In this document: one piece after another, positions 1-64,000 of the stretch
Layout of the letters: every line of letters starts with the position of its first letter
Position numbering within the stretch: position 1 is the stretch's first letter
Source of the DNA: an uncultured Alphaproteobacteria bacterium
Lineage (GTDB): Bacteria; Pseudomonadota; Alphaproteobacteria; Methylaequorales; Methylaequoraceae
DNA length: 64,000 nt
Assembly: GCA_902540805.1 (NCBI GenBank)
Contig: CACBON010000002.1
Coordinates: 27,322 to 91,321 of the forward strand
Direction of reading: 5' to 3'
The notes under the pieces: generated by a model
Databases searched by the model: none
The model's input: the letters and a program-made list of their open reading frames with translations, nothing else
Told to the model about the DNA's origin: nothing
Position numbers and translations under genes: made by a program

Positions 1-135
1 AATTCACCATTTTTAAACCTAAAACTCATATTTCTAGTTGTTTTGAAACTAAATGTTTTGTCAGTCCAGTGATGAATTTCAGTAACTTTTTCTTTTAGAA
101 GAGCCATTAAATTTTTTCAAAAAAACATCATATTA

Positions 136-3100
136 TTGATTAATAATTATGCTATAAACCTTAATTATATAATTTTTAAAGAAATGACAAGTATTAATAT
201 AAGAAAATTATCTCATTCCGAGATGGATTTGTACAGGAAACCTTTATTACCTGAAAAATGGAGTTGTTTTCCTGTTGACAGAGACATCGATACTCAACAG
301 TTAAGAAAAATTTTGCAAAAAGATTTAGATAAAATTAGATCTGGTGCAGAAAAAGATCCATTTTCCAATTCAATCACAATGTTAGCTCTTGATATTTCTA
401 GGAGGTTAGAGAAGAATAGACTAAATTATTCTGCACTTGAAGCTTTGATTCAAAGGCTAGCTGTTGGTTCATTTGGTCTTCGTGCTGATCGTTTAAAATC
501 TTATATCGGTAAAATAGATAAAAAACAAAACATTGAAATAATCAGAAAAATCATTATAAACCTAGCATTTGAAGAAAAGAAAAAGTTAACGTTTAAAGAA
601 TTTAACTGCAAGATTTCTAAAGAAATATTTGGAATTGTTTTAACAGCACATCCAACTTTTGGGATGACCTACAACATGATGTTAGAATTGGCAAAATTGG
701 CTACATCAAAAAATAATAATAAAAATCTTTCTGATAAAGAATTAAAAGGGATTGTTAAAGAAGTCTTCAAGACAGAGCAAAGACCAGAAAAGAAAATAAC
801 ACTTGATTTTGAACACAGTCTATCAATGTCTGCTCTAAAATTTCTTCAAGCTTCGCTAAGAACATTTTATGAGGTAATCATAGATGTATCAAAAAAATTA
901 TTCCCTGATAATTATCATAGAGTAACACCACAGATTTTTAGATTACATACTTGGGTTGGATATGATGTTGATGGGAGAGGGGATATATTTTGGAGTGATA
1001 GTTTTTCAAAAAGACTTAAGGTTAAGGTTGAGCAACTAGATATTTACCAACAAAGGGTAAATAAAATTATTAAATTAAATAAAGACAAAGGTTGTGAAAT
1101 TGAATTATCTCAAATAAGAAACATTATCTCTAATGCACTTAAAACTAATTCTGAGGCGCTTACAAAATTTACACAAAAAGATTTCGTTAATGATTTAAAT
1201 TCAATTAAGCAAGTATCAAATTTTCTTCACAAAAATAAAGACAAGTTGCTTACAAACTCTTTGCTAATTTTAGAAAAAATTTCAGCTGTTTTAAATTACT
1301 TAGTCGAAAAGGATTCAAGTAAAAATAACAAAACTATTTATGAGATATTAATTTTTAAAATTGAATTATCAAATTTTGGACTTGGTTTAGGAAGAACACA
1401 ATTAAGACTTAATGCAAACCAACTAAATAATGCTATATCCAAAGAAATAGATTTGATGGGAGATCCAAATGATCCCTCAAATAAACTTACCTATCTGAAT
1501 ATAATTTCAAGAATGATTGATAATGTTAAACCTGTAAAAATCAATTTTGGAAGTATTTATGAAGAAAATATGAATGCAAGAAGATATTTTATGTTAACAA
1601 AACAAATATTGAAATATATAGACGAGAATCAGTCAATAAGGTTTCTGATCGCAGAATGTGATTACCCACTTACTGTTATGACAGCATTATATTTCTCAAA
1701 ATTATTTGGAGTGGAAAGTAAAATCGATATATCACCTCTATTTGAAACCGAGAAAGGTCTTGAGATTGGTGACGATGTAATTAGGACACTTTTAAGAAAT
1801 TCAAATTTTAAAAAATATATCTTAGCAAGAAAGAAACTTACAGTTCAAACAGGATTCTCAGATGCTGGAAGATACTTAGGTCAATCTGCTGCAGTTTTAT
1901 CAATTGAAAATTTGCAAAGAAAAATTGCCAAAGCAATGCATGATTTGAATATTACAAACGTAAAACTTTTAATTTTTAATACTCACGGAGAATCGATTGG
2001 AAGAGGGGGACATCCTGTATCTTTAATTGATAGACTGAAATATGTAAATTGTAATTATACTCGAAAAAAACTTATGGATTGGAAAATTGATTTAATTCAA
2101 GAAATGAGTTTTCAGGGTGGTGACGGTTATCAATACTTTATGAATCATGATCTAGCCTTTGCTGCTATTTCAAGAATTGCAGAATTTTGCTATAATGATA
2201 GTTCTGTAAAATCAGATGCTTTGTATGATTCAGTAGATTTTGGCATAGAGTTTGTTAATACAATTAAAAATTTCAATACAGAAATTATGGACGATCCTAA
2301 TTACGCCGCACTTTTAAATGTATTTGGATCTAATTTAACTCACTCAACTGGATCAAGATCAGTGAAGCGTCATATTGACTCTTCTATAAAGACACTTGTT
2401 TATCATCCCAGTCAGACAAGAGCAATACCTCAGAATTCGATCCTTCAACAACTTGGAATGCTAGCAAACTCTCTGGGGGGAGTTGGAAGATTTATAGGGA
2501 AAGACCAAAAAAAATTCGTTAAAATATACAACAATTCTGAGAGATTTAAAAGAATTATGGATATAGTGCAACATGCATTCGCCTTTAGTGATATAGAAGT
2601 ATTAAAGGCTTACATAGATTGTTTTGATCCAGGGATGTGGTTGTCATGGTCAACAAGAACTGCAGATTCTGAAAGAAGTAAAAATATGAAAGAAGTCGCA
2701 AATTTACTTGAAAAATTTGATGTTCATTGGAGGCTTAATAAAGTTTACAGAGGACTGCACCAAGAATATATGGAAATAAGAAACTGGATTTTAGGTCGAA
2801 AACTCAGGGGAAGAATAGCTGTAGGAAGAGGAAGGGTTATTGAAAAAGAAATCAGAGACGAATTATTATTAATGCATGGAATACGAGTTGCAATTTTTCA
2901 CGAAATTTTTTTACTCTCCGTTAGAATCCCAAAGTTCAGTGATCAGGCAGGTACGTCGAGAGACGAAGTCATTGCAAAATTAATACGATTTGACGTTTTT
3001 AACGCTGTTGAGATTCTCAGGAAAATCTTTCCAGTTGGTCAAGCAAAAACTTCGAATATTGGTTTTTCTGATAAATCAAATTATGTAAGTGAGGGTAACA

Positions 3101-3210
3101 TTAATTATACAAAAGAAGAAAAAAATATTTTCCAAAAATTGGAAGCCCTATATGAATGTGCAAGACGGGTTAGCAATGGAATCAATCACTTTATAGGATC
3201 TGTAGGTTAA
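136..3210 (+). CDS. ppc: phosphoenolpyruvate carboxylase (long, divergent)
   Basis: VLTAHPTF motif matches the PEPC VxTAHPTE signature. HGESIGRGGHP matches the FHGRGGxxGRGG lysine/glycine loop. Length 1024 aa. Confidence 0.7.
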   Translation: MINNYAINLNYIIFKEMTSINIRKLSHSEMDLYRKPLLPEKWSCFPVDRDIDTQQLRKILQKDLDKIRSGAEKDPFSNSITMLALDISRRLEKNRLNYSALEALIQRLAVGSFGLRADRLKSYIGKIDKKQNIEIIRKIIINLAFEEKKKLTFKEFNCKISKEIFGIVLTAHPTFGMTYNMMLELAKLATSKNNNKNLSDKELKGIVKEVFKTEQRPEKKITLDFEHSLSMSALKFLQASLRTFYEVIIDVSKKLFPDNYHRVTPQIFRLHTWVGYDVDGRGDIFWSDSFSKRLKVKVEQLDIYQQRVNKIIKLNKDKGCEIELSQIRNIISNALKTNSEALTKFTQKDFVNDLNSIKQVSNFLHKNKDKLLTNSLLILEKISAVLNYLVEKDSSKNNKTIYEILIFKIELSNFGLGLGRTQLRLNANQLNNAISKEIDLMGDPNDPSNKLTYLNIISRMIDNVKPVKINFGSIYEENMNARRYFMLTKQILKYIDENQSIRFLIAECDYPLTVMTALYFSKLFGVESKIDISPLFETEKGLEIGDDVIRTLLRNSNFKKYILARKKLTVQTGFSDAGRYLGQSAAVLSIENLQRKIAKAMHDLNITNVKLLIFNTHGESIGRGGHPVSLIDRLKYVNCNYTRKKLMDWKIDLIQEMSFQGGDGYQYFMNHDLAFAAISRIAEFCYNDSSVKSDALYDSVDFGIEFVNTIKNFNTEIMDDPNYAALLNVFGSNLTHSTGSRSVKRHIDSSIKTLVYHPSQTRAIPQNSILQQLGMLANSLGGVGRFIGKDQKKFVKIYNNSERFKRIMDIVQHAFAFSDIEVLKAYIDCFDPGMWLSWSTRTADSERSKNMKEVANLLEKFDVHWRLNKVYRGLHQEYMEIRNWILGRKLRGRIAVGRGRVIEKEIRDELLLMHGIRVAIFHEIFLLSVRIPKFSDQAGTSRDEVIAKLIRFDVFNAVEILRKIFPVGQAKTSNIGFSDKSNYVSEGNINYTKEEKNIFQKLEALYECARRVSNGINHFIGSVG

Positions 3211-3216
3211 TAAGGG

Positions 3217-4029
3217 TTATTTCTTTTTTTCAGCTTTATAGTGATCTTCAATTGCACCTATGTCTTTATCCGATAAATTCAGTTTTTCTGATAATAACCT
3301 TAGTTCCTCTCTTTCCTCCTTATCAATAACATCGTCTTTCAGCATAAATTTTAATTTGTCTTCATATTTTTTTTGATTCCTTCTTGTGAATTCTGTAAAA
3401 GCTGATGCCATGATTCCAGCCGGTAATGCAACTGTTCCAATTCCTAAAATAATACTTATAGACCCAAAAAATTTTCCTAAATTTGTAATAGGGTACACAT
3501 CCCCGTAACCAACTGTCGTAAGAGTAACTAATGCCCACCACATGGATTGAGGGATACTTCCAAATTTTTCTGGTTGAACGTCTTTTTCAACTAAGTACAT
3601 TCCACTTGATACGATTATTAAAGCTATAAATAATAAAAAAAATGCTGCAGCAAAGGACCTTCTTTGATCCCATAATACAGAAATCAAACTATTAATTGAA
3701 CCTGAATATCTTGAAAATTTTAACAACCTTACAATCCTCAACGCTCTTATAAATCTAAGATCAATAGTTGGATAAAATAATGCGACAAGACTTGGAAGTA
3801 TTGCAACCGCGTCAATTATAGCTCCAAAACTAAAAATATATCTGACTCTTTTTTTATAATCACTCTCTTTTGCATCTTCTTTTGAAACACAAGACCACAA
3901 CCTGAGTAGATATTCTATAGTAAAAATTAATACAGAAAAATACTCGAAATAATTGAAGTAAATTTCAAATTTTTCATAAATTGAATCAACAGTTTCTAAA
4001 ATTACTGAAAAAACATTTAAAGTTATCAA
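3217..4029 (-). CDS. voltage-gated-type potassium channel
   Basis: TTVGYGD selectivity filter. S4-like segment RALRIVRLLKFSRYS with R/K at every third position. Multiple TM helices. Confidence 0.65.
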   Translation of the reverse strand: MITLNVFSVILETVDSIYEKFEIYFNYFEYFSVLIFTIEYLLRLWSCVSKEDAKESDYKKRVRYIFSFGAIIDAVAILPSLVALFYPTIDLRFIRALRIVRLLKFSRYSGSINSLISVLWDQRRSFAAAFFLLFIALIIVSSGMYLVEKDVQPEKFGSIPQSMWWALVTLTTVGYGDVYPITNLGKFFGSISIILGIGTVALPAGIMASAFTEFTRRNQKKYEDKLKFMLKDDVIDKEEREELRLLSEKLNLSDKDIGAIEDHYKAEKKK

Positions 4030-4144
4030 GGTAAGAAGAAAAAGATCAGTTATCTTACTTGCTATGTCTTTATCTTGTCCTGGTTCAAGTAATTGCCAAC
4101 ATCTATATTGTATTTGTTTAATATTAATTGGTTGCTCCTGAGAA

Positions 4145-4432
4145 TTATTTTTTAGGACACGTTATTTCTTTTTGGCATGTATTCCCTGGAGAACCGAGGT
4201 ATATCTCTTTATCTTTTGCTCCTCTTTTCTGAGATTGATAGGTGCAAACAACGTCACCTGGAACTTTTCTTTCACTAATAAGCCTACATTTTGGTTGAAT
4301 AACAATTCTCTTTCTTCTGTCAAATGTTCCCTCTTCAGGAGCATAGGTCCTGCCCTTTGTTTTTGGTAAAGAGTCGACCATAAAGGGAATTATAAAGCAA
4401 AATAATACAAAAAGACTAAGAATTTTCCTCAT
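4145..4432 (-). CDS. small secreted cysteine-rich protein (start trimmed to ATG at 4432)
   Basis: The track ORF 4145..4525 overlaps the upstream gene. The internal ATG gives an N-terminal signal peptide (MRKILSLFVLFCFIIPF) and a mature part of about 75 aa with 4 Cys. Confidence 0.35.
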   Translation of the reverse strand: MRKILSLFVLFCFIIPFMVDSLPKTKGRTYAPEEGTFDRRKRIVIQPKCRLISERKVPGDVVCTYQSQKRGAKDKEIYLGSPGNTCQKEITCPKK

Positions 4433-4664
4433 CAGGCTTTTCCTTGTTCTGAATATTTGTTTTTGTGGATGTTTCTTCTTCAGATCCAGGCATATAAGCA
4501 GATCCTTGAATTGACTTTGCAACAAATTTGTTCATTAAAGGATCTGATTTCTTTACATAATCCTCGAGCTCTTCTTGCAAAATTTTTTCTGCCTCTTCCT
4601 TACTTTTAGCTTCAATTTCAGCTAGCCCATCAACAATCCAGTGAACTTTATAAATCATCTTCAT
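4416..4664 (-). CDS. hypothetical acidic 82-aa protein
   Basis: ORF in an operon-like array with flanking same-strand genes. I recognise no motif. Confidence 0.3.
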   Translation of the reverse strand: MKMIYKVHWIVDGLAEIEAKSKEEAEKILQEELEDYVKKSDPLMNKFVAKSIQGSAYMPGSEEETSTKTNIQNKEKPDEENS

Positions 4665-5304
4665 CCTTGTTAGAATTAAAATATTTATTTTTTGTTAGGA
4701 TTTCATTGGCTTGAACCTGGATTTCAGTTATTTTTTCCTTTTCAATTAACTCTCCAACTCTATCCCTAATTTTCATAGCTTTATATATTCCTGAACTTAC
4801 AGATACAGAATACCATAAATATGATTTTTCAAAATCAATTTCTGGAGAAATTTTTTCATACCAATAACCCAATTGAAAGGCTGATATTGGATTGTTATCG
4901 TTAACATACCCATTTTCAAGAATTTTAGGGATAGTTTTGGAAATTTTTAAAAATTCATCTTCTTCAATTTTTTCTTCAATTGATTTTATTTTATTTAAAC
5001 ATTTTTTATTTCCGTTTAGTGAACAAAGCCAAGTATACTTAAGTGACTTGCTAAAGTTTTGGGTAGTTCCGATACCCTCAAAATACATATTTGATAAATT
5101 AAAAATTGCATCTTTATTTCCTTTTTCGGAAAGATTAAAAAAAACAATAAAAGATTTTTTAAACTCTCCATTTTCATAAAAATTCACCCCACTTTTGTAG
5201 TATTCCACATCATTCAAATATTTATTTTCAGGTGTTATTGTGTCTGCGAAAGACAATTCTTTAACGAGAAAAAAGTTTAAAAGAATTAAAAGAAATTGTT
5301 TCAC
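4648..5304 (-). CDS. Sel1/TPR-like repeat protein with signal peptide
   Basis: Sel1-like repeats (AIFNLSNMYFEGIGTTQNFSKSLKYTW; AFQLGYWYEKISPEIDFEKSYLWY). N-terminal signal peptide. GTG start overlaps the stop of the upstream ORF (GGTGA). Confidence 0.5.
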   Translation of the reverse strand: MKQFLLILLNFFLVKELSFADTITPENKYLNDVEYYKSGVNFYENGEFKKSFIVFFNLSEKGNKDAIFNLSNMYFEGIGTTQNFSKSLKYTWLCSLNGNKKCLNKIKSIEEKIEEDEFLKISKTIPKILENGYVNDNNPISAFQLGYWYEKISPEIDFEKSYLWYSVSVSSGIYKAMKIRDRVGELIEKEKITEIQVQANEILTKNKYFNSNKDEDDL

Positions 5305-5684
5305 CTTCCCGCCATCATTATTAACTGTAAATATAAAACTCTTAATCTAAACTTGGAATTTGGTCTTTGTTCATAAACAACAATTCTTGGTCTATCAGAA
5401 TTAGGTTTTTGAAATTCTATTGACATATCTTCTGGAAGAAATACACCATTAAATTCCAAAGTTTTTTGAGGATCTTGTTCAAACTCTTCTTTAAATTTAG
5501 AATCAATCCAAATCCTTGCCAGAACCCTTCCAAGTATATCTGGAAGAAACTTTCTTACCTCTGATCTATTTTTGAAATGATGAAGTTTATTAGTTATGTC
5601 AAGTGTTTTCGTTTTGTCTTGATTAACAGTTATAACTTCGTTTTGTTTAGTTTTGACTGGTAAATTTTGTTGTTTTTTTTTCAT
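5301..5684 (-). CDS. NHLP / nitrile-hydratase-alpha N-terminal-like domain protein
   Basis: ARIWIDSKFKEEFEQDPQKTLEFNGVFLPEDMSIEF...RIVVYEQRP parallels the conserved AKAWxDPxFKxxLLxDPxxALxExGxxxPEGxxxxVVENTP block of NHase alpha and NHLP leaders. It ends ...MMAGR with no core peptide. Confidence 0.45.
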   Translation of the reverse strand: MKKKQQNLPVKTKQNEVITVNQDKTKTLDITNKLHHFKNRSEVRKFLPDILGRVLARIWIDSKFKEEFEQDPQKTLEFNGVFLPEDMSIEFQKPNSDRPRIVVYEQRPNSKFRLRVLYLQLIMMAGR

Positions 5685-5770
5685 AGCTCAGTTTATTATA
5701 TATCTAAATCATAATTTAAAATAAATCATTAATTTATTAAAATTTTTGAAATATTGTCGTTACATTATTT

Positions 5771-6043
5771 ATGCATAGCACGAAGAACATTATTAAATTC
5801 CCAAATTTAATAAACCAAAAGAAAGAAAAAATGGTTAAAATTAGAGATGAAATTGAAAAAATTTTAACCAACTATGCCATTAATGAGAGAGATTTATGGG
5901 CTGTTTCACTTGCTGCTGGAAGATTTGCTTCAATCAATCTTGAAAAGTTGGATGGTGAAAAGCAGACAATTAATTTTTTTAAAAATTGTATTGAAACTCA
6001 AAAAAAGTTTGAACTAACCAGAAATCCTTCCAACATTCCCTGA
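5771..6043 (+). CDS. hypothetical small protein (possibly starting at the internal ATG at 5831)
   Basis: ORF only. The 3' end overlaps the convergent bactofilin gene by 30 nt. Confidence 0.2.
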   Translation: MHSTKNIIKFPNLINQKKEKMVKIRDEIEKILTNYAINERDLWAVSLAAGRFASINLEKLDGEKQTINFFKNCIETQKKFELTRNPSNIP

Positions 6044-6331
6044 AATTTGAGCTCCAGTATCAACGGAAAGCGAATTTGTTTTTAATTTACCGTCAATTAC
6101 ACCACTGTTAGAGACTTCTAGAAGGTCAGCTGTAATATCTCCATCAACCTTTCCCTCTACTTTTAAGTGTTCTGCATTTATGTTTCCATTGAAAAGTGCT
6201 GTGGATTCAATAATTACAGATCTAGCAACGATATTCCCTTTAAAATTTCCCGCTATAACAACTTGTCCTTCTTTCGACTCTAATTGTCCTTCCATGAGAA
6301 GACTTTTATTAATATAGGTTATATCACTCAT
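6014..6331 (-). CDS. bactofilin family protein (paralog 3)
   Basis: Beta-helical bactofilin (DUF583) periodicity: VIAGNFKGNIVARSVIIESTALFNGNINAEHLKVEGKVDGDITAD... Confidence 0.7.
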   Translation of the reverse strand: MSDITYINKSLLMEGQLESKEGQVVIAGNFKGNIVARSVIIESTALFNGNINAEHLKVEGKVDGDITADLLEVSNSGVIDGKLKTNSLSVDTGAQISGNVGRISG

Positions 6332-6333
6332 CT

Positions 6334-6687
6334 TTAATCCTCAGCGTGTTTATTATTTTTTAACTTATTTTCATCCCAGTTATGGATGATCTTACAGTTG
6401 AGTGCTGCACCTCTATCCATCTGAAGTGATTTATAATTAATTTCTCCAGTAATTACAGAAGAATCTGTAAGCCAAACAGAATCAGCTTTAATTTTACCTT
6501 GATAGTTTCCAGAAATTACAACTAACTCAGATATTATTGACCCTTCTAGTGAAGCATATCTTCCAAGTGTTACCTTATCAGATTTAATATCTGCTTCGAC
6601 TCTTCCATTAATTTCTATAGTTGATGCATTAGATATTTTGCCTTTAAATATCGCTCCTCTTCCTATGATTGATTGATTATCTGCCAT
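6334..6687 (-). CDS. bactofilin family protein (paralog 2)
   Basis: IGRGAIFKGKISNASTIEINGRVEADIKSDKVTLGRYASLEGSI... is a typical CcmA/BacA-like repeat pattern. Confidence 0.75.
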   Translation of the reverse strand: MADNQSIIGRGAIFKGKISNASTIEINGRVEADIKSDKVTLGRYASLEGSIISELVVISGNYQGKIKADSVWLTDSSVITGEINYKSLQMDRGAALNCKIIHNWDENKLKNNKHAED

Positions 6688-6689
6688 TA

Positions 6690-7112
6690 TTAAATACCTT
6701 TAGATTTTTTTGATGGTTTTTTTCTTTTTTCTTTCTCTAAACTTTTGTCTTCTATTCTTTTATCTAATCCACGGAAAAGCTGAATCTCTAAATTAGCACC
6801 TGGTCTTGCACTTAAACTATTGTAATACATATTACCTTTTATGTTAGCTGCAGATTCTATAGCTAATGATTCAGCAGTAACATCGCCCTCAAATTTACCT
6901 CCAATTATACATTCGAAAGCTTTTATATTACCTTTCTGATTTCCTTCAGCAGAAATATGAACATGTTCACATTCTATATTACCTTTAACAATTCCTTTAA
7001 GCACTAACTTTCCACTACATTTTATGTTACCGTTAATTTGCATTTCAGTACCAATTACACTAGAGGAAGTCGATGCTTTTTTTGGAGTTTTATCTGAGTT
7101 TCTAGAAAACAT
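6690..7112 (-). CDS. bactofilin family protein (paralog 1) with K-rich C-terminal tail
   Basis: MQINGNIKCSGKLVLKGIVKGNIECEHVHISAEGNQKGNIKAFECIIGGKFEGDVTAESLAIESAANIKGNMYY is the bactofilin repeat core. Confidence 0.75.
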   Translation of the reverse strand: MFSRNSDKTPKKASTSSSVIGTEMQINGNIKCSGKLVLKGIVKGNIECEHVHISAEGNQKGNIKAFECIIGGKFEGDVTAESLAIESAANIKGNMYYNSLSARPGANLEIQLFRGLDKRIEDKSLEKEKRKKPSKKSKGI

Positions 7113-7123
7113 ATTTCTATTTT

Positions 7124-7139
7124 TGCAATAATTTTGCCA
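7124..7139 (-). promoter_or_regulatory. sigma-54 (-24/-12) promoter candidate for the bactofilin operon
   Basis: Minus strand reads TGGCAA-AATTA-TTGCA. The -12 C is 12 nt upstream of ATG 7112, which implies a leaderless transcript. Confidence 0.55.
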
Positions 7140-7211
7140 ATTAATTTAATTTTTAGAACTTTTACCATTATCATAAAAAAAATTAAAAAAAAAGTTTTAT
7201 TATTTATATTT

Positions 7212-7227
7212 TGGCTTACTAAATGCA
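7212..7227 (+). promoter_or_regulatory. sigma-54 promoter candidate for the K-rich protein / M23 peptidase operon
   Basis: TGGCTT-ACTAA-ATGCA. GG and GC are correctly spaced. The -12 element is weaker (ATGCA). It lies about 42 nt upstream of ATG 7269. Confidence 0.4.
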
Positions 7228-7268
7228 TAAATTTACTTTTAATAAATTTTATTGTAAATTAATGAATT

Positions 7269-7811
7269 ATGAGTGAACCAGTAATTGATATTAGAGACAG
7301 GATAGAAAAGATGAGAAATCAGATGACCGTACCTGCCTCTAAAGTTTCTACTTCAGAAACAAAAGTTGAAAGTAAAAAAATTGAATCCGTACCAAGCGAC
7401 AAAGCCGCAAACATTAATGTAGAAAACTTAGAAAAAAAAATAAGTAAAAACAACTTTGAAATAGCCGATAAAGAAAATATTAAATTTAAGACAAACGAAA
7501 AATCAGCGGTCGATTCTGAAGCAAAAAAGCATAAACCAAAAAAAGCTGAAGAACCTGATTTTATTGAAAAAATAGAATTTGAAAAACAAAAGACTTTTGA
7601 AACTAAGCAAAATTATAAGACCTATGATAGCTATCAAAATGATAGAGTTGTTGATGATAAAAAACAATCAGTAAAGTTTGATGAAAAACAACCATTTCCT
7701 CAGTTTAGTTTAAACGTAAGTAATCCTATTTCTTGGAAACTAATGTTGCTAATTATGTTAATGCAACTGTTAACCAACATGATGTTGGTTGTTGTTTTAT
7801 ACCTAAAATAA
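7269..7811 (+). CDS. lysine-rich protein with C-terminal hydrophobic anchor
   Basis: Low-complexity K/E-rich sequence ending in the TM-like segment LMLLIMLMQLLTNMMLVVVLYL. It is 4 nt upstream of the M23 peptidase gene. Confidence 0.3.
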   Translation: MSEPVIDIRDRIEKMRNQMTVPASKVSTSETKVESKKIESVPSDKAANINVENLEKKISKNNFEIADKENIKFKTNEKSAVDSEAKKHKPKKAEEPDFIEKIEFEKQKTFETKQNYKTYDSYQNDRVVDDKKQSVKFDEKQPFPQFSLNVSNPISWKLMLLIMLMQLLTNMMLVVVLYLK

Positions 7812-7815
7812 CTAA

Positions 7816-9195
7816 ATGGAAAATTTATCTAAAAAATTTTCTATGAATGTGCTTAAATTTAACATTCTGAAAAATCTAAAATCAAGTACAAGATTTGGCG
7901 AAACTAGTATCTTTTCCAAAAACTTAACTGTATTTTCAAAAAACCTTAGACTCATTCTCAAAGAAAGAAGATTTCTTTATTTTACAAAAAAAGGCCCCAT
8001 AGAAGTTGTATTCAACATTAAACATTATCTGTCAGCTATTGCAATTTTTCTGGTTTTAATCTTCAAAGTATTTCAACTTTTATTCTTTGGTGTTTCGTCT
8101 TTTTTTTCTTATATGATTTACAAAAATACAGTTATAAATGAGCAGAGCTTTACAGAATCCGAAATTAAAACGTTAAAAAGTATTGCAAAAGGTAAAAATA
8201 TATCGGAGCAAGAAATTAATTCTGAAAAAGCAGAAATAGTAATAAAACAAAAAGATGAATTTAACAACACAAATAATTATCAAAATGAATTACAAGATCA
8301 ATTAAGAGAAAAATTATTAAATTTAAAAAGTATGATGCGAAATATAAAGCTTAGCCTCCCAAATGACTTGAATTATTCAGATGAAATTAAATTTGAGCAA
8401 TTTTCTAAAATTGCGAGTCCTGAAATGGTTGCAATAGAACACGCCTTCGAAAACAAGTTTGATTTAACAAAACCATCAAAAGACCAAAAGGAATCATTTT
8501 CATATAAGAAACTGCCTGTTATACCGTTTGTTGCACCAAGAACAAAAAAACTGAAAATAATTAATTTTACTAAGAAAATTGATATTGAAATTTTACAACT
8601 TTTAAGTGTTTTTGAACAATTAAAACTTCAACCAGATAAACTTGATATTCATAGGATAAACGCCTTGCTTTCTGAAAATATAAATGTAAGTGAAGATAAC
8701 GAGGATTTGTTGGATCATACTTCGCTAAGGTTTCAAATCTTGCAAGATCTTAAAGATGCAATTATTTATGTGCCTTTAAAACCACCTATGCAATATTACT
8801 ATGTCTCTAGTCCCTACGGTGTCAGAGTTCATCCTAAAAGCAAAAGAAAACAAATGCATCATGGAATTGATATGGCTGGTACTTGGCAAGAAGAGGTTAG
8901 GGCACCTGCTGATGGATATGTTTCTTTTTCAGGAAGAAATGGGTCTTTTGGTAAAACAATCAAAATAATACATAAACATGGTGTGTCAACATTGTATGGA
9001 CATCTTCATCGATTGAATGTGAAAAAAGGAAAGAATGTTACAGAGGGCGAAGTAATTGGAAAAATGGGATCAACAGGAAGAGCTGTAGGTGCGCATCTTC
9101 ATTATGAAATAAAAGTCAATGGTAAATCAGTAAATCCATATGATTTTATTTCAGTGGGACGTGATCTGCTAAGCAGTTCAATAATTAAAAAATAA
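7816..9195 (+). CDS. M23/LytM family metallo-endopeptidase (membrane anchored, coiled-coil middle)
   Basis: C-terminal HHGIDMAG...GRAVGAHLHYEI carries the HxxxD and HxH motifs of peptidase M23. One N-terminal TM helix. Confidence 0.75.
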   Translation: MENLSKKFSMNVLKFNILKNLKSSTRFGETSIFSKNLTVFSKNLRLILKERRFLYFTKKGPIEVVFNIKHYLSAIAIFLVLIFKVFQLLFFGVSSFFSYMIYKNTVINEQSFTESEIKTLKSIAKGKNISEQEINSEKAEIVIKQKDEFNNTNNYQNELQDQLREKLLNLKSMMRNIKLSLPNDLNYSDEIKFEQFSKIASPEMVAIEHAFENKFDLTKPSKDQKESFSYKKLPVIPFVAPRTKKLKIINFTKKIDIEILQLLSVFEQLKLQPDKLDIHRINALLSENINVSEDNEDLLDHTSLRFQILQDLKDAIIYVPLKPPMQYYYVSSPYGVRVHPKSKRKQMHHGIDMAGTWQEEVRAPADGYVSFSGRNGSFGKTIKIIHKHGVSTLYGHLHRLNVKKGKNVTEGEVIGKMGSTGRAVGAHLHYEIKVNGKSVNPYDFISVGRDLLSSSIIKK

Positions 9196-9204
9196 AGTAA
9201 AGTT

Positions 9205-9220
9205 TGGCACTTAAATTGCT
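9205..9220 (+). promoter_or_regulatory. sigma-54 promoter (consensus-perfect) for the SLT-domain gene
   Basis: TGGCAC-TTAAA-TTGCT. The -12 C is 12-13 nt before ATG 9232, which implies a leaderless transcript. Confidence 0.6.
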
Positions 9221-9231
9221 GAATAAAATGC

Positions 9232-9834
9232 ATGAGATTATTTTTGGCCGTTTTATTATGCTTTTTAATATTTACATTTCTTGAATCAAAAGAATTAGAT
9301 AATTGTAACTATTTAACTGAAAAGTACGGAAAAATTTATAATCTTCCCAATAAATTATTAACTTCTATCGCACTTGTAGAATCTGGGATCAAAAAGAACG
9401 AATTTAAATCATGGCCATGGACACTAAATGTTTCTGGAAAATCAATGTATTTTGATAATAAATTAGAAACCTTAGAATATTTAAAAAGTAATATAAGATT
9501 AAAAAAAAGTATCGACGTCGGTTGCATGCAAATTAATACAAGATACCACTTGAAAAATTTTAAAGATTTGTCTCATTTAGTCGAGCCCGAAGAAAATGTT
9601 AAGTATGCTGCAATTTATCTTCGTAAACTTTATAATAAACATAAATCGTGGAACGAAGCGGTTTCAAGATATCATTCATCAATTCCAAAACGAAAGAAAA
9701 ATTATCTTAAAAAAGTTCATACATATTGGAATGATTTAAGACAACAGAAAATAGTTATTAATAATTATACCAGCCATGATGAAGCAGAAAAAATAAAATT
9801 TTTTAGAGAAATACTAAATAAAGAAAATATTTAA
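9232..9834 (+). CDS. lytic transglycosylase (SLT domain) with signal peptide
   Basis: SIALVESGIKKNE (catalytic ES), VGCMQIN and AAIYLRKLY motifs of family-1 SLT domains. N-terminal signal peptide. Confidence 0.65.
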   Translation: MRLFLAVLLCFLIFTFLESKELDNCNYLTEKYGKIYNLPNKLLTSIALVESGIKKNEFKSWPWTLNVSGKSMYFDNKLETLEYLKSNIRLKKSIDVGCMQINTRYHLKNFKDLSHLVEPEENVKYAAIYLRKLYNKHKSWNEAVSRYHSSIPKRKKNYLKKVHTYWNDLRQQKIVINNYTSHDEAEKIKFFREILNKENI

Positions 9835-9839
9835 GATTT

Positions 9840-9855
9840 TGGCAAAGTATTTGCA
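9840..9855 (+). promoter_or_regulatory. sigma-54 promoter candidate for a small ORF
   Basis: TGGCAA-AGTAT-TTGCA. The -12 C is 12 nt upstream of ATG 9866. Confidence 0.55.
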
Positions 9856-9865
9856 GACATATTGT

Positions 9866-10051
9866 ATGAAAGGAAAAATAATGAATAAATACATAAGATC
9901 ACGAGAAATTAAAGATAATATTATTAATTCTAATCCAGTTATTAAAATTACTCATTTTGACAATAATAAATGTGTTAAAACTGATGTTTACCCAATTTCA
10001 CATTTCTTGGATAAAACTTCTAGAGAAATAAAAGCTCTAGTATATTCCTAA
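9866..10051 (+). CDS. small basic protein (61 aa, or 56 aa from ATG 9881 which has an AAAGGA RBS)
   Basis: ORF directly downstream of a sigma-54 motif. The track ORF starts at TTG 9839, inside the promoter motif. No recognisable domain. Confidence 0.3.
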   Translation: MKGKIMNKYIRSREIKDNIINSNPVIKITHFDNNKCVKTDVYPISHFLDKTSREIKALVYS

Positions 10052-10148
10052 GAAAAGGTATTGGCATTTTTCAAAACATATTTTTAAATATATACGAGAT
10101 TAAATCTTAAATAAAATTAGATAATTTATAAATTCATTAAAATCCAAA

Positions 10149-11609
10149 CTACATATTCATACTTTGAATTTTCATAATTTTTCTTCTAACTGAGGAGGCT
10201 GGTATATTGAGTAACTCCCTGTATTTTGCTACTGTTCTTCTAGCTAAATCAATTCCTTCATCTTGGAGTTTTTCTACTAACATTTCGTCACTCAATGGAC
10301 TGTGTACTGGTTCACTACTAATTAATTTTTTTAGAGATTCTCTTACTGATTCTGCTGAATGAGTTTCACCTTTCTTAGTACTACTTATAGAGGCACTAAA
10401 AAATAGTTTCATTTCAAAAACACCTCTTGGTGTTAGCATCAATTTATCTGATGTAACTCTACTGACTGTGCTTTCATGCATATTTATTTTTTTTGCTACA
10501 TCCTTAAGAACCATTGGTTTAAGATACTTTTTTCCCTTTTCAAAAAATTCCTTTTGTTGGTTAACAATTTCTGAGCTTATTTTCAGTGTTGTTACATTTC
10601 TTTGTTGAATTGCTTTGAGTAACCATCTTGCAGAATTTAAAGATTCATTAATAAACTTTTTATCTGATTCTCCACACTGAAGTCTCTCTATTTCTTTCAC
10701 GTAATCTTCGTTAATATTAATTTTTGGAAGTGTGCTATGATTTAATTCCACAGCCCAGTCAGAATTATTTTTTGTTACAATTACATCTGGATGAAAAATA
10801 TTGTCATTATCTATAGAATACTTACTCCCAGGTTTTGGGTTTAGAGCTCTTATAAGCCTTATTTCTTCTTTCAGTTTTTCCTCTGTTAATCCTGTAAGTT
10901 TTTGGAGACCTTTAATATTTCCACTTCCAAGTAGTTCAATATTATCAATAAGAATCTCTTTTTTTGAATCACAGTTGTTTTCGTTTATAAGTTGAATTTT
11001 TAGGCACTCTTTCAAATTTCTAGCAAATACACCATTAGGCTCAAAAGATTGCATTCTTTCTAGAACTTTTTCAATTTTATTTAATTTAAATCCACTAAAC
11101 TCTTCGATAGTTTCCAATTTTTCTGTAATCCAACCATTTTCATCAATGTAATCAATTAATATTTTTGCAATATTCTTATCTTCATCATCCTCAAATTCAA
11201 GATCTGCTTGATTATTCAAAATGGATTTTAAAGAAACTTTGTTGCTAAGTGTTTGTTCAATTACACTTCCAACGTCAACACTTTCCGTTGATGAATGCCT
11301 ACTGTTAAATTCAAAAGTCGCATCGCAATCCCACCTATTTTCAAAATCATTATTATGGGGTTCATCTGCAATAGATTCGCCATTTTTGAAAGATTCGTCT
11401 AATTCATCAGTTTTTTCTATGTCTTGATTTTCTTTATTATCTAGTTCTTCGCTCTCATTTTCCAAAAATGGATTCTCTTCCATCTCTTTATTCACTAAAT
11501 TTGTTAATTCTAAATTATTTAGCTGAAGCAATTTAATTGCTTGTTGTAACTGAGGAGTCATAACTAAAGATTGACTCTGTTTTAATTTAAGATTCTGTGA
11601 AATTTGCAT
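10149..11609 (-). CDS. rpoN: RNA polymerase sigma-54 factor
   Basis: Region I is Q/L-rich (MTPQLQQAIKLLQLNNLEL). C-terminal RpoN box ARRTVAKYRE. Confidence 0.85.
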   Translation of the reverse strand: MQISQNLKLKQSQSLVMTPQLQQAIKLLQLNNLELTNLVNKEMEENPFLENESEELDNKENQDIEKTDELDESFKNGESIADEPHNNDFENRWDCDATFEFNSRHSSTESVDVGSVIEQTLSNKVSLKSILNNQADLEFEDDEDKNIAKILIDYIDENGWITEKLETIEEFSGFKLNKIEKVLERMQSFEPNGVFARNLKECLKIQLINENNCDSKKEILIDNIELLGSGNIKGLQKLTGLTEEKLKEEIRLIRALNPKPGSKYSIDNDNIFHPDVIVTKNNSDWAVELNHSTLPKININEDYVKEIERLQCGESDKKFINESLNSARWLLKAIQQRNVTTLKISSEIVNQQKEFFEKGKKYLKPMVLKDVAKKINMHESTVSRVTSDKLMLTPRGVFEMKLFFSASISSTKKGETHSAESVRESLKKLISSEPVHSPLSDEMLVEKLQDEGIDLARRTVAKYRELLNIPASSVRRKIMKIQSMNM

Positions 11610-11668
11610 AATTCTTTTCCTTTCGTTATTATTTCACAATTTTTTTGTTAGAAATGCAAAACTTTAAT

Positions 11669-11708
11669 TTGACACTTCAACTAAGTCAGATACTTGACAC
11701 CCTTGACT
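11669..11708. repeat. three direct TTGAC(A/T)C repeats in the rpoN / 11751 intergenic region
   Basis: TTGACAC at 11669 and 11694, and TTGACT at 11703. They could be sigma-70 -35 boxes or a regulator site. Confidence 0.25.
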
Positions 11709-11750
11709 TATTAAAAAAACAATTAACAAATTTCTCTTTTATGTTGATAT

Positions 11751-12377
11751 ATGCTGGCTAATTTGAGTAAATATTCTATTATTACCCTAATGATAAAAGT
11801 TTTACCATTGTTGCTTATTCCAACGCTTTTTTTAGTATTTTTTTTGAATGTTGAAAATCTGACAGTTAAATTAGATAGTAAATTCAAATTTGAACAAATT
11901 TCTAAAACTAACGAAAATGAAGGTTTTCAGATTAAAAAAGATGAAGAAAAAACAATTTCAAATGAAAATCTAGATAAAAACAATGAAACAGAATTAGATA
12001 ATTCTTCAAAAGATTCTGGACCTATATTGTTAAAAGGGAACGAATCTAAATCAAAAACGGATTTAAATGATACCAAGAATAATCAGACAACTAATAAAAT
12101 TCCAGAAATTAAATCTAAACCCACGGTGATAGTTAGTGATAGTTTTTTAAAAATTCAATTTGGTGCTTTTTCGAAATTAAAGAATGCTGAAATACAAAAA
12201 CTAAAAATTCTTAAATTAATGTCCCAGAAGTTTCCAGATTTTGAGAAAAACTTTAGAATTTTGGAAGAAAATAATTTGTTCAAACTTATTTATAAAGCTG
12301 AGAATTCCTCAAGTGGTGAATTAATATGTAATTATTCAAAATCTATAAGAATTAACTGTTTAATTTTAAAAAGATGA
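11751..12377 (+). CDS. SPOR-like domain protein with N-terminal membrane anchor
   Basis: C-terminal LKIQFGAFSKLKNAEIQKLKI...LFKLIYKAE resembles the SPOR fold pattern (xVQxGAF...A...L). Confidence 0.35.
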   Translation: MLANLSKYSIITLMIKVLPLLLIPTLFLVFFLNVENLTVKLDSKFKFEQISKTNENEGFQIKKDEEKTISNENLDKNNETELDNSSKDSGPILLKGNESKSKTDLNDTKNNQTTNKIPEIKSKPTVIVSDSFLKIQFGAFSKLKNAEIQKLKILKLMSQKFPDFEKNFRILEENNLFKLIYKAENSSSGELICNYSKSIRINCLILKR

Positions 12378-12574
12378 AAAATTGTAGAATATGTTCTTTC
12401 ATAAGATATTTTTTAGGTTTTGTTCTGTTATTGATTATTATTTCGCTGACTTTTAAAGACAATCTAGGTTATCTTTCGTTTGTAACACCATGGAATGCAG
12501 CAATATTAATATTTGGTGTGGGTTGTTGTCTATTTTTATTTAAATTAATTGAGTATTTAAATCAGAAAGATTAA
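12374..12574 (+). CDS. small two-TM membrane protein
   Basis: ORF with two hydrophobic helices. Overlaps the upstream stop by 4 nt. Confidence 0.25.
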   Translation: MKNCRICSFIRYFLGFVLLLIIISLTFKDNLGYLSFVTPWNAAILIFGVGCCLFLFKLIEYLNQKD

Positions 12575-13047
12575 CGATCTTTTACAAATCTTACAAATAA
12601 TTCTTTCTCAGGTACAAACCTTCCATAAGAATGCCCCGTAAAGAAGTTTACTGACCAAAAAAACTTAGGTGACCACCAATTTCTTTGAGAAGTCCAGAAA
12701 GGTTCAGCCGGTGTATTAGGAAAAAAAGTTTTATTTATCTTTGCTCCCTCGCATTTTTTACAAATTAAACTTTCAAGCTCTTTTCTAGAGGGCAATCTCC
12801 ATTCACCTTCAATTTGTTCATTAAGTAAATTATTAGCCTCTTCTGCAGATTTTAAATCCAATTTAACTGCAGTTCCAAGACATTCTTGTTTGTTGTCGCT
12901 CCATTGTTGACCTGTTGTACATTTTAACCATTCAAGTTTATTTTTTAAATCTATAACGTAATATCCTTTGTCTATGAAGTTAGATGCAAAGACATTATTA
13001 CTAAAAAATAATAGGAAAAAACATATAAAAAGTTGCTTTTTAATCAT
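12571..13047 (-). CDS. DUF1566 (Lcl C-terminal domain) secreted protein
   Basis: Signal peptide. WLKCTTGQQWSD...WRLPSRKELESL matches the DUF1566 pattern. Confidence 0.5.
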   Translation of the reverse strand: MIKKQLFICFFLLFFSNNVFASNFIDKGYYVIDLKNKLEWLKCTTGQQWSDNKQECLGTAVKLDLKSAEEANNLLNEQIEGEWRLPSRKELESLICKKCEGAKINKTFFPNTPAEPFWTSQRNWWSPKFFWSVNFFTGHSYGRFVPEKELFVRFVKDR

Positions 13048-13096
13048 ATCTGTATATTACAATAAATATGTAAATTTATAAAAATATTTTCTATTT

Positions 13097-13112
13097 TGGT
13101 ATTAAAGTTGCA
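13097..13112 (+). promoter_or_regulatory. sigma-54 promoter candidate for motAB, inside a 28-bp palindrome
   Basis: TGGTAT-TAAAG-TTGCA. It sits in the inverted repeat tggtat...atacca (13097-13124), 51 nt upstream of ATG 13163. Confidence 0.45.
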
Positions 13113-13162
13113 GAATCCATACCAAAATATTAATTGTATATTAAATGAAAATGGAAAAATAA

Positions 13163-13936
13163 ATGGATTTAGCTACAATAATTGGTTTTCTTGGTACAAT
13201 TGGCATGATTGCTGGCGCAATGATTTCAGCTGGAGGCTTGGGGTCATACATTGATGTCCCTTCAATTTTAATAGTTTTTGGTGGTTCTTTTTTTGCTGTA
13301 ATGTATACGGCACCCTTACCAGTTTATCTTGGTTCTTTCGGAGCTTTTGGTAAAGCTTTTAAACCACCTGTAAAAAAAATGGACGAACTTATTGAAAGAA
13401 TAGTAGAGCTAGCAGGTATTGCAAGAAAAGATGGAATGATGGCATTAGAAGGGCAAGAAACCCCAGATCCATTTTTTGACAACGGTCTTCAAATGCTAGT
13501 AGACGGAGCAGATGAATCAAAACTTACCGTACAATTAAAAAAAGAACTAAAGGCAATGCAAGGTCGACATGAAAAAAATATTGGGTGTGCCCAATCTTGG
13601 GTAGATATAGCACCTGCAATGGGAATGATTGGAACTTTGGTTGGATTGGTTGCGATGCTTGGTAATATGGCAGATCCTAAAGCAATAGGTCCTGCAATGG
13701 CCGTTGCTCTTTTGACTACACTTTACGGGGCTATGATAGCAAATACTATTTTTATGCCGATAGTAATAAAATTAAAAGGCTACTCAGCCTACGAAACAAC
13801 CTACAGAGAAATGATCATTACAGGTTTACAATTTATTTCCAGAGGAGAGAGTCCAAGAAATATTCAGGATCAACTTGTTGCGAATCTTCCACCTAAAGAA
13901 AAGCAAAAACTCCTGGAAGCTGCAGCTGGAGGTTAA
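13163..13936 (+). CDS. motA: flagellar stator protein MotA/PomA
   Basis: MotA/TolQ/ExbB family with 4 TM helices (GTLVGLVAMLGNMADPKAIGPAMAVALLTTLYG). Immediately upstream of motB. Confidence 0.75.
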   Translation: MDLATIIGFLGTIGMIAGAMISAGGLGSYIDVPSILIVFGGSFFAVMYTAPLPVYLGSFGAFGKAFKPPVKKMDELIERIVELAGIARKDGMMALEGQETPDPFFDNGLQMLVDGADESKLTVQLKKELKAMQGRHEKNIGCAQSWVDIAPAMGMIGTLVGLVAMLGNMADPKAIGPAMAVALLTTLYGAMIANTIFMPIVIKLKGYSAYETTYREMIITGLQFISRGESPRNIQDQLVANLPPKEKQKLLEAAAGG

Positions 13937-13946
13937 TGTTTGAATC

Positions 13947-15131
13947 ATGGCTGAGGAAAAAACCGAAAATCAACAGACATCTAATGAAGAAGAGGAGCAT
14001 GAATGTCCTGAATGCCCTCCAAAAGGAGCACCTGCTTGGATGGCAACTTTTGCCGACATGGCAACACTGTTGATGGCTTTTTTTGTTTTAATCCTATCTT
14101 TCGCAGAATTTAACGTCCCAAAATTTAAACAAATAAGTGGAAGTATGAAGAATGCTTTTGGAATACAAAGAGTTATTCCAGTTGTTGAACCACCTAAAGG
14201 AACAACAATATTATCTTTAAACTTCAGTCCGAACCCGACTCCAGCAGTTCAAGAAAATTTAAAACAACAAACAACAGAGACTGATCAACCTAAAGTAGAA
14301 CTTCAAACTAAGAACGAAGATAATACTAAGGATGATGGTGAAACTGAGGACGCGAAAGAACTTGCCAAAAATATTCAGGAAGCTATTGCAAGAGGTGATA
14401 TAACCGTCGAAGCATTAGGGAGTAAAGTTGTTGTTAACTTTACACCAACAGAAGCTGACGAGAAAGAACTACCGCAACTACTTCAAGAGACTTTAAATGC
14501 TGTGGAATCTGTAAAGGCTGCATCAGGAAAATCAGATTCTGAAATTTTAATTGGTGGCTTAGAAAAACAACTCGCTGATCTTGCAACAGCATCTTCTCAA
14601 AAAGGTAAAAATGAGGCTGAAGGAGAAGATGGAGAAAGTGTAGGTCAATCTGAACAAAGCCAATCAGCTAAAGAGGAGGCTAAAAAAGCAGAGTTGGCTG
14701 AGGACAAATTAAAAATTGCACTTAAACAAGAAATTGGGGAAGGTCTTGTAAATGTTGATAGAGAGGACGACAAAGTGATAATAACTGTTGGGTCTGCTGG
14801 TGCGTTCAAGTCAGGATCTGCTGAACTTACCAACAAGGCAAGACAGATAATGTCTAAAATAGCAGAACAAAATAAAAAAGGTAGAAGTGAGATATTAGTT
14901 ATGGGTCATACGGACAATGTGCCACTTACATTTGGGTCAAATTATAGAGACAATTGGGATCTCGCAGCAGCAAGATCTGCCTCAGTGGTACAACAATTAT
15001 CAAGAAATGATACTCTCGACCCAAAAAGAATGAAGGCGATTAGTTACGGAGAGACAAGACCAGTAGAGTCAAATGATACCTCTCAGGGAAGAGCCAAAAA
15101 TAGAAGAATCGAAATTGAGATAAATTATTAA
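13947..15131 (+). CDS. motB: flagellar stator protein MotB with long acidic linker
   Basis: N-terminal TM helix with the conserved Asp region (ATFADMATLLMAFFVLIL). C-terminal OmpA-like peptidoglycan-binding domain (MGHTDNVPL...NRRIEIEI). Confidence 0.75.
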   Translation: MAEEKTENQQTSNEEEEHECPECPPKGAPAWMATFADMATLLMAFFVLILSFAEFNVPKFKQISGSMKNAFGIQRVIPVVEPPKGTTILSLNFSPNPTPAVQENLKQQTTETDQPKVELQTKNEDNTKDDGETEDAKELAKNIQEAIARGDITVEALGSKVVVNFTPTEADEKELPQLLQETLNAVESVKAASGKSDSEILIGGLEKQLADLATASSQKGKNEAEGEDGESVGQSEQSQSAKEEAKKAELAEDKLKIALKQEIGEGLVNVDREDDKVIITVGSAGAFKSGSAELTNKARQIMSKIAEQNKKGRSEILVMGHTDNVPLTFGSNYRDNWDLAAARSASVVQQLSRNDTLDPKRMKAISYGETRPVESNDTSQGRAKNRRIEIEINY

Positions 15132-15132
15132 G

Positions 15133-16056
15133 ATGAAAATAGAAAATAGTCCATTTCATATTTCTAAAAATAAGGTTTCCCCTGTAAAAGAAAATAAAGG
15201 GCCTAAAAATCAACAACTATTCAATGATAAGAAGGTTAATAAACCCGAAAAAGACGATTTTTCTTTTTGGGATTGGTTTAGAGGGTTGGTCAACCCTTTC
15301 CAAAATCTTCCAATTATAAGTGGAATTTATTCAAGCATTAATTCTGATGATAGTAAATCCGATAGAGACTTAATTCAAAATAGTCTTGGTGGTTTTATGT
15401 ACGGTGGTCCTATTGGCGCGATTGCAGGTTTTGGGAATTGGGTTTTTAATAAAATATTTGACAAAACGCCGTCAGAACTAGCGCTTGATGTTTCAGGAAT
15501 AAGCAATCTTTGGAAAGACAATAAGAACAAAGAGAGTCAGATTGCAGAAAATAATAAAATAGATGATGACAAAAATTCTTCTGTGGTTTTTTCTAATAAA
15601 AATACTTACGGAGAATGGTGGAAAGGCAACCAAAAATCTAGTACTAAAAATTATGTAGCATCTGGCAAAAATAATTTTGAAAAAACTAACCTCCCCAACT
15701 TCAAAAATGTAGGTATCGAAAATAAAAATAATGCTATCGAAAGAAATATTAATAAATATTCGACCAAACCAGTTGTTTTGGAAAATAAACAAAATATTAC
15801 TTTGGCTTTTGATGGAAAGTCTGAGTTAGTAAAAATAAATAATCAAATCTCTGGGTCGATAGATAACAAAAATGAAAATAAAAAGTCCAAAAAAGAAAAA
15901 TTTGGAGAAATCAATTTTAACTATCCGAATTGGAGTCCCAGATCTTTTGAAGTTGACAAAAATAAAAATGAATTGAAAAGCAAAGACTTAATTAATAAGA
16001 AATATATGGATCTTAAAAATGGAAATATTGGAGCAAACTTAAATTTGAAACTTTAA
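15133..16056 (+). CDS. N/K-rich low-complexity protein of unknown function
   Basis: The ORF starts 2 nt after the motB stop. Confidence 0.3.
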   Translation: MKIENSPFHISKNKVSPVKENKGPKNQQLFNDKKVNKPEKDDFSFWDWFRGLVNPFQNLPIISGIYSSINSDDSKSDRDLIQNSLGGFMYGGPIGAIAGFGNWVFNKIFDKTPSELALDVSGISNLWKDNKNKESQIAENNKIDDDKNSSVVFSNKNTYGEWWKGNQKSSTKNYVASGKNNFEKTNLPNFKNVGIENKNNAIERNINKYSTKPVVLENKQNITLAFDGKSELVKINNQISGSIDNKNENKKSKKEKFGEINFNYPNWSPRSFEVDKNKNELKSKDLINKKYMDLKNGNIGANLNLKL

Positions 16057-16656
16057 TCACTCGTATTCAAGTTCTTCGTTTTTATATTTTTCAAAATATT
16101 CGTTACCAAGAATTTCTTTTATCTTCTCAATTGTAAGATCGTTAACTTTAGACGAGTATAACTCGTGCATTTCAGAACATTTTCTAGAAACTGCGTTTGC
16201 AACCCCTTGAGATATAAAATCATTTTCAAGTGCTGTTCTTGCTCTTGTGGTTGCCTCTGATTTAGCCTTTGTAAGCCTAGCTAAACCTGAATTTTTTTTT
16301 CTATTTAAATCGTCGACAACTTCCATCAGTTGTTTATAGCCTGGTTCTGGTAGGTCAATGTTAATGAATTGCCCATCAACTTCGTAATTAAACTCTACTT
16401 CGTCAATTTTTTCAGTTAAAAGGGGAATATGATCTGTATTAAATACTAAGATTTGCACTACATTTTCATTTTCTGTTTTTTTTATATCTCCTACATCAAC
16501 TAATCTTCTTGGCTTACCCTGAATGTTGATCCGGATACCTTTTAGTGTACTTAAGTTTGCATCTGCTGATTTTATTTCTTGAATTACTTCTGTATAATCT
16601 TCAATTGCTGCTTTCATTAAAGTTTCTGCTTGTATTGTATATTTATCTGCAACCAT
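16057..16656 (-). CDS. ribosome-recycling-factor-like protein (divergent paralog)
   Basis: By eye the hydrophobic/charge pattern tracks RRF: LKGIRINIQGKPRRLVDV vs LDGIVVEYYGTPTPLRQLA; ILVFNTDHIPLLTEKI vs INVFDRSMSPAVEKAI; INIDLPEP vs IRVPLPPLTEE. Roughly 20% identity at most. Confidence 0.35.
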   Translation of the reverse strand: MVADKYTIQAETLMKAAIEDYTEVIQEIKSADANLSTLKGIRINIQGKPRRLVDVGDIKKTENENVVQILVFNTDHIPLLTEKIDEVEFNYEVDGQFINIDLPEPGYKQLMEVVDDLNRKKNSGLARLTKAKSEATTRARTALENDFISQGVANAVSRKCSEMHELYSSKVNDLTIEKIKEILGNEYFEKYKNEELEYE

Positions 16657-16665
16657 AAGATGATT

Positions 16666-17466
16666 TTATACTATTACGGTTTGATTTTCATCAACAATGT
16701 TTTGTTTATTACTGTTATTTTTATTAACATTGTCTTCTTTTTTATCTTTTTCAACCTCTTCAACAAGTGGTTTTGGTAGTTTTGAAAACTTAAATTTTGA
16801 CTTTGGGTCTAACTTTCTAATGGTTTTTTGAGCCTCATCAATTGATTTAGACAAAATTTTTATACAAAAGACTTTTCCTTCCAGCATTGAAAAACTGTAA
16901 AGAAGATTTAATTGGGCTTTGTAACAGTAAATTGAAGTAAGTAACCATCCAAGAAAAAAAATATAAATATTGACTGATATTGATATTGCCATAATTGCTG
17001 TAAACAGAAGTAAAACCCACCATTTTTGCGAATAAGCTAACCAGAATGGAGGGAAAATACCTGCTGAAAGTGAGTTTGCATTTTCGATCACCTCATAGTT
17101 TCTGTAAACGTCTCTCATCCCAATAAATTCCTTTAGTTCATCAAGATCATTTATTTTATGCGTTAAGTAATCAGATTTTATTTTACTGGTTTCCTCAGCT
17201 GTAGTCGTAATAAATTTGCAACCTAAACTATTTTCTACTAATAAATTAAAAAATGTATCGTCTCTCAGAACTGTGAGCATAGATTTTTGACTATTTTTTT
17301 TTAACTCCTTTAAATCAGCGGTAAACTGTTTTTCACCAAAAGTATAGATTTGGTTATCTAGTGCAACGATTATATCATCAGGCTTCAAAAAGTTGTTTGC
17401 AGCGTGACTTCCACTATTTATTTTATTAATTTTTAAGAGAAAGTTTCCTTCTTGCTTTTCAGACAT
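16666..17466 (-). CDS. membrane protein with PDZ-like N-terminus
   Basis: GSHAANNFLKPDDIIVALDNQ resembles the PDZ ligand-binding loop. Two central TM helices. K/N-rich tail. Confidence 0.3.
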   Translation of the reverse strand: MSEKQEGNFLLKINKINSGSHAANNFLKPDDIIVALDNQIYTFGEKQFTADLKELKKNSQKSMLTVLRDDTFFNLLVENSLGCKFITTTAEETSKIKSDYLTHKINDLDELKEFIGMRDVYRNYEVIENANSLSAGIFPPFWLAYSQKWWVLLLFTAIMAISISVNIYIFFLGWLLTSIYCYKAQLNLLYSFSMLEGKVFCIKILSKSIDEAQKTIRKLDPKSKFKFSKLPKPLVEEVEKDKKEDNVNKNNSNKQNIVDENQTVIV

Positions 17467-17473
17467 TGTTTTG

Positions 17474-18199
17474 TTACGGGAAAGTTATACTTTCTTTTTG
17501 ATCAGTTATTTCTTTAACTAATTGCTTGTTTTGGCTGGAAATCGCTTCAAGTGCCGCATTCAATGATGATGTGCTATTAGAAAGTTCTTTAAGAAGTTTT
17601 ACGTTCTGGTTCTTTTTATTATCTTTCAATAGTTTTCCAATCTCTTTGTTAACACTTGCAGATGTAACAACTCCTGACTCTTGAATTGACTTATTCAGCT
17701 TATCAGCTTCATTTTTAATTGATTTAGAAAGCCCTGATGATAAATTTGTAATTTCTTTTGATAAATTAACCATTAGTTTTTTATCATTCGAATTAATTGC
17801 ACTTGAAAGCTCTTCAATTTTAACTTTCATCTCTTCACTGGCATTTAATAAATCAGTATGTCTAGCTAAACTTTGATTCATGTTATCTACTGCTTTATTA
17901 ACATTTTCGACATTTTCAGCAAAAACAACCAAAGCTTCTCTACTAGTGCTTGTCATGTCTTCTAGTTCAGAAAGTGACTTAAAATATAGAAGTCCAGTTA
18001 AAAGAATTGCTACAATAGCAGTGGCAATTGAACTTGAAAAAATGATTGTTGTATATTTGTGAATTTCTTTCATTTTTTGCTCCGTCTTTAAGTATTCGTT
18101 TTTAATTCTTTTGTATTCTGAAGTCACATCGGTGGCTGCGTCAGCAGCATCCAAAGCTATTTTAATGCTTTCCTGCATTGCATTAAGTTGTTGAGTCAT
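17474..18199 (-). CDS. single-pass membrane coiled-coil protein
   Basis: One TM helix (residues about 50-72) followed by about 170 aa of S/N/K/L heptad-like sequence. No MCP signalling core. Confidence 0.3.
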   Translation of the reverse strand: MTQQLNAMQESIKIALDAADAATDVTSEYKRIKNEYLKTEQKMKEIHKYTTIIFSSSIATAIVAILLTGLLYFKSLSELEDMTSTSREALVVFAENVENVNKAVDNMNQSLARHTDLLNASEEMKVKIEELSSAINSNDKKLMVNLSKEITNLSSGLSKSIKNEADKLNKSIQESGVVTSASVNKEIGKLLKDNKKNQNVKLLKELSNSTSSLNAALEAISSQNKQLVKEITDQKESITFP

Positions 18200-18396
18200 G
18201 CAATTCTTCCTTTATTTAGTATTTTAACACTTTTTTGTTTTTTTTGAAATAGTGCACAATCTGTGCCAGAAACTTTCTTTATTTCTAAATATGGGTTATT
18301 TTTTGAAATTATACCAAATGCTTTACAACCATATGGAAAGTTTTTCTTATAGGTCACATAAAAATGCGAGCAGTTATTACAGTTATTTTGATTCAT
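18196..18396 (-). CDS. small Cys4 (putative zinc-ribbon) protein
   Basis: CNNC ... C(24) ... C(47) spacing. Overlaps its neighbours by 4 nt on each side. Confidence 0.3.
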   Translation of the reverse strand: MNQNNCNNCSHFYVTYKKNFPYGCKAFGIISKNNPYLEIKKVSGTDCALFQKKQKSVKILNKGRIA

Positions 18397-18625
18397 TTTT
18401 CATTAGATCTCTTATTTTATAATATAGTTTTGCAATTTGGAATCTCAACGCACCACAAAAAGAAGTTAAAGCACAAAACCAAAGAAATAAAGCAAGAAGA
18501 AAATTTTTCTCTTCGAATACTTCAATGGCTTTGAAGTGACATATTAATGAGCTATAAAAAAAAGCAAGAGTAACAATTAGTTGTGAAATGTTTCTATTGA
18601 TCATTTTTTCTTCCGAACTCGTCAA
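18383..18625 (-). CDS. small two-TM protein
   Basis: ORF overlapping the flhB 3' end by 32 nt. Two hydrophobic helices. Confidence 0.2.
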   Translation of the reverse strand: MTSSEEKMINRNISQLIVTLAFFYSSLICHFKAIEVFEEKNFLLALFLWFCALTSFCGALRFQIAKLYYKIRDLMKNESK

Positions 18626-19745
18626 AAATCATATCTTCAGGTATCTCTATCTCTGGTTTCTCAATTTCTTCTCCATTATCTATTTTATAAATATATGCTA
18701 AGGCAATAGCAACAGCATTATAGAGTTTACTCATGATTTCATCACCAATTTCGGATGTATAGTATATTGCTCTTGCCAGTTTAGGACTTTGCATGGTACC
18801 AATTTTAAGTTCTTTTCCTTTCTTAATTATGGATTCAGCAATTTTACCCCTTCCTTTGGATATAATTATAGGAGCTTTTGCGTCCCCAACTTCATATTTA
18901 AGAGCTACAGCAAAGTGTGTTGGGTTTGTAATTATTGCAGTAGCTTCTTCAAGGTTATCAACAGACGACGCTTCTTTTCTACTTTTTGTTGCAGCTTCGG
19001 CTTGAAGTTTTCTTATTTTTTGTTTGACTTCAGGTTGTCCGTCAGTCTCTTTGTATTCGTCTTTGAGGTCTTGATGAGACATTCTAAGTTGCTTAATATA
19101 ATCATACTTTTGGTAAACTACATCTATAAAAGCTATAAATGCGAGAACGACAAGGAGATAAGCAATTATTTCTGGAAAAAAAGAAAAAAGTCTATTTACT
19201 GCGGAAAAAATATTAGCGGTTGTTAAATTGACTAAATCAGATAAATTATTTTCAATCAAAAAGAAAGCTACTAGACCAAGAAGACTGACTTTTAATATAG
19301 CCTTTACTAATTCTACTAATCCCTTAAGTGAAAATATTCTTTTTAATCCTTTAATTGGATTCATTTTCTCAAACTTCCAGTAAATTGATTTTATGGAGAA
19401 GTTTATTCCACCAATTAAAAACTGCGTTAGTACACTTACTACCAATAGTGGTATTGAAAAAATTAAAAATACTTGAATGAAAAATTTTACAACTACAGCA
19501 ACAGATTCAAGTGGAGACTTTCCAGAGGCTAATTCTGGACCAAAGGAAAATAGAGATTTACAAATTTTTAAAAAATCGTCTAAAAGCATTGGTGCAAGAT
19601 AAAATAGTAATACTCCCATGAACATTGAACTGAAAACAAAAGCTTCTTTGGAAGACAGAACTTTCCCATCCTCTTTTGCTTTTTCAAGCCTTCGGGCTGT
19701 AGGTTCCTGGGTTTTTTCTTGACTTTCGTCTTTATCTTCCGCCAT
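18594..19745 (-). CDS. flhB: flagellar export apparatus protein FlhB
   Basis: Four TM helices. NPTH autocleavage motif (AIITNPTHFAVALKY). Confidence 0.85.
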   Translation of the reverse strand: MAEDKDESQEKTQEPTARRLEKAKEDGKVLSSKEAFVFSSMFMGVLLFYLAPMLLDDFLKICKSLFSFGPELASGKSPLESVAVVVKFFIQVFLIFSIPLLVVSVLTQFLIGGINFSIKSIYWKFEKMNPIKGLKRIFSLKGLVELVKAILKVSLLGLVAFFLIENNLSDLVNLTTANIFSAVNRLFSFFPEIIAYLLVVLAFIAFIDVVYQKYDYIKQLRMSHQDLKDEYKETDGQPEVKQKIRKLQAEAATKSRKEASSVDNLEEATAIITNPTHFAVALKYEVGDAKAPIIISKGRGKIAESIIKKGKELKIGTMQSPKLARAIYYTSEIGDEIMSKLYNAVAIALAYIYKIDNGEEIEKPEIEIPEDMIFDEFGRKNDQ

Positions 19746-19760
19746 TAAATTATATCCTTT

Positions 19761-20576
19761 TTAATTAATGAGTATATTTTCTATCGATTCTAAAGAACTT
19801 TTCGTAAGCTCTGCAAATGCATTTCCCATAGATTGAGAAGCTAAATACATTATGAAGAAAGCTAGGATCATAGTTACAGGGAATGCAAACGAAAACATAT
19901 TTAATTGAGGAGCTGCTCTTGTTATAATTCCTATTGCAATGTTTGTTAGTAAAAGTGCTCCAACAACTGGAAGCATTATTAATCCTCCTGTATAAAACAT
20001 AGCACCAGCAGCTTCTATGCCCAAACCGACAAGACCAAATGGTGGTATTCCATCATTAATATTAAAAATTTCAAAGCTTTTAAATAAAAATTCAATTGCG
20101 ATTAAATGTCCATTTAACGATAAAAAAATAGTAATTAAGAATAAGTCTAATATTAGACTAATTACTGGTGTTTGTCCGCCTGTATCTGGATCAACCATTT
20201 GGGAAAAACCTAACCCAGTAGTAGCTGCTATTTTCTCTCCAGCCAAACTTGCTGCTGCAAACCATATTGTTAGTGTTAAACCCAGTGATAATCCAATCAA
20301 AGCTTCTACTATTACAACAATAACAAGGTTATCAAGAATTTGTTCTGACACTTGAATATCAGAGAGATACCCATAATAAAAAAATGAAATCACTAGAGAA
20401 AAAATTATTTTTACATTCAAAGGAATAACTCTTGAACCAAAAAAAGGGCTTGATATGAAAAATGCTGATAATCTTATCGAACATAAAAAGAATTTAAATA
20501 AGTACTCAATAAGAGAGTTTAATTCGAGTCCTGGTAAGGCATCCATAGGACTGTAAAAAGGTAATGGAATAAACAT
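19761..20576 (-). CDS. fliR: flagellar export apparatus protein FliR
   Basis: Polytopic membrane protein in the fliPQR position. Its stop abuts the flhB gene. Confidence 0.8.
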   Translation of the reverse strand: MFIPLPFYSPMDALPGLELNSLIEYLFKFFLCSIRLSAFFISSPFFGSRVIPLNVKIIFSLVISFFYYGYLSDIQVSEQILDNLVIVVIVEALIGLSLGLTLTIWFAAASLAGEKIAATTGLGFSQMVDPDTGGQTPVISLILDLFLITIFLSLNGHLIAIEFLFKSFEIFNINDGIPPFGLVGLGIEAAGAMFYTGGLIMLPVVGALLLTNIAIGIITRAAPQLNMFSFAFPVTMILAFFIMYLASQSMGNAFAELTKSSLESIENILIN

Positions 20577-20842
20577 TAATTTATTCCTGAAATTGTATCA
20601 AAAATAAATTGAAAATAATCAGTTAAACTCACTAAAAGAAAATTAGCTAAAAAGCCTATTGCAAAGATAACTATGACAATTTTTGGAACAAAACTAAGTG
20701 TCATTTCCTGGATTGATGTGGCTGCTTGTATAATTCCAATAATCAAGCCAATAGCAAGAGCTGCACCTAGAAATGGGCCACTAGAAATCAAAACTTGGTA
20801 AAAAGCTAATCTTATCATTTCAACATTTTGATCAAATCCCAT
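20576..20842 (-). CDS. fliQ: flagellar export apparatus protein FliQ
   Basis: 88-aa two-TM protein between fliP and fliR. Confidence 0.8.
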   Translation of the reverse strand: MGFDQNVEMIRLAFYQVLISSGPFLGAALAIGLIIGIIQAATSIQEMTLSFVPKIVIVIFAIGFLANFLLVSLTDYFQFIFDTISGIN

Positions 20843-20868
20843 TATCTATTACTCCTATAACACTAAAT

Positions 20869-21615
20869 TCACGAGAACGTTCCAACAAGAGATCCCACAG
20901 TCATTGACCAACCATCAACCAAAACAAAAAGGAGTAGTTTAAAGGGTAGGGCAATTAACATTGGAGATAACATCATCATACCAAGTGACATCAAAACAGA
21001 AGCTACGACCATATCAATTACCAAAAAAGGTAAAAAAAGTAAAAAACCAATCTGAAATGCAGTTTTTAATTCACTCGTAATATATGCTGGCAAAACAATG
21101 TAAAAAGGGATTTGAGAACTATTTTCAAACTTTCCCTCATTTGCCATTTCTGCAAACATCAATAAATCATTCTTTCGTGTATTTTTAACCATGAATTTTT
21201 TTAACTCACCGCCGCCACTTTCAACTGCCTCAGATAAATTCATTTCTCCATTATTATAGGGTTCGGAGACATCAGAGTAAATTTTATTAAATGTAGGAGC
21301 CATTACAAAAAAAGTAAGGAATAGGGAGATAGCGACTAAAATTTGGTTGGGCGGTGTTTGCTGTGTCCCAAGAGCTTGTCTTAAAATTGACATAACAATA
21401 ATAATTCTTGTAAAAGCAGTCATTCCTAAAACGAGTGAAGGCAGAATTGTTAAAGCTGTCATCAACGCTAAAATTTTTAGAGAAACAGAATATGTTTTTG
21501 TGCCATTTTCTGACTCAGTAATAGTTAATGCTTCTAATCCTTCGGGAGCCATTTGAGAAAACCCAAAAAATGGAAAAAGAATAATAATTAAAAACAAAAA
21601 ATTAATTTTTTTCAT
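20869..21615 (-). CDS. fliP: flagellar export apparatus protein FliP
   Basis: Signal peptide plus a conserved FliP core (TAFTRIIIVMSILRQALG...). Confidence 0.85.
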   Translation of the reverse strand: MKKINFLFLIIILFPFFGFSQMAPEGLEALTITESENGTKTYSVSLKILALMTALTILPSLVLGMTAFTRIIIVMSILRQALGTQQTPPNQILVAISLFLTFFVMAPTFNKIYSDVSEPYNNGEMNLSEAVESGGGELKKFMVKNTRKNDLLMFAEMANEGKFENSSQIPFYIVLPAYITSELKTAFQIGFLLFLPFLVIDMVVASVLMSLGMMMLSPMLIALPFKLLLFVLVDGWSMTVGSLVGTFS

Positions 21616-21928
21616 TTTTTAGCCTATTTTCAAATACTTTCTCAAGATTGTTACCTTTGAGACTGTTGTTTTTTATTTCTGTCAATAAAGAACCAGAATT
21701 TTTCCCAGAAATAAAAAGATAATCTTTATTATCTAAATTTAAGATTAAAGCTCTGTCACCCTGTCCCAGTAGGGTAACTTCAGATACTTTCATTCTTTTC
21801 CTTGAATTAATGGTTCTTGAGATTAAGTGTTTGTTTTTCTTAATATAATACAAGCCTACAAAAAGCAGAGCTAAAAATCCTAACACTAGTAAATAGTTTG
21901 ATAAACTTGGACCTACATATTCTGGCAT
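21602..21928 (-). CDS. fliO: FliO-like single-TM protein (start set to ATG 21928, which has a GAGGGG RBS)
   Basis: Small protein with one TM, located before fliP. The track ORF starts at TTG 21955, which lies inside the predicted transcript start. Confidence 0.45.
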   Translation of the reverse strand: MPEYVGPSLSNYLLVLGFLALLFVGLYYIKKNKHLISRTINSRKRMKVSEVTLLGQGDRALILNLDNKDYLFISGKNSGSLLTEIKNNSLKGNNLEKVFENRLKNEKN

Positions 21929-21961
21929 TTTTCCCCTCTTGTTTGGTTTATACAAGAGAGA

Positions 21962-21977
21962 TGCAAAAACCTTGCCG
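21962..21977 (-). promoter_or_regulatory. sigma-54 promoter candidate for fliO-P-Q-R-flhB and the downstream unknown genes
   Basis: Minus strand reads CGGCAA-GGTTT-TTGCA. The -12 C is 12 nt upstream of about 21951. The RBS-equipped ATG is at 21928. Confidence 0.5.
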
Positions 21978-22055
21978 AAACAACAGTAGTCACTTTAAAT
22001 AGCTGATTTAATTGATAAATTATTCATTAAAAAAAAGATGTCAATTTGCTGACAA

Positions 22056-22457
22056 CTATAAGTTTTCGATTAGTTCCTCTGGGGTAGCAACTTCAGTAAA
22101 CCTTATACCAAATTTTTCACCAACCATAACAACTTCGCCTTTGGCAATTTTTGTCCCATTTGCTAAAATATCTAAGGCGTCTCCAGCTAATCTGTCAAGC
22201 TCAACAACAGATCCTTCATTTAATCGTAGCAAATCTTTGATTTTAATTTCAGTATTTCCAACTTCAACAGTAAGTTTTACTTCGATGTTTTCCAAAAGTC
22301 TTAAATTACTTACTGCTGTGGTATTTTTATCTGAAGTCTTTGAGGATTCTGCTTCAGATTTATTAGCTTGATTTTCAGCTGAGGCTTCAGGTGCCTTAGT
22401 TTCTTCTTGAGTTTGTTCGGTCTGATTTTTATCTTTTTCTGCTATTTCTGCATTCAT
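22056..22457 (-). CDS. fliN: flagellar motor switch protein FliN
   Basis: C-terminal SpoA domain (VKLTVEVGNTEIKIKDLLRLNEGSVVELD). Confidence 0.8.
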   Translation of the reverse strand: MNAEIAEKDKNQTEQTQEETKAPEASAENQANKSEAESSKTSDKNTTAVSNLRLLENIEVKLTVEVGNTEIKIKDLLRLNEGSVVELDRLAGDALDILANGTKIAKGEVVMVGEKFGIRFTEVATPEELIENL

Positions 22458-22468
22458 AATTTTTCTCC

Positions 22469-23446
22469 TTAATTATTTCGTGTAGCAAGCTTTACTGAAG
22501 CATTGCCGTTTAGTTCTCCCATTTCAGCCTTAAAGTATTTTTGATTCTCAACATAAAAATCCACCGTATCCTCTAAATTTACGTTTAATGTATCTCCTGC
22601 CTTCATTCTAAGCAATTTAGACATGGAGACAACCGGTTCGCTTAGATTACTTTTAACTAATAAGGGAATTTCTAATATTGCTTTTTCTAACTTATCTCGC
22701 CACGTCATGTTAGATTCGACCACATCAGATTGTACTCTAGATCTCAGTAAAGATGAAACTGGTTTAAGTGTTTGAAGTGGATACACCACATCAAAAGACA
22801 TTGAGTCAATATTAGGTAATTGCATTACAAATGAACATACTATAACTAAATCTGTAGATTCTACAAAAGCAGCAAACTGAGGATTTTGCTCTCTACTTTG
22901 AAATTTGATTGAAATAGGCGTTAAATCTTTCCAACACTGTTCAAGAACCTTGGAGATTCCATTATTTATAACTTCGATTATTTTTTCTTCGGTTGCAGTA
23001 AATTCGGTTCTTTCAGTATCATTAACCTCCAATTTTCCTCCATATCTGCTACTAGTACAAAGACTAACAAAAGATGGTGGCAGTACAGTCAGCATGGAAC
23101 CTCTTAACTCGTCTATTCTACTGTTTGTTAAACTCATAAATGCATCTAAACCAGAACTGTACTCCTCGAAAGATTTTACTTCTGGGGGAAACGAACTTAT
23201 TCTCGGTTGAACTCTAAGCAAAGGGAGAAATACACCACGCACTGTTCTTGCGAATCTCTCGTTTATCAGTCTTAAAGCGTAATAATCTCCTAAGAGTGAA
23301 AGATCATCTGAGCCGAAATTAAATTTTTTATATTCAATCTCAGTCCCATCTTTGACTGTAGTTGATGCACTTAAATCTCCCGATTTTAGTCCATCCATTA
23401 ATGCGTTGACTTCTTCGGTAGATAATTTCCTTGATGGTTCAGACAT
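22469..23446 (-). CDS. fliM: flagellar motor switch protein FliM
   Basis: N-terminal LSTEEVNALMDG matches the CheY-P binding motif LSQDEIDALL. Located at the fliL-fliM-fliN position. Confidence 0.8.
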   Translation of the reverse strand: MSEPSRKLSTEEVNALMDGLKSGDLSASTTVKDGTEIEYKKFNFGSDDLSLLGDYYALRLINERFARTVRGVFLPLLRVQPRISSFPPEVKSFEEYSSGLDAFMSLTNSRIDELRGSMLTVLPPSFVSLCTSSRYGGKLEVNDTERTEFTATEEKIIEVINNGISKVLEQCWKDLTPISIKFQSREQNPQFAAFVESTDLVIVCSFVMQLPNIDSMSFDVVYPLQTLKPVSSLLRSRVQSDVVESNMTWRDKLEKAILEIPLLVKSNLSEPVVSMSKLLRMKAGDTLNVNLEDTVDFYVENQKYFKAEMGELNGNASVKLATRNN

Positions 23447-23458
23447 AACTTTTATTTC

Positions 23459-24091
23459 CTATTGTACTACAAATGAGGTAAAATGTACATTCTCGATTCC
23501 ACCAAACCCTTCAACTTTTACAAGAACCTCATTAATTCCATCTCTCAATGATTCAGCTAAATTATTTTTACCCTCTTTACCGGCAATATCTTCAGAAGAA
23601 AATTCGGACATGATAGTTAATATTTCTGATCTCAGAGCAAGCTGATGACTCTCCACATTTACCATTACTTGTTCGTCATATTGAGTTGAAACTCCAACTG
23701 AGAGTTGTAGAAACTTTTTTGATCCCTTTAAGTTGGCTGTAAAATTGCCAGGAAATTCATAATACGTTGTTGTAAAGATTTCTTCGTCAGGTGTAATCTT
23801 TGGAATCTTCTTTGGGCCTGCAGGACAATTACCTTCTTCATCTTTTTCTTCTTCAGCGCATTCAGCTGCAGCCTCATCAATATTTTCTTCATCTTCATTT
23901 TTTGATGGTTCAGGATTGTCTTTTTTTTCAATAATCTGAGATATTTCAGTTGATGGGTCTGTCTCCTCTCCACCGCCTACAAAAATTCCAACTCCAATAC
24001 CTGTTCCTAGAAGAACTATGCCACCTACAATCATCAAAATTAATTTTAAGGGTGACTTCTTTTCATTTTCTTGATTATTCTCTTCTGCCAT
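23459..24091 (-). CDS. fliL: flagellar basal-body-associated protein FliL
   Basis: Single N-terminal TM helix and a periplasmic domain. Located upstream of fliM. Confidence 0.7.
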   Translation of the reverse strand: MAEENNQENEKKSPLKLILMIVGGIVLLGTGIGVGIFVGGGEETDPSTEISQIIEKKDNPEPSKNEDEENIDEAAAECAEEEKDEEGNCPAGPKKIPKITPDEEIFTTTYYEFPGNFTANLKGSKKFLQLSVGVSTQYDEQVMVNVESHQLALRSEILTIMSEFSSEDIAGKEGKNNLAESLRDGINEVLVKVEGFGGIENVHFTSFVVQ

Positions 24092-24118
24092 TATTTTCTC
24101 CTTAATATTTTAAATTAA

Positions 24119-25429
24119 TTAGGCATTCACATCAATATTATGATTACTAAATTTTTGATTTTTATTTTCAACATTTTTTTTATTCTTTTTGGAAATTTCA
24201 TTGTTTACCAAAAAATTTTCTCTTTCATTTTTTTGGTTAAAATAATTACTATTGTTATTTTCATTATTCATATTAGCTGAGAAACTTTTGCTTTCTTTAT
24301 CAATTGATTCTAAAAGTTTTGGAATATTGTCATTAAGGAGGCTCACAACATCCTGATTCTCTGAACCAATATTAATGGCTGTGACACTATTTTTTACAGA
24401 AACCTGGAGGTTTAATTTGCCTAAATTTTTGGGTTTAACCTGAATTTCTAATTTGTTTACACCATTATTAATTGCATTTTTTACAATTCTAGAGAATTTT
24501 TCGCCCCAGCTACTCTCTAATAAATCTAAAAAGATTTGTCCTTTATTTTGCATCTGATTGTCTTTAGTTTCCAAAGTTTTTGAAAAATCTTTATTGCTGA
24601 TTTCTCTTTTCTGACCTATTTGATTTTCTGCTGATTTTTTTATAATTTGAGAAAAATTAGTGTTTTTTCTATTCTCGATTTTGACTTGTTTTGTAACAAG
24701 GTCGTTGTTTTCAATTGTATCTTTTGCAGAAACTTTAAATTGTTTATTCTTTTTGTTTATTTTCTTGTTAATAATTGCAGTTTCAAAGTTTGAATTCTTG
24801 GCTTTGTAATTAAATTCATTTTGCTGCTTTAATACTTTACTATCAATTTGACTTTTATTTTCAGTATAATATTTTGGATTTTTTTCATTTTTGTTAATTC
24901 TTTTTGAAGATGAAGGACCTTTAATTATATTTATAACAATTTTTTTTGAATTTTCATTTTTAAACGCTAAATCAGATTCATTAGGATCCAATTTATTCTC
25001 TATAGCTATTTTTTTTTCCTCTGTTATAAAATTTTTATTTAATAATGGTTTTGGATTTTGATTTAAACTGTTTGGATTAGAATTTTTTGTTTGATTCAAA
25101 GGTTCGACAATACCAATTTCTTTATAAAACACCTCTATAAGTGATTTTGCAGTCTCGTATTCAGAATCTGTGACCTCTAATTTATTTCTCTGCTCGGAAG
25201 TTACTTTTAACAAACTCTTTTCAGAGATATTTTTATTTACATCCAAAAATCCTTCGGTATCAGTTTTTTGTAAGACCACATCTTTCAGCAAGTTTTTATT
25301 TTCAGGATCTAAACTATTTGTATTTATTAGTGCAAAGAGTTCAGCAAATAACTCATTTGTTTTTTCAGAATGTAAAGTTGAGTTTACGAAATTTATGTTT
25401 TTGCTAGTATCATTTTTTATTGCAACCAT
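24119..25429 (-). CDS. fliK: flagellar hook-length control protein FliK-like
   Basis: Low-complexity N-terminal part. C-terminal Flg_hook-like block LEIQVKPKNLGKLNLQVSVKNSVTAINIGSENQDVVSLLNDNIPKLLESI. Confidence 0.55.
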   Translation of the reverse strand: MVAIKNDTSKNINFVNSTLHSEKTNELFAELFALINTNSLDPENKNLLKDVVLQKTDTEGFLDVNKNISEKSLLKVTSEQRNKLEVTDSEYETAKSLIEVFYKEIGIVEPLNQTKNSNPNSLNQNPKPLLNKNFITEEKKIAIENKLDPNESDLAFKNENSKKIVINIIKGPSSSKRINKNEKNPKYYTENKSQIDSKVLKQQNEFNYKAKNSNFETAIINKKINKKNKQFKVSAKDTIENNDLVTKQVKIENRKNTNFSQIIKKSAENQIGQKREISNKDFSKTLETKDNQMQNKGQIFLDLLESSWGEKFSRIVKNAINNGVNKLEIQVKPKNLGKLNLQVSVKNSVTAINIGSENQDVVSLLNDNIPKLLESIDKESKSFSANMNNENNNSNYFNQKNERENFLVNNEISKKNKKNVENKNQKFSNHNIDVNA

Positions 25430-25452
25430 AACTGCCCCTTGTTAAAGCAATT

Positions 25453-25468
25453 CTGCAATTATAATGCC
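25453..25468 (-). promoter_or_regulatory. sigma-54 promoter (consensus-like) for fliK-L-M-N
   Basis: Minus strand reads TGGCAT-TATAA-TTGCA in the 43-nt fliJ-fliK gap. The RBS AAGGGG and ATG 25429 follow. Confidence 0.6.
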
Positions 25469-25472
25469 ACTA

Positions 25473-25886
25473 TTAAAGAGAAACTGAATTTTTAGGTTTG
25501 AAATAATTTTCTTTTTTTAATTCTTTTACTTTATCTTCTTGAATTTTAATAAATTTCTTTTTTTCATTTATTTTTTCTTTTTGTTTTTCAATTTTTACTA
25601 TTTCTTTTAGATTATGACTAATTTCGTCTAAAACATGATTTTCCCTATTTTTTGAAACCTCAAGTTTATTTATTAAATTGCTGGTAAAAGAAGCTCTAAA
25701 TTTTAAATCTGAACCTGAAAGTTCACCAGATTCCTCTACGGCGCTTTGATTTAACATTTCATTCAACGTTTCTTTTACAAAATCTAACCTTTTTTTTTCA
25801 TCATTTAGTGTAGATAAATTGTTAAGTAGTTTATTTTTCTTTAATTTTTTGAGAGTTAAAAAAATATCATATTTATTTTTTTTCAT
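25473..25886 (-). CDS. fliJ: FliJ-like coiled-coil export chaperone
   Basis: 137-aa charged coiled-coil protein immediately downstream of fliI. Confidence 0.45.
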   Translation of the reverse strand: MKKNKYDIFLTLKKLKKNKLLNNLSTLNDEKKRLDFVKETLNEMLNQSAVEESGELSGSDLKFRASFTSNLINKLEVSKNRENHVLDEISHNLKEIVKIEKQKEKINEKKKFIKIQEDKVKELKKENYFKPKNSVSL

Positions 25887-25890
25887 GTCA

Positions 25891-27210
25891 TCAGTTAATC
25901 TTTTTCAAGCTTGTTATGCTGTCTTCAAAACTCGATTTTTTTTTAAAGTGTTGTTTTATATGACTGCAAATTTTATTCCAATTATTTAATGCACTATCAA
26001 TTTCAGGGTTTTGCCCTTGGGCATATCCCCCCATAAGAATTAGATCTTTGTTTTCTTGGTATATGGAGTATAATTTTTTTACTAAATCAGAATGATTTTG
26101 ATGTTCCTCGGTAACAATAGAATTCATTACTCTACTTAATGATTGATTCAAATCAATTGCAGGAAAAATTCCAAGTTGTGCAAGTTCTCTAGATAATACA
26201 ATATGTCCATCTAATATTGCCCTGGCAGTGTCTACTACAGGATCGTTCGTATCATCAGAATCTGCCAGTATTGTATAGAAACTTGTTATAGTTCCTTCAT
26301 TTGTTGAACCGGCTCCAGTTCTTTCGATTAGATTTGGAATCATTGAAATTACAGATGTTGGGTATCCTTTTGAAGTAGGTTGTTCACCAAGTGCCAACCC
26401 CACCTCTCGTTTAGCATGTGCTATTCTGGTAAGAGAGTCCATAATAAGCAAAACGTTTTTTCCTTTAGACCTAAAATATTCTGCAATTGAAGTTGCTCTT
26501 TCTGCTCCTTTAATTCTTAATAATGGCGATTTGTCTGCTGGCACGGCTACAGTGACAGTTCTTTTTCTTGATTCGTCATTCAATATTTCTGATACAAAAT
26601 TTCCTAACTCTCTTCCTCTTTCTCCGATGAGTGCTACAACAACAACATCAGCGTCAGTAAACTTAGTCATCATTCCAAGTAAAATAGATTTTCCAACTCC
26701 AGAACCTGCAATGATTCCAAGCCTTTGCCCCCTTCCTACAGTAAAAAGTGAATTGATCGCTCTAATACCAACATCTAGCACTTCATTTATTGGTTTTTTT
26801 GACATTGGGTTATCGGGTTTTCCATTAATTGGCCATGTTTCTGAAGAATCATTTATTTTTGCCCCTCCATCTATTGGATTCCCAAAAGCATCTAAAACCC
26901 TTCCAAGTAAATGAGAACCCACAATTACATCATTTGATGAATTTAAGACTCTTATTTCAGACCCCAAAATTATGTTTGCATTATTTTCATGAACGGCAAT
27001 AATATTTTTATTTTCTTTGAAACCAATGATTTCTCCCGTGACTATAGATTTGTCATTACATTCTATTTCACATGTTGTCCCGATTGGTGCGGGAAATGCT
27101 TCACATTCGACAACTTTACCGTCATATTTTGATGTTTTACTCTTATAGATCCTGTTTTGAGATATAGTATGTGAATCTACAGTCTGAAGTATTTTTTTTG
27201 CTATAACCAT
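25891..27210 (-). CDS. fliI: flagellum-specific ATPase FliI
   Basis: Walker A motif GSGVGKS. F1/T3SS ATPase family core. Confidence 0.9.
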   Translation of the reverse strand: MVIAKKILQTVDSHTISQNRIYKSKTSKYDGKVVECEAFPAPIGTTCEIECNDKSIVTGEIIGFKENKNIIAVHENNANIILGSEIRVLNSSNDVIVGSHLLGRVLDAFGNPIDGGAKINDSSETWPINGKPDNPMSKKPINEVLDVGIRAINSLFTVGRGQRLGIIAGSGVGKSILLGMMTKFTDADVVVVALIGERGRELGNFVSEILNDESRKRTVTVAVPADKSPLLRIKGAERATSIAEYFRSKGKNVLLIMDSLTRIAHAKREVGLALGEQPTSKGYPTSVISMIPNLIERTGAGSTNEGTITSFYTILADSDDTNDPVVDTARAILDGHIVLSRELAQLGIFPAIDLNQSLSRVMNSIVTEEHQNHSDLVKKLYSIYQENKDLILMGGYAQGQNPEIDSALNNWNKICSHIKQHFKKKSSFEDSITSLKKIN

Positions 27211-27234
27211 TTACATTTAATTCTAAATAGAAGT

Positions 27235-28101
27235 TTATTTTTGAGAACTTAATTTGGCATCTTCAAGATCTTTCTCAATTTCATCAGGTATTGAAAATTT
27301 AATTTTTTTAGAAACAATATCACTCATCTCTATTGATCCTGATTTTATTCTCATATCACCTCGTTCAAGTTTTGCATCTTGATTGATTTCAAATGACAAA
27401 CTTAAATTATTTTTACTGTTGTAAACCTTTATAGCTTCAAAATCTTTTGGATTTAAAAAAACTACAATATTTTCAATTGAGTTTTCAATTGAATTAACAA
27501 CTTGCTTAATTTTTTCTTGAAAGAATTTATTGTTATTATCTATCTCGTAACCTAAAACTTCTTTTGATAAATTTGAAAGTAAATTAGTTATTGATTTGTT
27601 TAATTCATTAACAAATTCTGGTGTCATTTTAAAAATATTATCAGTTGTATTTTTAAGAGTCACAGCAAGTGACTTTTCTCCTTTTTGAAGCTCTTCGGTA
27701 GTTTTTTTTACTCCAAGTTTATAACCATTATTGTAATATTGTTTTGCCATATCATTGGCTAATTTTTGTGCTTCTTTTTCTGTATATATTTTTTCATTGT
27801 CTGGTTTTTTTTCATCGATAACATCACTTGTTGGTTCCTTGTCTTTACTTTCAGAAACCTCATTTAAATCTTTTGTTACTTCTTCTTTTTTTTCAGATGT
27901 TATTTCTTGATTTTTTTGTGCAAGGGATAACGGAGTAACTTTTTTAAACAAATTTGTGATGTTAGAAGTGATATCTGACTCTTTTACGAAGTCTTTGTTA
28001 CTTTTATTTAATAAACTAACAATTTCTTCAGTGCTTAGTGCTCCAGAAATTTTTTCATCACTTTTTTCCTGAGCTTCGGTTTTGTCTGTGAGTGGCATCA
28101 T
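27235..28101 (-). CDS. fliH: flagellar assembly protein FliH-like
   Basis: Charged K/E-rich protein between fliG and fliI. Overlaps fliG by 4 nt. Confidence 0.5.
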   Translation of the reverse strand: MMPLTDKTEAQEKSDEKISGALSTEEIVSLLNKSNKDFVKESDITSNITNLFKKVTPLSLAQKNQEITSEKKEEVTKDLNEVSESKDKEPTSDVIDEKKPDNEKIYTEKEAQKLANDMAKQYYNNGYKLGVKKTTEELQKGEKSLAVTLKNTTDNIFKMTPEFVNELNKSITNLLSNLSKEVLGYEIDNNNKFFQEKIKQVVNSIENSIENIVVFLNPKDFEAIKVYNSKNNLSLSFEINQDAKLERGDMRIKSGSIEMSDIVSKKIKFSIPDEIEKDLEDAKLSSQK

Positions 28102-29147
28102 ACGAAGTCATCTCCACCTCTTCCAGCAAGTACAATTGTTCCTTCGTCTGACATAGTTCTTGCTACATTGATGATGGCCTTCTGAGCCTCTTGAACTTCT
28201 GTAAGTCTCAATGGGCCAAGTACCTCCATTTCATCTCTGATGTTTGCCGAAGCTCTTTGAGACATGCACGAGAAAATCTTATCTTTCAATTCATCTTCTG
28301 TTCCTTTAAGCGCAATTATAAGAATTTCTTGATCAACATTTCTTAATAAAGTTTGCATGCTTCTATCATCCATTAAAATTAATGTATCAAAGGTAAACAT
28401 ACTTTCCTGAATTTCTTTAGCTAAATTTCTGTCCTTTTCACCTAACGTTTTCATGATTCTTTGTTCCATATTCTGCTTTGTAAAATTCATTATTGATGCA
28501 GCATCTTTTATTCCTCCGACTGATGAGGCTCGCAATGAAGTGTTTGTTTTAAATTTAAGTTGCATAACTCTTTCCAATTCTGCCAAAGCGTCTGGTTGAA
28601 CTGTTTCTAGAGTTGCAATACGATGAATAATATCAGATTGAGTTTCTTCGGGTAGCAAAGTTAAAACATCTGCTGCAACACCAGGCTCTAAATACGAAAT
28701 TATCAATGCCATTATTTGAGGATGTTCATCAGAAATTAACTCTGCAACTGATCTGGCATCCATCCAATCTAAAATTTCTATTGGCTTGTCACTTTCAGTA
28801 GGAGTAATTCTTCCAAGAACAGACTGAGCTTTATTTTCACCTAAAGCTTTTGTCATTACATTTCTAATGTAGTTTGTAGAACCCATACCCAAGTCAGTTT
28901 GTGTTTTTATTATGGCTAAAAATTCGTCTAAAACTCTATTCACAGTTTCTTGATCTAAACCTTGAACATTGTACATCTCTTTACCGAGTTGCTGCACTTC
29001 TTTTGGACCCAAATTTTTTAAAATTTCTGAAGCCTCTTCCTCGCCTAAAAGCATCATCAAAATAGCACATTTTTGAGTACTTGTTAATTGTTCATATTGC
29101 GACTTTTCTTCTTCTTCTTTATTTTCTTCCTTTGCTTTTTCAGCCAT
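28098..29147 (-). CDS. fliG: flagellar motor switch protein FliG
   Basis: Typical FliG N-terminal, middle and C-terminal domains (LTSTQKCAILMMLLGEEEASEILKNL...). Confidence 0.85.
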   Translation of the reverse strand: MAEKAKEENKEEEEKSQYEQLTSTQKCAILMMLLGEEEASEILKNLGPKEVQQLGKEMYNVQGLDQETVNRVLDEFLAIIKTQTDLGMGSTNYIRNVMTKALGENKAQSVLGRITPTESDKPIEILDWMDARSVAELISDEHPQIMALIISYLEPGVAADVLTLLPEETQSDIIHRIATLETVQPDALAELERVMQLKFKTNTSLRASSVGGIKDAASIMNFTKQNMEQRIMKTLGEKDRNLAKEIQESMFTFDTLILMDDRSMQTLLRNVDQEILIIALKGTEDELKDKIFSCMSQRASANIRDEMEVLGPLRLTEVQEAQKAIINVARTMSDEGTIVLAGRGGDDFV

Positions 29148-29171
29148 TTGAGTACTCCTTATTAATTTATA

Positions 29172-30896
29172 TTATACATCTTTTTTCATAAGTTGTCTGA
29201 ATACATTTGAAACTTTTCCAGCTTCATCTCCCACTATCATCCTGATAACAGCAACTTTATCGTCGTAAGTATTGGCCGTATCGAGCATATCTGCTGAAAT
29301 AGTTGATTTTTTTGGTTTAAGTTTAGCTTTTATGTCTTCAAGAGATTCGCCTTCTTGAACTTGAACTTCATCTTCTGCTTCTTCTGCCTCAAGATCAGCT
29401 TCAGAAGTACCACCTGGACCTGCAGCTGTTCCAGCTGAAGGAACTAAAATTCTATTTAACAATGGCTTTAATGCACCGAATGTTACGATTGCAAGAATTA
29501 GAACAGTCGATAACTGACCAACCATATTTTGAAACCATGATTGTTCATACCATTTAGTTGTTATAACATCCATTTCTTGGATAAAATCTCCACTTGTTAC
29601 AACAATTGTGTCTTCTCTATCCTCATTGAAACCAACTGCTTCTTTAACAAGAGAAGTAATTTTTTCTCTATCTTCTTCACTTATTGGCTCAGAGACAACT
29701 GTGCCTTCTGGAGTTTCAATCATTTTGTTTTTAACTAAAACAGCCGTCTTAACTTTCTTAATTTTTCCGATTTGACCAACAGTTGTACTAAGTTTTTTAC
29801 TAACCTCATAGTTTTTAACATTACTGGATGATCTTTGCTTGAATTCTGCTGGTTCCCCAGTTTCAGGAGCTGCAACCTGTAAATCAGCAGCTAGAGGTGC
29901 TTGGTTAGCTACAGCACCAGGAATACCTCTTGCCGGTCTATCAGTGGATTCGTCTTGACTATTTTGTTCACTTCTAGTCGAAATGCTCTCTGGATCAAAA
30001 ATTTCTTCTGTTGTTTGATTGCTTGTAAAATCCATTTCAACATTTACTTGTGCCGTTAAATTACCTGCACCAACGATTGGAGAAACTAATGATAAAATTC
30101 TTTCTCTGTATATTGATTCAATTTTTACTCTATGAGCTAACTGTTTTTCTGTCATTGCTAAATTTGGGTCATCTTCTGGTTTCGACAATAACGAACCATA
30201 TTGATCCACAACTGTTACGTTATCGGAAGTCATATTAGGAATTGATGATGATACTATATGAACAATTGATCTAATTTGCTCTAATCCTAAAGCTCTTCCA
30301 TCAGCTAGTTTCACAAATACAGATGCAGTGGGAGGAGAGGAGTCTCTGACAAAAACAGATTTTTCAGGAATTGCTAGATGTACTCTTGCTCCAATAATAT
30401 TAGCTATTTCATTTATCGATCTGGCAAGCTCTATTTCTTGCGTCTGTTTCATTTTCATAAATTCAACTGACCTACTTGTTCCCATTGGGATTTTTTCAAG
30501 AATATCATAACCTTGAGGAACTGAACTCGGCAAACCTTCTGCGGCAAGTTTCATCTTTGCTTCATAATATTCAGGCGACGGAACTAAAATTTCACCTGTA
30601 GTTCTGTCGATTGAAACATCAATTCCATTAGATCTTAAAACATCAATTACTCTGGATTTTTCATGTTCAGGTAAAGTTGCAAATAAAGTTGTTCTTGGGG
30701 GTTCTCTGAAAGATATAAAAAAAACTAAACCAAGAAAAATAACAAATAAAGTTATCATAACTGGAATAGATCTTTGAACAGCAGGTTCATTAGAAAATTT
30801 TTTAATTTTTTCTATGGAGTTAGTTATGTTTGACAACATTCCTTGATTTGATATTGAATTTTTTGTTATTTCAGTAGTTTGAATCTCTTCAGCCAT
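29172..30896 (-). CDS. fliF: flagellar MS-ring protein FliF
   Basis: 574 aa with two TM helices and a YscJ/FliF fold. Located between fliE and fliG. Confidence 0.85.
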   Translation of the reverse strand: MAEEIQTTEITKNSISNQGMLSNITNSIEKIKKFSNEPAVQRSIPVMITLFVIFLGLVFFISFREPPRTTLFATLPEHEKSRVIDVLRSNGIDVSIDRTTGEILVPSPEYYEAKMKLAAEGLPSSVPQGYDILEKIPMGTSRSVEFMKMKQTQEIELARSINEIANIIGARVHLAIPEKSVFVRDSSPPTASVFVKLADGRALGLEQIRSIVHIVSSSIPNMTSDNVTVVDQYGSLLSKPEDDPNLAMTEKQLAHRVKIESIYRERILSLVSPIVGAGNLTAQVNVEMDFTSNQTTEEIFDPESISTRSEQNSQDESTDRPARGIPGAVANQAPLAADLQVAAPETGEPAEFKQRSSSNVKNYEVSKKLSTTVGQIGKIKKVKTAVLVKNKMIETPEGTVVSEPISEEDREKITSLVKEAVGFNEDREDTIVVTSGDFIQEMDVITTKWYEQSWFQNMVGQLSTVLILAIVTFGALKPLLNRILVPSAGTAAGPGGTSEADLEAEEAEDEVQVQEGESLEDIKAKLKPKKSTISADMLDTANTYDDKVAVIRMIVGDEAGKVSNVFRQLMKKDV

Positions 30897-30913
30897 AATT
30901 TTTTCCTTTTAAT

Positions 30914-31252
30914 TTAAACAGGCATATTCATAATGTCTTTGTATGCACTCAGGACTTTATTTCTTACGTTCAAAGTCATTTGAAAACCCAGACTTGATAA
31001 TTGTTGTTGAATCATAACCTTGGTAAGATCGTTTTCTAATCCAAGTTCAAAGTTTTTTGTTAACTCAGCACTTTGTTTTTGAGTATCAGAAACTTCTTGA
31101 ATAGCTGATTTAATACTATCCAAAAAACCACCATCTTGTGGTTCCATAATTTTTGGAGACAGATTTGCAATATCCTCTTGAACTTTTTTTATTTCATTTT
31201 GATTGTTTGGTGTAATAACTGTTGGTTTTAAATTAGTAAGGTTTGGTTTCAT
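30914..31252 (-). CDS. fliE: flagellar hook-basal body protein FliE
   Basis: The C-terminal ...VLSAYKDIMNMPV matches the FliE C-terminal motif (AYQEIMRMQV). Confidence 0.75.
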   Translation of the reverse strand: MKPNLTNLKPTVITPNNQNEIKKVQEDIANLSPKIMEPQDGGFLDSIKSAIQEVSDTQKQSAELTKNFELGLENDLTKVMIQQQLSSLGFQMTLNVRNKVLSAYKDIMNMPV

Positions 31253-31268
31253 TATTTCTCCTTCAAAA

Positions 31269-32426
31269 TTAAGCTTGCATCAATTTTTTTTCTGACAAAT
31301 TTTCTTGAATGTTATTATAAAAATTACTTTCTTTCGAAACATCTATCATTATGTCTTTATCTTCAATTATATTTCTTTCAGAGAGAACTATAGCTCTTTG
31401 CAGAACATTTTCCAACTCTCTAACATTTCCGGGCCAACTATACTCTCTTAATATTTTTTGAGCATCTTTGTTGATGTAAGGTAGGGCGCTTTTTTCTGTG
31501 TGTCTATTCAATAAAGCTATACTAATTGGCAAAATATCATCAGGTCTTTCAGATAAATTATGTGTTTCTATTGGGAACACATTAAGTCTGTAATATAAAT
31601 CCTCTCTGAATTTTTTATCTTTTACTTCGTTTAACATATCTCTATTAGTTGTTGCAATTACTCGAACATTAACATCAATATCTCGTTGTCCGCCAATCGG
31701 TGTAACTTTTTTTTCTTGGAGAACTCTAAGAAGCTTAGCTTGAAGGGACAAAGGCATTTCAGATACTTCATCAAGAAGTAATGTTCCATTATCAGCAGCT
31801 CGAAAAATTCCTTTATTCGCAGAGGAAGCTCCTGTAAAAGCTCCTTTTTCATGTCCAAATAACATTGCTTCAAGCATATTTTCTGGTATCGCAGCACAAT
31901 TTATTGCAATAAAAGGTTTTTCATGTCTATCCGACTTTTTATGAATAAGATTGGAAATAACTTCTTTTCCAGTTCCAGTCGGTCCATGAATAAACACTGT
32001 AACATCTGTTTTTGAAACCTTTTCAACCATATTAATTAAAGAAAGTGTTTTCTTATCTGAGAAACTATACTTTTCCTTAGATATAATCTGAAAAATAATT
32101 TCTTTTATAACCTCATCCATAATCTGGAAAGAAATTTGAATATAAGCTCCGCCCATTTCTTTTTTTAAGTCATAACTACTATCATTTTCTGAATCCAAAA
32201 CTATTAATTTTGTAGAACCTATATTTCTAGCAATTTTAAGAATGTTTGATTGACCACCTTGTTGGTTTTCGAATTTTTTATCGATAATCAATGTGGATTG
32301 AGAACTTTTAATTTCACTGATCTCATCAGAATCAATTAATTTGATTTCCTTTCCTTTTTTACTAAAAAAATCATTTATATCATTGTGTACTTCAAAACAA
32401 TCTTTAATAATAAATATTTCCTTCAT
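31269..32426 (-). CDS. sigma-54-dependent activator lacking a DNA-binding domain (FlgR/FleT-like); start set to ATG 32426
   Basis: Degenerate receiver-like N-terminus. AAA+ core with GPTGTGKE and GAFTGA. About 40 aa follow GNVREL and contain no Fis-type HTH. The track ORF starts at TTG 32453. Confidence 0.8.
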   Translation of the reverse strand: MKEIFIIKDCFEVHNDINDFFSKKGKEIKLIDSDEISEIKSSQSTLIIDKKFENQQGGQSNILKIARNIGSTKLIVLDSENDSSYDLKKEMGGAYIQISFQIMDEVIKEIIFQIISKEKYSFSDKKTLSLINMVEKVSKTDVTVFIHGPTGTGKEVISNLIHKKSDRHEKPFIAINCAAIPENMLEAMLFGHEKGAFTGASSANKGIFRAADNGTLLLDEVSEMPLSLQAKLLRVLQEKKVTPIGGQRDIDVNVRVIATTNRDMLNEVKDKKFREDLYYRLNVFPIETHNLSERPDDILPISIALLNRHTEKSALPYINKDAQKILREYSWPGNVRELENVLQRAIVLSERNIIEDKDIMIDVSKESNFYNNIQENLSEKKLMQA

Positions 32427-32459
32427 ACTTAAATCCTTTATTTTCGTTTTCAATCTAAA

Positions 32460-32475
32460 AGCAAAAATATTGCCA
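32460..32475 (-). promoter_or_regulatory. sigma-54 promoter candidate driving the EBP-fliE-F-G-H-I-J operon
   Basis: Minus strand reads TGGCAA-TATTT-TTGCT. The -12 C is about 12 nt upstream of 32449. RBS AAAGGA precedes ATG 32426. Confidence 0.55.
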
Positions 32476-32617
32476 AATAAGAAAACGAATTTTTACAAAA
32501 TTAATTTTAAATAGTAATATCAACTACTTAGAAATTTTTTTTTTTTTTAATTTTTTTTAAAATTTGCTTATTGTCAGTTTTCTGACATTATTTTATTTAT
32601 AAATAAGTTAATTTATT

Positions 32618-33682
32618 ATGTCTGAGATCATCAAAGGAAAATGTGAGGCAACTTTACAATTAAAAAAACTTGTAGAGATGGTTGCAAAATCAAATTCAAC
32701 AGTTTTACTTAGAGGTGAGACTGGGTGTGGTAAAGATGTGGTTGCCAGAGCTATTCATGAATCATCAAAAAGAAACGGTGAATTAATTAATGTTAATTGT
32801 GCAGCAATACCGTCTGAGCTTTTAGAATCTGAATTATTTGGTCACGAAAAAGGAGCATTTACTGGTGCAGATTCAAAAAGAGAAGGAAGATTCGAGGCTT
32901 CCAATAATGGCACCTTGTTTCTAGATGAAATAGGTGACATGCCTATGGCACTTCAGGCTAAATTACTCAGAGCGATTGAAACTAGAAAAATTCAACGAGT
33001 TGGAGGAAGAAAAGAGATTGATCTTAATTTAAGGCTTATTTGTGCTACTCACCAAGACATTGAAAAAAAAATTGATGAGGGTAATTTTAGGGCTGATCTA
33101 TTTTTTCGGATCAACGTATTTCCAATTGAAATTCCATCACTCGCAGAGAGAAAGGAGGATATTCCAATTCTTGTTAATCATATCTTAGAGGATTTAAAAT
33201 ACAGTGGATCTATTATTCCTCAAATTGATAATTCGGGAATAAAAGCGCTTCAAGAATATTTATGGCCAGGTAATGTAAGAGAATTAAAAAATGTTATTGA
33301 GAGGGCAGCAATAATCTTCCCAGAAAAAAGTATTAATGGCAAAAACATTAAAGAAAATTTGTTAAAAGTTAATTTACCTGACAACTCTCAAGAAAAAGAG
33401 GAGTTATGGGAAATGACTTCTGATCTTTCTCCAATAAAAATCGAAACGAGTTCTGATTCTCATTCAATGCCACACCCAAATCATTATAAAAAATGGTTTG
33501 ATTTCTTAGACAAGATAGATCTTCGTAGACATTTAAGTGATGTTGAATTTAACTTAATAGAAGGAGCACTAAAGAAAAGTAACGGATCTGTGACCGAGGC
33601 TTCGAAATGTTTAAAAATAAACAGAACGACTTTAATTGAAAAAATGAAAAAATACTCTATTCCTAAGCTCGGAAATGACTAA
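32618..33682 (+). CDS. sigma-54-dependent activator with C-terminal Fis-type HTH and no regulatory N-domain
   Basis: Starts directly with the AAA+ domain ([20 protein letters not shown]). C-terminal HTH ([29 protein letters not shown]). Confidence 0.8.
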
Positions 33683-34590
33683 CTTCCTATATGTTTTATT
33701 CCTTTTTCTTTTGCAATTTGCATTTGTCTTCGACGTTCGTTATATCTAGCTTTTTGCTTTTTAGATTTTTCTTTAAAACATTTAGGACAAGATACTCCTT
33801 GTTTAAAATATTTTGATTTAGTGTCTACGTAATTTATTGCAGATCTACATGCAAAACATTGAGAATACAATCCTTTTTCAAGTTTATCATTTAGTGAAAC
33901 TCTTTCATCAAAAACGAAACATTCACCCTGCCACATTTTATTTTTATTTTTAGTTTTTTTTAAATATTCAATAATTCCACCCTTAAGTTGAAAGATATTT
34001 TTATACCCTTCATTAATTAAAAAATTACTTGCTTTTTCACACCTGATTCCACCAGTACAAAACATTCCAATTTTTTTTTCAAAAAGTTTTTTTTTATTTT
34101 TCTTAAACCAAATAGGAAACTCTCTAAAGTTAGTGGTTTTAGTTTTAACTGAAGATCTGAAAGTACCAATATCAGATTCATATTTATTTCTTGTATCGAT
34201 AATTATGGAGTTTGGATCAGAAATTAACTTCTCCCACGCATCAGGGTCTAGAAAATTACCAGTCATTTTCTCTGGACATATATTTTTTTGTCCTAGAGAT
34301 ACAATTTCTTTTTTTTCTTTAATTTTAAGTCTTAAAAAAGAATGATTATTATTATATTGATTTTTAAATTTAATTTGCTTTTGAATAAAAGTATTGATTA
34401 AAATCTCAACTTTCTCAAATTGTTCTGCTAATACTGAAAATGATGCATTGATTCCTTCTTTTCCAATAATAAACGTTCCTTTAATATTAAGTTTTTTCAA
34501 ACCAGCTGAGAGTTTTTCTTTTATTACACCAGGATTTCTTAGATAGACAAATTTGTAAAAGCTGGATACTATAAATTTTTTTTTATGCAT
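33679..34590 (-). CDS. trhO: rhodanese-domain protein TrhO/YceA family (tRNA U34 hydroxylase)
   Basis: UPF0176 architecture. Rhodanese active-site loop CTGGIRCEK and C-terminal Cys-rich tail. Confidence 0.6.
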
Positions 34591-35205
34591 GACTTATTTC
34601 TTCAGAATTTTTTAAAAGCTTTCATTGCCATTGATCCAATTTCTTTAATTCCTATTTTAACAATAATTACTCAAGGTTTAAATACAAAAAACACAATTAA
34701 ACTTTCTGGATTTGTGTTTTTAATTACATGCAGTGTATTAACCTTTTTTTCATTTTATGGAAATTCTTTTTTAGTTTTTATGGGTATATCCATATCATCT
34801 TTTCAAATTATTGGAGGTTTTTTTCTTTTAATCATTTCTTATGAGATGGTATTTGAAAAAAGGGTAAAAAGAAAGACAACCATTGCCAATGAATTAATTG
34901 ACGAACAGGAATTGAATAGTTTGGCTGTATTTCCTATTTCAATACCACTGGTTGCTGGACCATCAGCCATAACACTCTCTGTTTTAATTTCAAAGGATAT
35001 CGACTACACAATGGTTAGTTTTTATACTCAAATTTTTCCACTCGTATTGACATTATTTTTAACTTCTATAATTATCATCTTCTCGAATTTTTTTATGTAT
35101 TTGCTTAATAAAACAATTATGAATGTATTACAAAAACTATTTGGATTAATTTTAGGTGCCCTGGCGGTCGAATACGTAATAAAGGGATGGAGTTTAATAG
35201 TATGA
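34585..35205 (+). CDS. MarC family membrane protein
   Basis: About 200 aa with six TM helices and a MarC/UPF0056-like profile. Confidence 0.45.
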   Translation: MHDLFLQNFLKAFIAIDPISLIPILTIITQGLNTKNTIKLSGFVFLITCSVLTFFSFYGNSFLVFMGISISSFQIIGGFFLLIISYEMVFEKRVKRKTTIANELIDEQELNSLAVFPISIPLVAGPSAITLSVLISKDIDYTMVSFYTQIFPLVLTLFLTSIIIIFSNFFMYLLNKTIMNVLQKLFGLILGALAVEYVIKGWSLIV

Positions 35206-35669
35206 ATGTAAAATCTCCATGCATAAATGTATGCAAGTTAAACCCTACAAACAATTTGTGTGAGGGATGTTTAAGGACTTCTGATGAAATAAGTAATTGG
35301 TCTAAATATACAGAAAATAAAAAAAAGAATATAATTGCAACGTTGAAAAATAGAAAGTTAGCAACCTTAATAGTATTATTTTTAATTTTTTTTAACGAAT
35401 GTTTTGCAAATGAGTTGTGGGTAGGTAAATGGAAAGCCCTGGATAAATGGCAATCTGAGTTCCTAATCGAAGTATATGCTGATGGCACAGCTTCAACTAA
35501 TTATGGAAATGGAGAAAATGGAAATTGGACGATTGTTGATGGAAATTTACAAATTATTTGGGAATCTGGAAAAAAAGATTATATCTTCAGTGGAGTTATG
35601 GGCTATCAAAGACTTTCAAAAAGCAGAAATGATAGTTATACCTCTGGAATGAAAAAATTATTTGACTAA
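35187..35669 (+). CDS. DUF1289-domain protein with C-terminal extension
   Basis: N-terminal SPCINVCKLNPTNNLCEGCLRTSDEISNW matches the DUF1289 CxxxC...CxGCxRTxxEI motif. Confidence 0.5.
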   Translation: MEFNSMNVKSPCINVCKLNPTNNLCEGCLRTSDEISNWSKYTENKKKNIIATLKNRKLATLIVLFLIFFNECFANELWVGKWKALDKWQSEFLIEVYADGTASTNYGNGENGNWTIVDGNLQIIWESGKKDYIFSGVMGYQRLSKSRNDSYTSGMKKLFD

Positions 35670-35966
35670 CTTTAAATATGGTTTTTTTAAATAGCTAATA
35701 ACTTTTCTTAAACTTTTAGAACTTGTTAAAATATTATTCTGTGATGAAAGTGTAAAAACACTGTTATTTTTATAATTTTTCTTTATCTCCAGACTCGGAC
35801 CGTGCTTAAAAGATCTATGAATGGCAAATACAGCATAACTTTTTTGAAAAGTAATCGAATAATCCTTCCATTCACCTATTGAAATTTTTTTTGAATATAA
35901 TTCCATAATTTCATGTATTTCTTGTTTTTTAAAACTAATAATTTTGGATTTTTTTAAATTATTCAT
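35658..35966 (-). CDS. hypothetical basic protein
   Basis: ORF only. Confidence 0.2.
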   Translation of the reverse strand: MNNLKKSKIISFKKQEIHEIMELYSKKISIGEWKDYSITFQKSYAVFAIHRSFKHGPSLEIKKNYKNNSVFTLSSQNNILTSSKSLRKVISYLKKPYLKLVK

Positions 35967-36051
35967 AAATATAAAATTGAAATTTTAATCTGATAGAATA
36001 TAAATACATTAAATATATGATATTAAACTATTTTGGAAAATAAATAAAAAA

Positions 36052-36696
36052 ATGAGTGAAGAATTTATTAGAGAAGTTGACGAGGATTTAAAAGAAGAAA
36101 AAAGACTAAAACTTTGGAAAAAACTACTCCCATACGTTGTCAGCATCTCCTTGGGTGTAATCTTAAGTACAAGTGGGTATGTTTTTTGGGAAAATTATAC
36201 AAATAAAACGAAACAACAACTTGGAGATGATTTCACTGCAGCTGTTGAACTTTCTAATGAAGAAGATATAGATGCTGCATTGATTGCATTAGATAGAATA
36301 GTAGACAAAGGCTCTGACGGATATGTAACTATGGCAAAAATAAAAAAAGCATCCATACTCATCGCTAAAGGTGATATAAATAAAGGGCTTGATATTTATT
36401 TAGATCTTGAAAAAAATGCAGTAGATCAATCATTTAGAGACATTGCAACAATACTTTTTGTAATGAATTCGATAGATTTTGAACAACCAGAAAAACTTTT
36501 AGATAAATTGGATCCATTAAGAAATAGTATGATCTGGAAATCATCTGCACTTGAATTGACAGCTTTTATTTATCTTAAAAATGATCAAAAGAAAGAAGCA
36601 TTAGAAACTTTTCAAGAAATTAAAATGCTTCCAAACAAGCCTTCTTCATTAGGCTTAAGAGCTCAGAATATGATTGATTTTCTACAGAAAGAATAA
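36052..36696 (+). CDS. YfgM-like TPR membrane protein
   Basis: N-terminal TM helix and a TPR-like C-terminus. Conserved position upstream of bamB-der. Confidence 0.45.
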   Translation: MSEEFIREVDEDLKEEKRLKLWKKLLPYVVSISLGVILSTSGYVFWENYTNKTKQQLGDDFTAAVELSNEEDIDAALIALDRIVDKGSDGYVTMAKIKKASILIAKGDINKGLDIYLDLEKNAVDQSFRDIATILFVMNSIDFEQPEKLLDKLDPLRNSMIWKSSALELTAFIYLKNDQKKEALETFQEIKMLPNKPSSLGLRAQNMIDFLQKE

Positions 36697-37984
36697 ATTG
36701 AGAAAAAAGCATATAATAATAAGTTTTTTTTTTTTCATTATTTATTCATGCTCATACTTTGACGAGACAGAAGAGATTCTTCCAGGAAAAAGACAAAGCG
36801 TCTTTAAATTTGAAAACGAAATAATCCTAAAATCAAACGAAAGAATCAATATAGATAAAAGTATTTCCGTTGATTCTTGGTCTCAGCAATTCCAAAACGA
36901 AAGAAATCATTTATTCCATTTTAAGAGTAAACCCAACCTTTCACTAAAAAAAAAAATTAAACTCAATGATATAGCCTTTGATAAGATAGATTATGTTACT
37001 ACCCCAGTATTTGATTTAAAAAATGTATATTATGCAGACAACGATTTTAACGTTTATTCCACCGGTTTAGAAAATGGAAAAATAAATTGGATTGTCAAAT
37101 TAGTAAACGAAAAAACAGAGAATTTACCATTTATAGGTGGTTTTTCTCTTCACAAAAATGAATTATTTATTACATCCGGTTTAGGAAATATTTATTCTGT
37201 AAATGCAGAAAATGGAAAAATTTTATGGAAAAAAAAGTTATTAGTTCAATTCTCCAGGCCCCCTTTGGTATTCAAGAATAAAATTATTGTTGTTTCTGAT
37301 GATAACCAAACATTCGCTTTAAATACTGAAGATGGAAATTTAATGTGGTCCCACGCTGGAAATATCGAAGAAGTCTCAATCATTGGTGGCTCAAAACCAG
37401 TGGTCACAGAAAATATTGTAATTGTTTCATATTCTTCTGGCGAAATTTACGCACTTGATCATAATGATGGAACATTATTATGGTTTGATAATGTAGCATC
37501 TGGAAATTTTTTTAGTAAATCATCGTTGAATGATATTCAATCGCCCATTTCGATTGTAGGTGACACGGTATTTGTTCCATCATTTTCAGACAAATTTATA
37601 GCATATGAAGTTAGTAATGGAAATAAAATATGGAATCTTAAATTATCTTCAATTAATCCTTTTGTTGTTTCTGGAAGATCAATTTATTTAATAGACACTT
37701 TAGGAAGATTATTGTGTATCGACAAAGCTAACGGAAAATTATTATGGGCTGTACAGTTAAAAGTTTCAAATAATGGTGATGAAATCAGTTGGTTTGGTCC
37801 ACTTCTAACTTCCAATAAATTGATATTAAATAATTCAGAAGGACAGGTAATTTCAATCTCTCCGTTTACTGGAAAATTATTAAGTAAAATAAAGTTCTAC
37901 GAAGAATTTGTTTCTAATCCAATTAACATAGGAGATCAAATAATTCTAATTTCAAAAAAAGGAACATTATATATTTTGGGTTAA
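36674..37984 (+). CDS. bamB: outer membrane protein assembly factor BamB (PQQ beta-propeller lipoprotein)
   Basis: Lipobox-like FIIYSC. Repeated GxxYALDxxxGxxLW PQQ-like blades. yfgM-bamB-der synteny. Confidence 0.6.
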   Translation: MIFYRKNKLRKKHIIISFFFFIIYSCSYFDETEEILPGKRQSVFKFENEIILKSNERINIDKSISVDSWSQQFQNERNHLFHFKSKPNLSLKKKIKLNDIAFDKIDYVTTPVFDLKNVYYADNDFNVYSTGLENGKINWIVKLVNEKTENLPFIGGFSLHKNELFITSGLGNIYSVNAENGKILWKKKLLVQFSRPPLVFKNKIIVVSDDNQTFALNTEDGNLMWSHAGNIEEVSIIGGSKPVVTENIVIVSYSSGEIYALDHNDGTLLWFDNVASGNFFSKSSLNDIQSPISIVGDTVFVPSFSDKFIAYEVSNGNKIWNLKLSSINPFVVSGRSIYLIDTLGRLLCIDKANGKLLWAVQLKVSNNGDEISWFGPLLTSNKLILNNSEGQVISISPFTGKLLSKIKFYEEFVSNPINIGDQIILISKKGTLYILG

Positions 37985-37986
37985 AA

Positions 37987-39303
37987 ATGCCAGTTAAAAT
38001 AATTATACTAGGTAAGCCAAATGTGGGAAAATCATCATTATTTAATATGATTTTAAAAAAAAATATTGCAATTGTTGATAACCTTCCTGGTTTGACTGTA
38101 GACTTAAGAAAAAAAATAATAAGCTTATGGGATCTTAAATGTGAATTTGTTGATTCACCTGGTCTTGTAAATCCATCTAACGAAATTGAAGAAAAAATAA
38201 AGAAGAACACAATTGAATATTCAAAATTATCTGATTTGATAGTAATTGTATTTGATGGTAAATCAGATTTATCATATGAAGATTTAGAAATAATAGTTTT
38301 GGCAAGAAAATTTAATAAACCTATTTTATTGGTAGTAAATAAAACTGAGGGAAATTACTCTCAAAACGTTTTAAATGAATTAAATAAATCTGGTTTAGGT
38401 AAACCAATACTTGTATCTGCAGCTCATAATCAGTCAATTGATCAATTGAAATGGCAAATATATGAATCTTTAAAGAACTTGAAAATAATGGAAGAAAATG
38501 AGGAGCAATTTAATGACTTTTCAATTGCAATTATTGGCAAGACTAATACGGGTAAATCAACAATGTTTAATTTGATAAAAAAAAAAAAGATTGCAATAAC
38601 TGGCTCTCAACCAAATCTAACAAGAGATTCGGTTGAAACTAATGTAAGTTTAAAGAATTCTAATTTTAAGATGTTTGATACTGCCGGTTTCTCGAAAAGT
38701 AATAAAGAACATGTTCATGAATTAGCAATTAATCAAACTCTAAAAAAAATAAGACTATGTAATGTTTTATTAATAGTTTTGGATATTAATAATTATTATG
38801 AAAAAATAAACTCTAAAATTTTAAGTTTGGTCAATTCTGAGAATAGATGTCATGTATTATTGATGAATAAAATAGATAGCGTGAATGATTTTCAACAACA
38901 AAAAATTAAAAAACATCTTCAAGATTTAAATCCACAAATAAGAGAAACACCTGTATTATTTGTTTCAGCAAAAGAAAATATTGGTTTTGAGAAATTGCAT
39001 TCAATAATCGAGAAACAATTAAAATCATGGAAAAGAAGAATTACAACAAGTGATTTAAACGAATGGTTGGGTAAAGTAATGATTGAAAACCCTCCCCCCT
39101 TAAAAAATGGAAGAGTTGTAAAACTGAAATTCGCTTCACAGGTGAGTATTTCTCCTCCCAAATTTAATATTTTTTCAAATCACCCTGGTGCAATTAATAA
39201 CCAATATAAAAAGTATTTATCCAACAAGCTCAAAAAAAGATTCCAATTAGAAGCTGTGCCAATAAAGGTTAGATTTAAAAAAACTAATAACCCTTATGAG
39301 TAA
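37987..39303 (+). CDS. der: ribosome-associated GTPase Der/EngA
   Basis: Two GTPase domains (GKPNVGKSS and GKTNTGKST) plus a C-terminal KH-like domain. Confidence 0.85.
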   Translation: MPVKIIILGKPNVGKSSLFNMILKKNIAIVDNLPGLTVDLRKKIISLWDLKCEFVDSPGLVNPSNEIEEKIKKNTIEYSKLSDLIVIVFDGKSDLSYEDLEIIVLARKFNKPILLVVNKTEGNYSQNVLNELNKSGLGKPILVSAAHNQSIDQLKWQIYESLKNLKIMEENEEQFNDFSIAIIGKTNTGKSTMFNLIKKKKIAITGSQPNLTRDSVETNVSLKNSNFKMFDTAGFSKSNKEHVHELAINQTLKKIRLCNVLLIVLDINNYYEKINSKILSLVNSENRCHVLLMNKIDSVNDFQQQKIKKHLQDLNPQIRETPVLFVSAKENIGFEKLHSIIEKQLKSWKRRITTSDLNEWLGKVMIENPPPLKNGRVVKLKFASQVSISPPKFNIFSNHPGAINNQYKKYLSNKLKKRFQLEAVPIKVRFKKTNNPYE

Positions 39304-39583
39304 ATTTTTATCTTATTTTATTTTATTTTTATCAAGTAATTTGTATGCAGATCAAGATAAAACTATAAACATAATAGTTGAAAATTGTAAATCTTGCCAT
39401 AACCTCAATATAGAAGTTACAAAAAAAATTCCAGATCTAAATAATTTAGAAAAAGAAGAATTTATTAGATTAATGACGAAATATAAAAATGATAAGGATA
39501 ATAGTGTAATGAACAGGATTTCTAGAGTCTTAACAGAAAATGATATTTTAAAAATGGCGGACAAAATATATGGTAAAAGATAG
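39296..39583 (+). CDS. monoheme c-type cytochrome (FccA-like small subunit)
   Basis: Signal peptide. Single CKSCH heme-binding motif. Overlaps the flavoprotein gene by 14 nt. Confidence 0.5.
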   Translation: MSKFLSYFILFLSSNLYADQDKTINIIVENCKSCHNLNIEVTKKIPDLNNLEKEEFIRLMTKYKNDKDNSVMNRISRVLTENDILKMADKIYGKR

Positions 39584-40868
39584 ATTTGGCAGAAGAAAAT
39601 TTATTTCTAATATAATGACTAATTTAGCGTTTCTTTTTCTTGCAAATACTTTTTTATTAAAAAGACTAAATTCCAAAACAAGACCAAAAATTGTAATTGT
39701 AGGTTTGGGAATAGGGGGAGCTACCTGCCTTCAATATTTAAGTAAAATTTCTAACTTGGTTGACATCATTGTTATTGAAAAACAAAATGAATATCAAACA
39801 GGTCCTCTTTCTAATCTTGTGATCGGGAATATCTTAGAACGCAAAGATATTTGTTTTAAAATAAATAAAAACAAATATAAAAACGTAAAATTTATTTTCG
39901 AAAATGTAAGAAGAATTGATGTTGAAGATAAAAGTGTAATATTTTCAAAAAACTTGAAAGTAAAATTTGATTTCTTAATTTTATCTCCTGGAATTAGTTA
40001 TAAAAATGATATTTTGCAGGGATATAGTGTATCAGACAAAAAAAATATTCCACACTGTTGGGATGGAGAAAGCAATATCACTCAGTTTAAAAAAAGGTTA
40101 AGAGATTTAGAAAATAACTCAAAAATAATAATAACCTCGCCTGACTATCCCTACAGATGCCCTCCAGCACCATACGAGAGAGCTTCTTTAATTGCTAATT
40201 ATCAAAGAAAATTAAATAAAAAGGTTAAAATTTTAATTCTTGATTCAAAAAATTCATTTACTAAACAAGAAAACTTTTTTCGTGAGTGGCAAATTAGTTT
40301 TGGTGACGAAATTGAGTGGATACCTAGAAGTAAGGGTGGCAAAGTTGTCTTTTATGATCAAAAAAAAAATCTAGTAAAAAATTCAGATGGTCAAGTCTTT
40401 AAAGGAGATTTCATACATATAATACCTGAACAAAAAGCAGCTAATATTTTTTCTGATTCAGATTTATTGAATGACGGAAAAGACTGGTGTGAAATAAATC
40501 CATTATCATTCGAAGTTAATCGTTTCAAGGATATTTATGCAGTTGGTGATTCAATAGACGCTTGGGCAATGCCAAAATCAGCATTTTCAGCGAACAGTCA
40601 AGCTAAGGTTTTGGCAATAAATTTAATTAATAAAATTCTGGAAAAGGACTATATTGATCCTGTCTTTTTGAATACTTGTTATAGTTTTTCTAAAGAAGAT
40701 AGAGCATTTTCAATTTCTGCTTGGTATAGGTTGAATATTACAAAAGACAAAATTATTTCGTTAGGAAGTAACGAAAGTAGTGTATACGCTAATAATAATG
40801 ACAGGAAATTAGAGGCTCAACACGCTTTTGGCTGGTATGAAACTATGGTTAATGATCTTTTTATGTAA
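39570..40868 (+). CDS. flavocytochrome c sulfide dehydrogenase flavoprotein subunit (FccB/SoxF-like)
   Basis: Twin-arginine signal (FGRRKFIS). FAD Rossmann fold (KIVIVGLGIGGATC). FCSD-family length and organisation. Confidence 0.55.
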   Translation: MVKDRFGRRKFISNIMTNLAFLFLANTFLLKRLNSKTRPKIVIVGLGIGGATCLQYLSKISNLVDIIVIEKQNEYQTGPLSNLVIGNILERKDICFKINKNKYKNVKFIFENVRRIDVEDKSVIFSKNLKVKFDFLILSPGISYKNDILQGYSVSDKKNIPHCWDGESNITQFKKRLRDLENNSKIIITSPDYPYRCPPAPYERASLIANYQRKLNKKVKILILDSKNSFTKQENFFREWQISFGDEIEWIPRSKGGKVVFYDQKKNLVKNSDGQVFKGDFIHIIPEQKAANIFSDSDLLNDGKDWCEINPLSFEVNRFKDIYAVGDSIDAWAMPKSAFSANSQAKVLAINLINKILEKDYIDPVFLNTCYSFSKEDRAFSISAWYRLNITKDKIISLGSNESSVYANNNDRKLEAQHAFGWYETMVNDLFM

Positions 40869-40872
40869 AAAA

Positions 40873-41535
40873 CTAAAAACATTTTTTTATTACTCTGTCT
40901 GATATCTCTTTCAATTTTCTTTCATCAACTTTATGTTTTCCTGCAAGGGATAAAGACATACCTGCATTGACTTTTTCAATTTCAATAAAATGTACTTTAA
41001 TTTTGAACTTTGAATTTTCTTTTCTAAAGATTTTTAACATTGTTTCTTTAGCTTTTTGACAAATACTAAATGTATTATGATACGCTTTCCCGGAAGAGAT
41101 ATCTCTGTTTTCGAGAAAAATTATTTTAGCATTTGATGATTTTCTCAATAAAGGTTCTAATTCCTTGACAATTCTCCAATAAGAGGAAAGATTTATTTCA
41201 ATAAGATCATCCCATTCTTTATGTGAAAAATTAGTCAACGGTCTCAATCCAAAAAAGACTCCAACTAAATTTATTATAAAGTCAATTCTTAAAAATTTTG
41301 AGCCTACTTTTCTTAACAAATTTGTCGCAAATTTCTTATTTGTTATATCGGCTTGAAAAAATGTAACATTCTTGTTTACTTTTTTTATTTCATCATCTAA
41401 TTTGATGAGTTTTTCAAGAGACTTACCATGTAGAATAAGATTTGTATTCATATGCGCTAAATCTAAAGAAATTCTTGTTCCTAAAATTCCTGTTGAACCA
41501 AAGATGATTCCATTACTAATTTTTTTAAGTTTCAT
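40873..41535 (-). CDS. short-chain dehydrogenase/reductase
   Basis: N-terminal TGxxxG-type dinucleotide motif (GSTGILG). About 220 aa. Confidence 0.5.
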   Translation of the reverse strand: MKLKKISNGIIFGSTGILGTRISLDLAHMNTNLILHGKSLEKLIKLDDEIKKVNKNVTFFQADITNKKFATNLLRKVGSKFLRIDFIINLVGVFFGLRPLTNFSHKEWDDLIEINLSSYWRIVKELEPLLRKSSNAKIIFLENRDISSGKAYHNTFSICQKAKETMLKIFRKENSKFKIKVHFIEIEKVNAGMSLSLAGKHKVDERKLKEISDRVIKKCF

Positions 41536-41539
41536 CTAT

Positions 41540-43000
41540 TTATTTTGTAGGTTCGATTAATAAAGATAGTTGAGAAGGATTAATACCCGCGTCTTGATCA
41601 ATGAGTTTAACAGGATAATCACCACTAAAATAATGATCAGTAAACATTGGCTTTTCTTTTTCTCTTCCATTTTGAAAGCCTAATGCTTTGTAAACTCCGT
41701 CTAATGTTACAAATTTGAGACTATCTACACCAATATATTTCTTTATTTCATCTATTGTGAACTTTGATGCTAAGAGTTCTTCTTTAGTAGGTGTATCGAT
41801 TCCATAGAAGCATGGATATTTTACCGGAGGACTTGCAATTCGCATGTGAACATTTTTGACACCACAATTCCTCAACATTTCGACAATCTTAACAGAGGTT
41901 GTACCTCTGACTATTGAGTCGTCAACTAAAGCAATGCTTTTATTTTTAAATGATAAAATATTTGGATTATGCTTTAACTTTACTGATAAATTTCTCACTG
42001 AAATAGAATCCTCAATAAAAGTTCTTCCAGTGTAGTGATTTCTTATTATTCCAAATTCAAATGGTTTTTTTATCTTTTCAGAATAACCCAACGCAGAGGC
42101 GTTTCCGGAATCTGGAATTGGAATTACAACATCAATAATTTTGTTGTCTTCCGGATTTTCAGATGCCAACTGATGTCCGATACTTTTTCGAACATCATAA
42201 ACATTTCTTCCTTCCAGAATACTATCTGGTCTAGAAAAGTAAATATATTCAAATAGACATGGTTTAAGATATGTTTTTTTAAAAGGTTTTATTGAATCAA
42301 TTTTATTATTTTTGAGAATTAAAATTTCACCAGGCTCAACATCTCTTATTAAATTTGCTCCAATAATATCTAGTCCACAACTTTCAGAGCTTAAAATGTA
42401 TGAACCACCAAGCTTACCTAAAACAAGTGGCCTTATTCCAAACGGATCTCTTACACCAATGAGGCAATCATTTGTAAGCATTACCAGAGAGAATGCACCT
42501 GTTATTGACTGAAGGGCGTATACAATTCTATCAATAAGAGTACCTTTAGCAGTCGAAATCAAATGAAGAATCACCTCTGTATCAGATGTTGATTGAAAGA
42601 TAGCTCCATTCTTAATTAGTTTTTCTTTAATTTGATTCGTATTTGTTAAATTCCCATTGTGTGCGATTGCAATACCTCCGAAGTCTAATTCAGAGAAAAG
42701 CGGTTGAACATTTTTAAGTGCGGATTCACCAGTTGTACCATAACGGTTATGACCTATTGATGCCCTTCCCATAAGTTTGGGTATTATTTCTTTATTTGAA
42801 AAAACATCAGAAACTTGACCCATTCCTCTATGAGCAAAAAATTTTTGATTATTTGAAGTCACAATTCCTGCTGAATCTTGTCCTCTATGTTGCAGAGCAT
42901 GTAGACCTAATGCAGTAAGATTTGCAGCTTTATCATGATTGTAGACACCATACACACCACATTCGTCTCTTGGTTTTGATTTTGAAAAGAGATATTTCAC
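41540..43000 (-). CDS. purF: amidophosphoribosyltransferase
   Basis: Ntn-hydrolase Cys after a short propeptide (CGVYGV). PRTase motif. cvpA-purF synteny. Confidence 0.85.
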   Translation of the reverse strand: MKYLFSKSKPRDECGVYGVYNHDKAANLTALGLHALQHRGQDSAGIVTSNNQKFFAHRGMGQVSDVFSNKEIIPKLMGRASIGHNRYGTTGESALKNVQPLFSELDFGGIAIAHNGNLTNTNQIKEKLIKNGAIFQSTSDTEVILHLISTAKGTLIDRIVYALQSITGAFSLVMLTNDCLIGVRDPFGIRPLVLGKLGGSYILSSESCGLDIIGANLIRDVEPGEILILKNNKIDSIKPFKKTYLKPCLFEYIYFSRPDSILEGRNVYDVRKSIGHQLASENPEDNKIIDVVIPIPDSGNASALGYSEKIKKPFEFGIIRNHYTGRTFIEDSISVRNLSVKLKHNPNILSFKNKSIALVDDSIVRGTTSVKIVEMLRNCGVKNVHMRIASPPVKYPCFYGIDTPTKEELLASKFTIDEIKKYIGVDSLKFVTLDGVYKALGFQNGREKEKPMFTDHYFSGDYPVKLIDQDAGINPSQLSLLIEPTK

Positions 43001-43001
43001 T

Positions 43002-43637
43002 TTATTCCAAATTATTTTCTATAATACTCTCAATATTTTTTCTTCCACTCTCGTTATAAATGTTTTCTTGATTTTTACTATTTTTTTTTATACGAAGTTT
43101 TGAATCTATACTTTTTTCAAAAAGAAGATCAGACTTTTTTTTTATTTCACTGCTTAAATTTTCAGAATAACTATTATCAATATCAAGAAATCTCAATATC
43201 TCATTATTTGTAATCTTTATGACTGGAATAATTTTTGAATTATCAATAAATTTCAAACTTTTTCCTTGATAAAAATAGTCAAAGCAAAAAAAACACAAAC
43301 CAACTATTACGTATCCTCTCAAAATTCCAAATATAAAACCAAGACTTTTATCAATAAGTCCAACATAACTATTCTTTATATAAACTGAAAACTTTCTAGT
43401 AAAAAAAGAAAAAAAAATAAAAATTACCAAGAATGCTAAAACGTAAGATATCCCAGTTGAGATCAGAATATTATTTATTATCTTGTTAAAAAAATTAACA
43501 AAATTGTTTCCATATGCGTAAGATCCAAAAAAAGATATAACCCAGACACTTATTGATAATAATTCAAGAGAAAATCCTCTAAAAAATGCAAATAGAGCTG
43601 ATATGAGAATTAAAACTAAAATTATTAAATCAAACAT
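43002..43637 (-). CDS. cvpA: CvpA family membrane protein
   Basis: Four TM helices. Immediately upstream of purF. Confidence 0.6.
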   Translation of the reverse strand: MFDLIILVLILISALFAFFRGFSLELLSISVWVISFFGSYAYGNNFVNFFNKIINNILISTGISYVLAFLVIFIFFSFFTRKFSVYIKNSYVGLIDKSLGFIFGILRGYVIVGLCFFCFDYFYQGKSLKFIDNSKIIPVIKITNNEILRFLDIDNSYSENLSSEIKKKSDLLFEKSIDSKLRIKKNSKNQENIYNESGRKNIESIIENNLE

Positions 43638-43638
43638 A

Positions 43639-44352
43639 CTATGTGATTCCTTTTATAAATTTAATCATAGAACTATTTTTTGATTGATTGATTTTTCTTG
43701 CTTTTCCGTACCATTCAATAATTCCGTTTTTTAAAAAAGCAACATAATCAGCAAACTCATATACACTTTCCATGTCGTGTGTAACTGTTATCGTAGTTAT
43801 CTTTTTTTTTCTGACTAAATTTTTAATAAGTAAGTTTATTTGTCTAGCAATGATTGGATCTAAACCAGTTGTTGGCTCGTCTAAGATAAGAACCTCAGGT
43901 TTTTTAAGAATTGCTCTGGCAAGCCCAACCCTTTTTTGCATTCCCACTGAAAGTTCGGAAGGATACTTCTCCAAGATTGATTGAGGTAGACCTACTTCAT
44001 TCAAAATTTTTTTTAAAGAATTCTTTTTATAAGCAAATTTGAGGTTTTCTCTAATATTTAAACTGTCCAGAAGAGCTGAATTCTGAAATAATATTCCAAA
44101 TTTTGACATATAATTCATTTTTTCTTTATCACTTAGAGTGTTAATATTATTTAGTTTTCCAAAATCAATCGATCCGTCATCATATTTTAGCAAGCCAACT
44201 ATGCATCTTGTAAGAATTGACTTACCCGAACCTGACTCTCCTATAATTGAAAGAGATTCAGATTCATAAACGTCGAGATTAAGTTTATTTAACACAACCT
44301 TATTTTTAAAACTTTTACTAACATTTTTAACGATTATTTTTTTTTTTCTCAT
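43639..44352 (-). CDS. mlaF: ABC transporter ATP-binding protein (MlaF-like)
   Basis: Walker A GESGSGKS. Signature LSVGMQKR. Walker B ILDEPT. Paired with an MlaE-type permease. Confidence 0.6.
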   Translation of the reverse strand: MRKKKIIVKNVSKSFKNKVVLNKLNLDVYESESLSIIGESGSGKSILTRCIVGLLKYDDGSIDFGKLNNINTLSDKEKMNYMSKFGILFQNSALLDSLNIRENLKFAYKKNSLKKILNEVGLPQSILEKYPSELSVGMQKRVGLARAILKKPEVLILDEPTTGLDPIIARQINLLIKNLVRKKKITTITVTHDMESVYEFADYVAFLKNGIIEWYGKARKINQSKNSSMIKFIKGIT

Positions 44353-45146
44353 AGTCTAAAAAAAAAGGAAGTGATTATATAATTCATTAGTAAAATCAAT
44401 ATAGAGGATGAAACAACTGAATATGTTGTTGATTGACCAACTCCTTGTGCACCCCCGTTTGCATTAAATCCGTGATAGCAACCCATAAAGGTTATCAAAA
44501 AACCAAAAACAGAAGCTTTAACTAAGCCACTAAAAACATCTAGGAATTGAACAAAATTGTATGTATTTTGAAGGTACACAGTAGGATTAAAGTTTAAAAG
44601 ATTTACGCAAATTAAATATCCACCCAAAACTCCGATAATGTCCCCAACTATCACAAGAATTGGGAGTGAAATAATACCTGCTAAAATTCTTGGAATGATA
44701 AGATAATTAAATGGGTTAGTTGATAGTGTTTTGAGTGCATCAATTTGCTCAGTGACTTTCATTGTTCCTATTTCAGCAGCAATAGCTGCACCTGATCGTC
44801 CTGCCACCATTAGACCAGCTAATACTGGGGCTAGTTCTCTTGTAATAGATAAAACAACAACATTGGGAATTGCACTTTCTGCAGAGAATCTTGAAAATCC
44901 AGTGTAAGACTGAAGTGCTAAAACCATACCTGTAAATATAGAAGTTAAACCTACGACTGGTAAAGAGTTAAAACCAATCTTGATAAATTGTTTAAGAAAA
45001 ATATTAAAGTAGAATTTTTCAGTGATGAAATATTTAACACATTTAAGAAAAAAGTCGACTATCTCACCGATGGAATAAAAAAAAGAGAATATAAGATTTA
45101 ACAATCTTTTTGATAAAGCTAAGGCACTGGAAAGCAATCTTGTCAT
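44349..45146 (-). CDS. mlaE: ABC transporter permease (MlaE-like)
   Basis: Permease of about 260 aa (MlaE/YrbE family) upstream of the ATPase gene, with a 4-nt overlap. Confidence 0.6.
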   Translation of the reverse strand: MTRLLSSALALSKRLLNLIFSFFYSIGEIVDFFLKCVKYFITEKFYFNIFLKQFIKIGFNSLPVVGLTSIFTGMVLALQSYTGFSRFSAESAIPNVVVLSITRELAPVLAGLMVAGRSGAAIAAEIGTMKVTEQIDALKTLSTNPFNYLIIPRILAGIISLPILVIVGDIIGVLGGYLICVNLLNFNPTVYLQNTYNFVQFLDVFSGLVKASVFGFLITFMGCYHGFNANGGAQGVGQSTTYSVVSSSILILLMNYIITSFFFRL

Positions 45147-45233
45147 TACTGCAAATATATTGTTTTTTTTAATATAAATAAATAATAATAAAATTTCCTA
45201 TTTTTTTTGTATTTCCAGGAATTTTAAAAAATT

Positions 45234-46718
45234 TTAATTAAAATTATTGTCAGCTAAATCTGAAAATTTTGTCCAACTTGGATTAAAATGTAGTTTAACT
45301 TTAGAAATTGGACCATGTCTATGTTTTGCAATTATGGCTTCAGCTATATTATGTACTTTCTCCATTTTGTTTGTCCACATTTCATGTTTGTCTGTCCCTT
45401 CAGGTGGCTCGGTTCGAGCAAGGTAGTATTCCTCTCTATATAAAAAAACAACTAAATCGGCGTCTTGTTCTATAGCACCTGATTCACGAAGATCTGCTAG
45501 CTGAGGTCTTTTTTCTTCTCTATCTTCAACTTTTCTTGATAATTGAGACAGAGCAATGACAGGTATATCAAGTTCTTTGGCAATAGCTTTAAGTCCTCTT
45601 GTAATATCGGAAATTTCCTGAACGCGATTATCATTCGTTTTTTTTGATTCTCCATTTACTAATTGAAGATAATCTAAAATAATTAAATCTAAACCTAATT
45701 TTCTTTTTAACCTTCTAGCTCTTGTTCTAATTGCTGAAATACTTAATGCTGGAGTATCATCTATAAATAAATTTAGCTTTTTTAAATCATCACTTGAAGA
45801 TAATATCTTGCTAAAATCTTGCTTTGAGAGATTACCAGTCCTGATGTTTTCTGATGAAATTTCAGCCAATTCACCTAACAGTCTTGTTGCTAGTTGCTCA
45901 GAGGACATTTCGAGAGAAAAGAAAAGAACGTTTTTTTTTTTATTATCAAACTCTTTTGATATATTAGAAGCTATATTTGTAGCAAATGCTGTCTTACCCA
46001 TTGATGGTCTTCCTGCAACAATAATTAAGTCAGACTTGTGAAGTCCTCCAATCTTCTTATCAAAATCACTTAATCCTGTTTTTAAACCTATTACATCTTC
46101 GCTCTTTTTAAAAGCTTTCTCAGCATAATCAACGGTTCTCTGCATTATTTCTTTAAAATCTTTGGGTCCACTGTCAAATTCATTATTTTGTATTAAATTA
46201 AAGAGATTTTGTTCAGTTTTTTCAATTAAGGATATTGAATTATCCTCTTCCTCAGTGTTATAAGAATTGTTTATCAAATTTGTACCAAGGTCTATCAGTC
46301 GCCTTCTCAAATATAGGTCATAAATTAATTCTCCGTACTGTTTTGAATTTATAATACTTACTGTGTTTTCACAAAGCTTTAAAAGATAAGATAGCCCTCC
46401 ATTTTCTCCAAACTCTTCATTTCCATCAAGTTGAACCTTAACTGTATTTAAATCAGCAATTTGATCATTGTTAATCAATTTTTTAATTGATTTATAAATA
46501 ATCCTATTAATTTTACTTGAAAAATACTCAGGTTCCAAGAATTCCTCTACTTTTTCATAAGCTAGGTTATTTGAAAGAATTGCTCCTAAAAGAGCTTGCT
46601 CTGCTCCGGTATTTACCGGGACTTCTCTAATAAGATTTAAATTTTTGGATGAGAGGATATTGGTTAATTTGTTACTTTCTGATGTGGACATAAAGGTATA
46701 ATAACAAATTTGTTTCAT
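45234..46718 (-). CDS. dnaB: replicative DNA helicase
   Basis: DnaB N-terminal domain. RecA-like core with Walker A GRPSMGKTAFA. Confidence 0.85.
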   Translation of the reverse strand: MKQICYYTFMSTSESNKLTNILSSKNLNLIREVPVNTGAEQALLGAILSNNLAYEKVEEFLEPEYFSSKINRIIYKSIKKLINNDQIADLNTVKVQLDGNEEFGENGGLSYLLKLCENTVSIINSKQYGELIYDLYLRRRLIDLGTNLINNSYNTEEEDNSISLIEKTEQNLFNLIQNNEFDSGPKDFKEIMQRTVDYAEKAFKKSEDVIGLKTGLSDFDKKIGGLHKSDLIIVAGRPSMGKTAFATNIASNISKEFDNKKKNVLFFSLEMSSEQLATRLLGELAEISSENIRTGNLSKQDFSKILSSSDDLKKLNLFIDDTPALSISAIRTRARRLKRKLGLDLIILDYLQLVNGESKKTNDNRVQEISDITRGLKAIAKELDIPVIALSQLSRKVEDREEKRPQLADLRESGAIEQDADLVVFLYREEYYLARTEPPEGTDKHEMWTNKMEKVHNIAEAIIAKHRHGPISKVKLHFNPSWTKFSDLADNNFN

Positions 46719-46768
46719 TAAGCATTTATTTTTTGCCTGTTAATTAAGTGGATAATGAGCATAACTTT

Positions 46769-47725
46769 TTAAAAATTAGTGAAATATAAATTTCCAAGGT
46801 ACATTAAATAAATTAAGAAACATAAAAAAGAAACCTTTCTTCCAATTCGAATTCTTTTTAAAATAAATAAAGTGAAAATAATGGCTATAAGACCCAAGAA
46901 ATAAACATCATCTAATAGAATGTTTTTGTCGTATGAGAAAGAGTTAAAAAGTGATGTAAACCCAAGAATAAGTAGTAAATTATAAATGTTTGACCCAATA
47001 ATATTTCCAATGATAATATTAGATTTACCTTTTTTAGCGGCCGTAATCGATGTCGCTATCTCTGGCAGAGAAGTTCCAAGTGCAATTATAGTCAAGCCTA
47101 TAAATGAGTCTGAAACATTAAGAATCATCGAGATAGATATGGCAGAATCGACAGTTATATCTGCACCAAAAAGAGTGATACATATAGCTAATGCAGATAT
47201 AGGTAATCCAAAAAGTAAAGGACTTTTAAATGAAATTTTTGAAAAAAAATCATTTTCTAAGATAATCTCGTCTTTGTCTTTTGCATCAGAATTTTTAAAA
47301 CTTCGAAATAAATAAAATGAAAATAAACAAATAAAGAGCAATCCATATCCTGAACTTAAAAATGCAAAAACGAAAATTAATACAAAAATAAGGTGTGTGC
47401 TAAGATGGAATGAAAGATCAAATTTTGATACTTTAATAGATTTCAATTCAGAAGTCAGTCCTGCTGCCAAGGTCACTAAAAGTATGTTGGCAATATTTGA
47501 ACCAATAACGTTGCCTACAGAAATATCGGGAGACTCTTTTAAAACTGCATCTATTGAAACTACCAGTTCGCAAAGTGATGTTCCAAAACCTACTACAATC
47601 AATCCGATAAAAAATTCTGAAATCCTCAGTTTTTTACCAACCGCAATTGCACTAGATATTAATATTTCAGCTCCTTTTACTAAAAGTATAAGTCCTGTTG
47701 TAAGTGTAAATATGCTTAACAGCAT
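46769..47725 (-). CDS. Ca2+/cation antiporter (CaCA/YrbG family)
   Basis: Two alpha-repeats with GNxIGSNIxNxLL motifs. Confidence 0.6.
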   Translation of the reverse strand: MLLSIFTLTTGLILLVKGAEILISSAIAVGKKLRISEFFIGLIVVGFGTSLCELVVSIDAVLKESPDISVGNVIGSNIANILLVTLAAGLTSELKSIKVSKFDLSFHLSTHLIFVLIFVFAFLSSGYGLLFICLFSFYLFRSFKNSDAKDKDEIILENDFFSKISFKSPLLFGLPISALAICITLFGADITVDSAISISMILNVSDSFIGLTIIALGTSLPEIATSITAAKKGKSNIIIGNIIGSNIYNLLLILGFTSLFNSFSYDKNILLDDVYFLGLIAIIFTLFILKRIRIGRKVSFLCFLIYLMYLGNLYFTNF

Positions 47726-47824
47726 TTTAATATCAGATAAATTAGTTAAGATTAATCTTATTTTATATTATTTTTAAAAGGTTATAAATCTTTATCTGAC
47801 CTTTTCTTTAAAGCAATAAAAAGG

Positions 47825-48547
47825 CTAATTAGGAATATTTTTTTTTTTTTCTTTAATTGAAGAAGTTTCGATTTCTTCTACCCTTTTTAAGTCAGCGGCA
47901 TTTTCAATCTTTGTATCATGAGTAACACCATCAGAATCGTTATTAGTTCTTTTGGTTTTATCGATTTTTCCAGAGATTTTGTCTTCAGTTTGAATTTTTG
48001 ATATATTCTTATCATCTGCCTGATTGTCATCAATGGTCTTTGTTGACTCATTTGTTTTTTTAACTAGAGCATCTAAATCATTTTTTTGTTTCTTTGCGTT
48101 TTCTTCTGATGTTGCTACATTAATCTTTAGATTACAACCTACATCCGAGTGTAACTTTATATTTAAATCGTATATTCCAATTTTTTTTATAGATGAATGT
48201 AAATTAATATTTGAAGGTTTAATGCTAATCTTTTTTTCATTGAAGTAATTTGCAATATCTTTTGGTGAAACGGATCCATAGAGTTGTCCATTGTCACTAG
48301 CATTTCTAATAAAAATAATTTCTTTTTTCTCAATCTTTTTTAAAGTGAGTTTAGACTCTTCTATTATTTTTTTATTTTTTTCGAGCAAATCATTTTTTAT
48401 TTTTAAAAATTTATCTTTGTTCTCTTTATTAGCTCTTAGAGCCTTTTTTTGGGGAATTAAATAATTACGAGCAAATCCGTTCTTTACTTTAACAATATCT
48501 CCAATTTGACCTAGCCTATCGAATGATTCCAATAAAATTACTTCCAT
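47825..48547 (-). CDS. rplI: 50S ribosomal protein L9 with long low-complexity C-terminal extension
   Basis: N-terminal MEVILLESFDRLGQIGDIVKVKNGFARNYLIPQKKA. Total 240 aa versus about 150 aa typical. Confidence 0.75.
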   Translation of the reverse strand: MEVILLESFDRLGQIGDIVKVKNGFARNYLIPQKKALRANKENKDKFLKIKNDLLEKNKKIIEESKLTLKKIEKKEIIFIRNASDNGQLYGSVSPKDIANYFNEKKISIKPSNINLHSSIKKIGIYDLNIKLHSDVGCNLKINVATSEENAKKQKNDLDALVKKTNESTKTIDDNQADDKNISKIQTEDKISGKIDKTKRTNNDSDGVTHDTKIENAADLKRVEEIETSSIKEKKKNIPN

Positions 48548-48549
48548 AA

Positions 48550-49494
48550 TTATCTCTTTTTATTCCTTTTTTTACTTATGTTTTCAAATAAACCAATAAA
48601 CAACAATATAAGAAGAAGAACATACCCTAAAAAAAACAAAAGTAAAAACATAATTATAAATTTTATGAAAGTATTAATTTTAATTTTTTTAAAATAATTG
48701 TTAAACGAAATATATCCCTCTAAAAGAAAACAAAATGACATGCAAATTAAAGTATTAATACTTAAAACAAAAATTTTGGAATTTGGGTTCTGTGTTAAAA
48801 CAAGAATTAGCATCATTAAATAAATAAATGAAAACCATAATGGAGTTGTAAAATCCGTTAAATTAACATTGGTTAATTGTCTTATCTCAAATTTTTTCAA
48901 AATAAATTTCGATAAAATTAGATTCAAACTGAATGTTGTAAAAAAAATCAAAGAATTAACCGATGGCAAAATTATCATTATAATTTTGATAATTCTATCC
49001 ATATCATTATCTTTCTGTATTCCGTAACTTGAAATAATTTGATCTATCGATTTTTGTATAAAAGAACGTAATTTCTCATATTCTAAATCATTAAAAAATA
49101 ATATGTAAAAGATAGCAAAAATAAATAAAAAAAAAATGAGTATTCCTGATAAAAAATTAGAACTATCAAGGTTTATTTTTTTCGAAAAATGATAAGATCC
49201 TAAAAAGGATAGTGTCACAAATGAAATTATAAAATGAAAAATAATCAGTTGTTTGGAAAAAAAATTCTCATCAAAAAAATTAAAAAAAATCAAAGTTATT
49301 AAAGCCAAAGCACATGATTTTAAAAAATCTGAATATTTGATGGCTAGTCCAATAATCAAAAAAGGTAAAGGATTAAAAATTGAATAAACTTGTGGAGAGA
49401 CTTTAAAAAATAGAAGTTGAAAGACCAATATAAAAAGTGTCGAATAAAAAATTATGAATGATCTTTGTTTTTTTGATTGTAACGAATCCATCAA
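48550..49494 (-). CDS. polytopic membrane protein (conserved rpsR-rplI intervening gene)
   Basis: Multiple TM helices. Same position as the DUF2232-type gene in alphaproteobacterial rpsF-rpsR-rplI clusters. Confidence 0.35.
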
Positions 49495-49736
49495 CTAGAT
49501 ACATATGGAAGTAACGCTAAGTATCTTGCTCTTTTTATCGCTGCAGATAATTGTTTTTGTTTTTTTGTTGATACTTGTGTAACTCTGCTTGGTAAAATTT
49601 TTCCCTTTTCAGTTACATATTTTCTTAAAAGGTTTAAATTTTTATAATCAACAGAGGGTGCATCTTTTCCTGATAATGGACAGGTTTTTGAAAAAACTAT
49701 TTTGGATGACGTGTTGTCAAAGACTTTATTTCTCAC
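49491..49736 (-). CDS. rpsR: 30S ribosomal protein S18
   Basis: The C-terminal ...[13 protein letters not shown] is the S18 signature. Confidence 0.75.
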
Positions 49737-49744
49737 GTTAACCT

Positions 49745-50071
49745 TTAACTTTCTTTACTTTCTACAAGAAGCGATGGTTCTTTTCCAACTTCTTTAATTT
49801 TAATTGTCATTAAACGCAAAAAACTCAGATCTTGTTTAACTTTAATGTTTAAAGATTCAAAAACTTTTGGGTTACATTGGCAATTAATCATGAAATAATA
49901 TCCTTTAGAATTTTTCTTTATTTTGTATGCAAGATCTCTTAAACCCCAGGCTTCCTCTTTTAAAATCTCTCCTCCAGTTTGCTTAATTTCATCTAGACAT
50001 TCTTTAAATTTGTCATCAGCAGATTTCTTTGATAATTGCCCACTGAATATAAAAACATTTTCATACAACAT
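49745..50071 (-). CDS. rpsF: 30S ribosomal protein S6
   Basis: Size and position upstream of rpsR. N-terminal YE(N/I)VFI pattern. Confidence 0.6.
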
Positions 50072-50183
50072 AATGCTACCTTATGGGTAAACTTTGTTAG
50101 TTTAGCTATTAAATAATTAATTAAATAGCAAGGTTAAATCATTGTGTATATAACAATATTATAAATTTTTAATCAACAAAAAA

Positions 50184-51146
50184 ATGCTGAATAAAATTAT
50201 TGTAGTTTTTCCTGGTCAAGGTTCTCAAATCGTTGGAATGGGAAGAGACTTATTTAAAAATCATCATATAGCTAAACAAGTTTTCGATGAAGTTGATAAT
50301 ACATTAAATCAAAAACTTTCAAAAATCATTTTCGATGGTCCTGAAAACGAACTAACTCTTACTAAAAATACTCAACCTGCTATTATGTCAGTAAGTATGG
50401 CGTTAGTAAGAGTAATCGAATATGAATCAAAAAAAAAAATTTTTGAATTTGCAGATACAATTTTGGGCCATTCATTGGGAGAATATTCAGCACTTTGTAG
50501 CTTAAATGCTCTCAGTTTAAAAGATACAACTCTGCTTTTGAAAAAAAGAGGAAAAGCTATGCAAGATTCAGTTAAAAATTTGAAAACTAAGATGGTTGCA
50601 GTAATTGGGCTAGATATTAATAAAGTTGAAAAAATTATTGAAGAAAACATTATTGATAAATCAGAAATATGTGAAATTGCAAATGATAACTGTCCTGGTC
50701 AAGTAATTTTATCTGGGACAGAGAAGGGGGTAATCTTTATGTCTAACATTCTGAAAGATAATGGTGCTAGAAGTATTATAGATCTCAAAGTAAGTGCTCC
50801 ATTTCATTGTAGTCTGATGAATAAAGCATCAGATGTGATGAAAGATTGTTTGCATGAAATTTCATTAAAGGAGTTAAAGTCTAATTTTATAAGCAATGTA
50901 ACAGCTAATTTTGAAAAAAATTCTGAAAAAATCAAAGAATTGTTAATTAAACAAGTTTCAAGTAGAGTCAGGTGGAGAGAAAGTATTATTAAATCAACAA
51001 AAAAAACAAACACTATAGTTGAAATAGGACCAGGAAAAATACTAAGTGGAATGAGTAAAAGAATTAATAGAGATTACAACTTATTTAGTGTATCAAATTT
51101 AGATGAGGTTGAAAAATTTCTGAAACAGTTTGAGGAAATTTTATGA
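50184..51146 (+). CDS. fabD: malonyl-CoA:ACP transacylase
   Basis: GHSLGEYSAL active-site motif. Position in the fab cluster. Confidence 0.8.
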   Translation: MLNKIIVVFPGQGSQIVGMGRDLFKNHHIAKQVFDEVDNTLNQKLSKIIFDGPENELTLTKNTQPAIMSVSMALVRVIEYESKKKIFEFADTILGHSLGEYSALCSLNALSLKDTTLLLKKRGKAMQDSVKNLKTKMVAVIGLDINKVEKIIEENIIDKSEICEIANDNCPGQVILSGTEKGVIFMSNILKDNGARSIIDLKVSAPFHCSLMNKASDVMKDCLHEISLKELKSNFISNVTANFEKNSEKIKELLIKQVSSRVRWRESIIKSTKKTNTIVEIGPGKILSGMSKRINRDYNLFSVSNLDEVEKFLKQFEEIL

Positions 51147-51862
51147 AAAAAATTCTTATTACAGGAGCCAACGGTGGTATTGGAGAAGCAGTTTGTAATT
51201 TGTTAGGGGATAGATACGAAATTTTTGTATTGGGTAGAAATGAATCTAAAATAAAAGAACTTTGTAAAAAATATAAGTTTATTAAGGGAAGTTTTATTTG
51301 CGACTTAAAAAACGAAAATCAAATAACTGAAATAATTAAAGAAATCAATACAAATTCTATTGATTTTGATATTTTGATAAATAATGCTGGAATTACAAAT
51401 GACGCCTTATTTTTAAGAATGGATTTAGAAAAATGGCAGAGGGTAATCGATACAAATTTAAAAGCTAATTTTTTACTTACAAATGCGTTATCAAAAATTA
51501 TGATTAAAAAAAAATGGGGACGTATTATAAATATTACGTCAGTCGTAGGTCATACTGGAAACTTTGGTCAATCAAATTATAGTGCTTCAAAAGCAGGAAT
51601 AGTAGGTATGTCAAAATCTATAGCACTAGAATTAGCAAAGAGGAACATCACTGTGAACTGTATAGCACCTGGATTCATTGAAACGTCAATGACAGCTATT
51701 CTGTCTGAATCTCAGCGAAAATCTTTAATTGAAAAAATACCGATGGGGAAAATTGGGTCACCTTTAGATGTAGCAAATTGCGTTGAATTTTTAGTATCTG
51801 AAAAATCAGAATACGTCACAGGACAAACATTTCATGTCAATGGTGGATTGGCAATGTTATAA
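51143..51862 (+). CDS. fabG: 3-oxoacyl-ACP reductase
   Basis: SDR with TGANGGIG motif and YSASK catalytic residues. Located between fabD and acpP. Confidence 0.8.
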   Translation: MKKILITGANGGIGEAVCNLLGDRYEIFVLGRNESKIKELCKKYKFIKGSFICDLKNENQITEIIKEINTNSIDFDILINNAGITNDALFLRMDLEKWQRVIDTNLKANFLLTNALSKIMIKKKWGRIINITSVVGHTGNFGQSNYSASKAGIVGMSKSIALELAKRNITVNCIAPGFIETSMTAILSESQRKSLIEKIPMGKIGSPLDVANCVEFLVSEKSEYVTGQTFHVNGGLAML

Positions 51863-51919
51863 TATATTTGATTTAAAAAAAACATTTATTAATATATGAT
51901 TGAACTTTAATTAAAAGGG

Positions 51920-52162
51920 ATGTTTATGAGTGATATAACAGAAAGAGTTAAAAAAATAGTAGTGGAGCATTTAGGAGTTGAAAAAAATAAAGTGATCGAA
52001 AGTGCGAGTTTTGTTGATGATCTAGGAGCAGATAGCTTGGATACAGTTGAACTAGTAATGGCTTTCGAAGAAGAGTTTAATATCGAGATACCAGACGATA
52101 TAGCAGAGAAAATAACTACAATAAAAGAAGCAATAGAGCATATAGAAAATTCCCAAAACTAG
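51920..52162 (+). CDS. acpP: acyl carrier protein
   Basis: [20 protein letters not shown] is the phosphopantetheine attachment site. Confidence 0.9.
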
Positions 52163-52163
52163 A

Positions 52164-53423
52164 ATGAGAAGGGTGGTGGTTACAGGAATTGGAATGTGTA
52201 CTCCACTTGGGTTTGGTTACAACCACTGCTGGCAACAACTCATTTCTTCAAAATCTGGTATTAGGAAACTTTCTGGCTTTGAAATTGCTGACCTAAAATC
52301 TAAAGTTGGTGGTCAATTAATTTTAGAGGGAGACTCTTCTCTTTTTCCAGAACAAGTCATTGACCAAAAAAATAGAAAGAAGATTGAACCATTTATTGAA
52401 TACGCACTAATAGCAGCAAAAGAAGCAATTTTGGATTCTGGATGGAATCCAGCTAATGAAATTGAATCAATGAGAACGGGGGTAATGGTTGGTTCAGGTA
52501 TTGGTGGGCTCGATGGTATCAGAAAAAGTGCTGAAAACTTAAAAAATAGCCCAAGAAAAATTTCCCCCTTCTTTATTCCCTCCTGTCTTATAAATTTAGC
52601 AAGTGGACACATTTCAATTAAATATAATTTCAAAGGACCAAATCATTCAGTGGTAACTGCGTGTGCTTCCGGAGCACATGCTATAGGTGACTCATTTAGA
52701 ATAATATCTCAGGGAGATGCAGATGTTATGATTTCAGGCGGAACCGAATCAGCATGTACAAGGTTTGGTATTGCAGGATTTTGTGCAATGAGAGCTCTTT
52801 CAACAGGTTTTAATGATTTTCCTGAAAAGGCGTCAAGACCGTGGGATAAAAATAGAGACGGATTTGTACTTTCTGAGGGATCAGGAATGATTGTTCTTGA
52901 AGAACTTGAACACGCAAAAAAAAGATCTGCGAATATATATGCTGAAATTATAGGTTATGGTTTATCTGGCGATGCTTATCACCCTACAGCGCCCGCATCA
53001 GACGGGGATGGTGGGTTTAGGGCAATGAAAATGGCTTTAAAAAATGCTCATCTTGACTCTGAAGATATTGATTATATAAATGCACATGGTACATCTACTC
53101 CACTAGGTGATGAGATTGAATTTAATTCTGTAAAAAAACTATTTGTAGACAATACTGATAATTTATTAATGTCATCTACAAAATCCTCTACAGGTCATCT
53201 CCTTGGCGCATCGGGAGCCGTTGAAGCAATATTTTCCATATTATCAATCAAGGATGGTGTTGCCCCTCCAACTTTAAATCTGGAGGAATTATCGGATGGT
53301 TGCGTTGGAATTAATTTAGTCCCCAAAGAAAGTATTGATAAAGAAATAAATCATGTTTTATCCAATTCGTTTGGATTTGGAGGAACAAATGTATCTTTAA
53401 TTTTCAAAAAAATTAATAAGTGA
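52164..53423 (+). CDS. fabF: 3-oxoacyl-ACP synthase II
   Basis: KAS II family. Active-site Cys (TACASG) and His motifs (NAHGTST, GHLLGASG). Confidence 0.85.
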   Translation: MRRVVVTGIGMCTPLGFGYNHCWQQLISSKSGIRKLSGFEIADLKSKVGGQLILEGDSSLFPEQVIDQKNRKKIEPFIEYALIAAKEAILDSGWNPANEIESMRTGVMVGSGIGGLDGIRKSAENLKNSPRKISPFFIPSCLINLASGHISIKYNFKGPNHSVVTACASGAHAIGDSFRIISQGDADVMISGGTESACTRFGIAGFCAMRALSTGFNDFPEKASRPWDKNRDGFVLSEGSGMIVLEELEHAKKRSANIYAEIIGYGLSGDAYHPTAPASDGDGGFRAMKMALKNAHLDSEDIDYINAHGTSTPLGDEIEFNSVKKLFVDNTDNLLMSSTKSSTGHLLGASGAVEAIFSILSIKDGVAPPTLNLEELSDGCVGINLVPKESIDKEINHVLSNSFGFGGTNVSLIFKKINK

Positions 53424-54367
53424 TTAAAAATCTTATTTTCCTTTTTATTATTCTCCTAAATTTGTTTTACTATACCTTCTTCAAGGAAGAAAATATTAAT
53501 GAAGTTAAAATAATAATCAAACCAGGGATGCAGCTAGACCAAATAGTACATTTACTTAAAGAAAATAGATTAATTAAAAATGAATCTATTTTTAAAACTT
53601 GGGTAATAATCAATAACTCTCAAAAGAAGTTAAAATTCGGAGAATATTATTTTAGCAAAAAAATATCTGCAAACATACTTTTAGAAAAATTAAAGAAGGG
53701 AAAATCTGTATATAGAAAACTTACAATAATTGAGGGCTCAAATAAAAGTGATTTATTTAAAATTTTAAATGAGTTGGATAAATATAAAAGTATAGAGTTT
53801 GACGATATTCCTAACTTTTTGGTGGCTGATACCTATTTTTATAAAGTTACTGACAATCCAAAAGTTATTTTAAACAACATAATAAAAAAAAGTAATGAGA
53901 TTTCTAAAAAAATTTGGAATCAGAGAGATCAGAAAATTCCCCTTAATAATATTAATGAGTTATTTATACTTGCCTCCATTGTCGAAAAAGAAACCTTTAT
54001 TAAAGAGGAAAAATCAATTATTTCAGGTGTTTTCTATAATAGATTTGAAAAAAATATGAAACTTCAATCGGATCCAACAGTCGTTTATGCGATAACTTTG
54101 GGGAAAAAAAAAATGGATAGGAAATTACTCAGAAAAGACCTCAAGATTAAATCAAAATTCAATACCTATGTTAATAAAGGGCTTCCACCAGAACCTATTT
54201 GTATACCAGGGATAGAATCTTTAGTTGCAACTTCGAGACCTTTCAAAAGCAATTTTTTATATTTTGTTTCTAAAAATAAGAAAAATGAAGGACATCTTTT
54301 CTCTGAGAAATATAAAGATCATTTGGAAAATATAAAGTCTGTGAAAAAAAAAGTTAATCATGAATGA
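53420..54367 (+). CDS. mltG: endolytic transglycosylase MltG (YceG family)
   Basis: N-terminal TM helix. YceG-like domain. Located downstream of fabF. Confidence 0.7.
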   Translation: MIKNLIFLFIILLNLFYYTFFKEENINEVKIIIKPGMQLDQIVHLLKENRLIKNESIFKTWVIINNSQKKLKFGEYYFSKKISANILLEKLKKGKSVYRKLTIIEGSNKSDLFKILNELDKYKSIEFDDIPNFLVADTYFYKVTDNPKVILNNIIKKSNEISKKIWNQRDQKIPLNNINELFILASIVEKETFIKEEKSIISGVFYNRFEKNMKLQSDPTVVYAITLGKKKMDRKLLRKDLKIKSKFNTYVNKGLPPEPICIPGIESLVATSRPFKSNFLYFVSKNKKNEGHLFSEKYKDHLENIKSVKKKVNHE

Positions 54368-54992
54368 AAACAAAATATCAAGGAAAGGACTAATGTTGGT
54401 TTTATCTTCCCCCTCTGGTGCGGGTAAAACGTCAATATGTAAAAAAGTAATAAGTTTGGACAAAAAAATTTCACTATCTGTATCCTACACAACCAGACCA
54501 AAAAGAAAGAGTGAAAAAGATGGTAAGGATTATTTTTTTGTTTCAAAGGAAAAATTTGAGGATCTAAAAAAAAAAAATTTTTTTATTGAATTTGCCAACG
54601 TTTTTGATCACTGGTACGGAACTCCAAAAAACTTTATAGAAAATAATCTTAATAATGGTGAAGATGTTATTTTTGATATTGATTGGCAGGGAGCTCAGAA
54701 ACTCTCTGATTTTTCAAAAAATGACGTTGTATCTGTTTTTATTTTACCACCTAGTAATAAGGAACTTCATGAGAGACTAAAAAAGAGAGCAGAAGACAGT
54801 GTTGAAATCGTTAGTAAAAGAATGAGTAAGGCTAGATCAGAAATAAGTCATTGGATAGAATATGATTATGTATTAATAAATCACAATCTGAAAGATTGCT
54901 CAATTGAGGTTCTAAATATTCTTAACGCTGAAAGAAAAAAAAGAAACAGACAAAAATTTATATATGATTTTATTGCCAAATTGTTAGATTAA
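54360..54992 (+). CDS. gmk: guanylate kinase
   Basis: P-loop SSPSGAGKTS. About 210 aa. Confidence 0.8.
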   Translation: MNENKISRKGLMLVLSSPSGAGKTSICKKVISLDKKISLSVSYTTRPKRKSEKDGKDYFFVSKEKFEDLKKKNFFIEFANVFDHWYGTPKNFIENNLNNGEDVIFDIDWQGAQKLSDFSKNDVVSVFILPPSNKELHERLKKRAEDSVEIVSKRMSKARSEISHWIEYDYVLINHNLKDCSIEVLNILNAERKKRNRQKFIYDFIAKLLD

Positions 54993-55754
54993 TACTTTTG
55001 AAAGTTTTACAAAATCTATTGGTTTCAAATCCTGCGGTCTTGAGTTTGGGTCAATGCCGCATTTTAAAATTTTTTTTTCAGCATCAATGAAGAATGTTTT
55101 TAAATTATTTTTGATTGTTTTTCTTCTTTGTCTGAATGAAATTTTAAGAACATTATCTAATCTATCATAATGAATTTTTCTTTTCCTATATGGCATGATC
55201 TTTATTACTGTAGATTCAACTTTTGGTCTTGGGTTAAAATTATAAGGTTCTACATCAAATACTTTTTCTACCTCTGCGTGAAGCTGTACTAATACTGATA
55301 ATCTGCTATAAAATGACGTTGAAACTCTTGCACTTAATCTTTCGGCAACTTCTTTTTGGACCATCAATACCATCGATTCTATTATATCATAGTTTTTTAT
55401 TAATTTTATTATCAAAGTGCTTGCAATATTATAAGGAAGATTAGATATAATTTTAATTTTACTATAATTAAAATGTTTTAAATTAATGTTTAGAACATCA
55501 TCATCTATAAGAGAAATTATATCTTTAAATTTTTCCTGAAGTTTAAACAAGTATGTTTTGAGATTCTTATCCTTTTCTATGAGAATCAGCCTTTTTGGCT
55601 TATTTTGAAGTATTTCTTTTGTTAGTGCACCTCGACCTGGTCCTATTTCAAAAATAACCTTGTCTTTTATATCATCTAAAGAAACTATTTTTTTTAAAAT
55701 TGATTTGTTTATTAAGAAATGCTGACCTAAGCTCTTCTTAAAAAAATGTTGCAT
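54984..55754 (-). CDS. rsmA: 16S rRNA (adenine1518/1519-N6)-dimethyltransferase
   Basis: SAM motif GPGRGALT. pdxA-rsmA synteny. Confidence 0.8.
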   Translation of the reverse strand: MQHFFKKSLGQHFLINKSILKKIVSLDDIKDKVIFEIGPGRGALTKEILQNKPKRLILIEKDKNLKTYLFKLQEKFKDIISLIDDDVLNINLKHFNYSKIKIISNLPYNIASTLIIKLIKNYDIIESMVLMVQKEVAERLSARVSTSFYSRLSVLVQLHAEVEKVFDVEPYNFNPRPKVESTVIKIMPYRKRKIHYDRLDNVLKISFRQRRKTIKNNLKTFFIDAEKKILKCGIDPNSRPQDLKPIDFVKLSKVLI

Positions 55755-56777
55755 TTAAAATCTTTTTCTTAAGAAATTAAATGATGCTATTAAACTCTCA
55801 GGATTAGCAATATTTCTTTTAGCTATATCAAAGGCCGGACCGTGGTCTGGAGAGACTCTAAGAAAAGGAAGTCCACCAGTTATATTTATTGAATGATTGA
55901 AATCTAATGTTTTGACTGGAATTAAACCTTGATCATGATAGAAGCAAAGAATGCCGTCAAATTGTTCTCTTTTAGATTTATGAAAACAAGAGTCACTGCT
56001 AAGCGGTCCAAAAATTTTAATTTTGTTTTTAATGCATCTATTAAGCAGAGGTTTTATAATTTCTATTTCTTCACTTCCAATAAGACCCTCTTCACCTGCA
56101 TGAGGATTTAGACTAGTTATTGCAATTTTTGGTGATTTAATTTTCCAAATTGTGGTTAAAGAGTTTCTAAAAGCAATAATTTTTTCATAAATAATATTCT
56201 GATTTATAAATTTGTGAATTTTTTTGAGTGGTATGTGAGTAGTTATTAAACCTACAATTAGATTTTTCCCTTTATCAGAGGGCTTTGTGGTAGATAAAAT
56301 CATTATTTCAGAATATTTTTTTTTATTTTTTTTGGATGCTAAGTAAGATAAATATTCAGTCTGCCCATTAAAATTGAATTTTGCTTTTTTTAGTGTTGTC
56401 TTACATACCGGAAGTGTAAGTATTCCTGATGATTTTCTCTTACACACAAACTCAAAAGCTTCTGTGATAGACTTTAAAACATATTTACTATTTTTGGCGT
56501 TAGGTTTTCCTGGATAGAAATCTATATTTGCTTTAAGATCAATAACTGGGATTGATCTCGAAAAAATGTGATTTATGTCATTATCATTATTTATAGCTTG
56601 AAAATTAGCTTTTAAATTAAATAGGCTATTAACTTGATTTAACTTTTTTAAATCGTCAACCAAAATGAAAGGTGGAATTTTATATAAATTTCTCTTCAAC
56701 CATACTTTGATTATTATTTCAGATGAAATACCAGAAGGTTCTCCCATGCTGACAATTATAGGTTTGCATGATTTCAT
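55755..56777 (-). CDS. pdxA: 4-hydroxythreonine-4-phosphate dehydrogenase
   Basis: PdxA family. C-terminal SPDHGPAFDIA motif. Confidence 0.75.
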   Translation of the reverse strand: MKSCKPIIVSMGEPSGISSEIIIKVWLKRNLYKIPPFILVDDLKKLNQVNSLFNLKANFQAINNDNDINHIFSRSIPVIDLKANIDFYPGKPNAKNSKYVLKSITEAFEFVCKRKSSGILTLPVCKTTLKKAKFNFNGQTEYLSYLASKKNKKKYSEIMILSTTKPSDKGKNLIVGLITTHIPLKKIHKFINQNIIYEKIIAFRNSLTTIWKIKSPKIAITSLNPHAGEEGLIGSEEIEIIKPLLNRCIKNKIKIFGPLSSDSCFHKSKREQFDGILCFYHDQGLIPVKTLDFNHSINITGGLPFLRVSPDHGPAFDIAKRNIANPESLIASFNFLRKRF

Positions 56778-58153
56778 TTATTAAAAAACTTAATGTTTGT
56801 ACTTTTTCTAATATTTGATAAGTAAGTATTAGTCAGTTGGTTAAATTTTTTGGAGAAGGCTTGTCTTTCTATTGCTTCTCTGGAAATATTGTTTGATCTA
56901 GAAATTTTTTTTTCACATACGTATAGTAAATTATGTTCTCCATCAAAATCAAAAACTTCAGTAAAACTTTTCTCTTCTGAAATATCTAATTTTTCAAGAA
57001 ATAAATTTGATATATCTTTTGAAGCCATGTCTTTTATTTTTAATAATTTAACTCCTTCTCCAATTTCTGACTCTTTTATATTGTCACAACTTATATTTTT
57101 TTTATACATTTTTTGAATCTGGTTTTTATCAAATGAGGAAAACTTTAAGAAAGAAAACTTTATTTGATCACTTCCAAACCTTCTTTTTTGATTGAGTTTT
57201 AAAATTTTAAATCCATTACTTATTTTTATATTAGTTTTTATATCACCTGGATTCATATTATAAAGAATCTCTTTTGTTTCAGAATCGAGACTGTCTTCAA
57301 ATATCCATCCAGTTTTAAGTCTATTTCCTTGTGGATTAAGATCACTAAATTTATTCGCTAAAAGCTCAAAAGAGGTTCCTGAGTCGAGAAGCGAAATAAC
57401 AGTTTCCATTTTCTTCTTTGATGATTCCCAATTATTTAGTTCTTGGTTAAGAAAGATTATTTCAGAAAAATTAAATTCAATTTTACCAACTTTATTTTTG
57501 TAATTATTAAGTATTGCGTCTATATCTGCTGAATTAATAGTAATTTTTGTTGCAAACATTTGCTGAGAGAGTTTTTTCCATAATAACTCATTTTTTAGTT
57601 GCTCTACCACTATCTCAGCATCTATGTTTTCACTTTCTAAAAATAATTGAAAATCTTCAAATTCTTCTACTGGAAAGTTATAGATTGCCGCAGCGAGTTC
57701 AACTATTTCATCTTTACCAGCAGTAATTTCAGCTTTTTTGGCTTCAATTTTCTTTAGTTTCTCTATTATTAATAATTCGAGTACACGGTCCCTTACTGAA
57801 TCTCTGTTTCTAATATTATCTTCAAGTTTCAGTGATTTAAGAACAAGCTTTATTCTCTCAGATAGGTCATATGTTGTTATTGCTTCAGAATCAACAGATG
57901 CTATTATTCCCTCAAACTTTTGTTCAGCTAAAGTTATTTTAAACAAGAAAAGTAAGATTAGAAATATAAAAGAATTAAATATCGTTCTCCATAATTTCTT
58001 TAAGCGAGAAAAGAAACTGGAAACTGTTTGATGTCGGGTTTTCTGGCATATGAGTGTATTGTCTTGACCAATTGAATGAAAATCCAAGACATTCGTCTTC
58101 GTATTTAATTTTTGCATTGATACCATGAAATTTAATTTTATTTTTTTTATCAA
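56774..58153 (-). CDS. surA: SurA-like periplasmic chaperone (true start uncertain; the track ORF overlaps the lptD 3' end by about 180 nt)
   Basis: Position between lptD and pdxA. Signal-peptide-like stretch LWRTIFNSFIFLILLFLF. SurA N-terminal-domain-like sequence. Confidence 0.5.
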   Translation of the reverse strand: MIKKIKLNFMVSMQKLNTKTNVLDFHSIGQDNTLICQKTRHQTVSSFFSRLKKLWRTIFNSFIFLILLFLFKITLAEQKFEGIIASVDSEAITTYDLSERIKLVLKSLKLEDNIRNRDSVRDRVLELLIIEKLKKIEAKKAEITAGKDEIVELAAAIYNFPVEEFEDFQLFLESENIDAEIVVEQLKNELLWKKLSQQMFATKITINSADIDAILNNYKNKVGKIEFNFSEIIFLNQELNNWESSKKKMETVISLLDSGTSFELLANKFSDLNPQGNRLKTGWIFEDSLDSETKEILYNMNPGDIKTNIKISNGFKILKLNQKRRFGSDQIKFSFLKFSSFDKNQIQKMYKKNISCDNIKESEIGEGVKLLKIKDMASKDISNLFLEKLDISEEKSFTEVFDFDGEHNLLYVCEKKISRSNNISREAIERQAFSKKFNQLTNTYLSNIRKSTNIKFFNK

Positions 58154-60149
58154 ATGTTGAGGATGTAGTAAAGCTCCAGTATTCTGAAAATTTTTGCTCT
58201 ATTGAGAGATTAAACTGATTTTTTGCTTCAATAAGATTTTTTCCGTCATTATCTAATACTGCTGGAGCATTAATATTTCTGATATTTAGGAATGTTTTTT
58301 CTATATTCAACATAAGAGTGGAGTAAGCGCTTTTGATTGAAAAATCATTTTTATCTAAAGATAAATAAAAACTAAGATTTAAAGAATCAACCGGTGATAT
58401 TTCAACATTTGCAAGAAAATCTGAAAATTTATCATTAATACCTGAGTTTGTTGGTAAAAACTTATGATTATCAAAGTGATAACTTTGGGCTAATCCAATT
58501 CTACTAAACTTTTTTGTAGAATTGGTTTGTTTTAAAAATGATAATCCATAATCAAATCTATCTAAACTATCAGCTCTATAGAATCCTGATAATCTATTTC
58601 TATTAAATAAATCAAAATAATCTAAGTAAAAGTTATTAATATTACTTTCGTCTGGAATTTCCCTATTGAATGCTTTTGGAGAAGTTTTAAGATACATAAA
58701 CTTCGGTTTTATTATTGTTTTATATTTTTCTGTGTATTTTACGTATGGTTTTGTTAATTCAACAGAAATTTGAGGATAAAAGTTTGATTTAAATTCACTA
58801 TGTTTAAATTTTCCAGTTTTCGGGTTATGGTATTTTTTTATATGGAACATCCCTGCATTTAAATGTGCTCCAAAATTAATCATAGTGCCATCACTAAATA
58901 TTGTTGGGAAAAAAATATTTTGATTTACAAAAAACTTTTTTGTTTCATTACCTTGATTTCTTTTTAAATTGATTATTTCAAGATTGGTCTCAAAATTTAA
59001 AAGGTTCAATTTTTTTTCTGAATTTAAATTTAAGCGAAGTCTTGGAAAAATTTTTGGTATTATTCTTCGATTTACGTCCTGCCTAAGATCCTGAAATAAG
59101 TAAGATTCTAAACTGTAGAAATTTGAATGTCTATGGGAATTCAATTTTAAAAAGGATGTAAGTGTGTCTTGATATCCATATTTATAAGTATTTAAGTAGT
59201 GTCGATCAGCCGTTCGATGTACCTGAAAGTCAACATACGAATTTTTATTCAAATCAAAACTACCTGTTGATTTGAAATGACCTCTTTTTTTGTCCTCCTT
59301 TATACCATTTTCCTTTTTGTTATTTTCAATTGTTCCGCTAAATTCTGAAAAAATTTCACCGTTGAGGAAATTTTTCCTATGCTCAATAAATAAAACTGGA
59401 TTTTTTTTTTGTGAAAATTTTGGTTTTACAGTTATGTCCTGATAGTCATCAATTGGAATATAATACGGAAGATCCGTTGCGAATCCAAAATAATGATTTT
59501 GGATAAAACTCGGTGAAATAAGTCCTGCTTTTCTCTTTACAAGAGGTGAGGCATGAGAAAAGTAGGGGAGGTAAAACACACTTTTACCTTTAAAATCCAC
59601 AAATGTGTCATAATATTTTACGTTTAGAGATTTTTTGTCGTGTATGATTTTTTTTGCTCGTAATTGCACTAAAGGTTCGTCATAACGTCCAGTTTTTTCG
59701 TTAAAACATATTTCGCATGCAGTAAATACTCCATTTTGAAGCTTTTCCCAGTTTTCTCCTCTTCTTTCAACCCTTTCAGCAGCAAACCTCAAATAATTTT
59801 TTTTTTCTTTAAAAGGGTTTGATGGCAAATACAAAAAATTTTTTTCAATTATCGCATTTCTTAGTTCCTGATCAGCCACAATTTTCTCAGCTTTGAGTAT
59901 TGAACCGTCTGAATTAAAAATTGTTACGTTATCTCTAGCTGATAAAACATTTGATGTATTATTTAAAAAAACTTTATCTGCACTTAATTTAAATTTTTCA
60001 TCCACGATTTTTACACCACCTGTTGCATAAATTCTCGTGTTATCTTTGTCATAGGTAAATTGTTCTGCCGTTATTTCGAGTTCTTCATCTGAATATGAGT
60101 GGTTATTAATAAATAACAAAATTAAAATCAAGTATCTAACCATCTTCAA
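57975..60149 (-). CDS. lptD: LPS assembly outer-membrane protein LptD
   Basis: 724 aa with signal peptide. OstA N-terminal and beta-barrel-rich C-terminal. lptD-surA-pdxA-rsmA synteny. Confidence 0.7.
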   Translation of the reverse strand: MKMVRYLILILLFINNHSYSDEELEITAEQFTYDKDNTRIYATGGVKIVDEKFKLSADKVFLNNTSNVLSARDNVTIFNSDGSILKAEKIVADQELRNAIIEKNFLYLPSNPFKEKKNYLRFAAERVERRGENWEKLQNGVFTACEICFNEKTGRYDEPLVQLRAKKIIHDKKSLNVKYYDTFVDFKGKSVFYLPYFSHASPLVKRKAGLISPSFIQNHYFGFATDLPYYIPIDDYQDITVKPKFSQKKNPVLFIEHRKNFLNGEIFSEFSGTIENNKKENGIKEDKKRGHFKSTGSFDLNKNSYVDFQVHRTADRHYLNTYKYGYQDTLTSFLKLNSHRHSNFYSLESYLFQDLRQDVNRRIIPKIFPRLRLNLNSEKKLNLLNFETNLEIINLKRNQGNETKKFFVNQNIFFPTIFSDGTMINFGAHLNAGMFHIKKYHNPKTGKFKHSEFKSNFYPQISVELTKPYVKYTEKYKTIIKPKFMYLKTSPKAFNREIPDESNINNFYLDYFDLFNRNRLSGFYRADSLDRFDYGLSFLKQTNSTKKFSRIGLAQSYHFDNHKFLPTNSGINDKFSDFLANVEISPVDSLNLSFYLSLDKNDFSIKSAYSTLMLNIEKTFLNIRNINAPAVLDNDGKNLIEAKNQFNLSIEQKFSEYWSFTTSSTFDKKNKIKFHGINAKIKYEDECLGFSFNWSRQYTHMPENPTSNSFQFLFSLKEIMENDI

Positions 60150-61230
60150 TATGTATGAGAGTGCTTAGTAAAAATAAATTTAAAATTATAGGTGGTGACC
60201 ACACTGCAAAGAACACATTAATATTTCCTGTATGACCAAGAGTTTTAACAAGATCAGAAAAAAAATGAAACAAAACTCCAATAATTATTCCTAGTATTAT
60301 TTTAGCGATATTTTTTTTTATTCTTTCTTTTTTGATCGATAAGACACAACCTAAAAGAACCATCGCCATTAATACTAAGGGAAACGAAAAAAGGTAATTT
60401 TTATAAATTACGTGCTTTCTTACTGAAAATCCAGAATTCTCCAAATTCTTAATATATTTTTTTAATTCCCAAAAACTAATTGTTTCTGGAGGTCTAAAGT
60501 TTTTTTCAATTTTTTTTGCATCTAAATTTATTTCAATATCCATTTCATCGAATTTCTGGGGTGGTTTGTTTAATTCGAGCCTATATCCATCGATCAGTAA
60601 CCACAACCTATCATTAATCATTTTCACATTTTCAGTATCAATTCTCTCAAGAAATTTATCATTAAGATCAAACTTAAATATTTTTACTTCTTTTAGAAAT
60701 CTCTCCTGAGAGGAATAATGTTTTGCATTAATTACGTATTCAAAAGTCTCATTTCTTTCTCTTAACCATAATCCTGTTTGTGAAATAGAATATAAACCTG
60801 AACTTCCTTTAAAATAAATGCTTTCGTAATTTTTAAATTTTATGTTCATAAGTGCAAAAATTGGATTGAATAATAAAATGAAGATTGCACTTATTAAAAT
60901 TACGTTGATTAATGCTGGAAATATTAGCGACCAAATAGAAAAACCTGAAGCTCTTAGGACGCTTAATTCGTTATTTCTATTAAGTTTCATGTATGTGTTC
61001 ATTGATGATAACAAGAATACAGTAGGCAATATTATAGGAAAAAGTGATGGAATGTGAAGGATGGACATTTTCAATAGAATTCCAAATTCAATATTTTTAC
61101 TAGAGCCCCTTCTTATGAGTTCAATTAAATCAATTGAAATAAAAAGAAGGCATGAAAATATAAAAATTATTAAAAATGATATAAAATTTTCTTTAATGAG
61201 ATACTGCAAGATTATTTTATTTTTTAACAT
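60136..61230 (-). CDS. lptG: LPS export permease LptG
   Basis: YjgP/YjgQ family with six TM helices and a periplasmic insert. Paired with the upstream paralog. Confidence 0.6.
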   Translation of the reverse strand: MLKNKIILQYLIKENFISFLIIFIFSCLLFISIDLIELIRRGSSKNIEFGILLKMSILHIPSLFPIILPTVFLLSSMNTYMKLNRNNELSVLRASGFSIWSLIFPALINVILISAIFILLFNPIFALMNIKFKNYESIYFKGSSGLYSISQTGLWLRERNETFEYVINAKHYSSQERFLKEVKIFKFDLNDKFLERIDTENVKMINDRLWLLIDGYRLELNKPPQKFDEMDIEINLDAKKIEKNFRPPETISFWELKKYIKNLENSGFSVRKHVIYKNYLFSFPLVLMAMVLLGCVLSIKKERIKKNIAKIILGIIIGVLFHFFSDLVKTLGHTGNINVFFAVWSPPIILNLFLLSTLIHIEDG

Positions 61231-62369
61231 TATACTTTTTGTGACCTGTTGCTAAAAAAAAATACTGAAAATAAACAAAATATTGCCGGAAAAAAGTTTA
61301 AAATTTGAAAATCTTGGTATTTAATTGAAATATTAGAAGAAACTATAGAAATAATTTGAAGCAAAATAATTGTTCCAAAAACAATAATTGGTTTCAAAAC
61401 GCTTTCTTTTCTTTGATAACTAAAAGACATAATCACAAATGAAACTACTACCCCAAATCCAATTATGTTTAGTGGCATTGAATACCTCAGAGTAAGCTCT
61501 GCTTTAAATGCTTGAATGTTTTTTAAATCATCTTGAGACTCTAAGTCAGGGTTTTTCAATTCATACAATGATCTTTCTGAGGGAGATTTCCATCTATTTA
61601 GAAGGTTTGTTTGATCATTTTGATTCACATCTAAAAGATACTCGTCAAAGTACAAAACTGAAAGTTTTTTATCTTTGCCTTGAAAATGTTGAGACCCATT
61701 TTGTAGAAGAATTTTTGTAGAATCTGGATGTGTTATTAATCTTCCTTTTTTTGCTATTAAGGTTGATGTTCTTTTCTCATCCCTTGTATCGTGAATAAAG
61801 ACATTATGAAGACCATCTTTTTTTCTTTCTTTAACAAATATAGTAAAGTCTTTGCCAAAGTTATTAAATGTTCCTTCTTGAAGAAGAGATGAAGAGTAAT
61901 CATTTTTTAATGTATACAAAAGAATTTTAAAATTTTCATTTGATTTAGGTGATTGATAAAGAGTAAAGAAAAAGCTAATACAACTCATCAGAATTGAAAA
62001 AACCAAAGTAGGTTTAATAATATTATAGATTGAGAAGCTAGATGATAGCAGAATCACCAATTCCTTATCAGACTGCATTCTTGAAAGAACAAAAAAAATT
62101 GAAAGACTGACTATGATTGGGAGAAGTATTGGTATTATTTGAGGTAATGATAAAAAAATAAGTTTAGAGAAAATAAAAAACGGAAGTCCCCTTCCAACCA
62201 TTAATTCTATCAACTGAACACTTTTAGATAGGCAAAAAAGAGAAATTATTAGTATCAATATTAGAATAGAATTATTAAATAGTTGCCGTAGAATATATTT
62301 ATCAACTAAATTCATTGAATAATGGAAAAAAAAACAATATACATTATTTATTACAAATTTTATCAACAA
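61230..62369 (-). CDS. lptF: LPS export permease LptF
   Basis: YjgP/YjgQ family. Divergent from pepA as in many proteobacteria. Confidence 0.6.
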   Translation of the reverse strand: MLIKFVINNVYCFFFHYSMNLVDKYILRQLFNNSILILILIISLFCLSKSVQLIELMVGRGLPFFIFSKLIFLSLPQIIPILLPIIVSLSIFFVLSRMQSDKELVILLSSSFSIYNIIKPTLVFSILMSCISFFFTLYQSPKSNENFKILLYTLKNDYSSSLLQEGTFNNFGKDFTIFVKERKKDGLHNVFIHDTRDEKRTSTLIAKKGRLITHPDSTKILLQNGSQHFQGKDKKLSVLYFDEYLLDVNQNDQTNLLNRWKSPSERSLYELKNPDLESQDDLKNIQAFKAELTLRYSMPLNIIGFGVVVSFVIMSFSYQRKESVLKPIIVFGTIILLQIISIVSSNISIKYQDFQILNFFPAIFCLFSVFFFSNRSQKV

Positions 62370-62381
62370 TTAATACAATAA

Positions 62382-63851
62382 ATGAAAATAACTTTTGAAA
62401 CAAAAAAAACAGAAAAAGATCACTTAGTTTTTATTTACAAAAATAAACTAAGTTTTAGTAATCTAGCCCTTAATAGTGAACAGATAGATCTACTCAAAAA
62501 TTCTAATTTATCTTTTAAAGGAAGAAAAGAATTTACTGAAACCCTACACTATAGTGCAAAAGCAGAAATCCACTCTCTTACAATAGCTAAAATAAATACT
62601 AAATCAGCAGCAGAAGAATGTGTTAGACTCGAAAGTTTTGGTGGAAGTTTATTATCTTATCTGGAAAAAAAAAAGATTCTTAATGCTGCAATAATTTTTG
62701 AAGATAAAGAATTTGATCTATCTGAAAAAAAATTAATTATTAACGGATTGAACCTAAAATCATACAAATTTAATAAATACAAAACTAAAAGTAATGAAAA
62801 GAAATTTTTAGAAACTTTAAAGATCATAGATTATCAGAATAAATTTAATAACAACGACAAAAGGGAAATAACTTCAGGTAAAAGAGTAAAAGGTATTTTC
62901 CTGACAAGAGATTTGGTATCAGAGCCTGCAAATGTTTTGTACCCATCTAAATTTGTGGATATGTGCAAAATTTTAGAAAAAACAGGAGTTAAGATCGAGG
63001 TTTTAGATGAAAAAAAAATGAAATCTCTGGGAATGAATGCACTATTAGGAGTTTCACAAGGGTCAGTTCGACCGGCGAAAACTATGATTATGAAATGGAA
63101 TGGAAATCCAAGCAATAAAAAACAACCAATTGCTTTTATTGGTAAAGGTGTGACTTTTGATACAGGTGGAATTTCAATCAAACCATCAGGTGGTATGGAA
63201 GACATGAAATGGGATATGGGAGGAGCTGGTGTTGTTGCAGGCTTGATGTATACGCTAGCTTTGAGAAAAGCAAAAACAAACGTCATAGGTGCCGTAGGTC
63301 TCGTTGAAAATATGCCTGACGGAAATGCTCAAAGACCAGGTGATATTGTTAAATCAATGTCAGGACAAACTATAGAAGTTTTAAATACTGACGCTGAAGG
63401 TAGGTTAGTTCTTGCGGATGTTTTATGGTATGTGAAAGAAAAGTTTAAACCAAAACTGATGGTTGACTTAGCCACATTGACTGGAGCAATAATTGTTGCA
63501 CTTGGTGACAGATACGCAGGAATGTTTTCAAATAGTAACGACCTAGCCGATAAGCTTTATAATTCATCAAAAGAAACGCAAGAACTTATTTGGAGACTTC
63601 CACTCGATAGCGACTTTGATAAACTTCTTAATTGCCAGGTTGCTGATATGAAAAATATAACAGGAGCCCGTGGAGCAGGAAGTATAACTGCAGCTCAATT
63701 TCTCAAGAGATTTGTGGGCGAAATTGAATGGGCACATCTCGATATAGCTGGAGTTACTTGGTCGAAAAAAGGTACAAGCCTCTCCAGACCTGGTGGCACA
63801 GGATTTGGTGTGAGGCTATTAGACAACTTTGTAAAGAAAAATTATGGTTAG
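62382..63851 (+). CDS. pepA: leucyl aminopeptidase
   Basis: M17 peptidase with NTDAEGRL motif and the [10 protein letters not shown] region. Confidence 0.85.
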
Positions 63852-64000
63852 CGACAATAAAACTACTTTGAACTTTTATTCAATTTCTTCGAATTTTAAT
63901 GACATTTTATTGAAGCTTTGTAATAAAATTGTAAACTCTGAAGAAAATTTATACGTGAACTTTGATAAATCAGATACAAAGAAAGAAGTTGATAAGTTTT

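Follow-up and report, generated by a model that had tools for sequence, protein, structure and literature searches.

Four small unannotated genes, here called t1 to t4, lie directly downstream of the flagellar export gene flhB and form a genuine module linked to flagellar loci. The module was identified in a window of 64,000 nucleotides from an uncultured marine alphaproteobacterium and recurs 3' of flhB in over 100 clusters of flagellar genes from marine sources. A fifth gene, t5, completes the tail of the fliOPQR-flhB operon in the window and is a very divergent, lineage-restricted relative, judging from its sequence, of ribosome recycling factor (RRF); it does not belong to the widely conserved module. 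We regard it as fairly probable that the tail as a whole represents an accessory module of a sigma-54-dependent cluster of the Fla1 type, divided into two transcription units and encoding a MotF-like protein (t3) and an RRF-fold protein (t5). The features of the window on which the argument relies are the following.

10149-11609, rpoN (two sigma-54 activator genes are also in the window)
13097-13111, sigma-54-like motif before pomA, preceding the convergent stator unit (13163..16056)
13163-13936, plus strand, pomA, convergent stator unit
13947-15131, plus strand, motB-like gene, convergent stator unit
15133-16056, plus strand, x307, a 307-aa gene, last of the convergent stator unit
16057-16656, minus strand, t5, 199-aa acidic cytoplasmic RRF-fold protein, last gene of the predicted t3 unit, flush against pomA-motB-x307
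16666-17466, minus strand, t4, 266 aa, PDZ-fold domain (cytoplasmic) at the N-terminus, constant partner of t3
17474-18199, minus strand, t3, 241-aa bitopic protein
18196-18396, minus strand, t2, 66-aa basic Cys4 protein
18253-18268, minus strand, sigma-54-type motif TGGCACAGATTGTGCA within t2
18383-18604, minus strand, t1, 73-aa inner-membrane protein
18594-19745, minus strand, flhB, export-gate switch protein (Pfam Bac_export_2, E=3e-101; TIGR00328, 345.7 bits)
21962-21977, minus strand, sigma-54-type motif CGGCAAGGTTTTTGCA 5' of fliO
23459-24091, fliL (Pfam FliL match), a gene separate from t3

Organization and conservation of the tail genes

Five minus-strand ORFs follow flhB at 18383-18625, 18196-18396, 17474-18199, 16666-17466 and 16057-16656, as a preliminary description of this DNA had stated. 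Of 29 species-level genomes, 27 have all five ORFs intact, and purifying selection acts on each gene, with dN/dS values between 0.01 and 0.5 (t1, 0.09-0.34; t2, 0.08-0.5, with low dS; t3, 0.01-0.05; t4, 0.05-0.13; t5, 0.01-0.07; flhB for comparison, 0.02-0.09); t3 is conserved above the level of FlhB. The same description had the genes following one another without gaps, through overlaps of 4-32 nt. This is accurate for the first three junctions, where t1 overlaps the flhB stop by 11 nt, t1 and t2 overlap by 14 nt and t2 and t3 by 4 nt (ATGA), but not for the last two, which are gaps of 7 nt (t3/t4) and 9 nt (t4/t5).

In relatives, t1-t4 come after flhB in every assessable locus, over a range of 26-64% GC; the sole exception is a high-GC group without t2, in which the order is flhB-t1-(opposite-strand gene)-t3-t4. 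In 62 metagenome loci outside the clade of the window (26-57% GC), flhB, t1 and t2 lie upstream of t3 and t4 lies downstream, each being present wherever it could be assessed (flhB, 35/35; t1, 50/50; t2, 55/55; t4, 40/40); these loci were retrieved by a t3 pattern, and the counts describe the companions of t3 rather than the frequency of flhB without the module. The order fliPQR-flhB-t1-t2-t3-t4 was also read in six individually inspected distant contigs (L034-L039; 46-62% GC). Linkage to flagellar loci in relatives thus holds for four of the five tail genes, whereas most lineages have no t5 at this place.

The flagellar cluster is of the Fla1 type

The gene order of the window identifies its flagellar cluster as being of the Rhodobacter (Cereibacter) sphaeroides Fla1 type. 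A FleT-like activator gene heads fliEFGHIJ, which is followed by fliK-N and then by fliOPQR-flhB. The activator at the head of fliEFGHIJ has no HTH domain, a second activator carries HTH_8, and rpoN is also present, in agreement with the FleQ/FleT scheme described for R. sphaeroides Fla1 (PMC7277832). In the R. sphaeroides numbering, fliR is RSP_0065, flhB is RSP_0066, a hypothetical gene is RSP_0067 and flhA is RSP_0034. FlhA, FlhF and FlhG had been reported missing from the window, and none of their domains (FHIPEP, SRP-type GTPase, MinD-like ATPase) was found in its ORFs of at least 100 aa, tail proteins included. The accompanying expectation that flhA should follow flhB does not apply to this type of cluster: since Fla1 itself has flhA (RSP_0034) well away from flhB (RSP_0066), the absence of flhA beside flhB is normal here. 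Polar clusters of the Vibrio/Pseudomonas type are laid out as fliE-R, flhB, flhA, flhF, flhG, fliA. They resemble the window in the gene order from fliE to flhB, in being under sigma-54 control and in having a PomA-like stator, but continue from flhB into flhA/flhF/flhG where the window continues into the t1-t4 module.

A candidate sigma-54 promoter inside t2

Sigma-54 promoters consist of GG and GC elements ten bases apart (TGGCAC-N5-TTGCA) and need RpoN plus an enhancer-binding protein. The motif at 21977, to which attention had been drawn previously, is real: CGGCAAGGTTTTTGCA, read directly from the sequence, keeps an identical offset in each of the 27 clade loci covering the site and is likely to act as the promoter of fliOPQR-flhB-t1-t2. 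A second motif, TGGCACAGATTGTGCA, lies within t2, 69 nt 5' of the t3 ATG. It matches the consensus at 10 of 11 positions and, given rpoN and two activators in the window, qualifies as a predicted sigma-54 promoter (18268-18253). Of 75 metagenome loci, 71 have the pattern TGG[CT]A[CT]-N5-TGTGC at 53-99 nt 5' of t3, and the motif is present in every clade genome covering that site. The 3' half of t2 would house both a candidate promoter and the ribosome-binding site of t3.

Because the motif overlaps an invariant Gly and the Cys-Ala of t2, constraint on the protein and constraint on the promoter are confounded wherever t2 is present, and it is four loci without t2, together with the pattern at synonymous sites, that separate them. 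In the loci without t2 the motif remains, now intergenic, as TGGCACGATCTCTGCA, TGGCACGATTGCTGCA or TGGCA[CT]GGATTCTGCA. Where t2 is present, the Ser/Thr and Gly codons of the motif keep T and GG+pyrimidine at synonymous sites in genomes of 26-62% GC; these positions are invariant even in 30%-GC genomes, whereas the other Gly codon of t2 varies. The depressed dS of t2 was likewise counted as support for a promoter within the gene. A promoter embedded in the coding sequence for a small Cys4 protein and maintained at 26-62% GC would provide a clean natural case of dual coding and regulatory constraint.

The preliminary description had viewed the tail as five novel export, regulatory or assembly components that take the place of flhA-flhF-flhG and are read as a single transcript from the fliO sigma-54 promoter. 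The tight packing of the genes, the conservation of the fliO motif and the overlaps of t1 and t2 with their upstream genes are all compatible with such a transcript. Moreover, no terminator-like site was found between flhB and the tail or elsewhere in 16057-18625, and a general scan of the tail region gave promoter-like matches at or below chance. This proposal nevertheless appears improbable. Clusters of the Fla1 type have flhA apart from flhB; nearly all loci have another conserved sigma-54 motif before t3, one that outlasts the loss of t2; t3 fits a motor (stator) factor instead of an export component (see below); and t5 is outside the conserved module. Thus, of the two elements that could set the tail apart from flhB, a terminator was not encountered but a promoter-type motif was. 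As t3 carries a sigma-54-type motif of its own, the tail is probably not one transcript from the fliO promoter only, and probably comprises two transcription units. In the first, t1 and t2 would be translationally coupled to flhB and read from the fliO promoter at 21977; in the second, t3-t4-t5 would be expressed from the putative promoter at 18268-18253, embedded in the t2 codons for Ser-Gly-Thr-Asp-Cys-Ala. Since no terminator was found, transcription from the fliO promoter is also likely to continue into t3-t5.

t3 resembles the stator-activating protein MotF

The t3 protein (26.6 kDa) is predicted to have an N-terminal cytoplasmic helix, basic residues preceding one transmembrane segment at about residues 52-73, and a long periplasmic helix. 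The remainder is helical (helices 2-175 and 184-235 in the AF2 model). Its initial assignment as a single-pass protein agrees with the predicted topology. Its family comprises 253 clusters at 50% identity, with masses of 25.6-28 kDa (25.6-26.8 kDa in high-GC members, whose transmembrane segment is at 51-76), a motif EAL..F.E.V next to the membrane segment and an invariant x-[FY]-P at the C-terminus.

The MotF protein of R. sphaeroides activates the stator and has been described from some Rhodobacteraceae only. It measures 24 kDa, spans the membrane at residues 54-74 with its C-terminus in the periplasm, and requires FliL, MotB and FlgT; the same MotB plug mutations suppress the loss of either FliL or MotF (PMC7277832). 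Like MotF, t3 is bitopic, about 240 residues long, with its membrane segment near 52-74 and a large periplasmic C-terminus, and both are encoded 3' of flhB in a FleQ/FleT sigma-54 cluster, RSP_0067 directly and t3 after t1 and t2. We take RSP_0067 to be motF and its product to be 239 aa long. In work by Ramirez-Cabrera et al. from 2012, motF reportedly heads a transcription unit with two hypothetical genes after it; the sigma-54-type motif before t3 and the constant t4 after it may be compared with this layout. From the agreement in position, size and topology with the published description, and from an operon layout that may be similar, it is probable that t3 is a MotF-family stator-activating protein, and the novelty originally claimed for it was overstated. 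The two differ in reported range, MotF having been called Rhodobacteraceae-restricted and the t3 family occurring, where the source is named, in uncultured Alphaproteobacteria or "Pseudomonadota" at 26-64% GC. Neither a promoter embedded in t2 nor the partners t1, t2 and t4 are described for MotF in the literature examined.

With FliL, t3 shares the N-in single-pass topology and a periplasmic domain; unlike FliL, it lacks both a FliL domain and an SPFH-like one, its predicted structure is an extended helix, and the window contains a separate fliL. The clusters of ten distant t3 homologs all bear the name "hypothetical protein" or uninformative automatic labels. A search of the PDB with the t3 profile returned apolipoproteins and designed bundles, which were discarded as compositional helical matches, and none of 72,556 plasmids was matched in tblastn searches that used t3, t5 and two distant homologs of t3 as queries.

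MotF, whose loss leaves flagella assembled but paralysed, is, together with FliL, among the few known factors that switch on flagellar stators and has been treated as a Rhodobacteraceae peculiarity. If t3 is MotF, the family would extend to at least 253 clusters at 50% identity across abundant marine bacteria, and its constant, uncharacterised partners t1, t2 and t4 would become candidates for missing pieces of stator activation, testable in R. sphaeroides.

The partner genes t1, t2 and t4

The t1 protein has two hydrophobic helices, as first described, and was given 80 residues; translation from the ATG at 18604, chosen by gene callers on an identical public contig, is more likely than from the alternative TTG at 18625 and yields 73. 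R54, within a GALRFQIA motif, is invariant. Homologs of t1 are directly 3' of flhB both in the loci outside the clade counted above and in the high-GC group; t1 matches no Pfam or NCBIfam family.

The original account of t2 as a 66-aa Cys4 protein stands, C6, C9, C24 and C47 being invariant, and the protein probably binds zinc, to judge by these residues. No Pfam, NCBIfam or PDB match was obtained; zinc-finger structures returned by a profile search of the PDB were insignificant (E=0.19 and above). The possibility that t2 is mere promoter DNA was also considered and ruled out: because the ORF and its four cysteines are kept in more than 100 loci, t2 is counted as a real protein.

Behind its N-terminal PDZ fold, t4 has a helical hairpin of hydrophobic character (about 149-183) and then a small domain of the alpha/beta type, and it ends in a basic tail that is disordered. 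Its assignment to the PDZ fold comes with weak, sub-threshold NCBIfam or Pfam matches of t4 and its orthologs to PDZ families; the DUF2628 score (20.8) is below the gathering score of 23. Compared with the PDZ proteins RseP/MucP (site-2 proteases) and GRASP, t4 has no protease domain, and the prediction places its PDZ domain, unlike theirs, in the cytoplasm, joined to a hairpin in the membrane.

t5 is a divergent RRF homolog

The likeness of t5 to RRF, noticed at the outset, is confirmed by a Pfam RRF (PF01765) score of 47.0 bits against a gathering score of 29.7, with residues 25-183 aligned to positions 5-164 of the 164-position profile, and by a full-length match to the PDB RRF 1ge9 (E=5e-8). 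The gene occurs in some low-GC lineages only, where it follows t4 or else, on the opposite strand, motB. In locus L105, motB is followed at a distance of 33 nt by an RRF-like gene on the opposite strand (t5 HMM, E=4e-40; Pfam RRF, 32.1 bits), and one is similarly placed in L098. In most lineages bearing the module, t5 is missing after t4; L037, for example, has the same synteny without it. The minus-strand ORFs found after t4 in other loci are unrelated enzymes, and an iterated t5 HMM detected no further RRF-like ORFs in those loci. The link between t5 and motility is drawn from gene neighbourhood in three lineages with compact genomes; a literature search for RRF paralogs linked to flagella returned nothing usable. 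Some public annotations name t5 ribosome recycling factor.

It could be argued, on the strength of such annotations, that t5 is simply the organism's own frr, fast-evolving and relocated, with no specific connection to flagella. The above-threshold Pfam match over the full length, RRFs as best PDB matches and the very strong conservation of the gene fit this idea, yet we hold it to be unlikely. The score against the frr equivalog TIGR00496 is 32.3 bits where the cutoff is 149.1, and identity to E. coli Frr is 26% over only 96 residues. We take the domain I arginines R129, R132 and R133 of E. coli Frr to be needed for ribosome binding; t5 has T129, K132 and S133 at these positions, in a profile alignment to Aquifex RRF that is weak there. 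The genomic context, beside stator or MotF-like genes, is not that of a housekeeping gene: an RRF-like gene recurs beside motB in another lineage, and its absence from the same junction in syntenic L037 is as expected of an accessory gene. No canonical frr was seen in the DNA examined, as expected, since this covered flagellar neighbourhoods only.

Possible roles of the tail proteins

t3 would be anchored by its single transmembrane helix and present a highly conserved helix to the cytoplasm, and a helix of about 100 residues, spanning about 15 nm and probably forming an oligomeric coiled coil, would reach into the periplasm. By analogy with MotF, t3 might, together with FliL, release the PomB/MotB stator plug and keep stators at the motor. 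t4 is probably its membrane-anchored cytoplasmic partner, whose PDZ domain may bind a peptide ligand; this ligand and a t3-t4 contact are conjectural. t5 would be a far-diverged protein with an RRF fold that a few low-GC lineages gained where this unit meets the stator operon, and it would presumably be co-expressed with motor genes.

A bolder version, which we put forward tentatively and consider rather doubtful, combines recruitment of an RRF-fold protein into the flagellar motor regulon with a role for t1, t2 and t4 as unrecognised core components of Fla1. The RRF-fold gene would then end the MotF-like operon or the pomA-motB operon, depending on the lineage; t5 would couple the state of ribosomes or translation to the stator and motor, or reuse the tRNA-like shape of RRF in a non-ribosomal role; and the PDZ domain of t4 would form, with t3, a transmembrane complex controlling stator activation. 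An RRF paralog tied to motor genes, if true, would represent a novel type of connection between translation factors and motility.

That the tail genes are unrelated housekeeping genes, brought beside flhB by genome streamlining and frozen there in the clade, would suit the synteny of the entire 20-kb neighbourhood within the clade (non-flagellar genes included), the short intergenic spacers throughout and, for t5 only, the patchy presence and the variable genes after t4 between lineages, but is very improbable given that t1-t4 stay after flhB at 26-64% GC in contigs whose other neighbours differ, that t3 homologs also adjoin flagellin, SLT and sigma-54 activator genes, and that the sigma-54 motif links t3 with a regulon that, as far as the window shows it, consists of flagellar genes. 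As for the surroundings of the cluster, the gene order lptD-surA-pdxA-rsmA is also present in the window. It pointed at first to a gammaproteobacterial source, a reading that was rejected since the related records all carry the labels Alphaproteobacteria, Rickettsiales or Pelagibacteraceae. An accessory module of the Fla1-type cluster remains the preferred reading of the tail.

The genes following flhB

The window has a GC content of about 30%, and the proteins of all genes compared are 100% identical to those of contig CACEFO010000009.1 (GCA_902558875.1). Its motility genes are arranged as follows.

Flagellar and motor genes of the window
32618-33682, divergent to the flagellar cluster: second sigma-54 activator, with HTH_8
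31269-32453, minus: sigma-54 activator without HTH domain, at the head of a long flagellar cluster
after the first activator, minus: fliE, fliF, fliG, fliH, fliI, probable fliJ
after the fliE-J block, minus: fliK, fliL, fliM, fliN
after fliN, minus: probable fliO, fliP, fliQ, fliR
18594-19745, minus: flhB
18383-18604, minus: t1, two-helix membrane protein
18196-18396, minus: t2, Cys4 protein
17474-18199, minus: t3, bitopic protein
16666-17466, minus: t4, PDZ protein with membrane hairpin
16057-16656, minus: t5, RRF-like protein
13163-16056, plus, convergent with t1-t5: pomA, motB-like gene, 307-aa gene
10149-11609: rpoN

The five ORFs after flhB exist as the preliminary description had them, with two corrections from the sequence. 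The start of t1 is probably the ATG at 18604 (73 aa), as also chosen by gene callers on the public contig. The tail, described as overlapping without gaps, does overlap at most junctions, but at two of the five the genes are slightly separated (by 7 and 9 nt). Genes t2 and t3 share a classical ATGA overlap with a strong ribosome-binding site (AAGGAAG) ahead of it, and the stop codons of t5 and the convergent 307-aa gene lie directly against each other.

The activator pair (31269-33682) mirrors FleT (HTH-less, first in the fliEFGHIJ operon) and FleQ (HTH_8, receiver-less) of Rhodobacter sphaeroides. No FlhA, FlhF or FlhG domain was found in any window ORF of at least 100 aa. The cluster matches R. 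sphaeroides Fla1, which is sigma-54-dependent, with an activator lacking a DNA-binding domain at the head of fliEFGHIJ and a second activator (PMC7277832). In that organism, RSP_0052-0065 are fliE to fliR, RSP_0066 is flhB, RSP_0034 is flhA, and RSP_0067 is a hypothetical protein co-regulated with motility genes (PMC9779115). Since flhA lies apart from flhB in Fla1, its absence after flhB is what this kind of cluster normally shows; the tail genes, flagellar-linked and unannotated as had been proposed, do not replace it.

Linkage of the module to flagellar genes

Among the window's close relatives, scanned at one genome per species (29 loci), the order fliPQR-flhB-t1-t2-t3-t4-t5 is kept in every locus and the tail ORFs are intact in 27. 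Pairwise dN/dS values are 0.09-0.34 for t1, 0.08-0.5 for t2, 0.01-0.05 for t3, 0.05-0.13 for t4 and 0.01-0.07 for t5, compared to 0.02-0.09 for flhB. Conservation is higher for the t3 protein (74-100% identity, frameshift-affected L030 excluded) than for FlhB (58-99%). Within this clade, synteny extends over the entire 20-kb neighbourhood, and linkage of the tail there therefore proves little.

A t3 profile search of 1.84 billion cluster representatives returned 253 clusters, 146 of them at E<=1e-10. In distant contigs from genomes of 46-62% GC, fliK-L-M-N-O-P-Q-R-flhB is followed by a two-helix protein (71-81 aa), a Cys4 protein of about 70 aa whose gene is often left uncalled, a t3 homolog (249-286 aa) and a t4 homolog (263-283 aa). 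What lies downstream of t4 varies: convergent motB-pomA, a cNMP-binding-like pair with rpoN, or rpoN alone. One contig has flagellin, SLT and sigma-54 activator genes, then t3. A metagenome scan added 80 loci, 62 of them outside the clade (26-57% GC); wherever these 62 were long enough to judge, flhB lay upstream (35/35), t1 and t2 were present (50/50 and 55/55) and t4 followed (40/40), figures that, the loci having been retrieved via t3, show the companions of t3 and not the share of flhB genes without the module. Conservation beside flhB extends beyond the clade for t1-t4, with t2 missing from a high-GC group (59-64% GC; flhB-t1, an opposite-strand gene of 173-194 aa, t3-t4), and is confined to the clade for same-strand t5. 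The breadth of the t3 family and its constant partners t1, t2 and t4 are new here.

Several neighbouring genes recur. The opposite-strand gene of the high-GC group (L033 656-1219, L040 3026-3610, L041 2654-3175, all minus) is conserved, has no Pfam match and fills the usual place of t2 between t1 and the predicted t3 promoter. Small cNMP-binding-like gene pairs after t4 (L034 6694-7394, L038 9690-10417, L110, L113, L116) and, in another lineage, near rpoN (L037 14515-15212, minus) hint that cyclic nucleotides feed into this flagellar system. The window (12571-13047, minus) encodes a small Lcl_C-domain protein between pomA and rpoN, as do distant lineages with 38-57% GC (L037, L066, L068, L086, L119, L121), a conserved position that suggests another unrecognised motor-associated gene. 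A SoxYZ fusion adjoins the module in a related low-GC lineage (L107 7588-8373, minus) and the window carries a flavocytochrome c sulfide dehydrogenase-like gene (39570-40868, plus); oxidation of reduced sulfur is a possibility in these motile marine bacteria.

Probable relationship of t3 to MotF

The t1 protein consists of two hydrophobic helices with an invariant Arg in GALRFQIA. The t2 protein is basic, with C6, C9, C24 and C47 invariant, and gave no family or PDB match. Full-length t3 family members (237-311 aa) share one architecture: a cytoplasmic helix (SIKIALDAADxAT), a single TM helix, a juxtamembrane TSxEALVxFAENV, a variable helical stretch, often then a Pro/Ala/Lys-rich linker, and a terminal x-[FY]-P. 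In the AF2 model of t3 (mean pLDDT 81, pTM 0.28) a single helix spans residues 2-175 and, after a break, another spans 184-235; by helix geometry, the approximately 100 residues beyond the TM segment would measure about 15 nm. So modelled, t3 is presumably an extended, oligomerising protein.

The motF gene, which we take to be RSP_0067, is reported in the 2012 MotF paper to specify a 239-residue protein and to head a unit that also contains two hypothetical genes. MotF has a mass of 24 kDa, a TM segment spanning residues 54-74 and a large C-terminal part in the periplasm; its localisation to the motor depends on FliL, MotA/B and FlgT, it is dispensable when the MotB plug is mutated, and it is confined to some Rhodobacteraceae (PMC7277832). 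Compared by description rather than sequence, the t3 family resembles MotF in size, TM position (52-73 in t3), gene position and operon logic. The most likely assignment of t3, by this analogy, is to the known MotF type.

A predicted sigma-54 promoter inside t2

The five genes had been predicted to be co-transcribed from the fliO sigma-54 promoter. No terminator-like site was found within the tail or between flhB and it, and sigma-70-like matches in the tail are at or below chance (32, versus 38.4 +/- 6.1 in shuffles). Matches to TGG-N9-TGC number 32 in the window, versus 10.3 +/- 2.9 expected, and several of them closely precede genes, among these fliK, pomA and the first activator. One match falls within t2:

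18268-18253: sigma-54-type motif TGGCACAGATTGTGCA, 69 nt ahead of the t3 start

It is found in all clade loci covering the site. At the motif, the t2 Ser codon has T in third position without exception and the Gly codon is invariably GGC, whereas the other t2 Gly codon drifts among GGT, GGA and GGC; dS in t2 is depressed. In 71 of 75 metagenome loci, T-GG-[CT]A[CT]-N5-TGTGC occurs 53-99 nt upstream of t3. The four t2-less loci keep a motif of this type, there intergenic and 50-69 nt ahead of t3, so the promoter constraint is separable from the protein constraint. As judged from this predicted promoter, embedded in t2 and new here, t3 is very probably the first gene of a separate sigma-54-dependent unit. 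The tail is thus probably not a single transcript; the fliO motif (21977-21962) is likewise conserved, and read-through from it into the t3 unit is possible.

Three tandem bactofilin genes (6014-6331, 6334-6687 and 6690-7112, minus), with the sigma-54-like motif TGGCAAAATTATTGC ahead of them at 7125-7139, may belong to the flagellar sigma-54 regulon. A 180-aa gene without assigned function, an M23 peptidase gene (7816-9195) and an SLT transglycosylase gene (9232-9834), all plus, each have sigma-54-like motifs upstream (7212-7226, 9205-9219), and another, at 9840-9854, lies ahead of a small ORF. In R. sphaeroides, the SLT gene may have its counterpart in that of the flagellar muramidase SltF.

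An RRF-like gene beside motor genes

The t5 protein matches Pfam RRF over its full length (47.0 bits; gathering score 29.7) but reaches just 32.3 bits with the frr equivalog model (cutoff 149.1). Among PDB entries, Aquifex RRF is the closest (E=5e-8); compared with E. coli Frr, in an approximate version of its sequence, t5 shows 26% identity over 96 residues. A same-strand t5 after t4 is confined to the window's clade, where it occurs in 18 metagenome loci and 29 genomes. L037, from a lineage that shares the window's order t4, motB-pomA, Lcl_C gene, rpoN, has neither t5 nor the 307-aa gene. RRF-like genes opposite to t4 occur elsewhere:

L105 1562-2254, minus: t5 HMM E=4e-40, Pfam RRF 32.1 bits
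L098 2868-3428, minus: similar
L064 3864-4403, minus: weaker RRF relative, after t4

The L105 gene, from another low-GC lineage, is convergent with t4 and is the last gene of the stator operon, starting 33 nt after motB; the L098 gene likewise follows motB. Because t5-type genes are attached to motor operons in two different ways, their neighbourhoods argue for a functional link with the motor. An RRF-like gene beside motor genes is likewise new here.

The 307-aa gene directly after motB (15133-16056, plus) gave no Pfam or NCBIfam match and occurs only in the window's clade, in whose more distant members only the N-terminal 130-160 residues or so align. A 1024-aa ORF at 136-3210 (plus) has only a weak partial match to PEP carboxylase (66.9 bits over residues 150-628).

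Follow-up and report, generated by a model that had tools for sequence, protein, structure and literature searches.

Ribosome recycling factor (RRF) is viewed as a universally conserved, single-purpose translation factor. Its gene, frr, is essential and near-universal in bacteria, usually lies in the order tsf-pyrH-frr-uppS-cdsA, and encodes a protein that is recognisable across phyla. We know of no function for the RRF fold besides the canonical one, and our search of the literature turned up no bacterial RRF paralog described as having a different role. The flagellum, for its part, is regulated by several soluble proteins. FlbT and FlaF in Alphaproteobacteria and CsrA and FliW elsewhere exert post-transcriptional control tied to flagellar assembly; their target is flagellin mRNA, and their genes lie near those for flagellin. 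Soluble motor effectors that bind FliG or MotA include the PilZ proteins YcgR and MotI, the EpsE clutch, H-NS, and fumarate reductase, which binds FliG.

Here we describe an RRF-like gene, RRFL, from an uncultured alphaproteobacterium. It lies in a stretch of 64 kb, hereafter the window. The evidence suggests that an RRF-type translation-factor fold has a second job tied to motility.

An RRF-like gene closes a flagellar gene array

The RRFL gene occupies positions 16057-16656 on the minus strand and encodes 199 amino acids from an ATG start, with a two-domain RRF fold. The same open reading frame is called in public assemblies, where the annotation of RRFL proteins varies between "ribosome recycling factor" and "hypothetical protein". 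A median dN/dS of 0.038 indicates strong purifying selection, and the frame is confirmed as a real, strongly constrained gene. Its translation contains the motif blocks LKGIRINIQGKPRRL, VQILVFN, INIDLPEP, and RLTKAKSEATTRAR. The residues that characterise the family are Y6-S7, R50-R51-x-x-D54, P103/P105, L110, R119, K130/K132, R138, E146/I148, K178, and L183-G184. With a pI of 4.9 and a net charge of about -10, the window protein is acidic; across RRFL clades the pI ranges from 4.9 to 9.1, with no consistent RNA-binding charge.

The first-pass annotation placed this gene last in a flagellar operon, and RRFL does end the minus-strand fli-flhB genes. It closes a tightly packed, co-directional array headed by a sigma-54-dependent activator (31269-32453, minus strand), which has a sigma-54-type site at 32460-32475. 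The activator is followed by fliE, F, G, H, I, (J), K, L, M, N, (O), P, Q, and R, and then by flhB, orf80, orf66, orf241, orf266, and RRFL. The export-gate genes fliR, fliQ, and fliP span 19761-21615 (minus strand), and flhB (18594-19745, minus strand; PF01312, 339 bits), which encodes the export-gate switch protein, is the last recognisable flagellar gene upstream of RRFL. From RRFL back to flhB, the genes overlap or nearly abut. The orf80 gene (18383-18625, minus strand) overlaps the end of flhB and encodes a small hydrophobic protein that has 73 amino acids in public assemblies. It is followed by orf66 (18196-18396, minus strand), which encodes a small zinc-ribbon-like protein with four cysteines and shares 4 nt with orf241 (17474-18199, minus strand). 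The orf241 product, a conserved member of the RRFL operon, has a hydrophobic segment and no significant family match. Just upstream of RRFL, across a 9-nt gap, orf266 (16666-17466, minus strand) encodes a protein whose N-terminus weakly resembles a PDZ domain and whose hydrophobic stretch matches DUF2628 below threshold; both the window clade and the SAR116 locus L071 keep this gene in the cluster.

The RRFL stop codon directly abuts the stop of a convergent stator operon consisting of motA, motB, and orf307 (13163-16056, plus strand). The conserved neighbourhood also includes rpoN, which encodes sigma-54 (10149-11609, minus strand). Elsewhere in the window, orf126 (4145-4525, minus strand) encodes a small, cysteine-rich secreted protein homologous to orf91, which lies between fliG and RRFL in the clade 3 described below and directly upstream of RRFL in the P0213 lineage. 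Pfam and NCBIfam scans did not recognise the products of orf307, orf266, orf241, orf66, orf80, or orf91.

Homology to ribosome recycling factor

RRFL is a genuine RRF homolog whose resemblance is far beyond chance. The window protein scores 47 bits on the Pfam RRF profile (PF01765), whose gathering cut-off is 29.7, over positions 5-164 of 164, and a sequence search of the PDB finds Aquifex RRF as the best match (E 6.7e-6). More distant RRFL members give weak Pfam matches at most, or none. When the RRFL family profile is aligned to a canonical RRF profile with hhalign, the probability is 98.5% (E 3.7e-15, 174 columns).

The predicted structure points the same way. An AlphaFold2 model of RRFL has a pLDDT of 91.4 and a pTM of 0.77, with its elements in the same order as in RRF. 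A first model built from 16 close sequences had a poor domain II (pLDDT about 50), which was cured by adding distant family members. In a Foldseek search of the PDB, RRFs make up all of the top 26 matches, with full-length alignments and E values down to 1e-12. The domains also match in isolation: domain II with 1wih (TMt 0.68, rmsd 2.2), domain I with 1y69 (TMt 0.86). The three-helix bundle, the inserted beta/alpha/beta domain, and two hinge prolines (P103/P105) are all present in RRFL, which shares with canonical RRF the two-domain fold, element order, core length, and hinge proline P103. Pfam, hhalign, AlphaFold2, and Foldseek thus agree with the initial view, formed from the motif blocks, that the protein tracks the RRF fold block by block. 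The accompanying estimate of at most about 20% identity was about right, because identity to canonical RRFs is approximately 13-23% in structural alignments and 18% in hhalign; BLAST aligns RRFL to Escherichia coli RRF with 26% identity over 96 residues.

Departure from canonical RRF

RRFL is not a canonical frr, as had been proposed, and falls outside the frr equivalog. Against TIGR00496, the NCBIfam frr equivalog, the window protein scores 32.3 bits where the cut-off is 149.1, a shortfall of more than 115 bits, and representatives of six other RRFL lineages score 0-30 bits each. Canonical RRFs, including those nearest to the RRFL profile, score 177-271 bits, and there are no intermediate scores.

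The substitutions fall at positions that are invariant in the canonical set. E. coli residues R110, R129, and E108 align with L, T, and K in RRFL, and K115, E122, and D151 align with D, N, and G. The leucine at the R110 position is itself invariant throughout the window clade. The RTGRA hinge motif of canonical RRF aligns with KSADA. Altogether, five of the seven invariant residues of canonical domain I are replaced, and the tip residue D151 is also lost. Mutation of E. coli Arg132 drastically reduces 70S ribosome binding (PMC6486771), and the corresponding position in RRFL is a lysine (K132). In comparison with canonical RRF, RRFL has motifs of its own (an N-terminal Y-S, RRLxD, ENEFI, and K...LG) and a C-terminal extension.

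Organellar RRFs, namely human mtRRF and chloroplast RRF, are among the structural matches of RRFL and demonstrate that the RRF core can accommodate extra segments (PMC6486771). However, the organellar proteins retain the conserved arginines and remain active in ribosome recycling (PMC6486771), whereas RRFL lacks most such residues. Its extensions are C-terminal, unlike the lineage-specific extensions of organellar RRFs.

The genomic context differs as well, because RRFL sits in flagellar operons rather than with tsf and pyrH. Neither in the window nor in any other locus examined is RRFL flanked by genes of the tsf-pyrH-frr-uppS-cdsA cluster. When the 64-kb window and about 1.6 Mb of flanking loci were searched by tblastn with E. 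coli RRF, no canonical frr was found, but these regions are small parts of their respective genomes and say nothing about the remainder. No canonical RRF is encoded within 10 kb of RRFL in the genome and metagenome loci checked. The open reading frames at 55-62 kb were considered as a possible lpxD-bamA-rseP-dxr segment leading to cdsA-uppS-frr; Pfam identifies them instead as ksgA-pdxA-surA-lptD-lptG-lptF-pepA, and frr is absent from the 10 kb past the end of the window. We infer that RRFL is a paralog that exists alongside a normal frr in the same genomes and that it has ceased to recycle ribosomes.

An old branch of the RRF fold family

Among 1.84 billion representative proteins, searched exhaustively with the family profile, there are only 108 hits, and canonical RRFs appear in this search only at E values from 1e-7 to 1e-3. 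One candidate member, a protein of 2529 amino acids with 23 matching "stretches" (P0122), is a repetitive surface protein and was rejected as a false positive. The RRFL motifs are common to lineages that are just 15-35% identical. Since these derived motifs are shared by SAR116, Paracoccaceae, and other members, they argue for one old, separate family and not for lineage-specific drift. RRFL is a distinct family found in marine Alphaproteobacteria and represents an old, separate branch of the RRF fold family. Some members come from Paracoccaceae metagenome-assembled genomes (MAGs), and one MAG encodes two family members. SAR116 proteins carry low-complexity tails of 50-70 residues. This group includes a carrier in culture with a closed genome, Candidatus Levibacter sp. 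uisw_134_01 (CP159808; PMC12509534).

One member, P0188 from Logan DRR337518, is a fusion of RRFL to a BLUF domain, and it is the only such cluster among the 1.84 billion representatives. Its gene lies 3-9 kb from flgF/G, fliA, flhG, and flhA. Short BLUF photoreceptors signal via a partner or a fused output domain. The fusion implies that the RRFL module can supply the output or interaction side of a light switch. The window protein, unlike these photoreceptors, has no sensor domain.

Conserved association with flagellar operons

The flagellar linkage is much stronger than was first seen. It recurs in three operon arrangements and in 73 of 76 genome loci, among proteins with 27-98% identity. 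In the window clade (26 genome loci) the order is flhB-orf80-orf66-orf241-orf266-RRFL. In SAR116 (Puniceispirillales; 34 loci, including the closed genome of the cultured strain) it is motA-motB-RRFL, and in a third marine alphaproteobacterial clade (clade 3; 13 loci) it is fliG-orf91-RRFL. The SAR116 gene fills the slot after motB and lies on the motA-motB strand; in L049 it starts 33 nt past motB. Spacing is similarly tight in clade 3, where gaps of 20 nt after fliG and 43 nt after orf91 are found (L054). In the SAR116 locus L071, RRFL lies at the junction of motB and orf266 as it does in the window, with its strand reversed. This arrangement implies that RRFL switched operon yet stayed flagellar.

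Other lineages have different neighbours. RRFL adjoins cbbR/RuBisCO in the Paracoccaceae type, an ABC transporter in the P0206 type, and adenylate cyclase in the P0213 type, and it lies among metabolic genes in the L102 type; no flagellar gene is present in the available flanks of any of these four. The family as a whole is therefore not restricted to flagellar neighbourhoods, with at least four lineages lacking a classical flagellar gene in the available flanks, and the role of RRFL may be more general than these operons imply. In the Paracoccaceae and P0206 types, RRFL is followed by small genes (128 and 153 amino acids, respectively) with no homology to each other or to window genes. Representatives P0132, P0157, P0203, and P0125 sit on contigs of 0.8-3.4 kb, of which only P0132 gave context. 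On that contig, a MotB C-terminus is encoded upstream of the RRFL gene.

Sigma-54-type promoters

The window contains 13 sigma-54-type motifs where 3.0 are expected. One of these, upstream of motA (13097-13112, plus strand), aligns with a motif that precedes motA in 13 of 13 SAR116 loci with the motA-motB-RRFL arrangement. A sigma-54-type motif is also conserved before fliG in eight of ten clade 3 loci (fliG-orf91-RRFL). For the array that ends in RRFL in the window, the nearest intergenic candidate promoter is a perfect sigma-54-type motif, TGGCATTATAATTGCA, upstream of fliK (25454-25469, minus strand).

A closer motif, TGGCACAGATTGTGCA (18253-18268, minus strand), lies inside orf66, 54-69 nt upstream of orf241. 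It is conserved in 21 of 21 window-clade loci, and this conservation is inseparable from coding constraint. Its GG and GC elements fall in conserved Gly and Cys-Ala codons, and we discounted the site as promoter evidence.

Possible functions of RRFL

The likeliest reading, which we put forward tentatively, is that RRFL is a repurposed RRF fold that serves the flagellar motor or basal body, presumably as a cytoplasmic accessory or regulatory protein. In the three flagellar clades, its gene belongs to operons with flhB and four small conserved genes, motA-motB, or fliG. The conserved surfaces of RRFL could bind a component of the motor or export apparatus, such as FliG, the cytoplasmic loop of MotA, or FlhB-associated proteins, and this binding would tune motor assembly or output. 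In one lineage, the fused BLUF blue-light sensor may control the tuning.

Three other explanations need to be weighed against a motor role. The one that was imagined from the sequence at the outset, a ribosome-targeting translational regulator under flagellar control, we consider rather unlikely; such a protein might dock in an altered manner in the tRNA-binding cleft of the 50S subunit, where it could modulate or pause translation or couple it to flagellar assembly, and it would possibly act while the sigma-54 flagellar operons are on. RRFL retains the whole two-domain RRF architecture with hinge prolines P103/P105 and conserved basic residues in helix 3, among them R138 and the lysine K132 that stands in place of R132 of E. 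coli. The RRF fold has no other known function. Its Ile-Ser/Asp tip-loop pair aligns with the canonical ISED tip, which contacts the P-loop (PMC6486771). The non-flagellar contexts of several lineages would also fit a general target such as the ribosome. However, a translational mechanism is weakened because most of the invariant residues are lost, including R110 (an invariant leucine), R129 (a threonine), and the tip residue D151, because the pI varies widely by clade from the acidic value of the window protein, and because the operon partners are motor parts (motAB, fliG, and flhB). These stator, rotor, and export-gate genes are neither flagellin genes nor known translational regulators, which sets RRFL apart from FlbT/FlaF and CsrA/FliW. 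Pfam and NCBIfam scans of the window protein find RRF only, with no match to FlbT, FlaF, CsrA, or FliW. A structurally repurposed fold, the other option raised at the outset, fits the evidence better than a regulator of the FlbT or CsrA type.

We also regard it as improbable that RRFL has some general role outside both the ribosome and the flagellum and owes its operon position to inheritance of the neighbourhood. The window clade and SAR116 resemble each other far more in their flagellar clusters than in their housekeeping genes (74% identity for MotA, 34% for Der), so the cluster and its passenger genes may have moved as a block, and at least four deep lineages carry RRFL away from recognisable flagellar genes. 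A passenger would not be expected to hold three different operon positions (after flhB, motB, and fliG), each conserved over many species, nor to have dedicated, conserved sigma-54 promoters in two of the three operon types. Between the window clade and SAR116, RRFL swapped both strand and operon and remained flagellar; the BLUF fusion is also found beside flagellar genes, and an orf91-type partner recurs beside flagellar accessory genes. Far less probable than any of these readings is that RRFL is simply a fast-evolving housekeeping frr, the sole RRF of these streamlined, AT-rich genomes. Some public annotations do read "ribosome recycling factor", and the failure to find a canonical frr in the window and its flanks agrees weakly, those regions being small parts of the genomes. 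Yet the gap between the TIGR00496 scores of RRFL (0-32 bits) and those of canonical RRFs (at least 177 bits) is empty, the same derived motifs unite SAR116, Paracoccaceae, and other members, and frr is generally essential, near-universal, and recognisable in its canonical form across phyla. The BLUF fusion, the low-complexity tails in SAR116, and the MAG with two family members also argue against this explanation.

A more specific version of the motor role, which we offer as a doubtful speculation, is that RRFL represents a new type of motor effector, a soluble protein based on a tRNA-mimicking translation-factor fold, that docks at the torque-generating FliG-MotA interface or the export gate and brakes, clutches, or tunes the sodium- or proton-driven motor of abundant marine Alphaproteobacteria. 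One lineage would then be under direct blue-light control via its fused BLUF domain. Like YcgR/MotI, EpsE, H-NS, and fumarate reductase, RRFL would dock at the rotor-stator interface, and these effectors are often recruited housekeeping folds; the predicted co-transcription with motAB or fliG is in keeping with this idea. In contrast to them, RRFL has no evident site for c-di-GMP or another ligand, it is unrelated to them in sequence and fold, and its binding is a proposal. An equally novel alternative is that RRFL binds ribosomes as a factor reserved for the flagellum, coupling local translation with the assembly of the motor. Persisting ribosome binding would explain why the L-shaped, tRNA-like architecture, the hinge prolines, and a stripe of basic residues on helix 3 (R119, K130, K132, and R138) have been kept.

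Implications

The RRFL family occurs widely in marine heterotrophs that count among the most abundant: SAR116, organisms related to that of the window, and a marine lineage of Paracoccaceae. Pipelines that rely on marker genes or reconstruct metabolism can be misled where these proteins are labelled "ribosome recycling factor". Three clades have integrated the gene into the sigma-54 flagellar programme, next to stator or rotor genes, and the cultured Ca. Levibacter strain makes its role experimentally accessible. Action on the motor would make RRFL a new component of the alphaproteobacterial flagellum and an example of a molecular machine taking up a translation-factor fold, whereas action on the ribosome would make it a new class of translation regulator.

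An RRF-like gene at the end of a flagellar array

The RRF-like gene (RRFL) is a minus-strand open reading frame at 16057-16656 that starts with ATG and encodes 199 aa; public assemblies also contain it as a called gene. It is the terminal gene of a tightly packed minus-strand array, annotated with Pfam, that begins with a sigma-54-dependent activator (31269-32453) and continues with fliE, fliF, fliG, fliH, fliI, a probable fliJ, fliK, fliL, fliM, fliN, a probable fliO (the FliO match is sub-threshold), fliP, fliQ, fliR and flhB (18594-19745). Four conserved genes, orf80, orf66, orf241 and orf266 (16666-18625, minus strand), lie between flhB and RRFL, and only 9 nt separate orf266 from RRFL. 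The first-pass annotation had placed the gene last in a flagellar operon, and this arrangement bears it out. The stop codons of RRFL and of the convergent motA-motB-orf307 unit adjoin each other directly, and rpoN is located 4.4 kb from RRFL. Everything else in the window is ordinary chromosomal DNA with housekeeping genes (29.6% G+C). The median pairwise dN/dS of RRFL is 0.038 (31 pairs from the clade containing the window gene), so it is a functional protein-coding gene under strong constraint.

Pfam and NCBIfam scans gave no assignment for orf80, orf66, orf241 or orf266, which are maintained between the window clade and a SAR116 locus (L071) with 43, 42, 45 and 27% identity, respectively, and may be unrecognised flagellar components. 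The orf66 product has four cysteines and is zinc-ribbon-like, and that of orf266 has a weak PDZ-like N-terminus and a sub-threshold DUF2628 match. The Asn/Lys-rich orf307 (15133-16056, plus strand) fills the slot after motB that RRFL holds in SAR116. It evolves quickly, with 39-59% identity across the more divergent loci of the window clade, has no family match and has no match at any SAR116 locus.

Homology and predicted fold

The proposed RRF-like fold is supported at every level of comparison. The Pfam RRF model PF01765 matches the window protein with 47 bits (gathering score 29.7) over profile positions 5-164 of 164, and among solved structures Aquifex RRF is closest in sequence (E = 6.7e-6). 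An hhalign comparison of the RRFL family profile with a canonical RRF profile gives 98.5% probability (E = 3.7e-15) over 174 columns at 18% identity. A first AlphaFold2 model built with close relatives only left domain II uncertain; adding distant family members gave a pLDDT of 91.4 and a pTM of 0.77, with the order helix, short helix, four strands, helix, two strands and two long helices. The top 26 Foldseek matches to this model in the PDB are all RRFs aligned over the full length (E down to 1e-12, TM 0.5-0.65). The modest TM scores and high rmsd probably reflect the hinge angle between domains. Structures of single RRF domains match too: domain II (1wih) with an rmsd of 2.2 Å and domain I on the 50S subunit (1y69) with a TMt of 0.86.

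Comparison with canonical frr

The suggestion that this is not the housekeeping frr also holds. TIGR00496, the NCBI equivalog model for frr, has a cut-off of 149.1 bits. Against this model the window protein reaches 32 bits and representatives of six other RRFL lineages reach 0-30 bits, versus 271 bits for E. coli RRF and 177-206 bits for the canonical RRFs nearest the RRFL profile. None of the proteins compared scores between the two groups.

Residues were compared by mapping the hhalign alignment to E. coli numbering, with invariance judged in our own set of canonical RRFs. Most invariant residues are replaced in RRFL, including R110 by Leu (itself invariant in the window clade), R129 by Thr, E108 by Lys, K115 by Asp, E122 by Asn, D151 by Gly and Y45 by Gln, and the RTGRA hinge motif becomes KSADA. 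P103 is retained, and the position of R132 is Lys. Changing Arg132 of E. coli RRF is reported to lower affinity for 70S ribosomes drastically, and the conserved tip of domain I is reported to contact the P-loop (PMC6486771). The window protein is acidic (pI 4.9), and pI ranges from 4.9 to 9.1 across clades.

Judged by its sequence, RRFL is not canonical frr, and we infer that it is a paralog that would exist beside a normal frr. Neither the window nor the 10 kb to either side of RRFL at any locus contains a canonical frr, which says little for or against paralogy.

The RRFL family

With a word-indexed search, 536 close clusters were recovered, their sources being marine metagenomes, SAGs and MAGs. 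When 1.84 billion representative proteins were searched exhaustively with a family profile, only 108 matches were returned. One of these, P0122, was rejected as a repetitive false positive. The matches include full-length relatives of 192-233 aa with 15-37% identity to the window protein, and canonical RRFs (~185 aa) surface only at E-values of 1e-7 to 1e-3. Family signatures are (D/E)-x-Y-S-x-x-A at the N-terminus, P-x-P-T-x-x-Q-L at the hinge, and G-x-x-R-R-L-x-D in domain II. In addition, K-x-K-x5-R-x7-E-(F/Y)-I marks the tip and the final part of helix 3, and the C-terminus has K-x4-L-G and an extension.

Depending on the pipeline, members are named 'ribosome recycling factor' (P0019, P0047, P0100, P0243) or 'hypothetical protein' (P0102, P0265, P0342); the former label is probably a mis-annotation. 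MAG CAYYMX01 carries two members (loci L027 and L042), a window-type copy at 69% identity and a P0125-type copy at 37%, which represent either a second paralog or bin contamination. In SAG AG-337-B08, RRFL seems to be split over two frames (L047 5193-5643), either through a frameshift or pseudogene peculiar to that genome or through sequencing error.

Flagellar context in three clades

Scanning one genome per GTDB species with a family pattern returned 76 loci, which were then scored with the flagellar proteins of the window. The window clade (26 loci, 57-98% identity) consists of SAGs and MAGs of uncultured Alphaproteobacteria, some labelled Rickettsiales, and every locus with enough flanking sequence has the order fliP-Q-R-flhB-orf80-orf66-orf241-orf266-RRFL, convergent with motA-motB-orf307; loci retrieved separately agree with this order. 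In SAR116/Puniceispirillales (34 loci, 27-36% identity), motA-motB-RRFL is co-directional throughout, and the proteins end in a C-terminal tail in which 50-70 residues are of low complexity. Ca. Levibacter sp. uisw_134_01, an Arctic isolate in culture (PMC12509534, PMC12421898), has a closed genome in which RRFL begins 33 nt past motB and is followed by a convergent der. A short SAR116-type metagenomic contig with the MotB C-terminus upstream of RRFL is an independent instance. At L071, RRFL is followed by convergent orf266-orf241-orf66-orf80-flhB. The junction is thereby that of the window, with RRFL on the opposite strand and in the other operon. Clade 3 (13 loci, 32-37% identity; labelled Rhodospirillaceae, TMED62, TMED93 and others) has a compact fliG-orf91-RRFL unit apart from other fli genes, followed by a convergent gene for a cNMP-binding protein.

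Flagellar proteins of the window clade and SAR116 (L049 and L071) are far more similar (MotA, 13163-13936, plus strand, 74%; FliP, 20869-21615, minus strand, 74%; FliI, 66%) than their housekeeping proteins (Der, 37987-39303, 34%; BamB, 24%), suggesting either that the flagellar cluster was exchanged horizontally or that evolutionary rates are very unequal.

Sigma-54-type promoter motifs

The window contains 13 sigma-54-type sites where 3.0 are expected, a count reached in none of 100 shuffles. Among them are a perfect site ahead of fliK (25454-25469, minus strand) and sites at the head of the fli array (32460-32475, minus strand), at 9205-9220 (plus strand) and at 7124-7139 (minus strand). 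TGGTCT-N5-TTGCA occurs ~62 nt upstream of motA in all 13 aligned SAR116 loci and aligns with the window site upstream of motA (13097-13112), and 8 of 10 clade-3 loci have TGGCAT-N5-TTGC(T/G) 70-80 nt before fliG. Another site, 54-69 nt upstream of orf241, is kept in 21 of 21 loci, and it is not counted as evidence because it falls inside the orf66 coding sequence. Such motifs also precede non-flagellar-looking genes, such as those for an SLT transglycosylase and bactofilin. Two sigma-54 activators face each other at 31269-33682.

Other RRFL lineages and recurring neighbours

The flagellar linkage is strong but not universal, since four contexts differ. The abundant 212-aa RRFL of Paracoccaceae/Rhodobacteraceae (contigs up to 1.1 Mb) is flanked by cbbR and a RuBisCO operon and by a gene for a small secreted protein; P0206-type RRFL is downstream of an amino-acid ABC transporter; L102-type RRFL is surrounded by metabolic genes; and P0213-type RRFL has an orf91-like gene before it and a convergent adenylate/guanylate cyclase gene after it. 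In the Paracoccaceae lineage (L011-L013), which is abundant, marine and low in GC, the cbb operon adjoining RRFL is complete and encodes both RuBisCO subunits (large and small), PRK, FBPase, FBA, CbbX and CbbR.

A 409-aa fusion of RRFL to the blue-light sensor domain BLUF (P0188, L014 936-2165) is the only cluster of its kind among the 1.84 billion representative proteins. Its 12-kb contig carries flgF/G, fliA, flhG, a probable flhF and flhA 3-9 kb away, and an orf90/Sel1-repeat/orf128 set 1.3 kb away that is also present in the window. The window version (4145-5684, minus strand) comprises orf126 (small, Cys-rich, secreted), a 218-aa Sel1-repeat protein and orf127, none of which was assigned to a family, and the set recurs near flagellar genes. 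The set or a homolog of its small protein is found at L014 3511-5087, L054 9652-9927 and L101 2323-2655; orf126 homologs lie between fliG and RRFL in clade 3 and directly upstream of RRFL in the P0213 lineage. The orf127 product shares 57% identity with its counterpart at L014, and an NHLP-leader-like match to it falls below threshold.

Cyclic-nucleotide genes recur near RRFL (L054 10636-11067, L101 3477-4781, L011 15991-16395). The convergent neighbour encodes the cNMP-binding protein in clade 3 and the cyclase in the P0213 lineage, and a cNMP-binding protein is encoded 5 kb from RRFL in Paracoccaceae. This recurrence may be due to chance.

Possible functions

RRFL encodes an RRF-fold protein under purifying selection. 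The gene is co-transcribed with motAB (stator), fliG (rotor) or flhB (export gate), and two of the three clades have conserved sigma-54-type promoters upstream of it. From this pattern we tentatively favour a role in which RRFL would no longer recycle ribosomes and, through contacts with other proteins in the cytoplasm, may assist or regulate the motor or basal body. The BLUF fusion is a hint that a sensor can use the RRFL module as its output.

The ribosome-directed regulator proposed in the first-pass annotation seems less likely to us. In its favour, RRFL keeps the entire tRNA-like architecture, helix 3 still bears a basic stripe, and several lineages have no flagellar neighbours in the flanks available. 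Somewhat less probable again is a general role whose flagellar linkage is simply inherited. It is very improbable that RRFL is the sole RRF of these genomes. Several points favour a paralog: the frr gene is essential and stays recognisable across bacteria; RRFL is separated from the equivalog by a clean score gap; its derived motifs are common to different alphaproteobacterial orders and families, including Paracoccaceae; fusion and tail variants exist; and one MAG holds two members.

Our searches of the literature turned up neither a bacterial RRF paralog nor an RRF-like flagellar protein. The fold and superfamily of RRFL are known, and its context is new, conserved and functionally suggestive.

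Follow-up and report, generated by a model that had tools for sequence, protein, structure and literature searches.

How two sigma-54 activators (EBPs) with complementary truncations, one without a DNA-binding domain (DBD) and the other without an N-terminal domain, could together control a flagellar gene cluster is the question raised by the divergent gene pair at 31269 to 33682. The window, which is the whole 64,000-nucleotide stretch of DNA that was analyzed, comes from an uncultured marine alphaproteobacterial lineage with a GC content of ∼29%. A preliminary description had likened the pair to FleQ/FleT of Rhodobacter (Cereibacter) sphaeroides and had proposed either a cascade or positive autoregulation. 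In C. sphaeroides, FleQ with RpoN2 activates fleT-fliEFGHIJ, after which FleQ/FleT activates class III (PMC7277832, PMC11999139); class II promoters there depend on FleQ alone and class III promoters on the FleQ/FleT complex, and FleT by itself activates no flagellar promoters, FleQ being required (PMC11999139). For the original work on the Fla1 FleQ/FleT pair (Poggio et al. 2005; Pena-Sanchez et al. 2009) we draw on the parts summarised in PMC7277832, PMC11999139 and PMC9542535.

Domain architecture of the two activators

31269..32426, minus strand: fleT-like gene, DBD-less sigma-54 activator, 385 aa (Pfam domains, homologue lengths)
32079..32426, minus strand: N-terminal domain of the FleT-like protein, alternating beta/alpha fold, receiver/FleQ-domain-like, ∼115-116 residues (AF2 and Foldseek)
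31566..32057, minus strand: AAA+ sigma-54 interaction domain of the FleT-like protein (PF00158 Sigma54_activat, E 3.2e-69)
31326..31550, minus strand: AAA+ lid of the FleT-like protein (PF25601 AAA_lid_14, E 2.7e-16)
32618..33682, plus strand: fleQ-like gene, sigma-54 activator without N-terminal domain, 354 aa (Pfam)
32636-33130, plus strand: AAA+ domain of the FleQ-like protein (Pfam Sigma54_activat from residue 7)
32852-32869, plus strand: GAFTGA of the FleQ-like protein, within AAA+
33146-33382, plus strand: AAA_lid_14 of the FleQ-like protein (Pfam)
33533-33655, plus strand: Fis-type HTH of the FleQ-like protein (Pfam HTH_8, residues 306-346, E 2e-11)

From our analysis of the minus-strand protein, the AAA+ core carries Walker A GPTGTGKE and Walker B LLLDE, as read from the translation, and GAFTGA at residues 195-200 of 385 aa (31827-31844, minus strand), and only ∼20 residues remain C-terminal of the lid. 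Neither HTH_8 nor Response_reg was found in it by the Pfam search, even at E<=1, and the absence of the HTH is common to all FleT-like homologues, so the earlier claim of a GAFTGA-bearing activator without a C-terminal HTH holds. The arginine finger, Walker A, Walker B and GAFTGA are present in both proteins, and the GAFTGA loop and the ATPase motifs are intact across the whole FleT-like family. The start of the gene was corrected from the mechanically called TTG 32453, which lies only 7 nt from the GC element of the fleT sigma-54 promoter, to ATG 32426; we place the gene at 31269..32426 because all full-length homologues are ∼385 aa long with their start at this ATG, just 5' of which stands AAGGA. 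The best PDB sequence match of the FleT-like protein is FlrC of V. cholerae (4qhs, 273 bits, E 2.6e-80), and with the NCBIfam model of FlbD (NF050807) it reaches 294 bits, short of the cut-off of 750, in a match that covers the protein only from residue ∼102 on.

The plus-strand protein begins at the AAA+ domain and ends in the Fis-type HTH, as had been described, and the starts having been checked, no N-terminal domain was found in it by the domain search. Six residues precede its AAA+ domain, there is no PF06490-type FleQ domain, and an N-terminal extension is impossible because an in-frame TAA sits 9 nt 5' of ATG 32618. Its homologues are 353-360 aa long with an identical domain set. The best PDB match, P. 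aeruginosa FleQ (8p53, residues 150-485, 283 bits, E 1.8e-83), begins at FleQ residue 150 and extends through the HTH, whose recognition helix RTTLxEKMxKY is conserved.

The N-terminal domain of the FleT-like protein

The full-length AF2 model of the FleT-like protein was poor in the AAA+ region (pLDDT ∼35), and a model of the N-domain only, built with a deeper alignment, was used instead (pLDDT 82, pTM 0.78). In Foldseek, its top matches were the FleQ domain of FlrA (8h5v), REC domains and TIR (TM 0.55-0.65, E ∼1e-2), with no match at E<=1e-3. The domain is kept from the marine clade to the FleT of Rhodobacterales. A tie to REC or to the FleQ domain at the level of sequence was sought in three ways and not found: Pfam gave no match on the N-domains of 19 family members, hhalign against the FlrC REC returned a probability of 3% (97% for the control, REC against the FleQ domain), and a profile search of 1.84 billion representatives matched 109 clusters, none longer than 396 aa and with canonical receivers absent among the matches. 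No phospho-acceptor residues are conserved in the domain; the candidate Asp is not conserved, and there is no conserved Asp/Lys. Of the degenerate receiver-like N-terminus in the preliminary description, the fold (TM ∼0.6) is supported and a relationship in sequence is not, and because the sequence-level searches were negative, we use 'receiver-like' as a statement on fold and genomic position only. R. sphaeroides FleQ and FleT have both been said to be without N-terminal regulatory domains (PMC9542535). Contrary to such reviews, FleT carries a conserved receiver-like N-domain, which appears to have been overlooked in them; the observation is modestly new and is a point to correct.

The shared intergenic control region

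32460..32475, minus strand: sigma-54 -24/-12 promoter of fleT-fliEFGHIJ, TGGCAATATTTTTGCT (motif and conservation)
32492..32520, plus strand: weak sigma-70-like -35/-10, TTTACA-17-TAATAT, possible promoter of the fleQ-like gene (consensus scan; low confidence)
32518..32530, plus strand: IHF-like site TATCAACTACTTA (WATCAANNNNTTR) with an A-tract alongside, between enhancer and promoter (consensus only)
32572..32587, no strand assigned: candidate FleQ box/upstream activating sequence, perfect palindrome TGTCAGTTTTCTGACA (conserved)

The two genes share an intergenic region of 191 bp, in which three blocks, namely, the FleQ-box palindrome, the IHF-like site and the -24/-12 element, are conserved across 14 aligned relatives, where the identity of intergenic columns averages 59%. 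The sigma-54 motif that had been reported at 32475-32460 before the DBD-less gene was recovered: the TGG...T.TTGCTT block is invariant in the 14-genome alignment, the motif occupies the same position in 27 related loci, and in C. sphaeroides a sigma-54 motif likewise lies ∼50-55 nt 5' of the FleT ATG. Across the window, TGGC-N8-TGC occurs 11 times against 1.8 expected, a number reached in 0 of 100 shuffles. The second invariant block, TAAgtnaTTGA, may be an IHF site, as its resemblance to the consensus suggests.

The palindrome, TGTCAG-N4-CTGACA, is also invariant in the alignment. It lies 30 bp before the fleQ-like ATG, with its start 112 bp upstream of the fleT promoter's -24 TGG, and matches the FleQ consensus of P. 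aeruginosa, GTCaNTAAAtTGAC, as quoted in PMC6120874. It is the sole exact TGTCA-N6-TGACA of every one of 21 related loci, which together span 275 kb, and its position is constant; the looser GTCA-N6-TGAC is found three times in the window, where 0.38 would be expected. Read on the plus strand, the palindrome also scored as a weak hairpin resembling a terminator. The sigma-70-like -35/-10 call is no better than the shuffle expectation; if that promoter is used, the palindrome falls in the 5' leader of fleQ. By eye, no clean match to the CtrA-type TTAA-N7-TTAA was seen in the intergenic region.

The flagellar cluster and its other sigma-54 promoters

25473..31252, minus strand: remaining genes of the fleT operon (Pfam; gene order)
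30914-31252, minus strand: fliE (Pfam)
29172-30896, minus strand: fliF (Pfam)
28098-29147, minus strand: fliG (Pfam)
27235-28101, minus strand: fliH (Pfam)
25891-27210, minus strand: fliI (Pfam)
25473-25886, minus strand: fliJ-position ORF, 137 aa (by position only)
25455..25469, minus strand: sigma-54 promoter of fliK-fliL-fliM-fliN (motif; conserved in related loci L083-L085)
22039..22054, no strand assigned: second FleQ-box palindrome, TGTCAATTTGCTGACA
21962..21977, minus strand: sigma-54 promoter variant CGGCAAGGTTTTTGCA of the fliO-P-Q-R-flhB operon (conserved in four genomes)
10149..11609, minus strand: rpoN (sigma-54), inside the flagellar region (Pfam Sigma54_AID, Sigma54_CBD, Sigma54_DBD)

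The DBD-less gene does head a fliE-fliJ operon, with fliE, fliF, fliG, fliH and fliI assigned by Pfam and fliJ by position, and the gene order is collinear with the C. sphaeroides WS8N locus (L082). A second box starts 77 bp upstream of the sigma-54 motif of the fliO operon, downstream of which lie the fliO-position ORF, fliP, fliR and flhB; box and promoter are kept together in four genomes, and the box reads TGTCAACTAATTGACA, AGTCATTAATTTGACT and TGCCATAAATTTGACA in L083, L084 and L085, respectively. In L084, both outer positions of this box are altered symmetrically, which fits a hairpin too. No FleQ-box palindrome was found within 220 bp upstream of the fliK promoter, and it was also missing within 220 bp upstream of the other sigma-54 promoters checked. 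A search of the annotated ORFs turned up no kinase gene, and none sits between or near the fleT-like and fleQ-like genes; no third EBP was found in the flagellar region.

Homology and distribution

The FleT-like protein shares 51% identity (E 9e-122) with P0242, the FleT of C. sphaeroides WS8N, which is encoded by the first gene before fliE-F-G-H-I-J-K-L-M-N, the published fleT operon (PMC7277832, PMC11999139). In a neighbour-joining tree of 237 AAA+ columns with 200 bootstraps, the marine FleT-like proteins and the FleT of Rhodobacterales form one clade (bootstrap 100%), the marine FleQ-like proteins and the N-domain-less FleQ-like proteins of Rhodobacterales form another (bootstrap 100%), and the latter joins gammaproteobacterial FleQ/FlrA (bootstrap 100%). 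The comparison included four Rhodobacterales FleQ-like genes beside fleT. In C. sphaeroides WS8N, fleQ is not found within 10 kb of fleT, which has chemotaxis genes upstream; FleQ orthology is judged by comparison with Rhodobacterales other than C. sphaeroides and with the FleQ of Gammaproteobacteria.

When GTDB species genomes were scanned, the FleT of Rhodobacterales were the next-best matches after the marine lineage. Each of the two proteins is represented by >100 clusters with the same length and domains, the divergent arrangement recurs in ∼25 independent genomes, and both architectures occur in cultured Rhodobacterales; some Rhodobacterales (HTCC2083, Planktotalea, Thalassobacter) also have the divergent fleQ-like/fleT layout. 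The FleT/FleQ family is widespread in marine Alphaproteobacteria, which is modestly new. Loci of the Steroidobacteraceae type were considered as FleT-like and rejected, the short second EBP there having an HTH and no N-domain.

Proposed mechanism and alternative explanations

With the domains as claimed, 51% identity to FleT and a fully supported clade, the pair is a further example of the known FleQ/FleT system. Judging from the sequence, it is probably a master switch made up of two activators for a 'fla1-type' cluster, of gammaproteobacterial style, in which a cascade from FleQ to fleT is followed by co-activation by FleQ/FleT. The fleQ-like product, FleQ, would probably be made from the sigma-70-type promoter and, as a FleQ of the R. 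sphaeroides type, would bind the candidate fleT enhancer, the box at 32572-32587; looping assisted by IHF would bring it to the sigma-54 promoter at 32460-32475 and turn on fleT-fliE-F-G-H-I-J. FleQ probably also activates the box-bearing promoter of fliO-P-Q-R-flhB, and it probably damps its own expression, since the candidate box would lie in the fleQ leader. FleT, with its pseudo-receiver-like N-domain, its AAA+ domain and no HTH, would be unable to bind DNA because the HTH is missing, and would enter mixed AAA+ rings with FleQ, shifting activation to box-less later sigma-54 promoters such as that of fliK-L-M-N. The hetero-oligomers are predicted by analogy with C. sphaeroides, at only 51% identity, and the split into class II and class III promoters by the box would be one drawn from only three conserved promoters; autoregulation is likewise a prediction. 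Between the two possibilities raised earlier, the conserved FleQ-box palindrome at enhancer distance favours the cascade over autoregulation by a DBD-less protein.

A more specific extension of the FleQ/FleT switch is tentative and, in our estimate, considerably less likely than the switch itself. It holds that the FleT N-domain is a family-specific pseudo-receiver, a relic of FlrC/FleR without phosphorylation chemistry or kinase and possibly a regulatory input, and that the presence or absence of the FleQ box defines two classes of sigma-54 promoter. If so, the N-domain may serve, for instance, as a checkpoint on assembly or to bind a partner, and so time the switch from FleQ to FleQ/FleT, with FleQ alone serving the box-bearing early promoters (fleT-fliE..J and fliO..flhB) and FleQ/FleT the box-less later ones.

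Among the rivals, a linear two-step cascade without hetero-oligomers fares best, and we regard it as unlikely. Here the FleQ-like protein would activate the fleT-like gene, and the FleT-like protein, acting alone from solution, would activate the later sigma-54 promoters, in the manner of the DBD-less FlgR/CtcC and of the FlrA to FlrC logic of Vibrio minus the kinase. Such DBD-less EBPs acting alone are known (PMC3162934); the FleT-like protein has all the ATPase and GAFTGA motifs, its nearest solved relative is FlrC, it occupies the place of flrC/fleR before fliE, and the later promoters have no recognisable upstream box. The C. sphaeroides homologue, however, in the same clade, is inactive alone and needs FleQ (PMC11999139), the phospho-acceptor residues are missing from the N-domain, and the usual on-switch of FlgR/FlrC is absent, as the annotated ORFs yielded no kinase gene.

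It is very improbable that the FleT-like protein is mainly a negative modulator which poisons or titrates FleQ rings and shuts off class II with no positive later role: a pure inhibitor needs neither the GAFTGA loop nor the ATPase motifs that are intact family-wide, and the box-less later sigma-54 promoters need an activator, and no third EBP was found in the flagellar region. The reading draws on the fact that the box-bearing promoter drives fleT itself, which would make a natural negative-feedback loop, and on promoter recognition in C. sphaeroides, where class II is recognised by FleQ alone and class III by the FleQ/FleT complex (PMC11999139); complex formation could then, by our own extrapolation, draw FleQ off class II promoters. 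An artefactual origin of the truncations, through pseudogenes, wrongly called starts or assembly errors in a MAG or SAG, is already refuted by the conservation data, for although the mechanical minus-strand start was wrong by nine codons, the >100 cluster representatives per protein, the ∼25 independent genomes, the shared architectures of cultured Rhodobacterales and the in-frame stop before the fleQ-like ATG all speak against it.

The FleQ/FleT system has been regarded as peculiar to R. sphaeroides; the same pair is found in many Rhodobacterales and in a marine alphaproteobacterial lineage that is abundant, uncultured and streamlined and has hundreds of variants in metagenomes. To our knowledge, few hetero-oligomeric sigma-54 activators besides FleQ/FleT are known, and the unusually compact 191-bp region could be used as a minimal model of the way in which an AAA+ protein without a DBD retargets its DNA-binding partner. 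The likeness of FleT to FlrC/FleR and of the N-less FleQ to FleQ/FlrA suggests how a two-component cascade became simpler, with loss of the kinase, of phosphorylation chemistry in the receiver, of one of the HTHs and of the FleQ domain.

Comparison with known systems

The closest counterpart is the Fla1 system of C. sphaeroides. Its FleT shares with the protein described here the AAA+ domain with GAFTGA, the lack of an HTH, an N-terminal region of ∼115 aa, the place as first gene of fleT-fliEFGHIJ (here read from sequence), the promoter spacing and the clade; its FleQ likewise has AAA+ plus HTH and no N-terminal regulatory domain, and rpoN is located among the flagellar genes in both. The differences are that fleQ here divergently adjoins fleT and shares the intergenic region with it, whereas chemotaxis genes lie upstream of fleT there; that the candidate enhancer here has the form of a clean FleQ-box palindrome; and that the host is the low-GC uncultured marine lineage. 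The hetero-oligomer is known from C. sphaeroides and is predicted for the pair in the window.

With FleQ-FleS-FleR of Pseudomonas and FlrA-FlrB-FlrC of Vibrio, the locus has in common the two EBP subfamilies, by the PDB matches 8p53 and 4qhs, the second EBP gene directly before fliE-fliF-fliG, and the FleQ box GTCA-N6-TGAC, and FleT has been named an orthologue of FleR (bioRxiv 10.1101/2021.08.29.457346). It differs in having no kinase gene between the pair and in its divergent, not tandem, genes; the FleQ-like protein lacks the N-terminal FleQ domain (∼145 residues) of FleQ/FlrA, and the FleT-like protein lacks both the HTH and the phosphorylatable receiver of FlrC/FleR.

FlgR of Helicobacter pylori and CtcC of Chlamydia are also sigma-54 activators without a C-terminal HTH, FlgR being flagellar. 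They have a canonical phosphorylatable receiver and a partner kinase and act alone, whereas neither Asp nor Lys is conserved in the N-domain of the FleT-like protein and a kinase was not found among the annotated ORFs. HrpR/HrpS of Pseudomonas syringae and PspF are EBPs without N-terminal regulatory domains, and HrpR/HrpS are obligate hetero-hexamers (PMC10084136, PMC9542535). HrpR and HrpS both have an HTH, unlike the pair described here; HrpR/HrpS and PspF serve other regulons (T3SS, phage shock) and are controlled in trans by HrpV or PspA, of which no counterpart was identified here. FlbD of the Caulobacter type resembles the FleT-like protein in being a sigma-54 activator of the flagellum whose receiver-like N-domain is not phosphorylated, but FlbD has the HTH that the FleT-like protein lacks, and the cluster in the window is of the fla1/gamma type, not of the CtrA/FlbD type.

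A divergent FleQ/FleT-type pair

From our analysis, the region 31269-33682 of the window (GC content about 29%) holds two divergent ORFs, both encoding sigma-54 activators with retained Walker A, Walker B, GAFTGA and arginine-rich motifs. The minus-strand product matched Sigma54_activat (E 3e-69) and AAA_lid_14 in Pfam, with no match to HTH_8 or Response_reg even at E<=1, and reached the cut-off of no NCBIfam equivalog (the FlbD model scored 294 bits, its cut-off being 750). The 354-aa plus-strand product carries Sigma54_activat from residue 7, AAA_lid_14 and HTH_8 at residues 306-346; an in-frame TAA lies 9 nt upstream of its start, and all 120 of its homologues among the matches listed (70-96% identity) are 353-360 aa long with the same domains. 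The preliminary description of one activator without a C-terminal HTH and another that begins at the AAA+ core, bears the HTH and has no N-terminal domain is thus borne out.

The mechanically called minus-strand start, TTG 32453, lies upstream of any plausible transcription start, with just 7 nt separating it from the sigma-54 motif's GC element. Full-length homologues are all about 385 aa and start at ATG 32426, and therefore the fleT-like gene was set at 31269..32426; AAGGA precedes this ATG.

The DBD-less gene heads a fliE-fliJ operon, as had been proposed: on its 3' side are fliE, fliF, fliG, fliH, fliI and a 137-aa ORF at the fliJ position, followed by a second sigma-54 motif (25455-25469), fliK, fliL, fliM and fliN, and then a fliO-position ORF, fliP, fliR and flhB. 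The right half of the window consists of housekeeping genes, and the ORFs scanned in the window included no histidine kinase.

Starting from the orthologue in Rhodobacter sp. NSM, a homology search led to a 378-aa protein (P0242) of C. sphaeroides WS8N, the strain of the published FleQ/FleT work. Its locus reads P0242-fliE-fliF-fliG-fliH-fliI-fliJ-fliK-fliL-fliM-fliN with chemotaxis genes upstream, which is the fleT operon as described (PMC7277832, PMC11999139). The protein is 51% identical to the window FleT-like protein over residues 44-362 (E 9e-122), and a sigma-54 motif, TGGCACGATCCCTGC, precedes its ATG by 55 nt with the geometry seen in the window. In a neighbour-joining tree (237 AAA+/lid columns, 200 bootstraps), marine and Rhodobacterales FleT grouped at 100%, as did marine and Rhodobacterales FleQ-like proteins, and the FleQ-like clade joined the gammaproteobacterial first activators (FleQ/FlrA), also at 100%. 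As an outgroup control, both proteins were searched against all PDB sequences. The best match of FleT-like was V. cholerae FlrC (273 bits; NtrC1 241, FleQ 211). That of FleQ-like was P. aeruginosa FleQ (283 bits), in an alignment that begins at FleQ residue 150 and extends through the HTH, whose recognition helix RTTLxEKMxKY is the same in both proteins. FleT has been called the FleR orthologue (bioRxiv 10.1101/2021.08.29.457346). The FleQ/FleT system is already known, and the preliminary description named it correctly.

A conserved N-terminal domain in FleT

FleT is said to be without an N-terminal domain and without an HTH (PMC3162934, PMC10084136), and N-terminal regulatory domains are described as missing from both R. 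sphaeroides FleQ and FleT (PMC9542535). In our protein alignment, the marine clade and Rhodobacterales FleT can nevertheless be aligned over about 115 residues N-terminal to the AAA+ core. This holds for the C. sphaeroides protein too (annotated as 378 aa, 10001-11137 of its locus), whose sigma-54 promoter lies ahead of the long, domain-bearing ORF. Conserved positions are M1, F11, R67, G70 and an E(M/L)GG motif. The same alignment shows a short conserved C-terminal tail, ending ...LMQA in the marine clade and ...LxxAV in Rhodobacterales.

The receiver-like N-terminus of the preliminary description is supported at the level of fold and finds no support at the level of sequence. The AF2 model of residues 1-120 is confident (pLDDT 82, pTM 0.78) and has an alternating beta/alpha fold, and its first Foldseek match in the PDB was the FleQ domain of V. 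cholerae FlrA (8h5v, E 9e-3, TM 0.6), followed by receiver domains (PmrA, StyR, ArcA, FixJ, the CikA pseudo-receiver) and TIR domains; no PDB match reached E<=1e-3. Pfam assigned a family to the domain in 0/19 members, and hhalign gave probabilities of 3% against the FlrC REC and 0.4% against the FleQ domain, with 97% for REC against the FleQ domain as positive control. A profile search of 1.84 billion representatives returned 109 clusters in all, each at most 396 aa long, and picked up no canonical receivers. The acidic pair and conserved Lys of receivers are absent from the aligned domain, and the window Asp at the end of beta-3 is H, N or S in relatives. Because of the fold matches, the missing sequence-level link and the missing phospho-acceptor residues, we describe it as a receiver-like domain, family-specific and non-phosphorylatable, and infer from its fold and its place in the genome that it descends from the FlrC receiver.

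The intergenic control region and the FleQ box

An alignment of 14 intergenic regions, with a mean column identity of 59%, has three invariant blocks:

32572-32587, palindrome: block TGTCA-A..GACA, window TGTCAGTTTTCTGACA
32518-32530, IHF-like site: block TAA....T(G), window TATCAACTACTTA = WATCAANNNNTTR
32460-32475, minus strand, sigma-54 promoter: block TGG...T.TTGCTT, window TGGCAATATTTTTGCT

The last is a textbook -24/-12 element and confirms the sigma-54 motif reported ahead of the DBD-less gene. TGGC-N8-TGC occurs 11 times in the window (1.8 expected; 0 of 100 shuffles reached 11). The palindrome starts 100-113 bp upstream of the promoter GG in all relatives, and 21 related loci, together 275 kb, each have it as their single exact TGTCA-N6-TGACA. 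With its GTCA-N6-TGAC core and A/T-rich spacer, the palindrome fits the consensus for P. aeruginosa FleQ, GTCaNTAAAtTGAC (quoted in PMC6120874), which makes it a candidate Pseudomonas-type FleQ box. The core occurs three times in the window (0.38 expected), always intergenic and in the flagellar region; the other copies and the associated promoter are:

22039-22054, second palindrome, starting 77 bp upstream of the next promoter
21962-21977, sigma-54 promoter variant CGGCA-N7-TTGCA, ahead of the fliO-position ORF, fliP, fliR and flhB
11685-11698, third exact GTCA-N6-TGAC, GTCAGATACTTGAC, in the 141 bp that separate rpoN (10149..11609, minus strand) from a 208-aa ORF (11751..12377)

The second box and its promoter are kept in three further genomes (L083-L085; 71-79% FleT identity), where the box reads TGTCAACTAATTGACA, AGTCATTAATTTGACT and TGCCATAAATTTGACA. 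The palindrome at 32572-32587 could alternatively be an RNA hairpin, scoring as a weak one; a symmetric outer-base change in the second box of L084 is compatible with either a hairpin or a dimer site. The third copy overlaps several TTGACA-like hexamers and so may represent a -35 region instead of a FleQ box. No box was found within 220 bp upstream of the fliK promoter or the remaining sigma-54 motifs.

The C. sphaeroides scheme is the best-supported model for the window pair. FleQ would bind the box and, with sigma-54 (rpoN being in the cluster), turn on fleT-fliEFGHIJ; FleT, unable to bind DNA, would join FleQ, and the mixed complex would activate later promoters (PMC7277832, PMC11999139). 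The split between box-bearing and box-less promoters would fit early components (MS ring, FliG, export ATPase, export gate) depending on FleQ alone. The box lies 30 bp ahead of the fleQ-like ATG; if a weak sigma-70-like promoter at 32492-32520 is real, the box would fall in the fleQ leader, which would suggest autorepression. That FleT-like serves the later promoters alone, as a FlgR-like activator, seems unlikely, and a pure inhibitor with no positive role is very improbable.

Further left in the window are motA, motB, rpoN, three bactofilins, an M23 peptidase and an SLT protein, several of them behind sigma-54 motifs:

6014..6331, 6334..6687 and 6690..7112, minus strand, tandem bactofilin genes directly behind a sigma-54 motif (7125-7139)
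7212-7226, sigma-54 motif divergent from that of the bactofilins, ahead of a 180-aa ORF and the M23 peptidase (7816..9195)

From this sigma-54 motif, the bactofilins appear to be part of the flagellar sigma-54 regulon. Sigma-54 motifs also precede the SLT-domain protein (9232..9834) and a small ORF (about 9880-10051) in region 9205-10051, and, in region 17474-18268, a 241-aa protein (17474..18199) to which Pfam assigned no family. Ahead of motA is a GGTA-type motif (13098-13111). rpoN itself lies inside the flagellar gene region. Between the motB-side genes and the 241-aa ORF sits a 199-aa ORF (16057-16656) whose Pfam match to ribosome-recycling factor (RRF) is weak (47 bits).

Relatives and comparison with known systems

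In a scan covering one genome for every GTDB species, the FleT-like matches fell into three groups. The nearest (63-95% identity) are uncultured marine SAGs/MAGs labelled Alphaproteobacteria, 'Pelagibacteraceae TMED13' or 'Rickettsiales'. Rhodobacterales (e.g., Thalassovita, Thalassococcus, Rhodobacter sp. NSM, Cereibacter johrii, HTCC2083, Planktotalea) match at 43-55% over the full length including the N-domain, with fliE-fliF-fliG following the gene in the loci inspected. Gammaproteobacterial matches (50-57% in the AAA+ core) are second activators in the FlrC/FleR position. When all loci were searched by tblastn with the two window proteins, a divergent full-length FleQ-like partner proved to be present in all marine relatives with a locus extending to that side, and in four Rhodobacterales (L036, L040, L042, L043); the HTCC2083 FleQ-like ORF (372 aa) has merely about 20 residues ahead of its AAA+ core.

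Steroidobacteraceae-type gammaproteobacteria (L056, L059, L060, L064, L067, L069, L072, L076) show another reduced variant: fleQ, an 80-330 bp gap without a kinase gene, and a tandem second activator of 324-373 aa with its HTH retained and its receiver missing. Typical gammaproteobacteria carry the two activators in tandem with a kinase-sized gap between them, the first with a FleQ domain, the second with a canonical REC, and both with an HTH. Unlike the tandem genes of the Vibrio/Pseudomonas type, the window pair is divergent. In essence, what is new here is the occurrence of FleQ/FleT in many Rhodobacterales and in a marine alphaproteobacterial lineage that is abundant and uncultured, the conserved FleT N-domain, which appears to have been overlooked, the divergent layout with a compact conserved module of enhancer, IHF-like site and promoter, and the putative Pseudomonas-type FleQ box.
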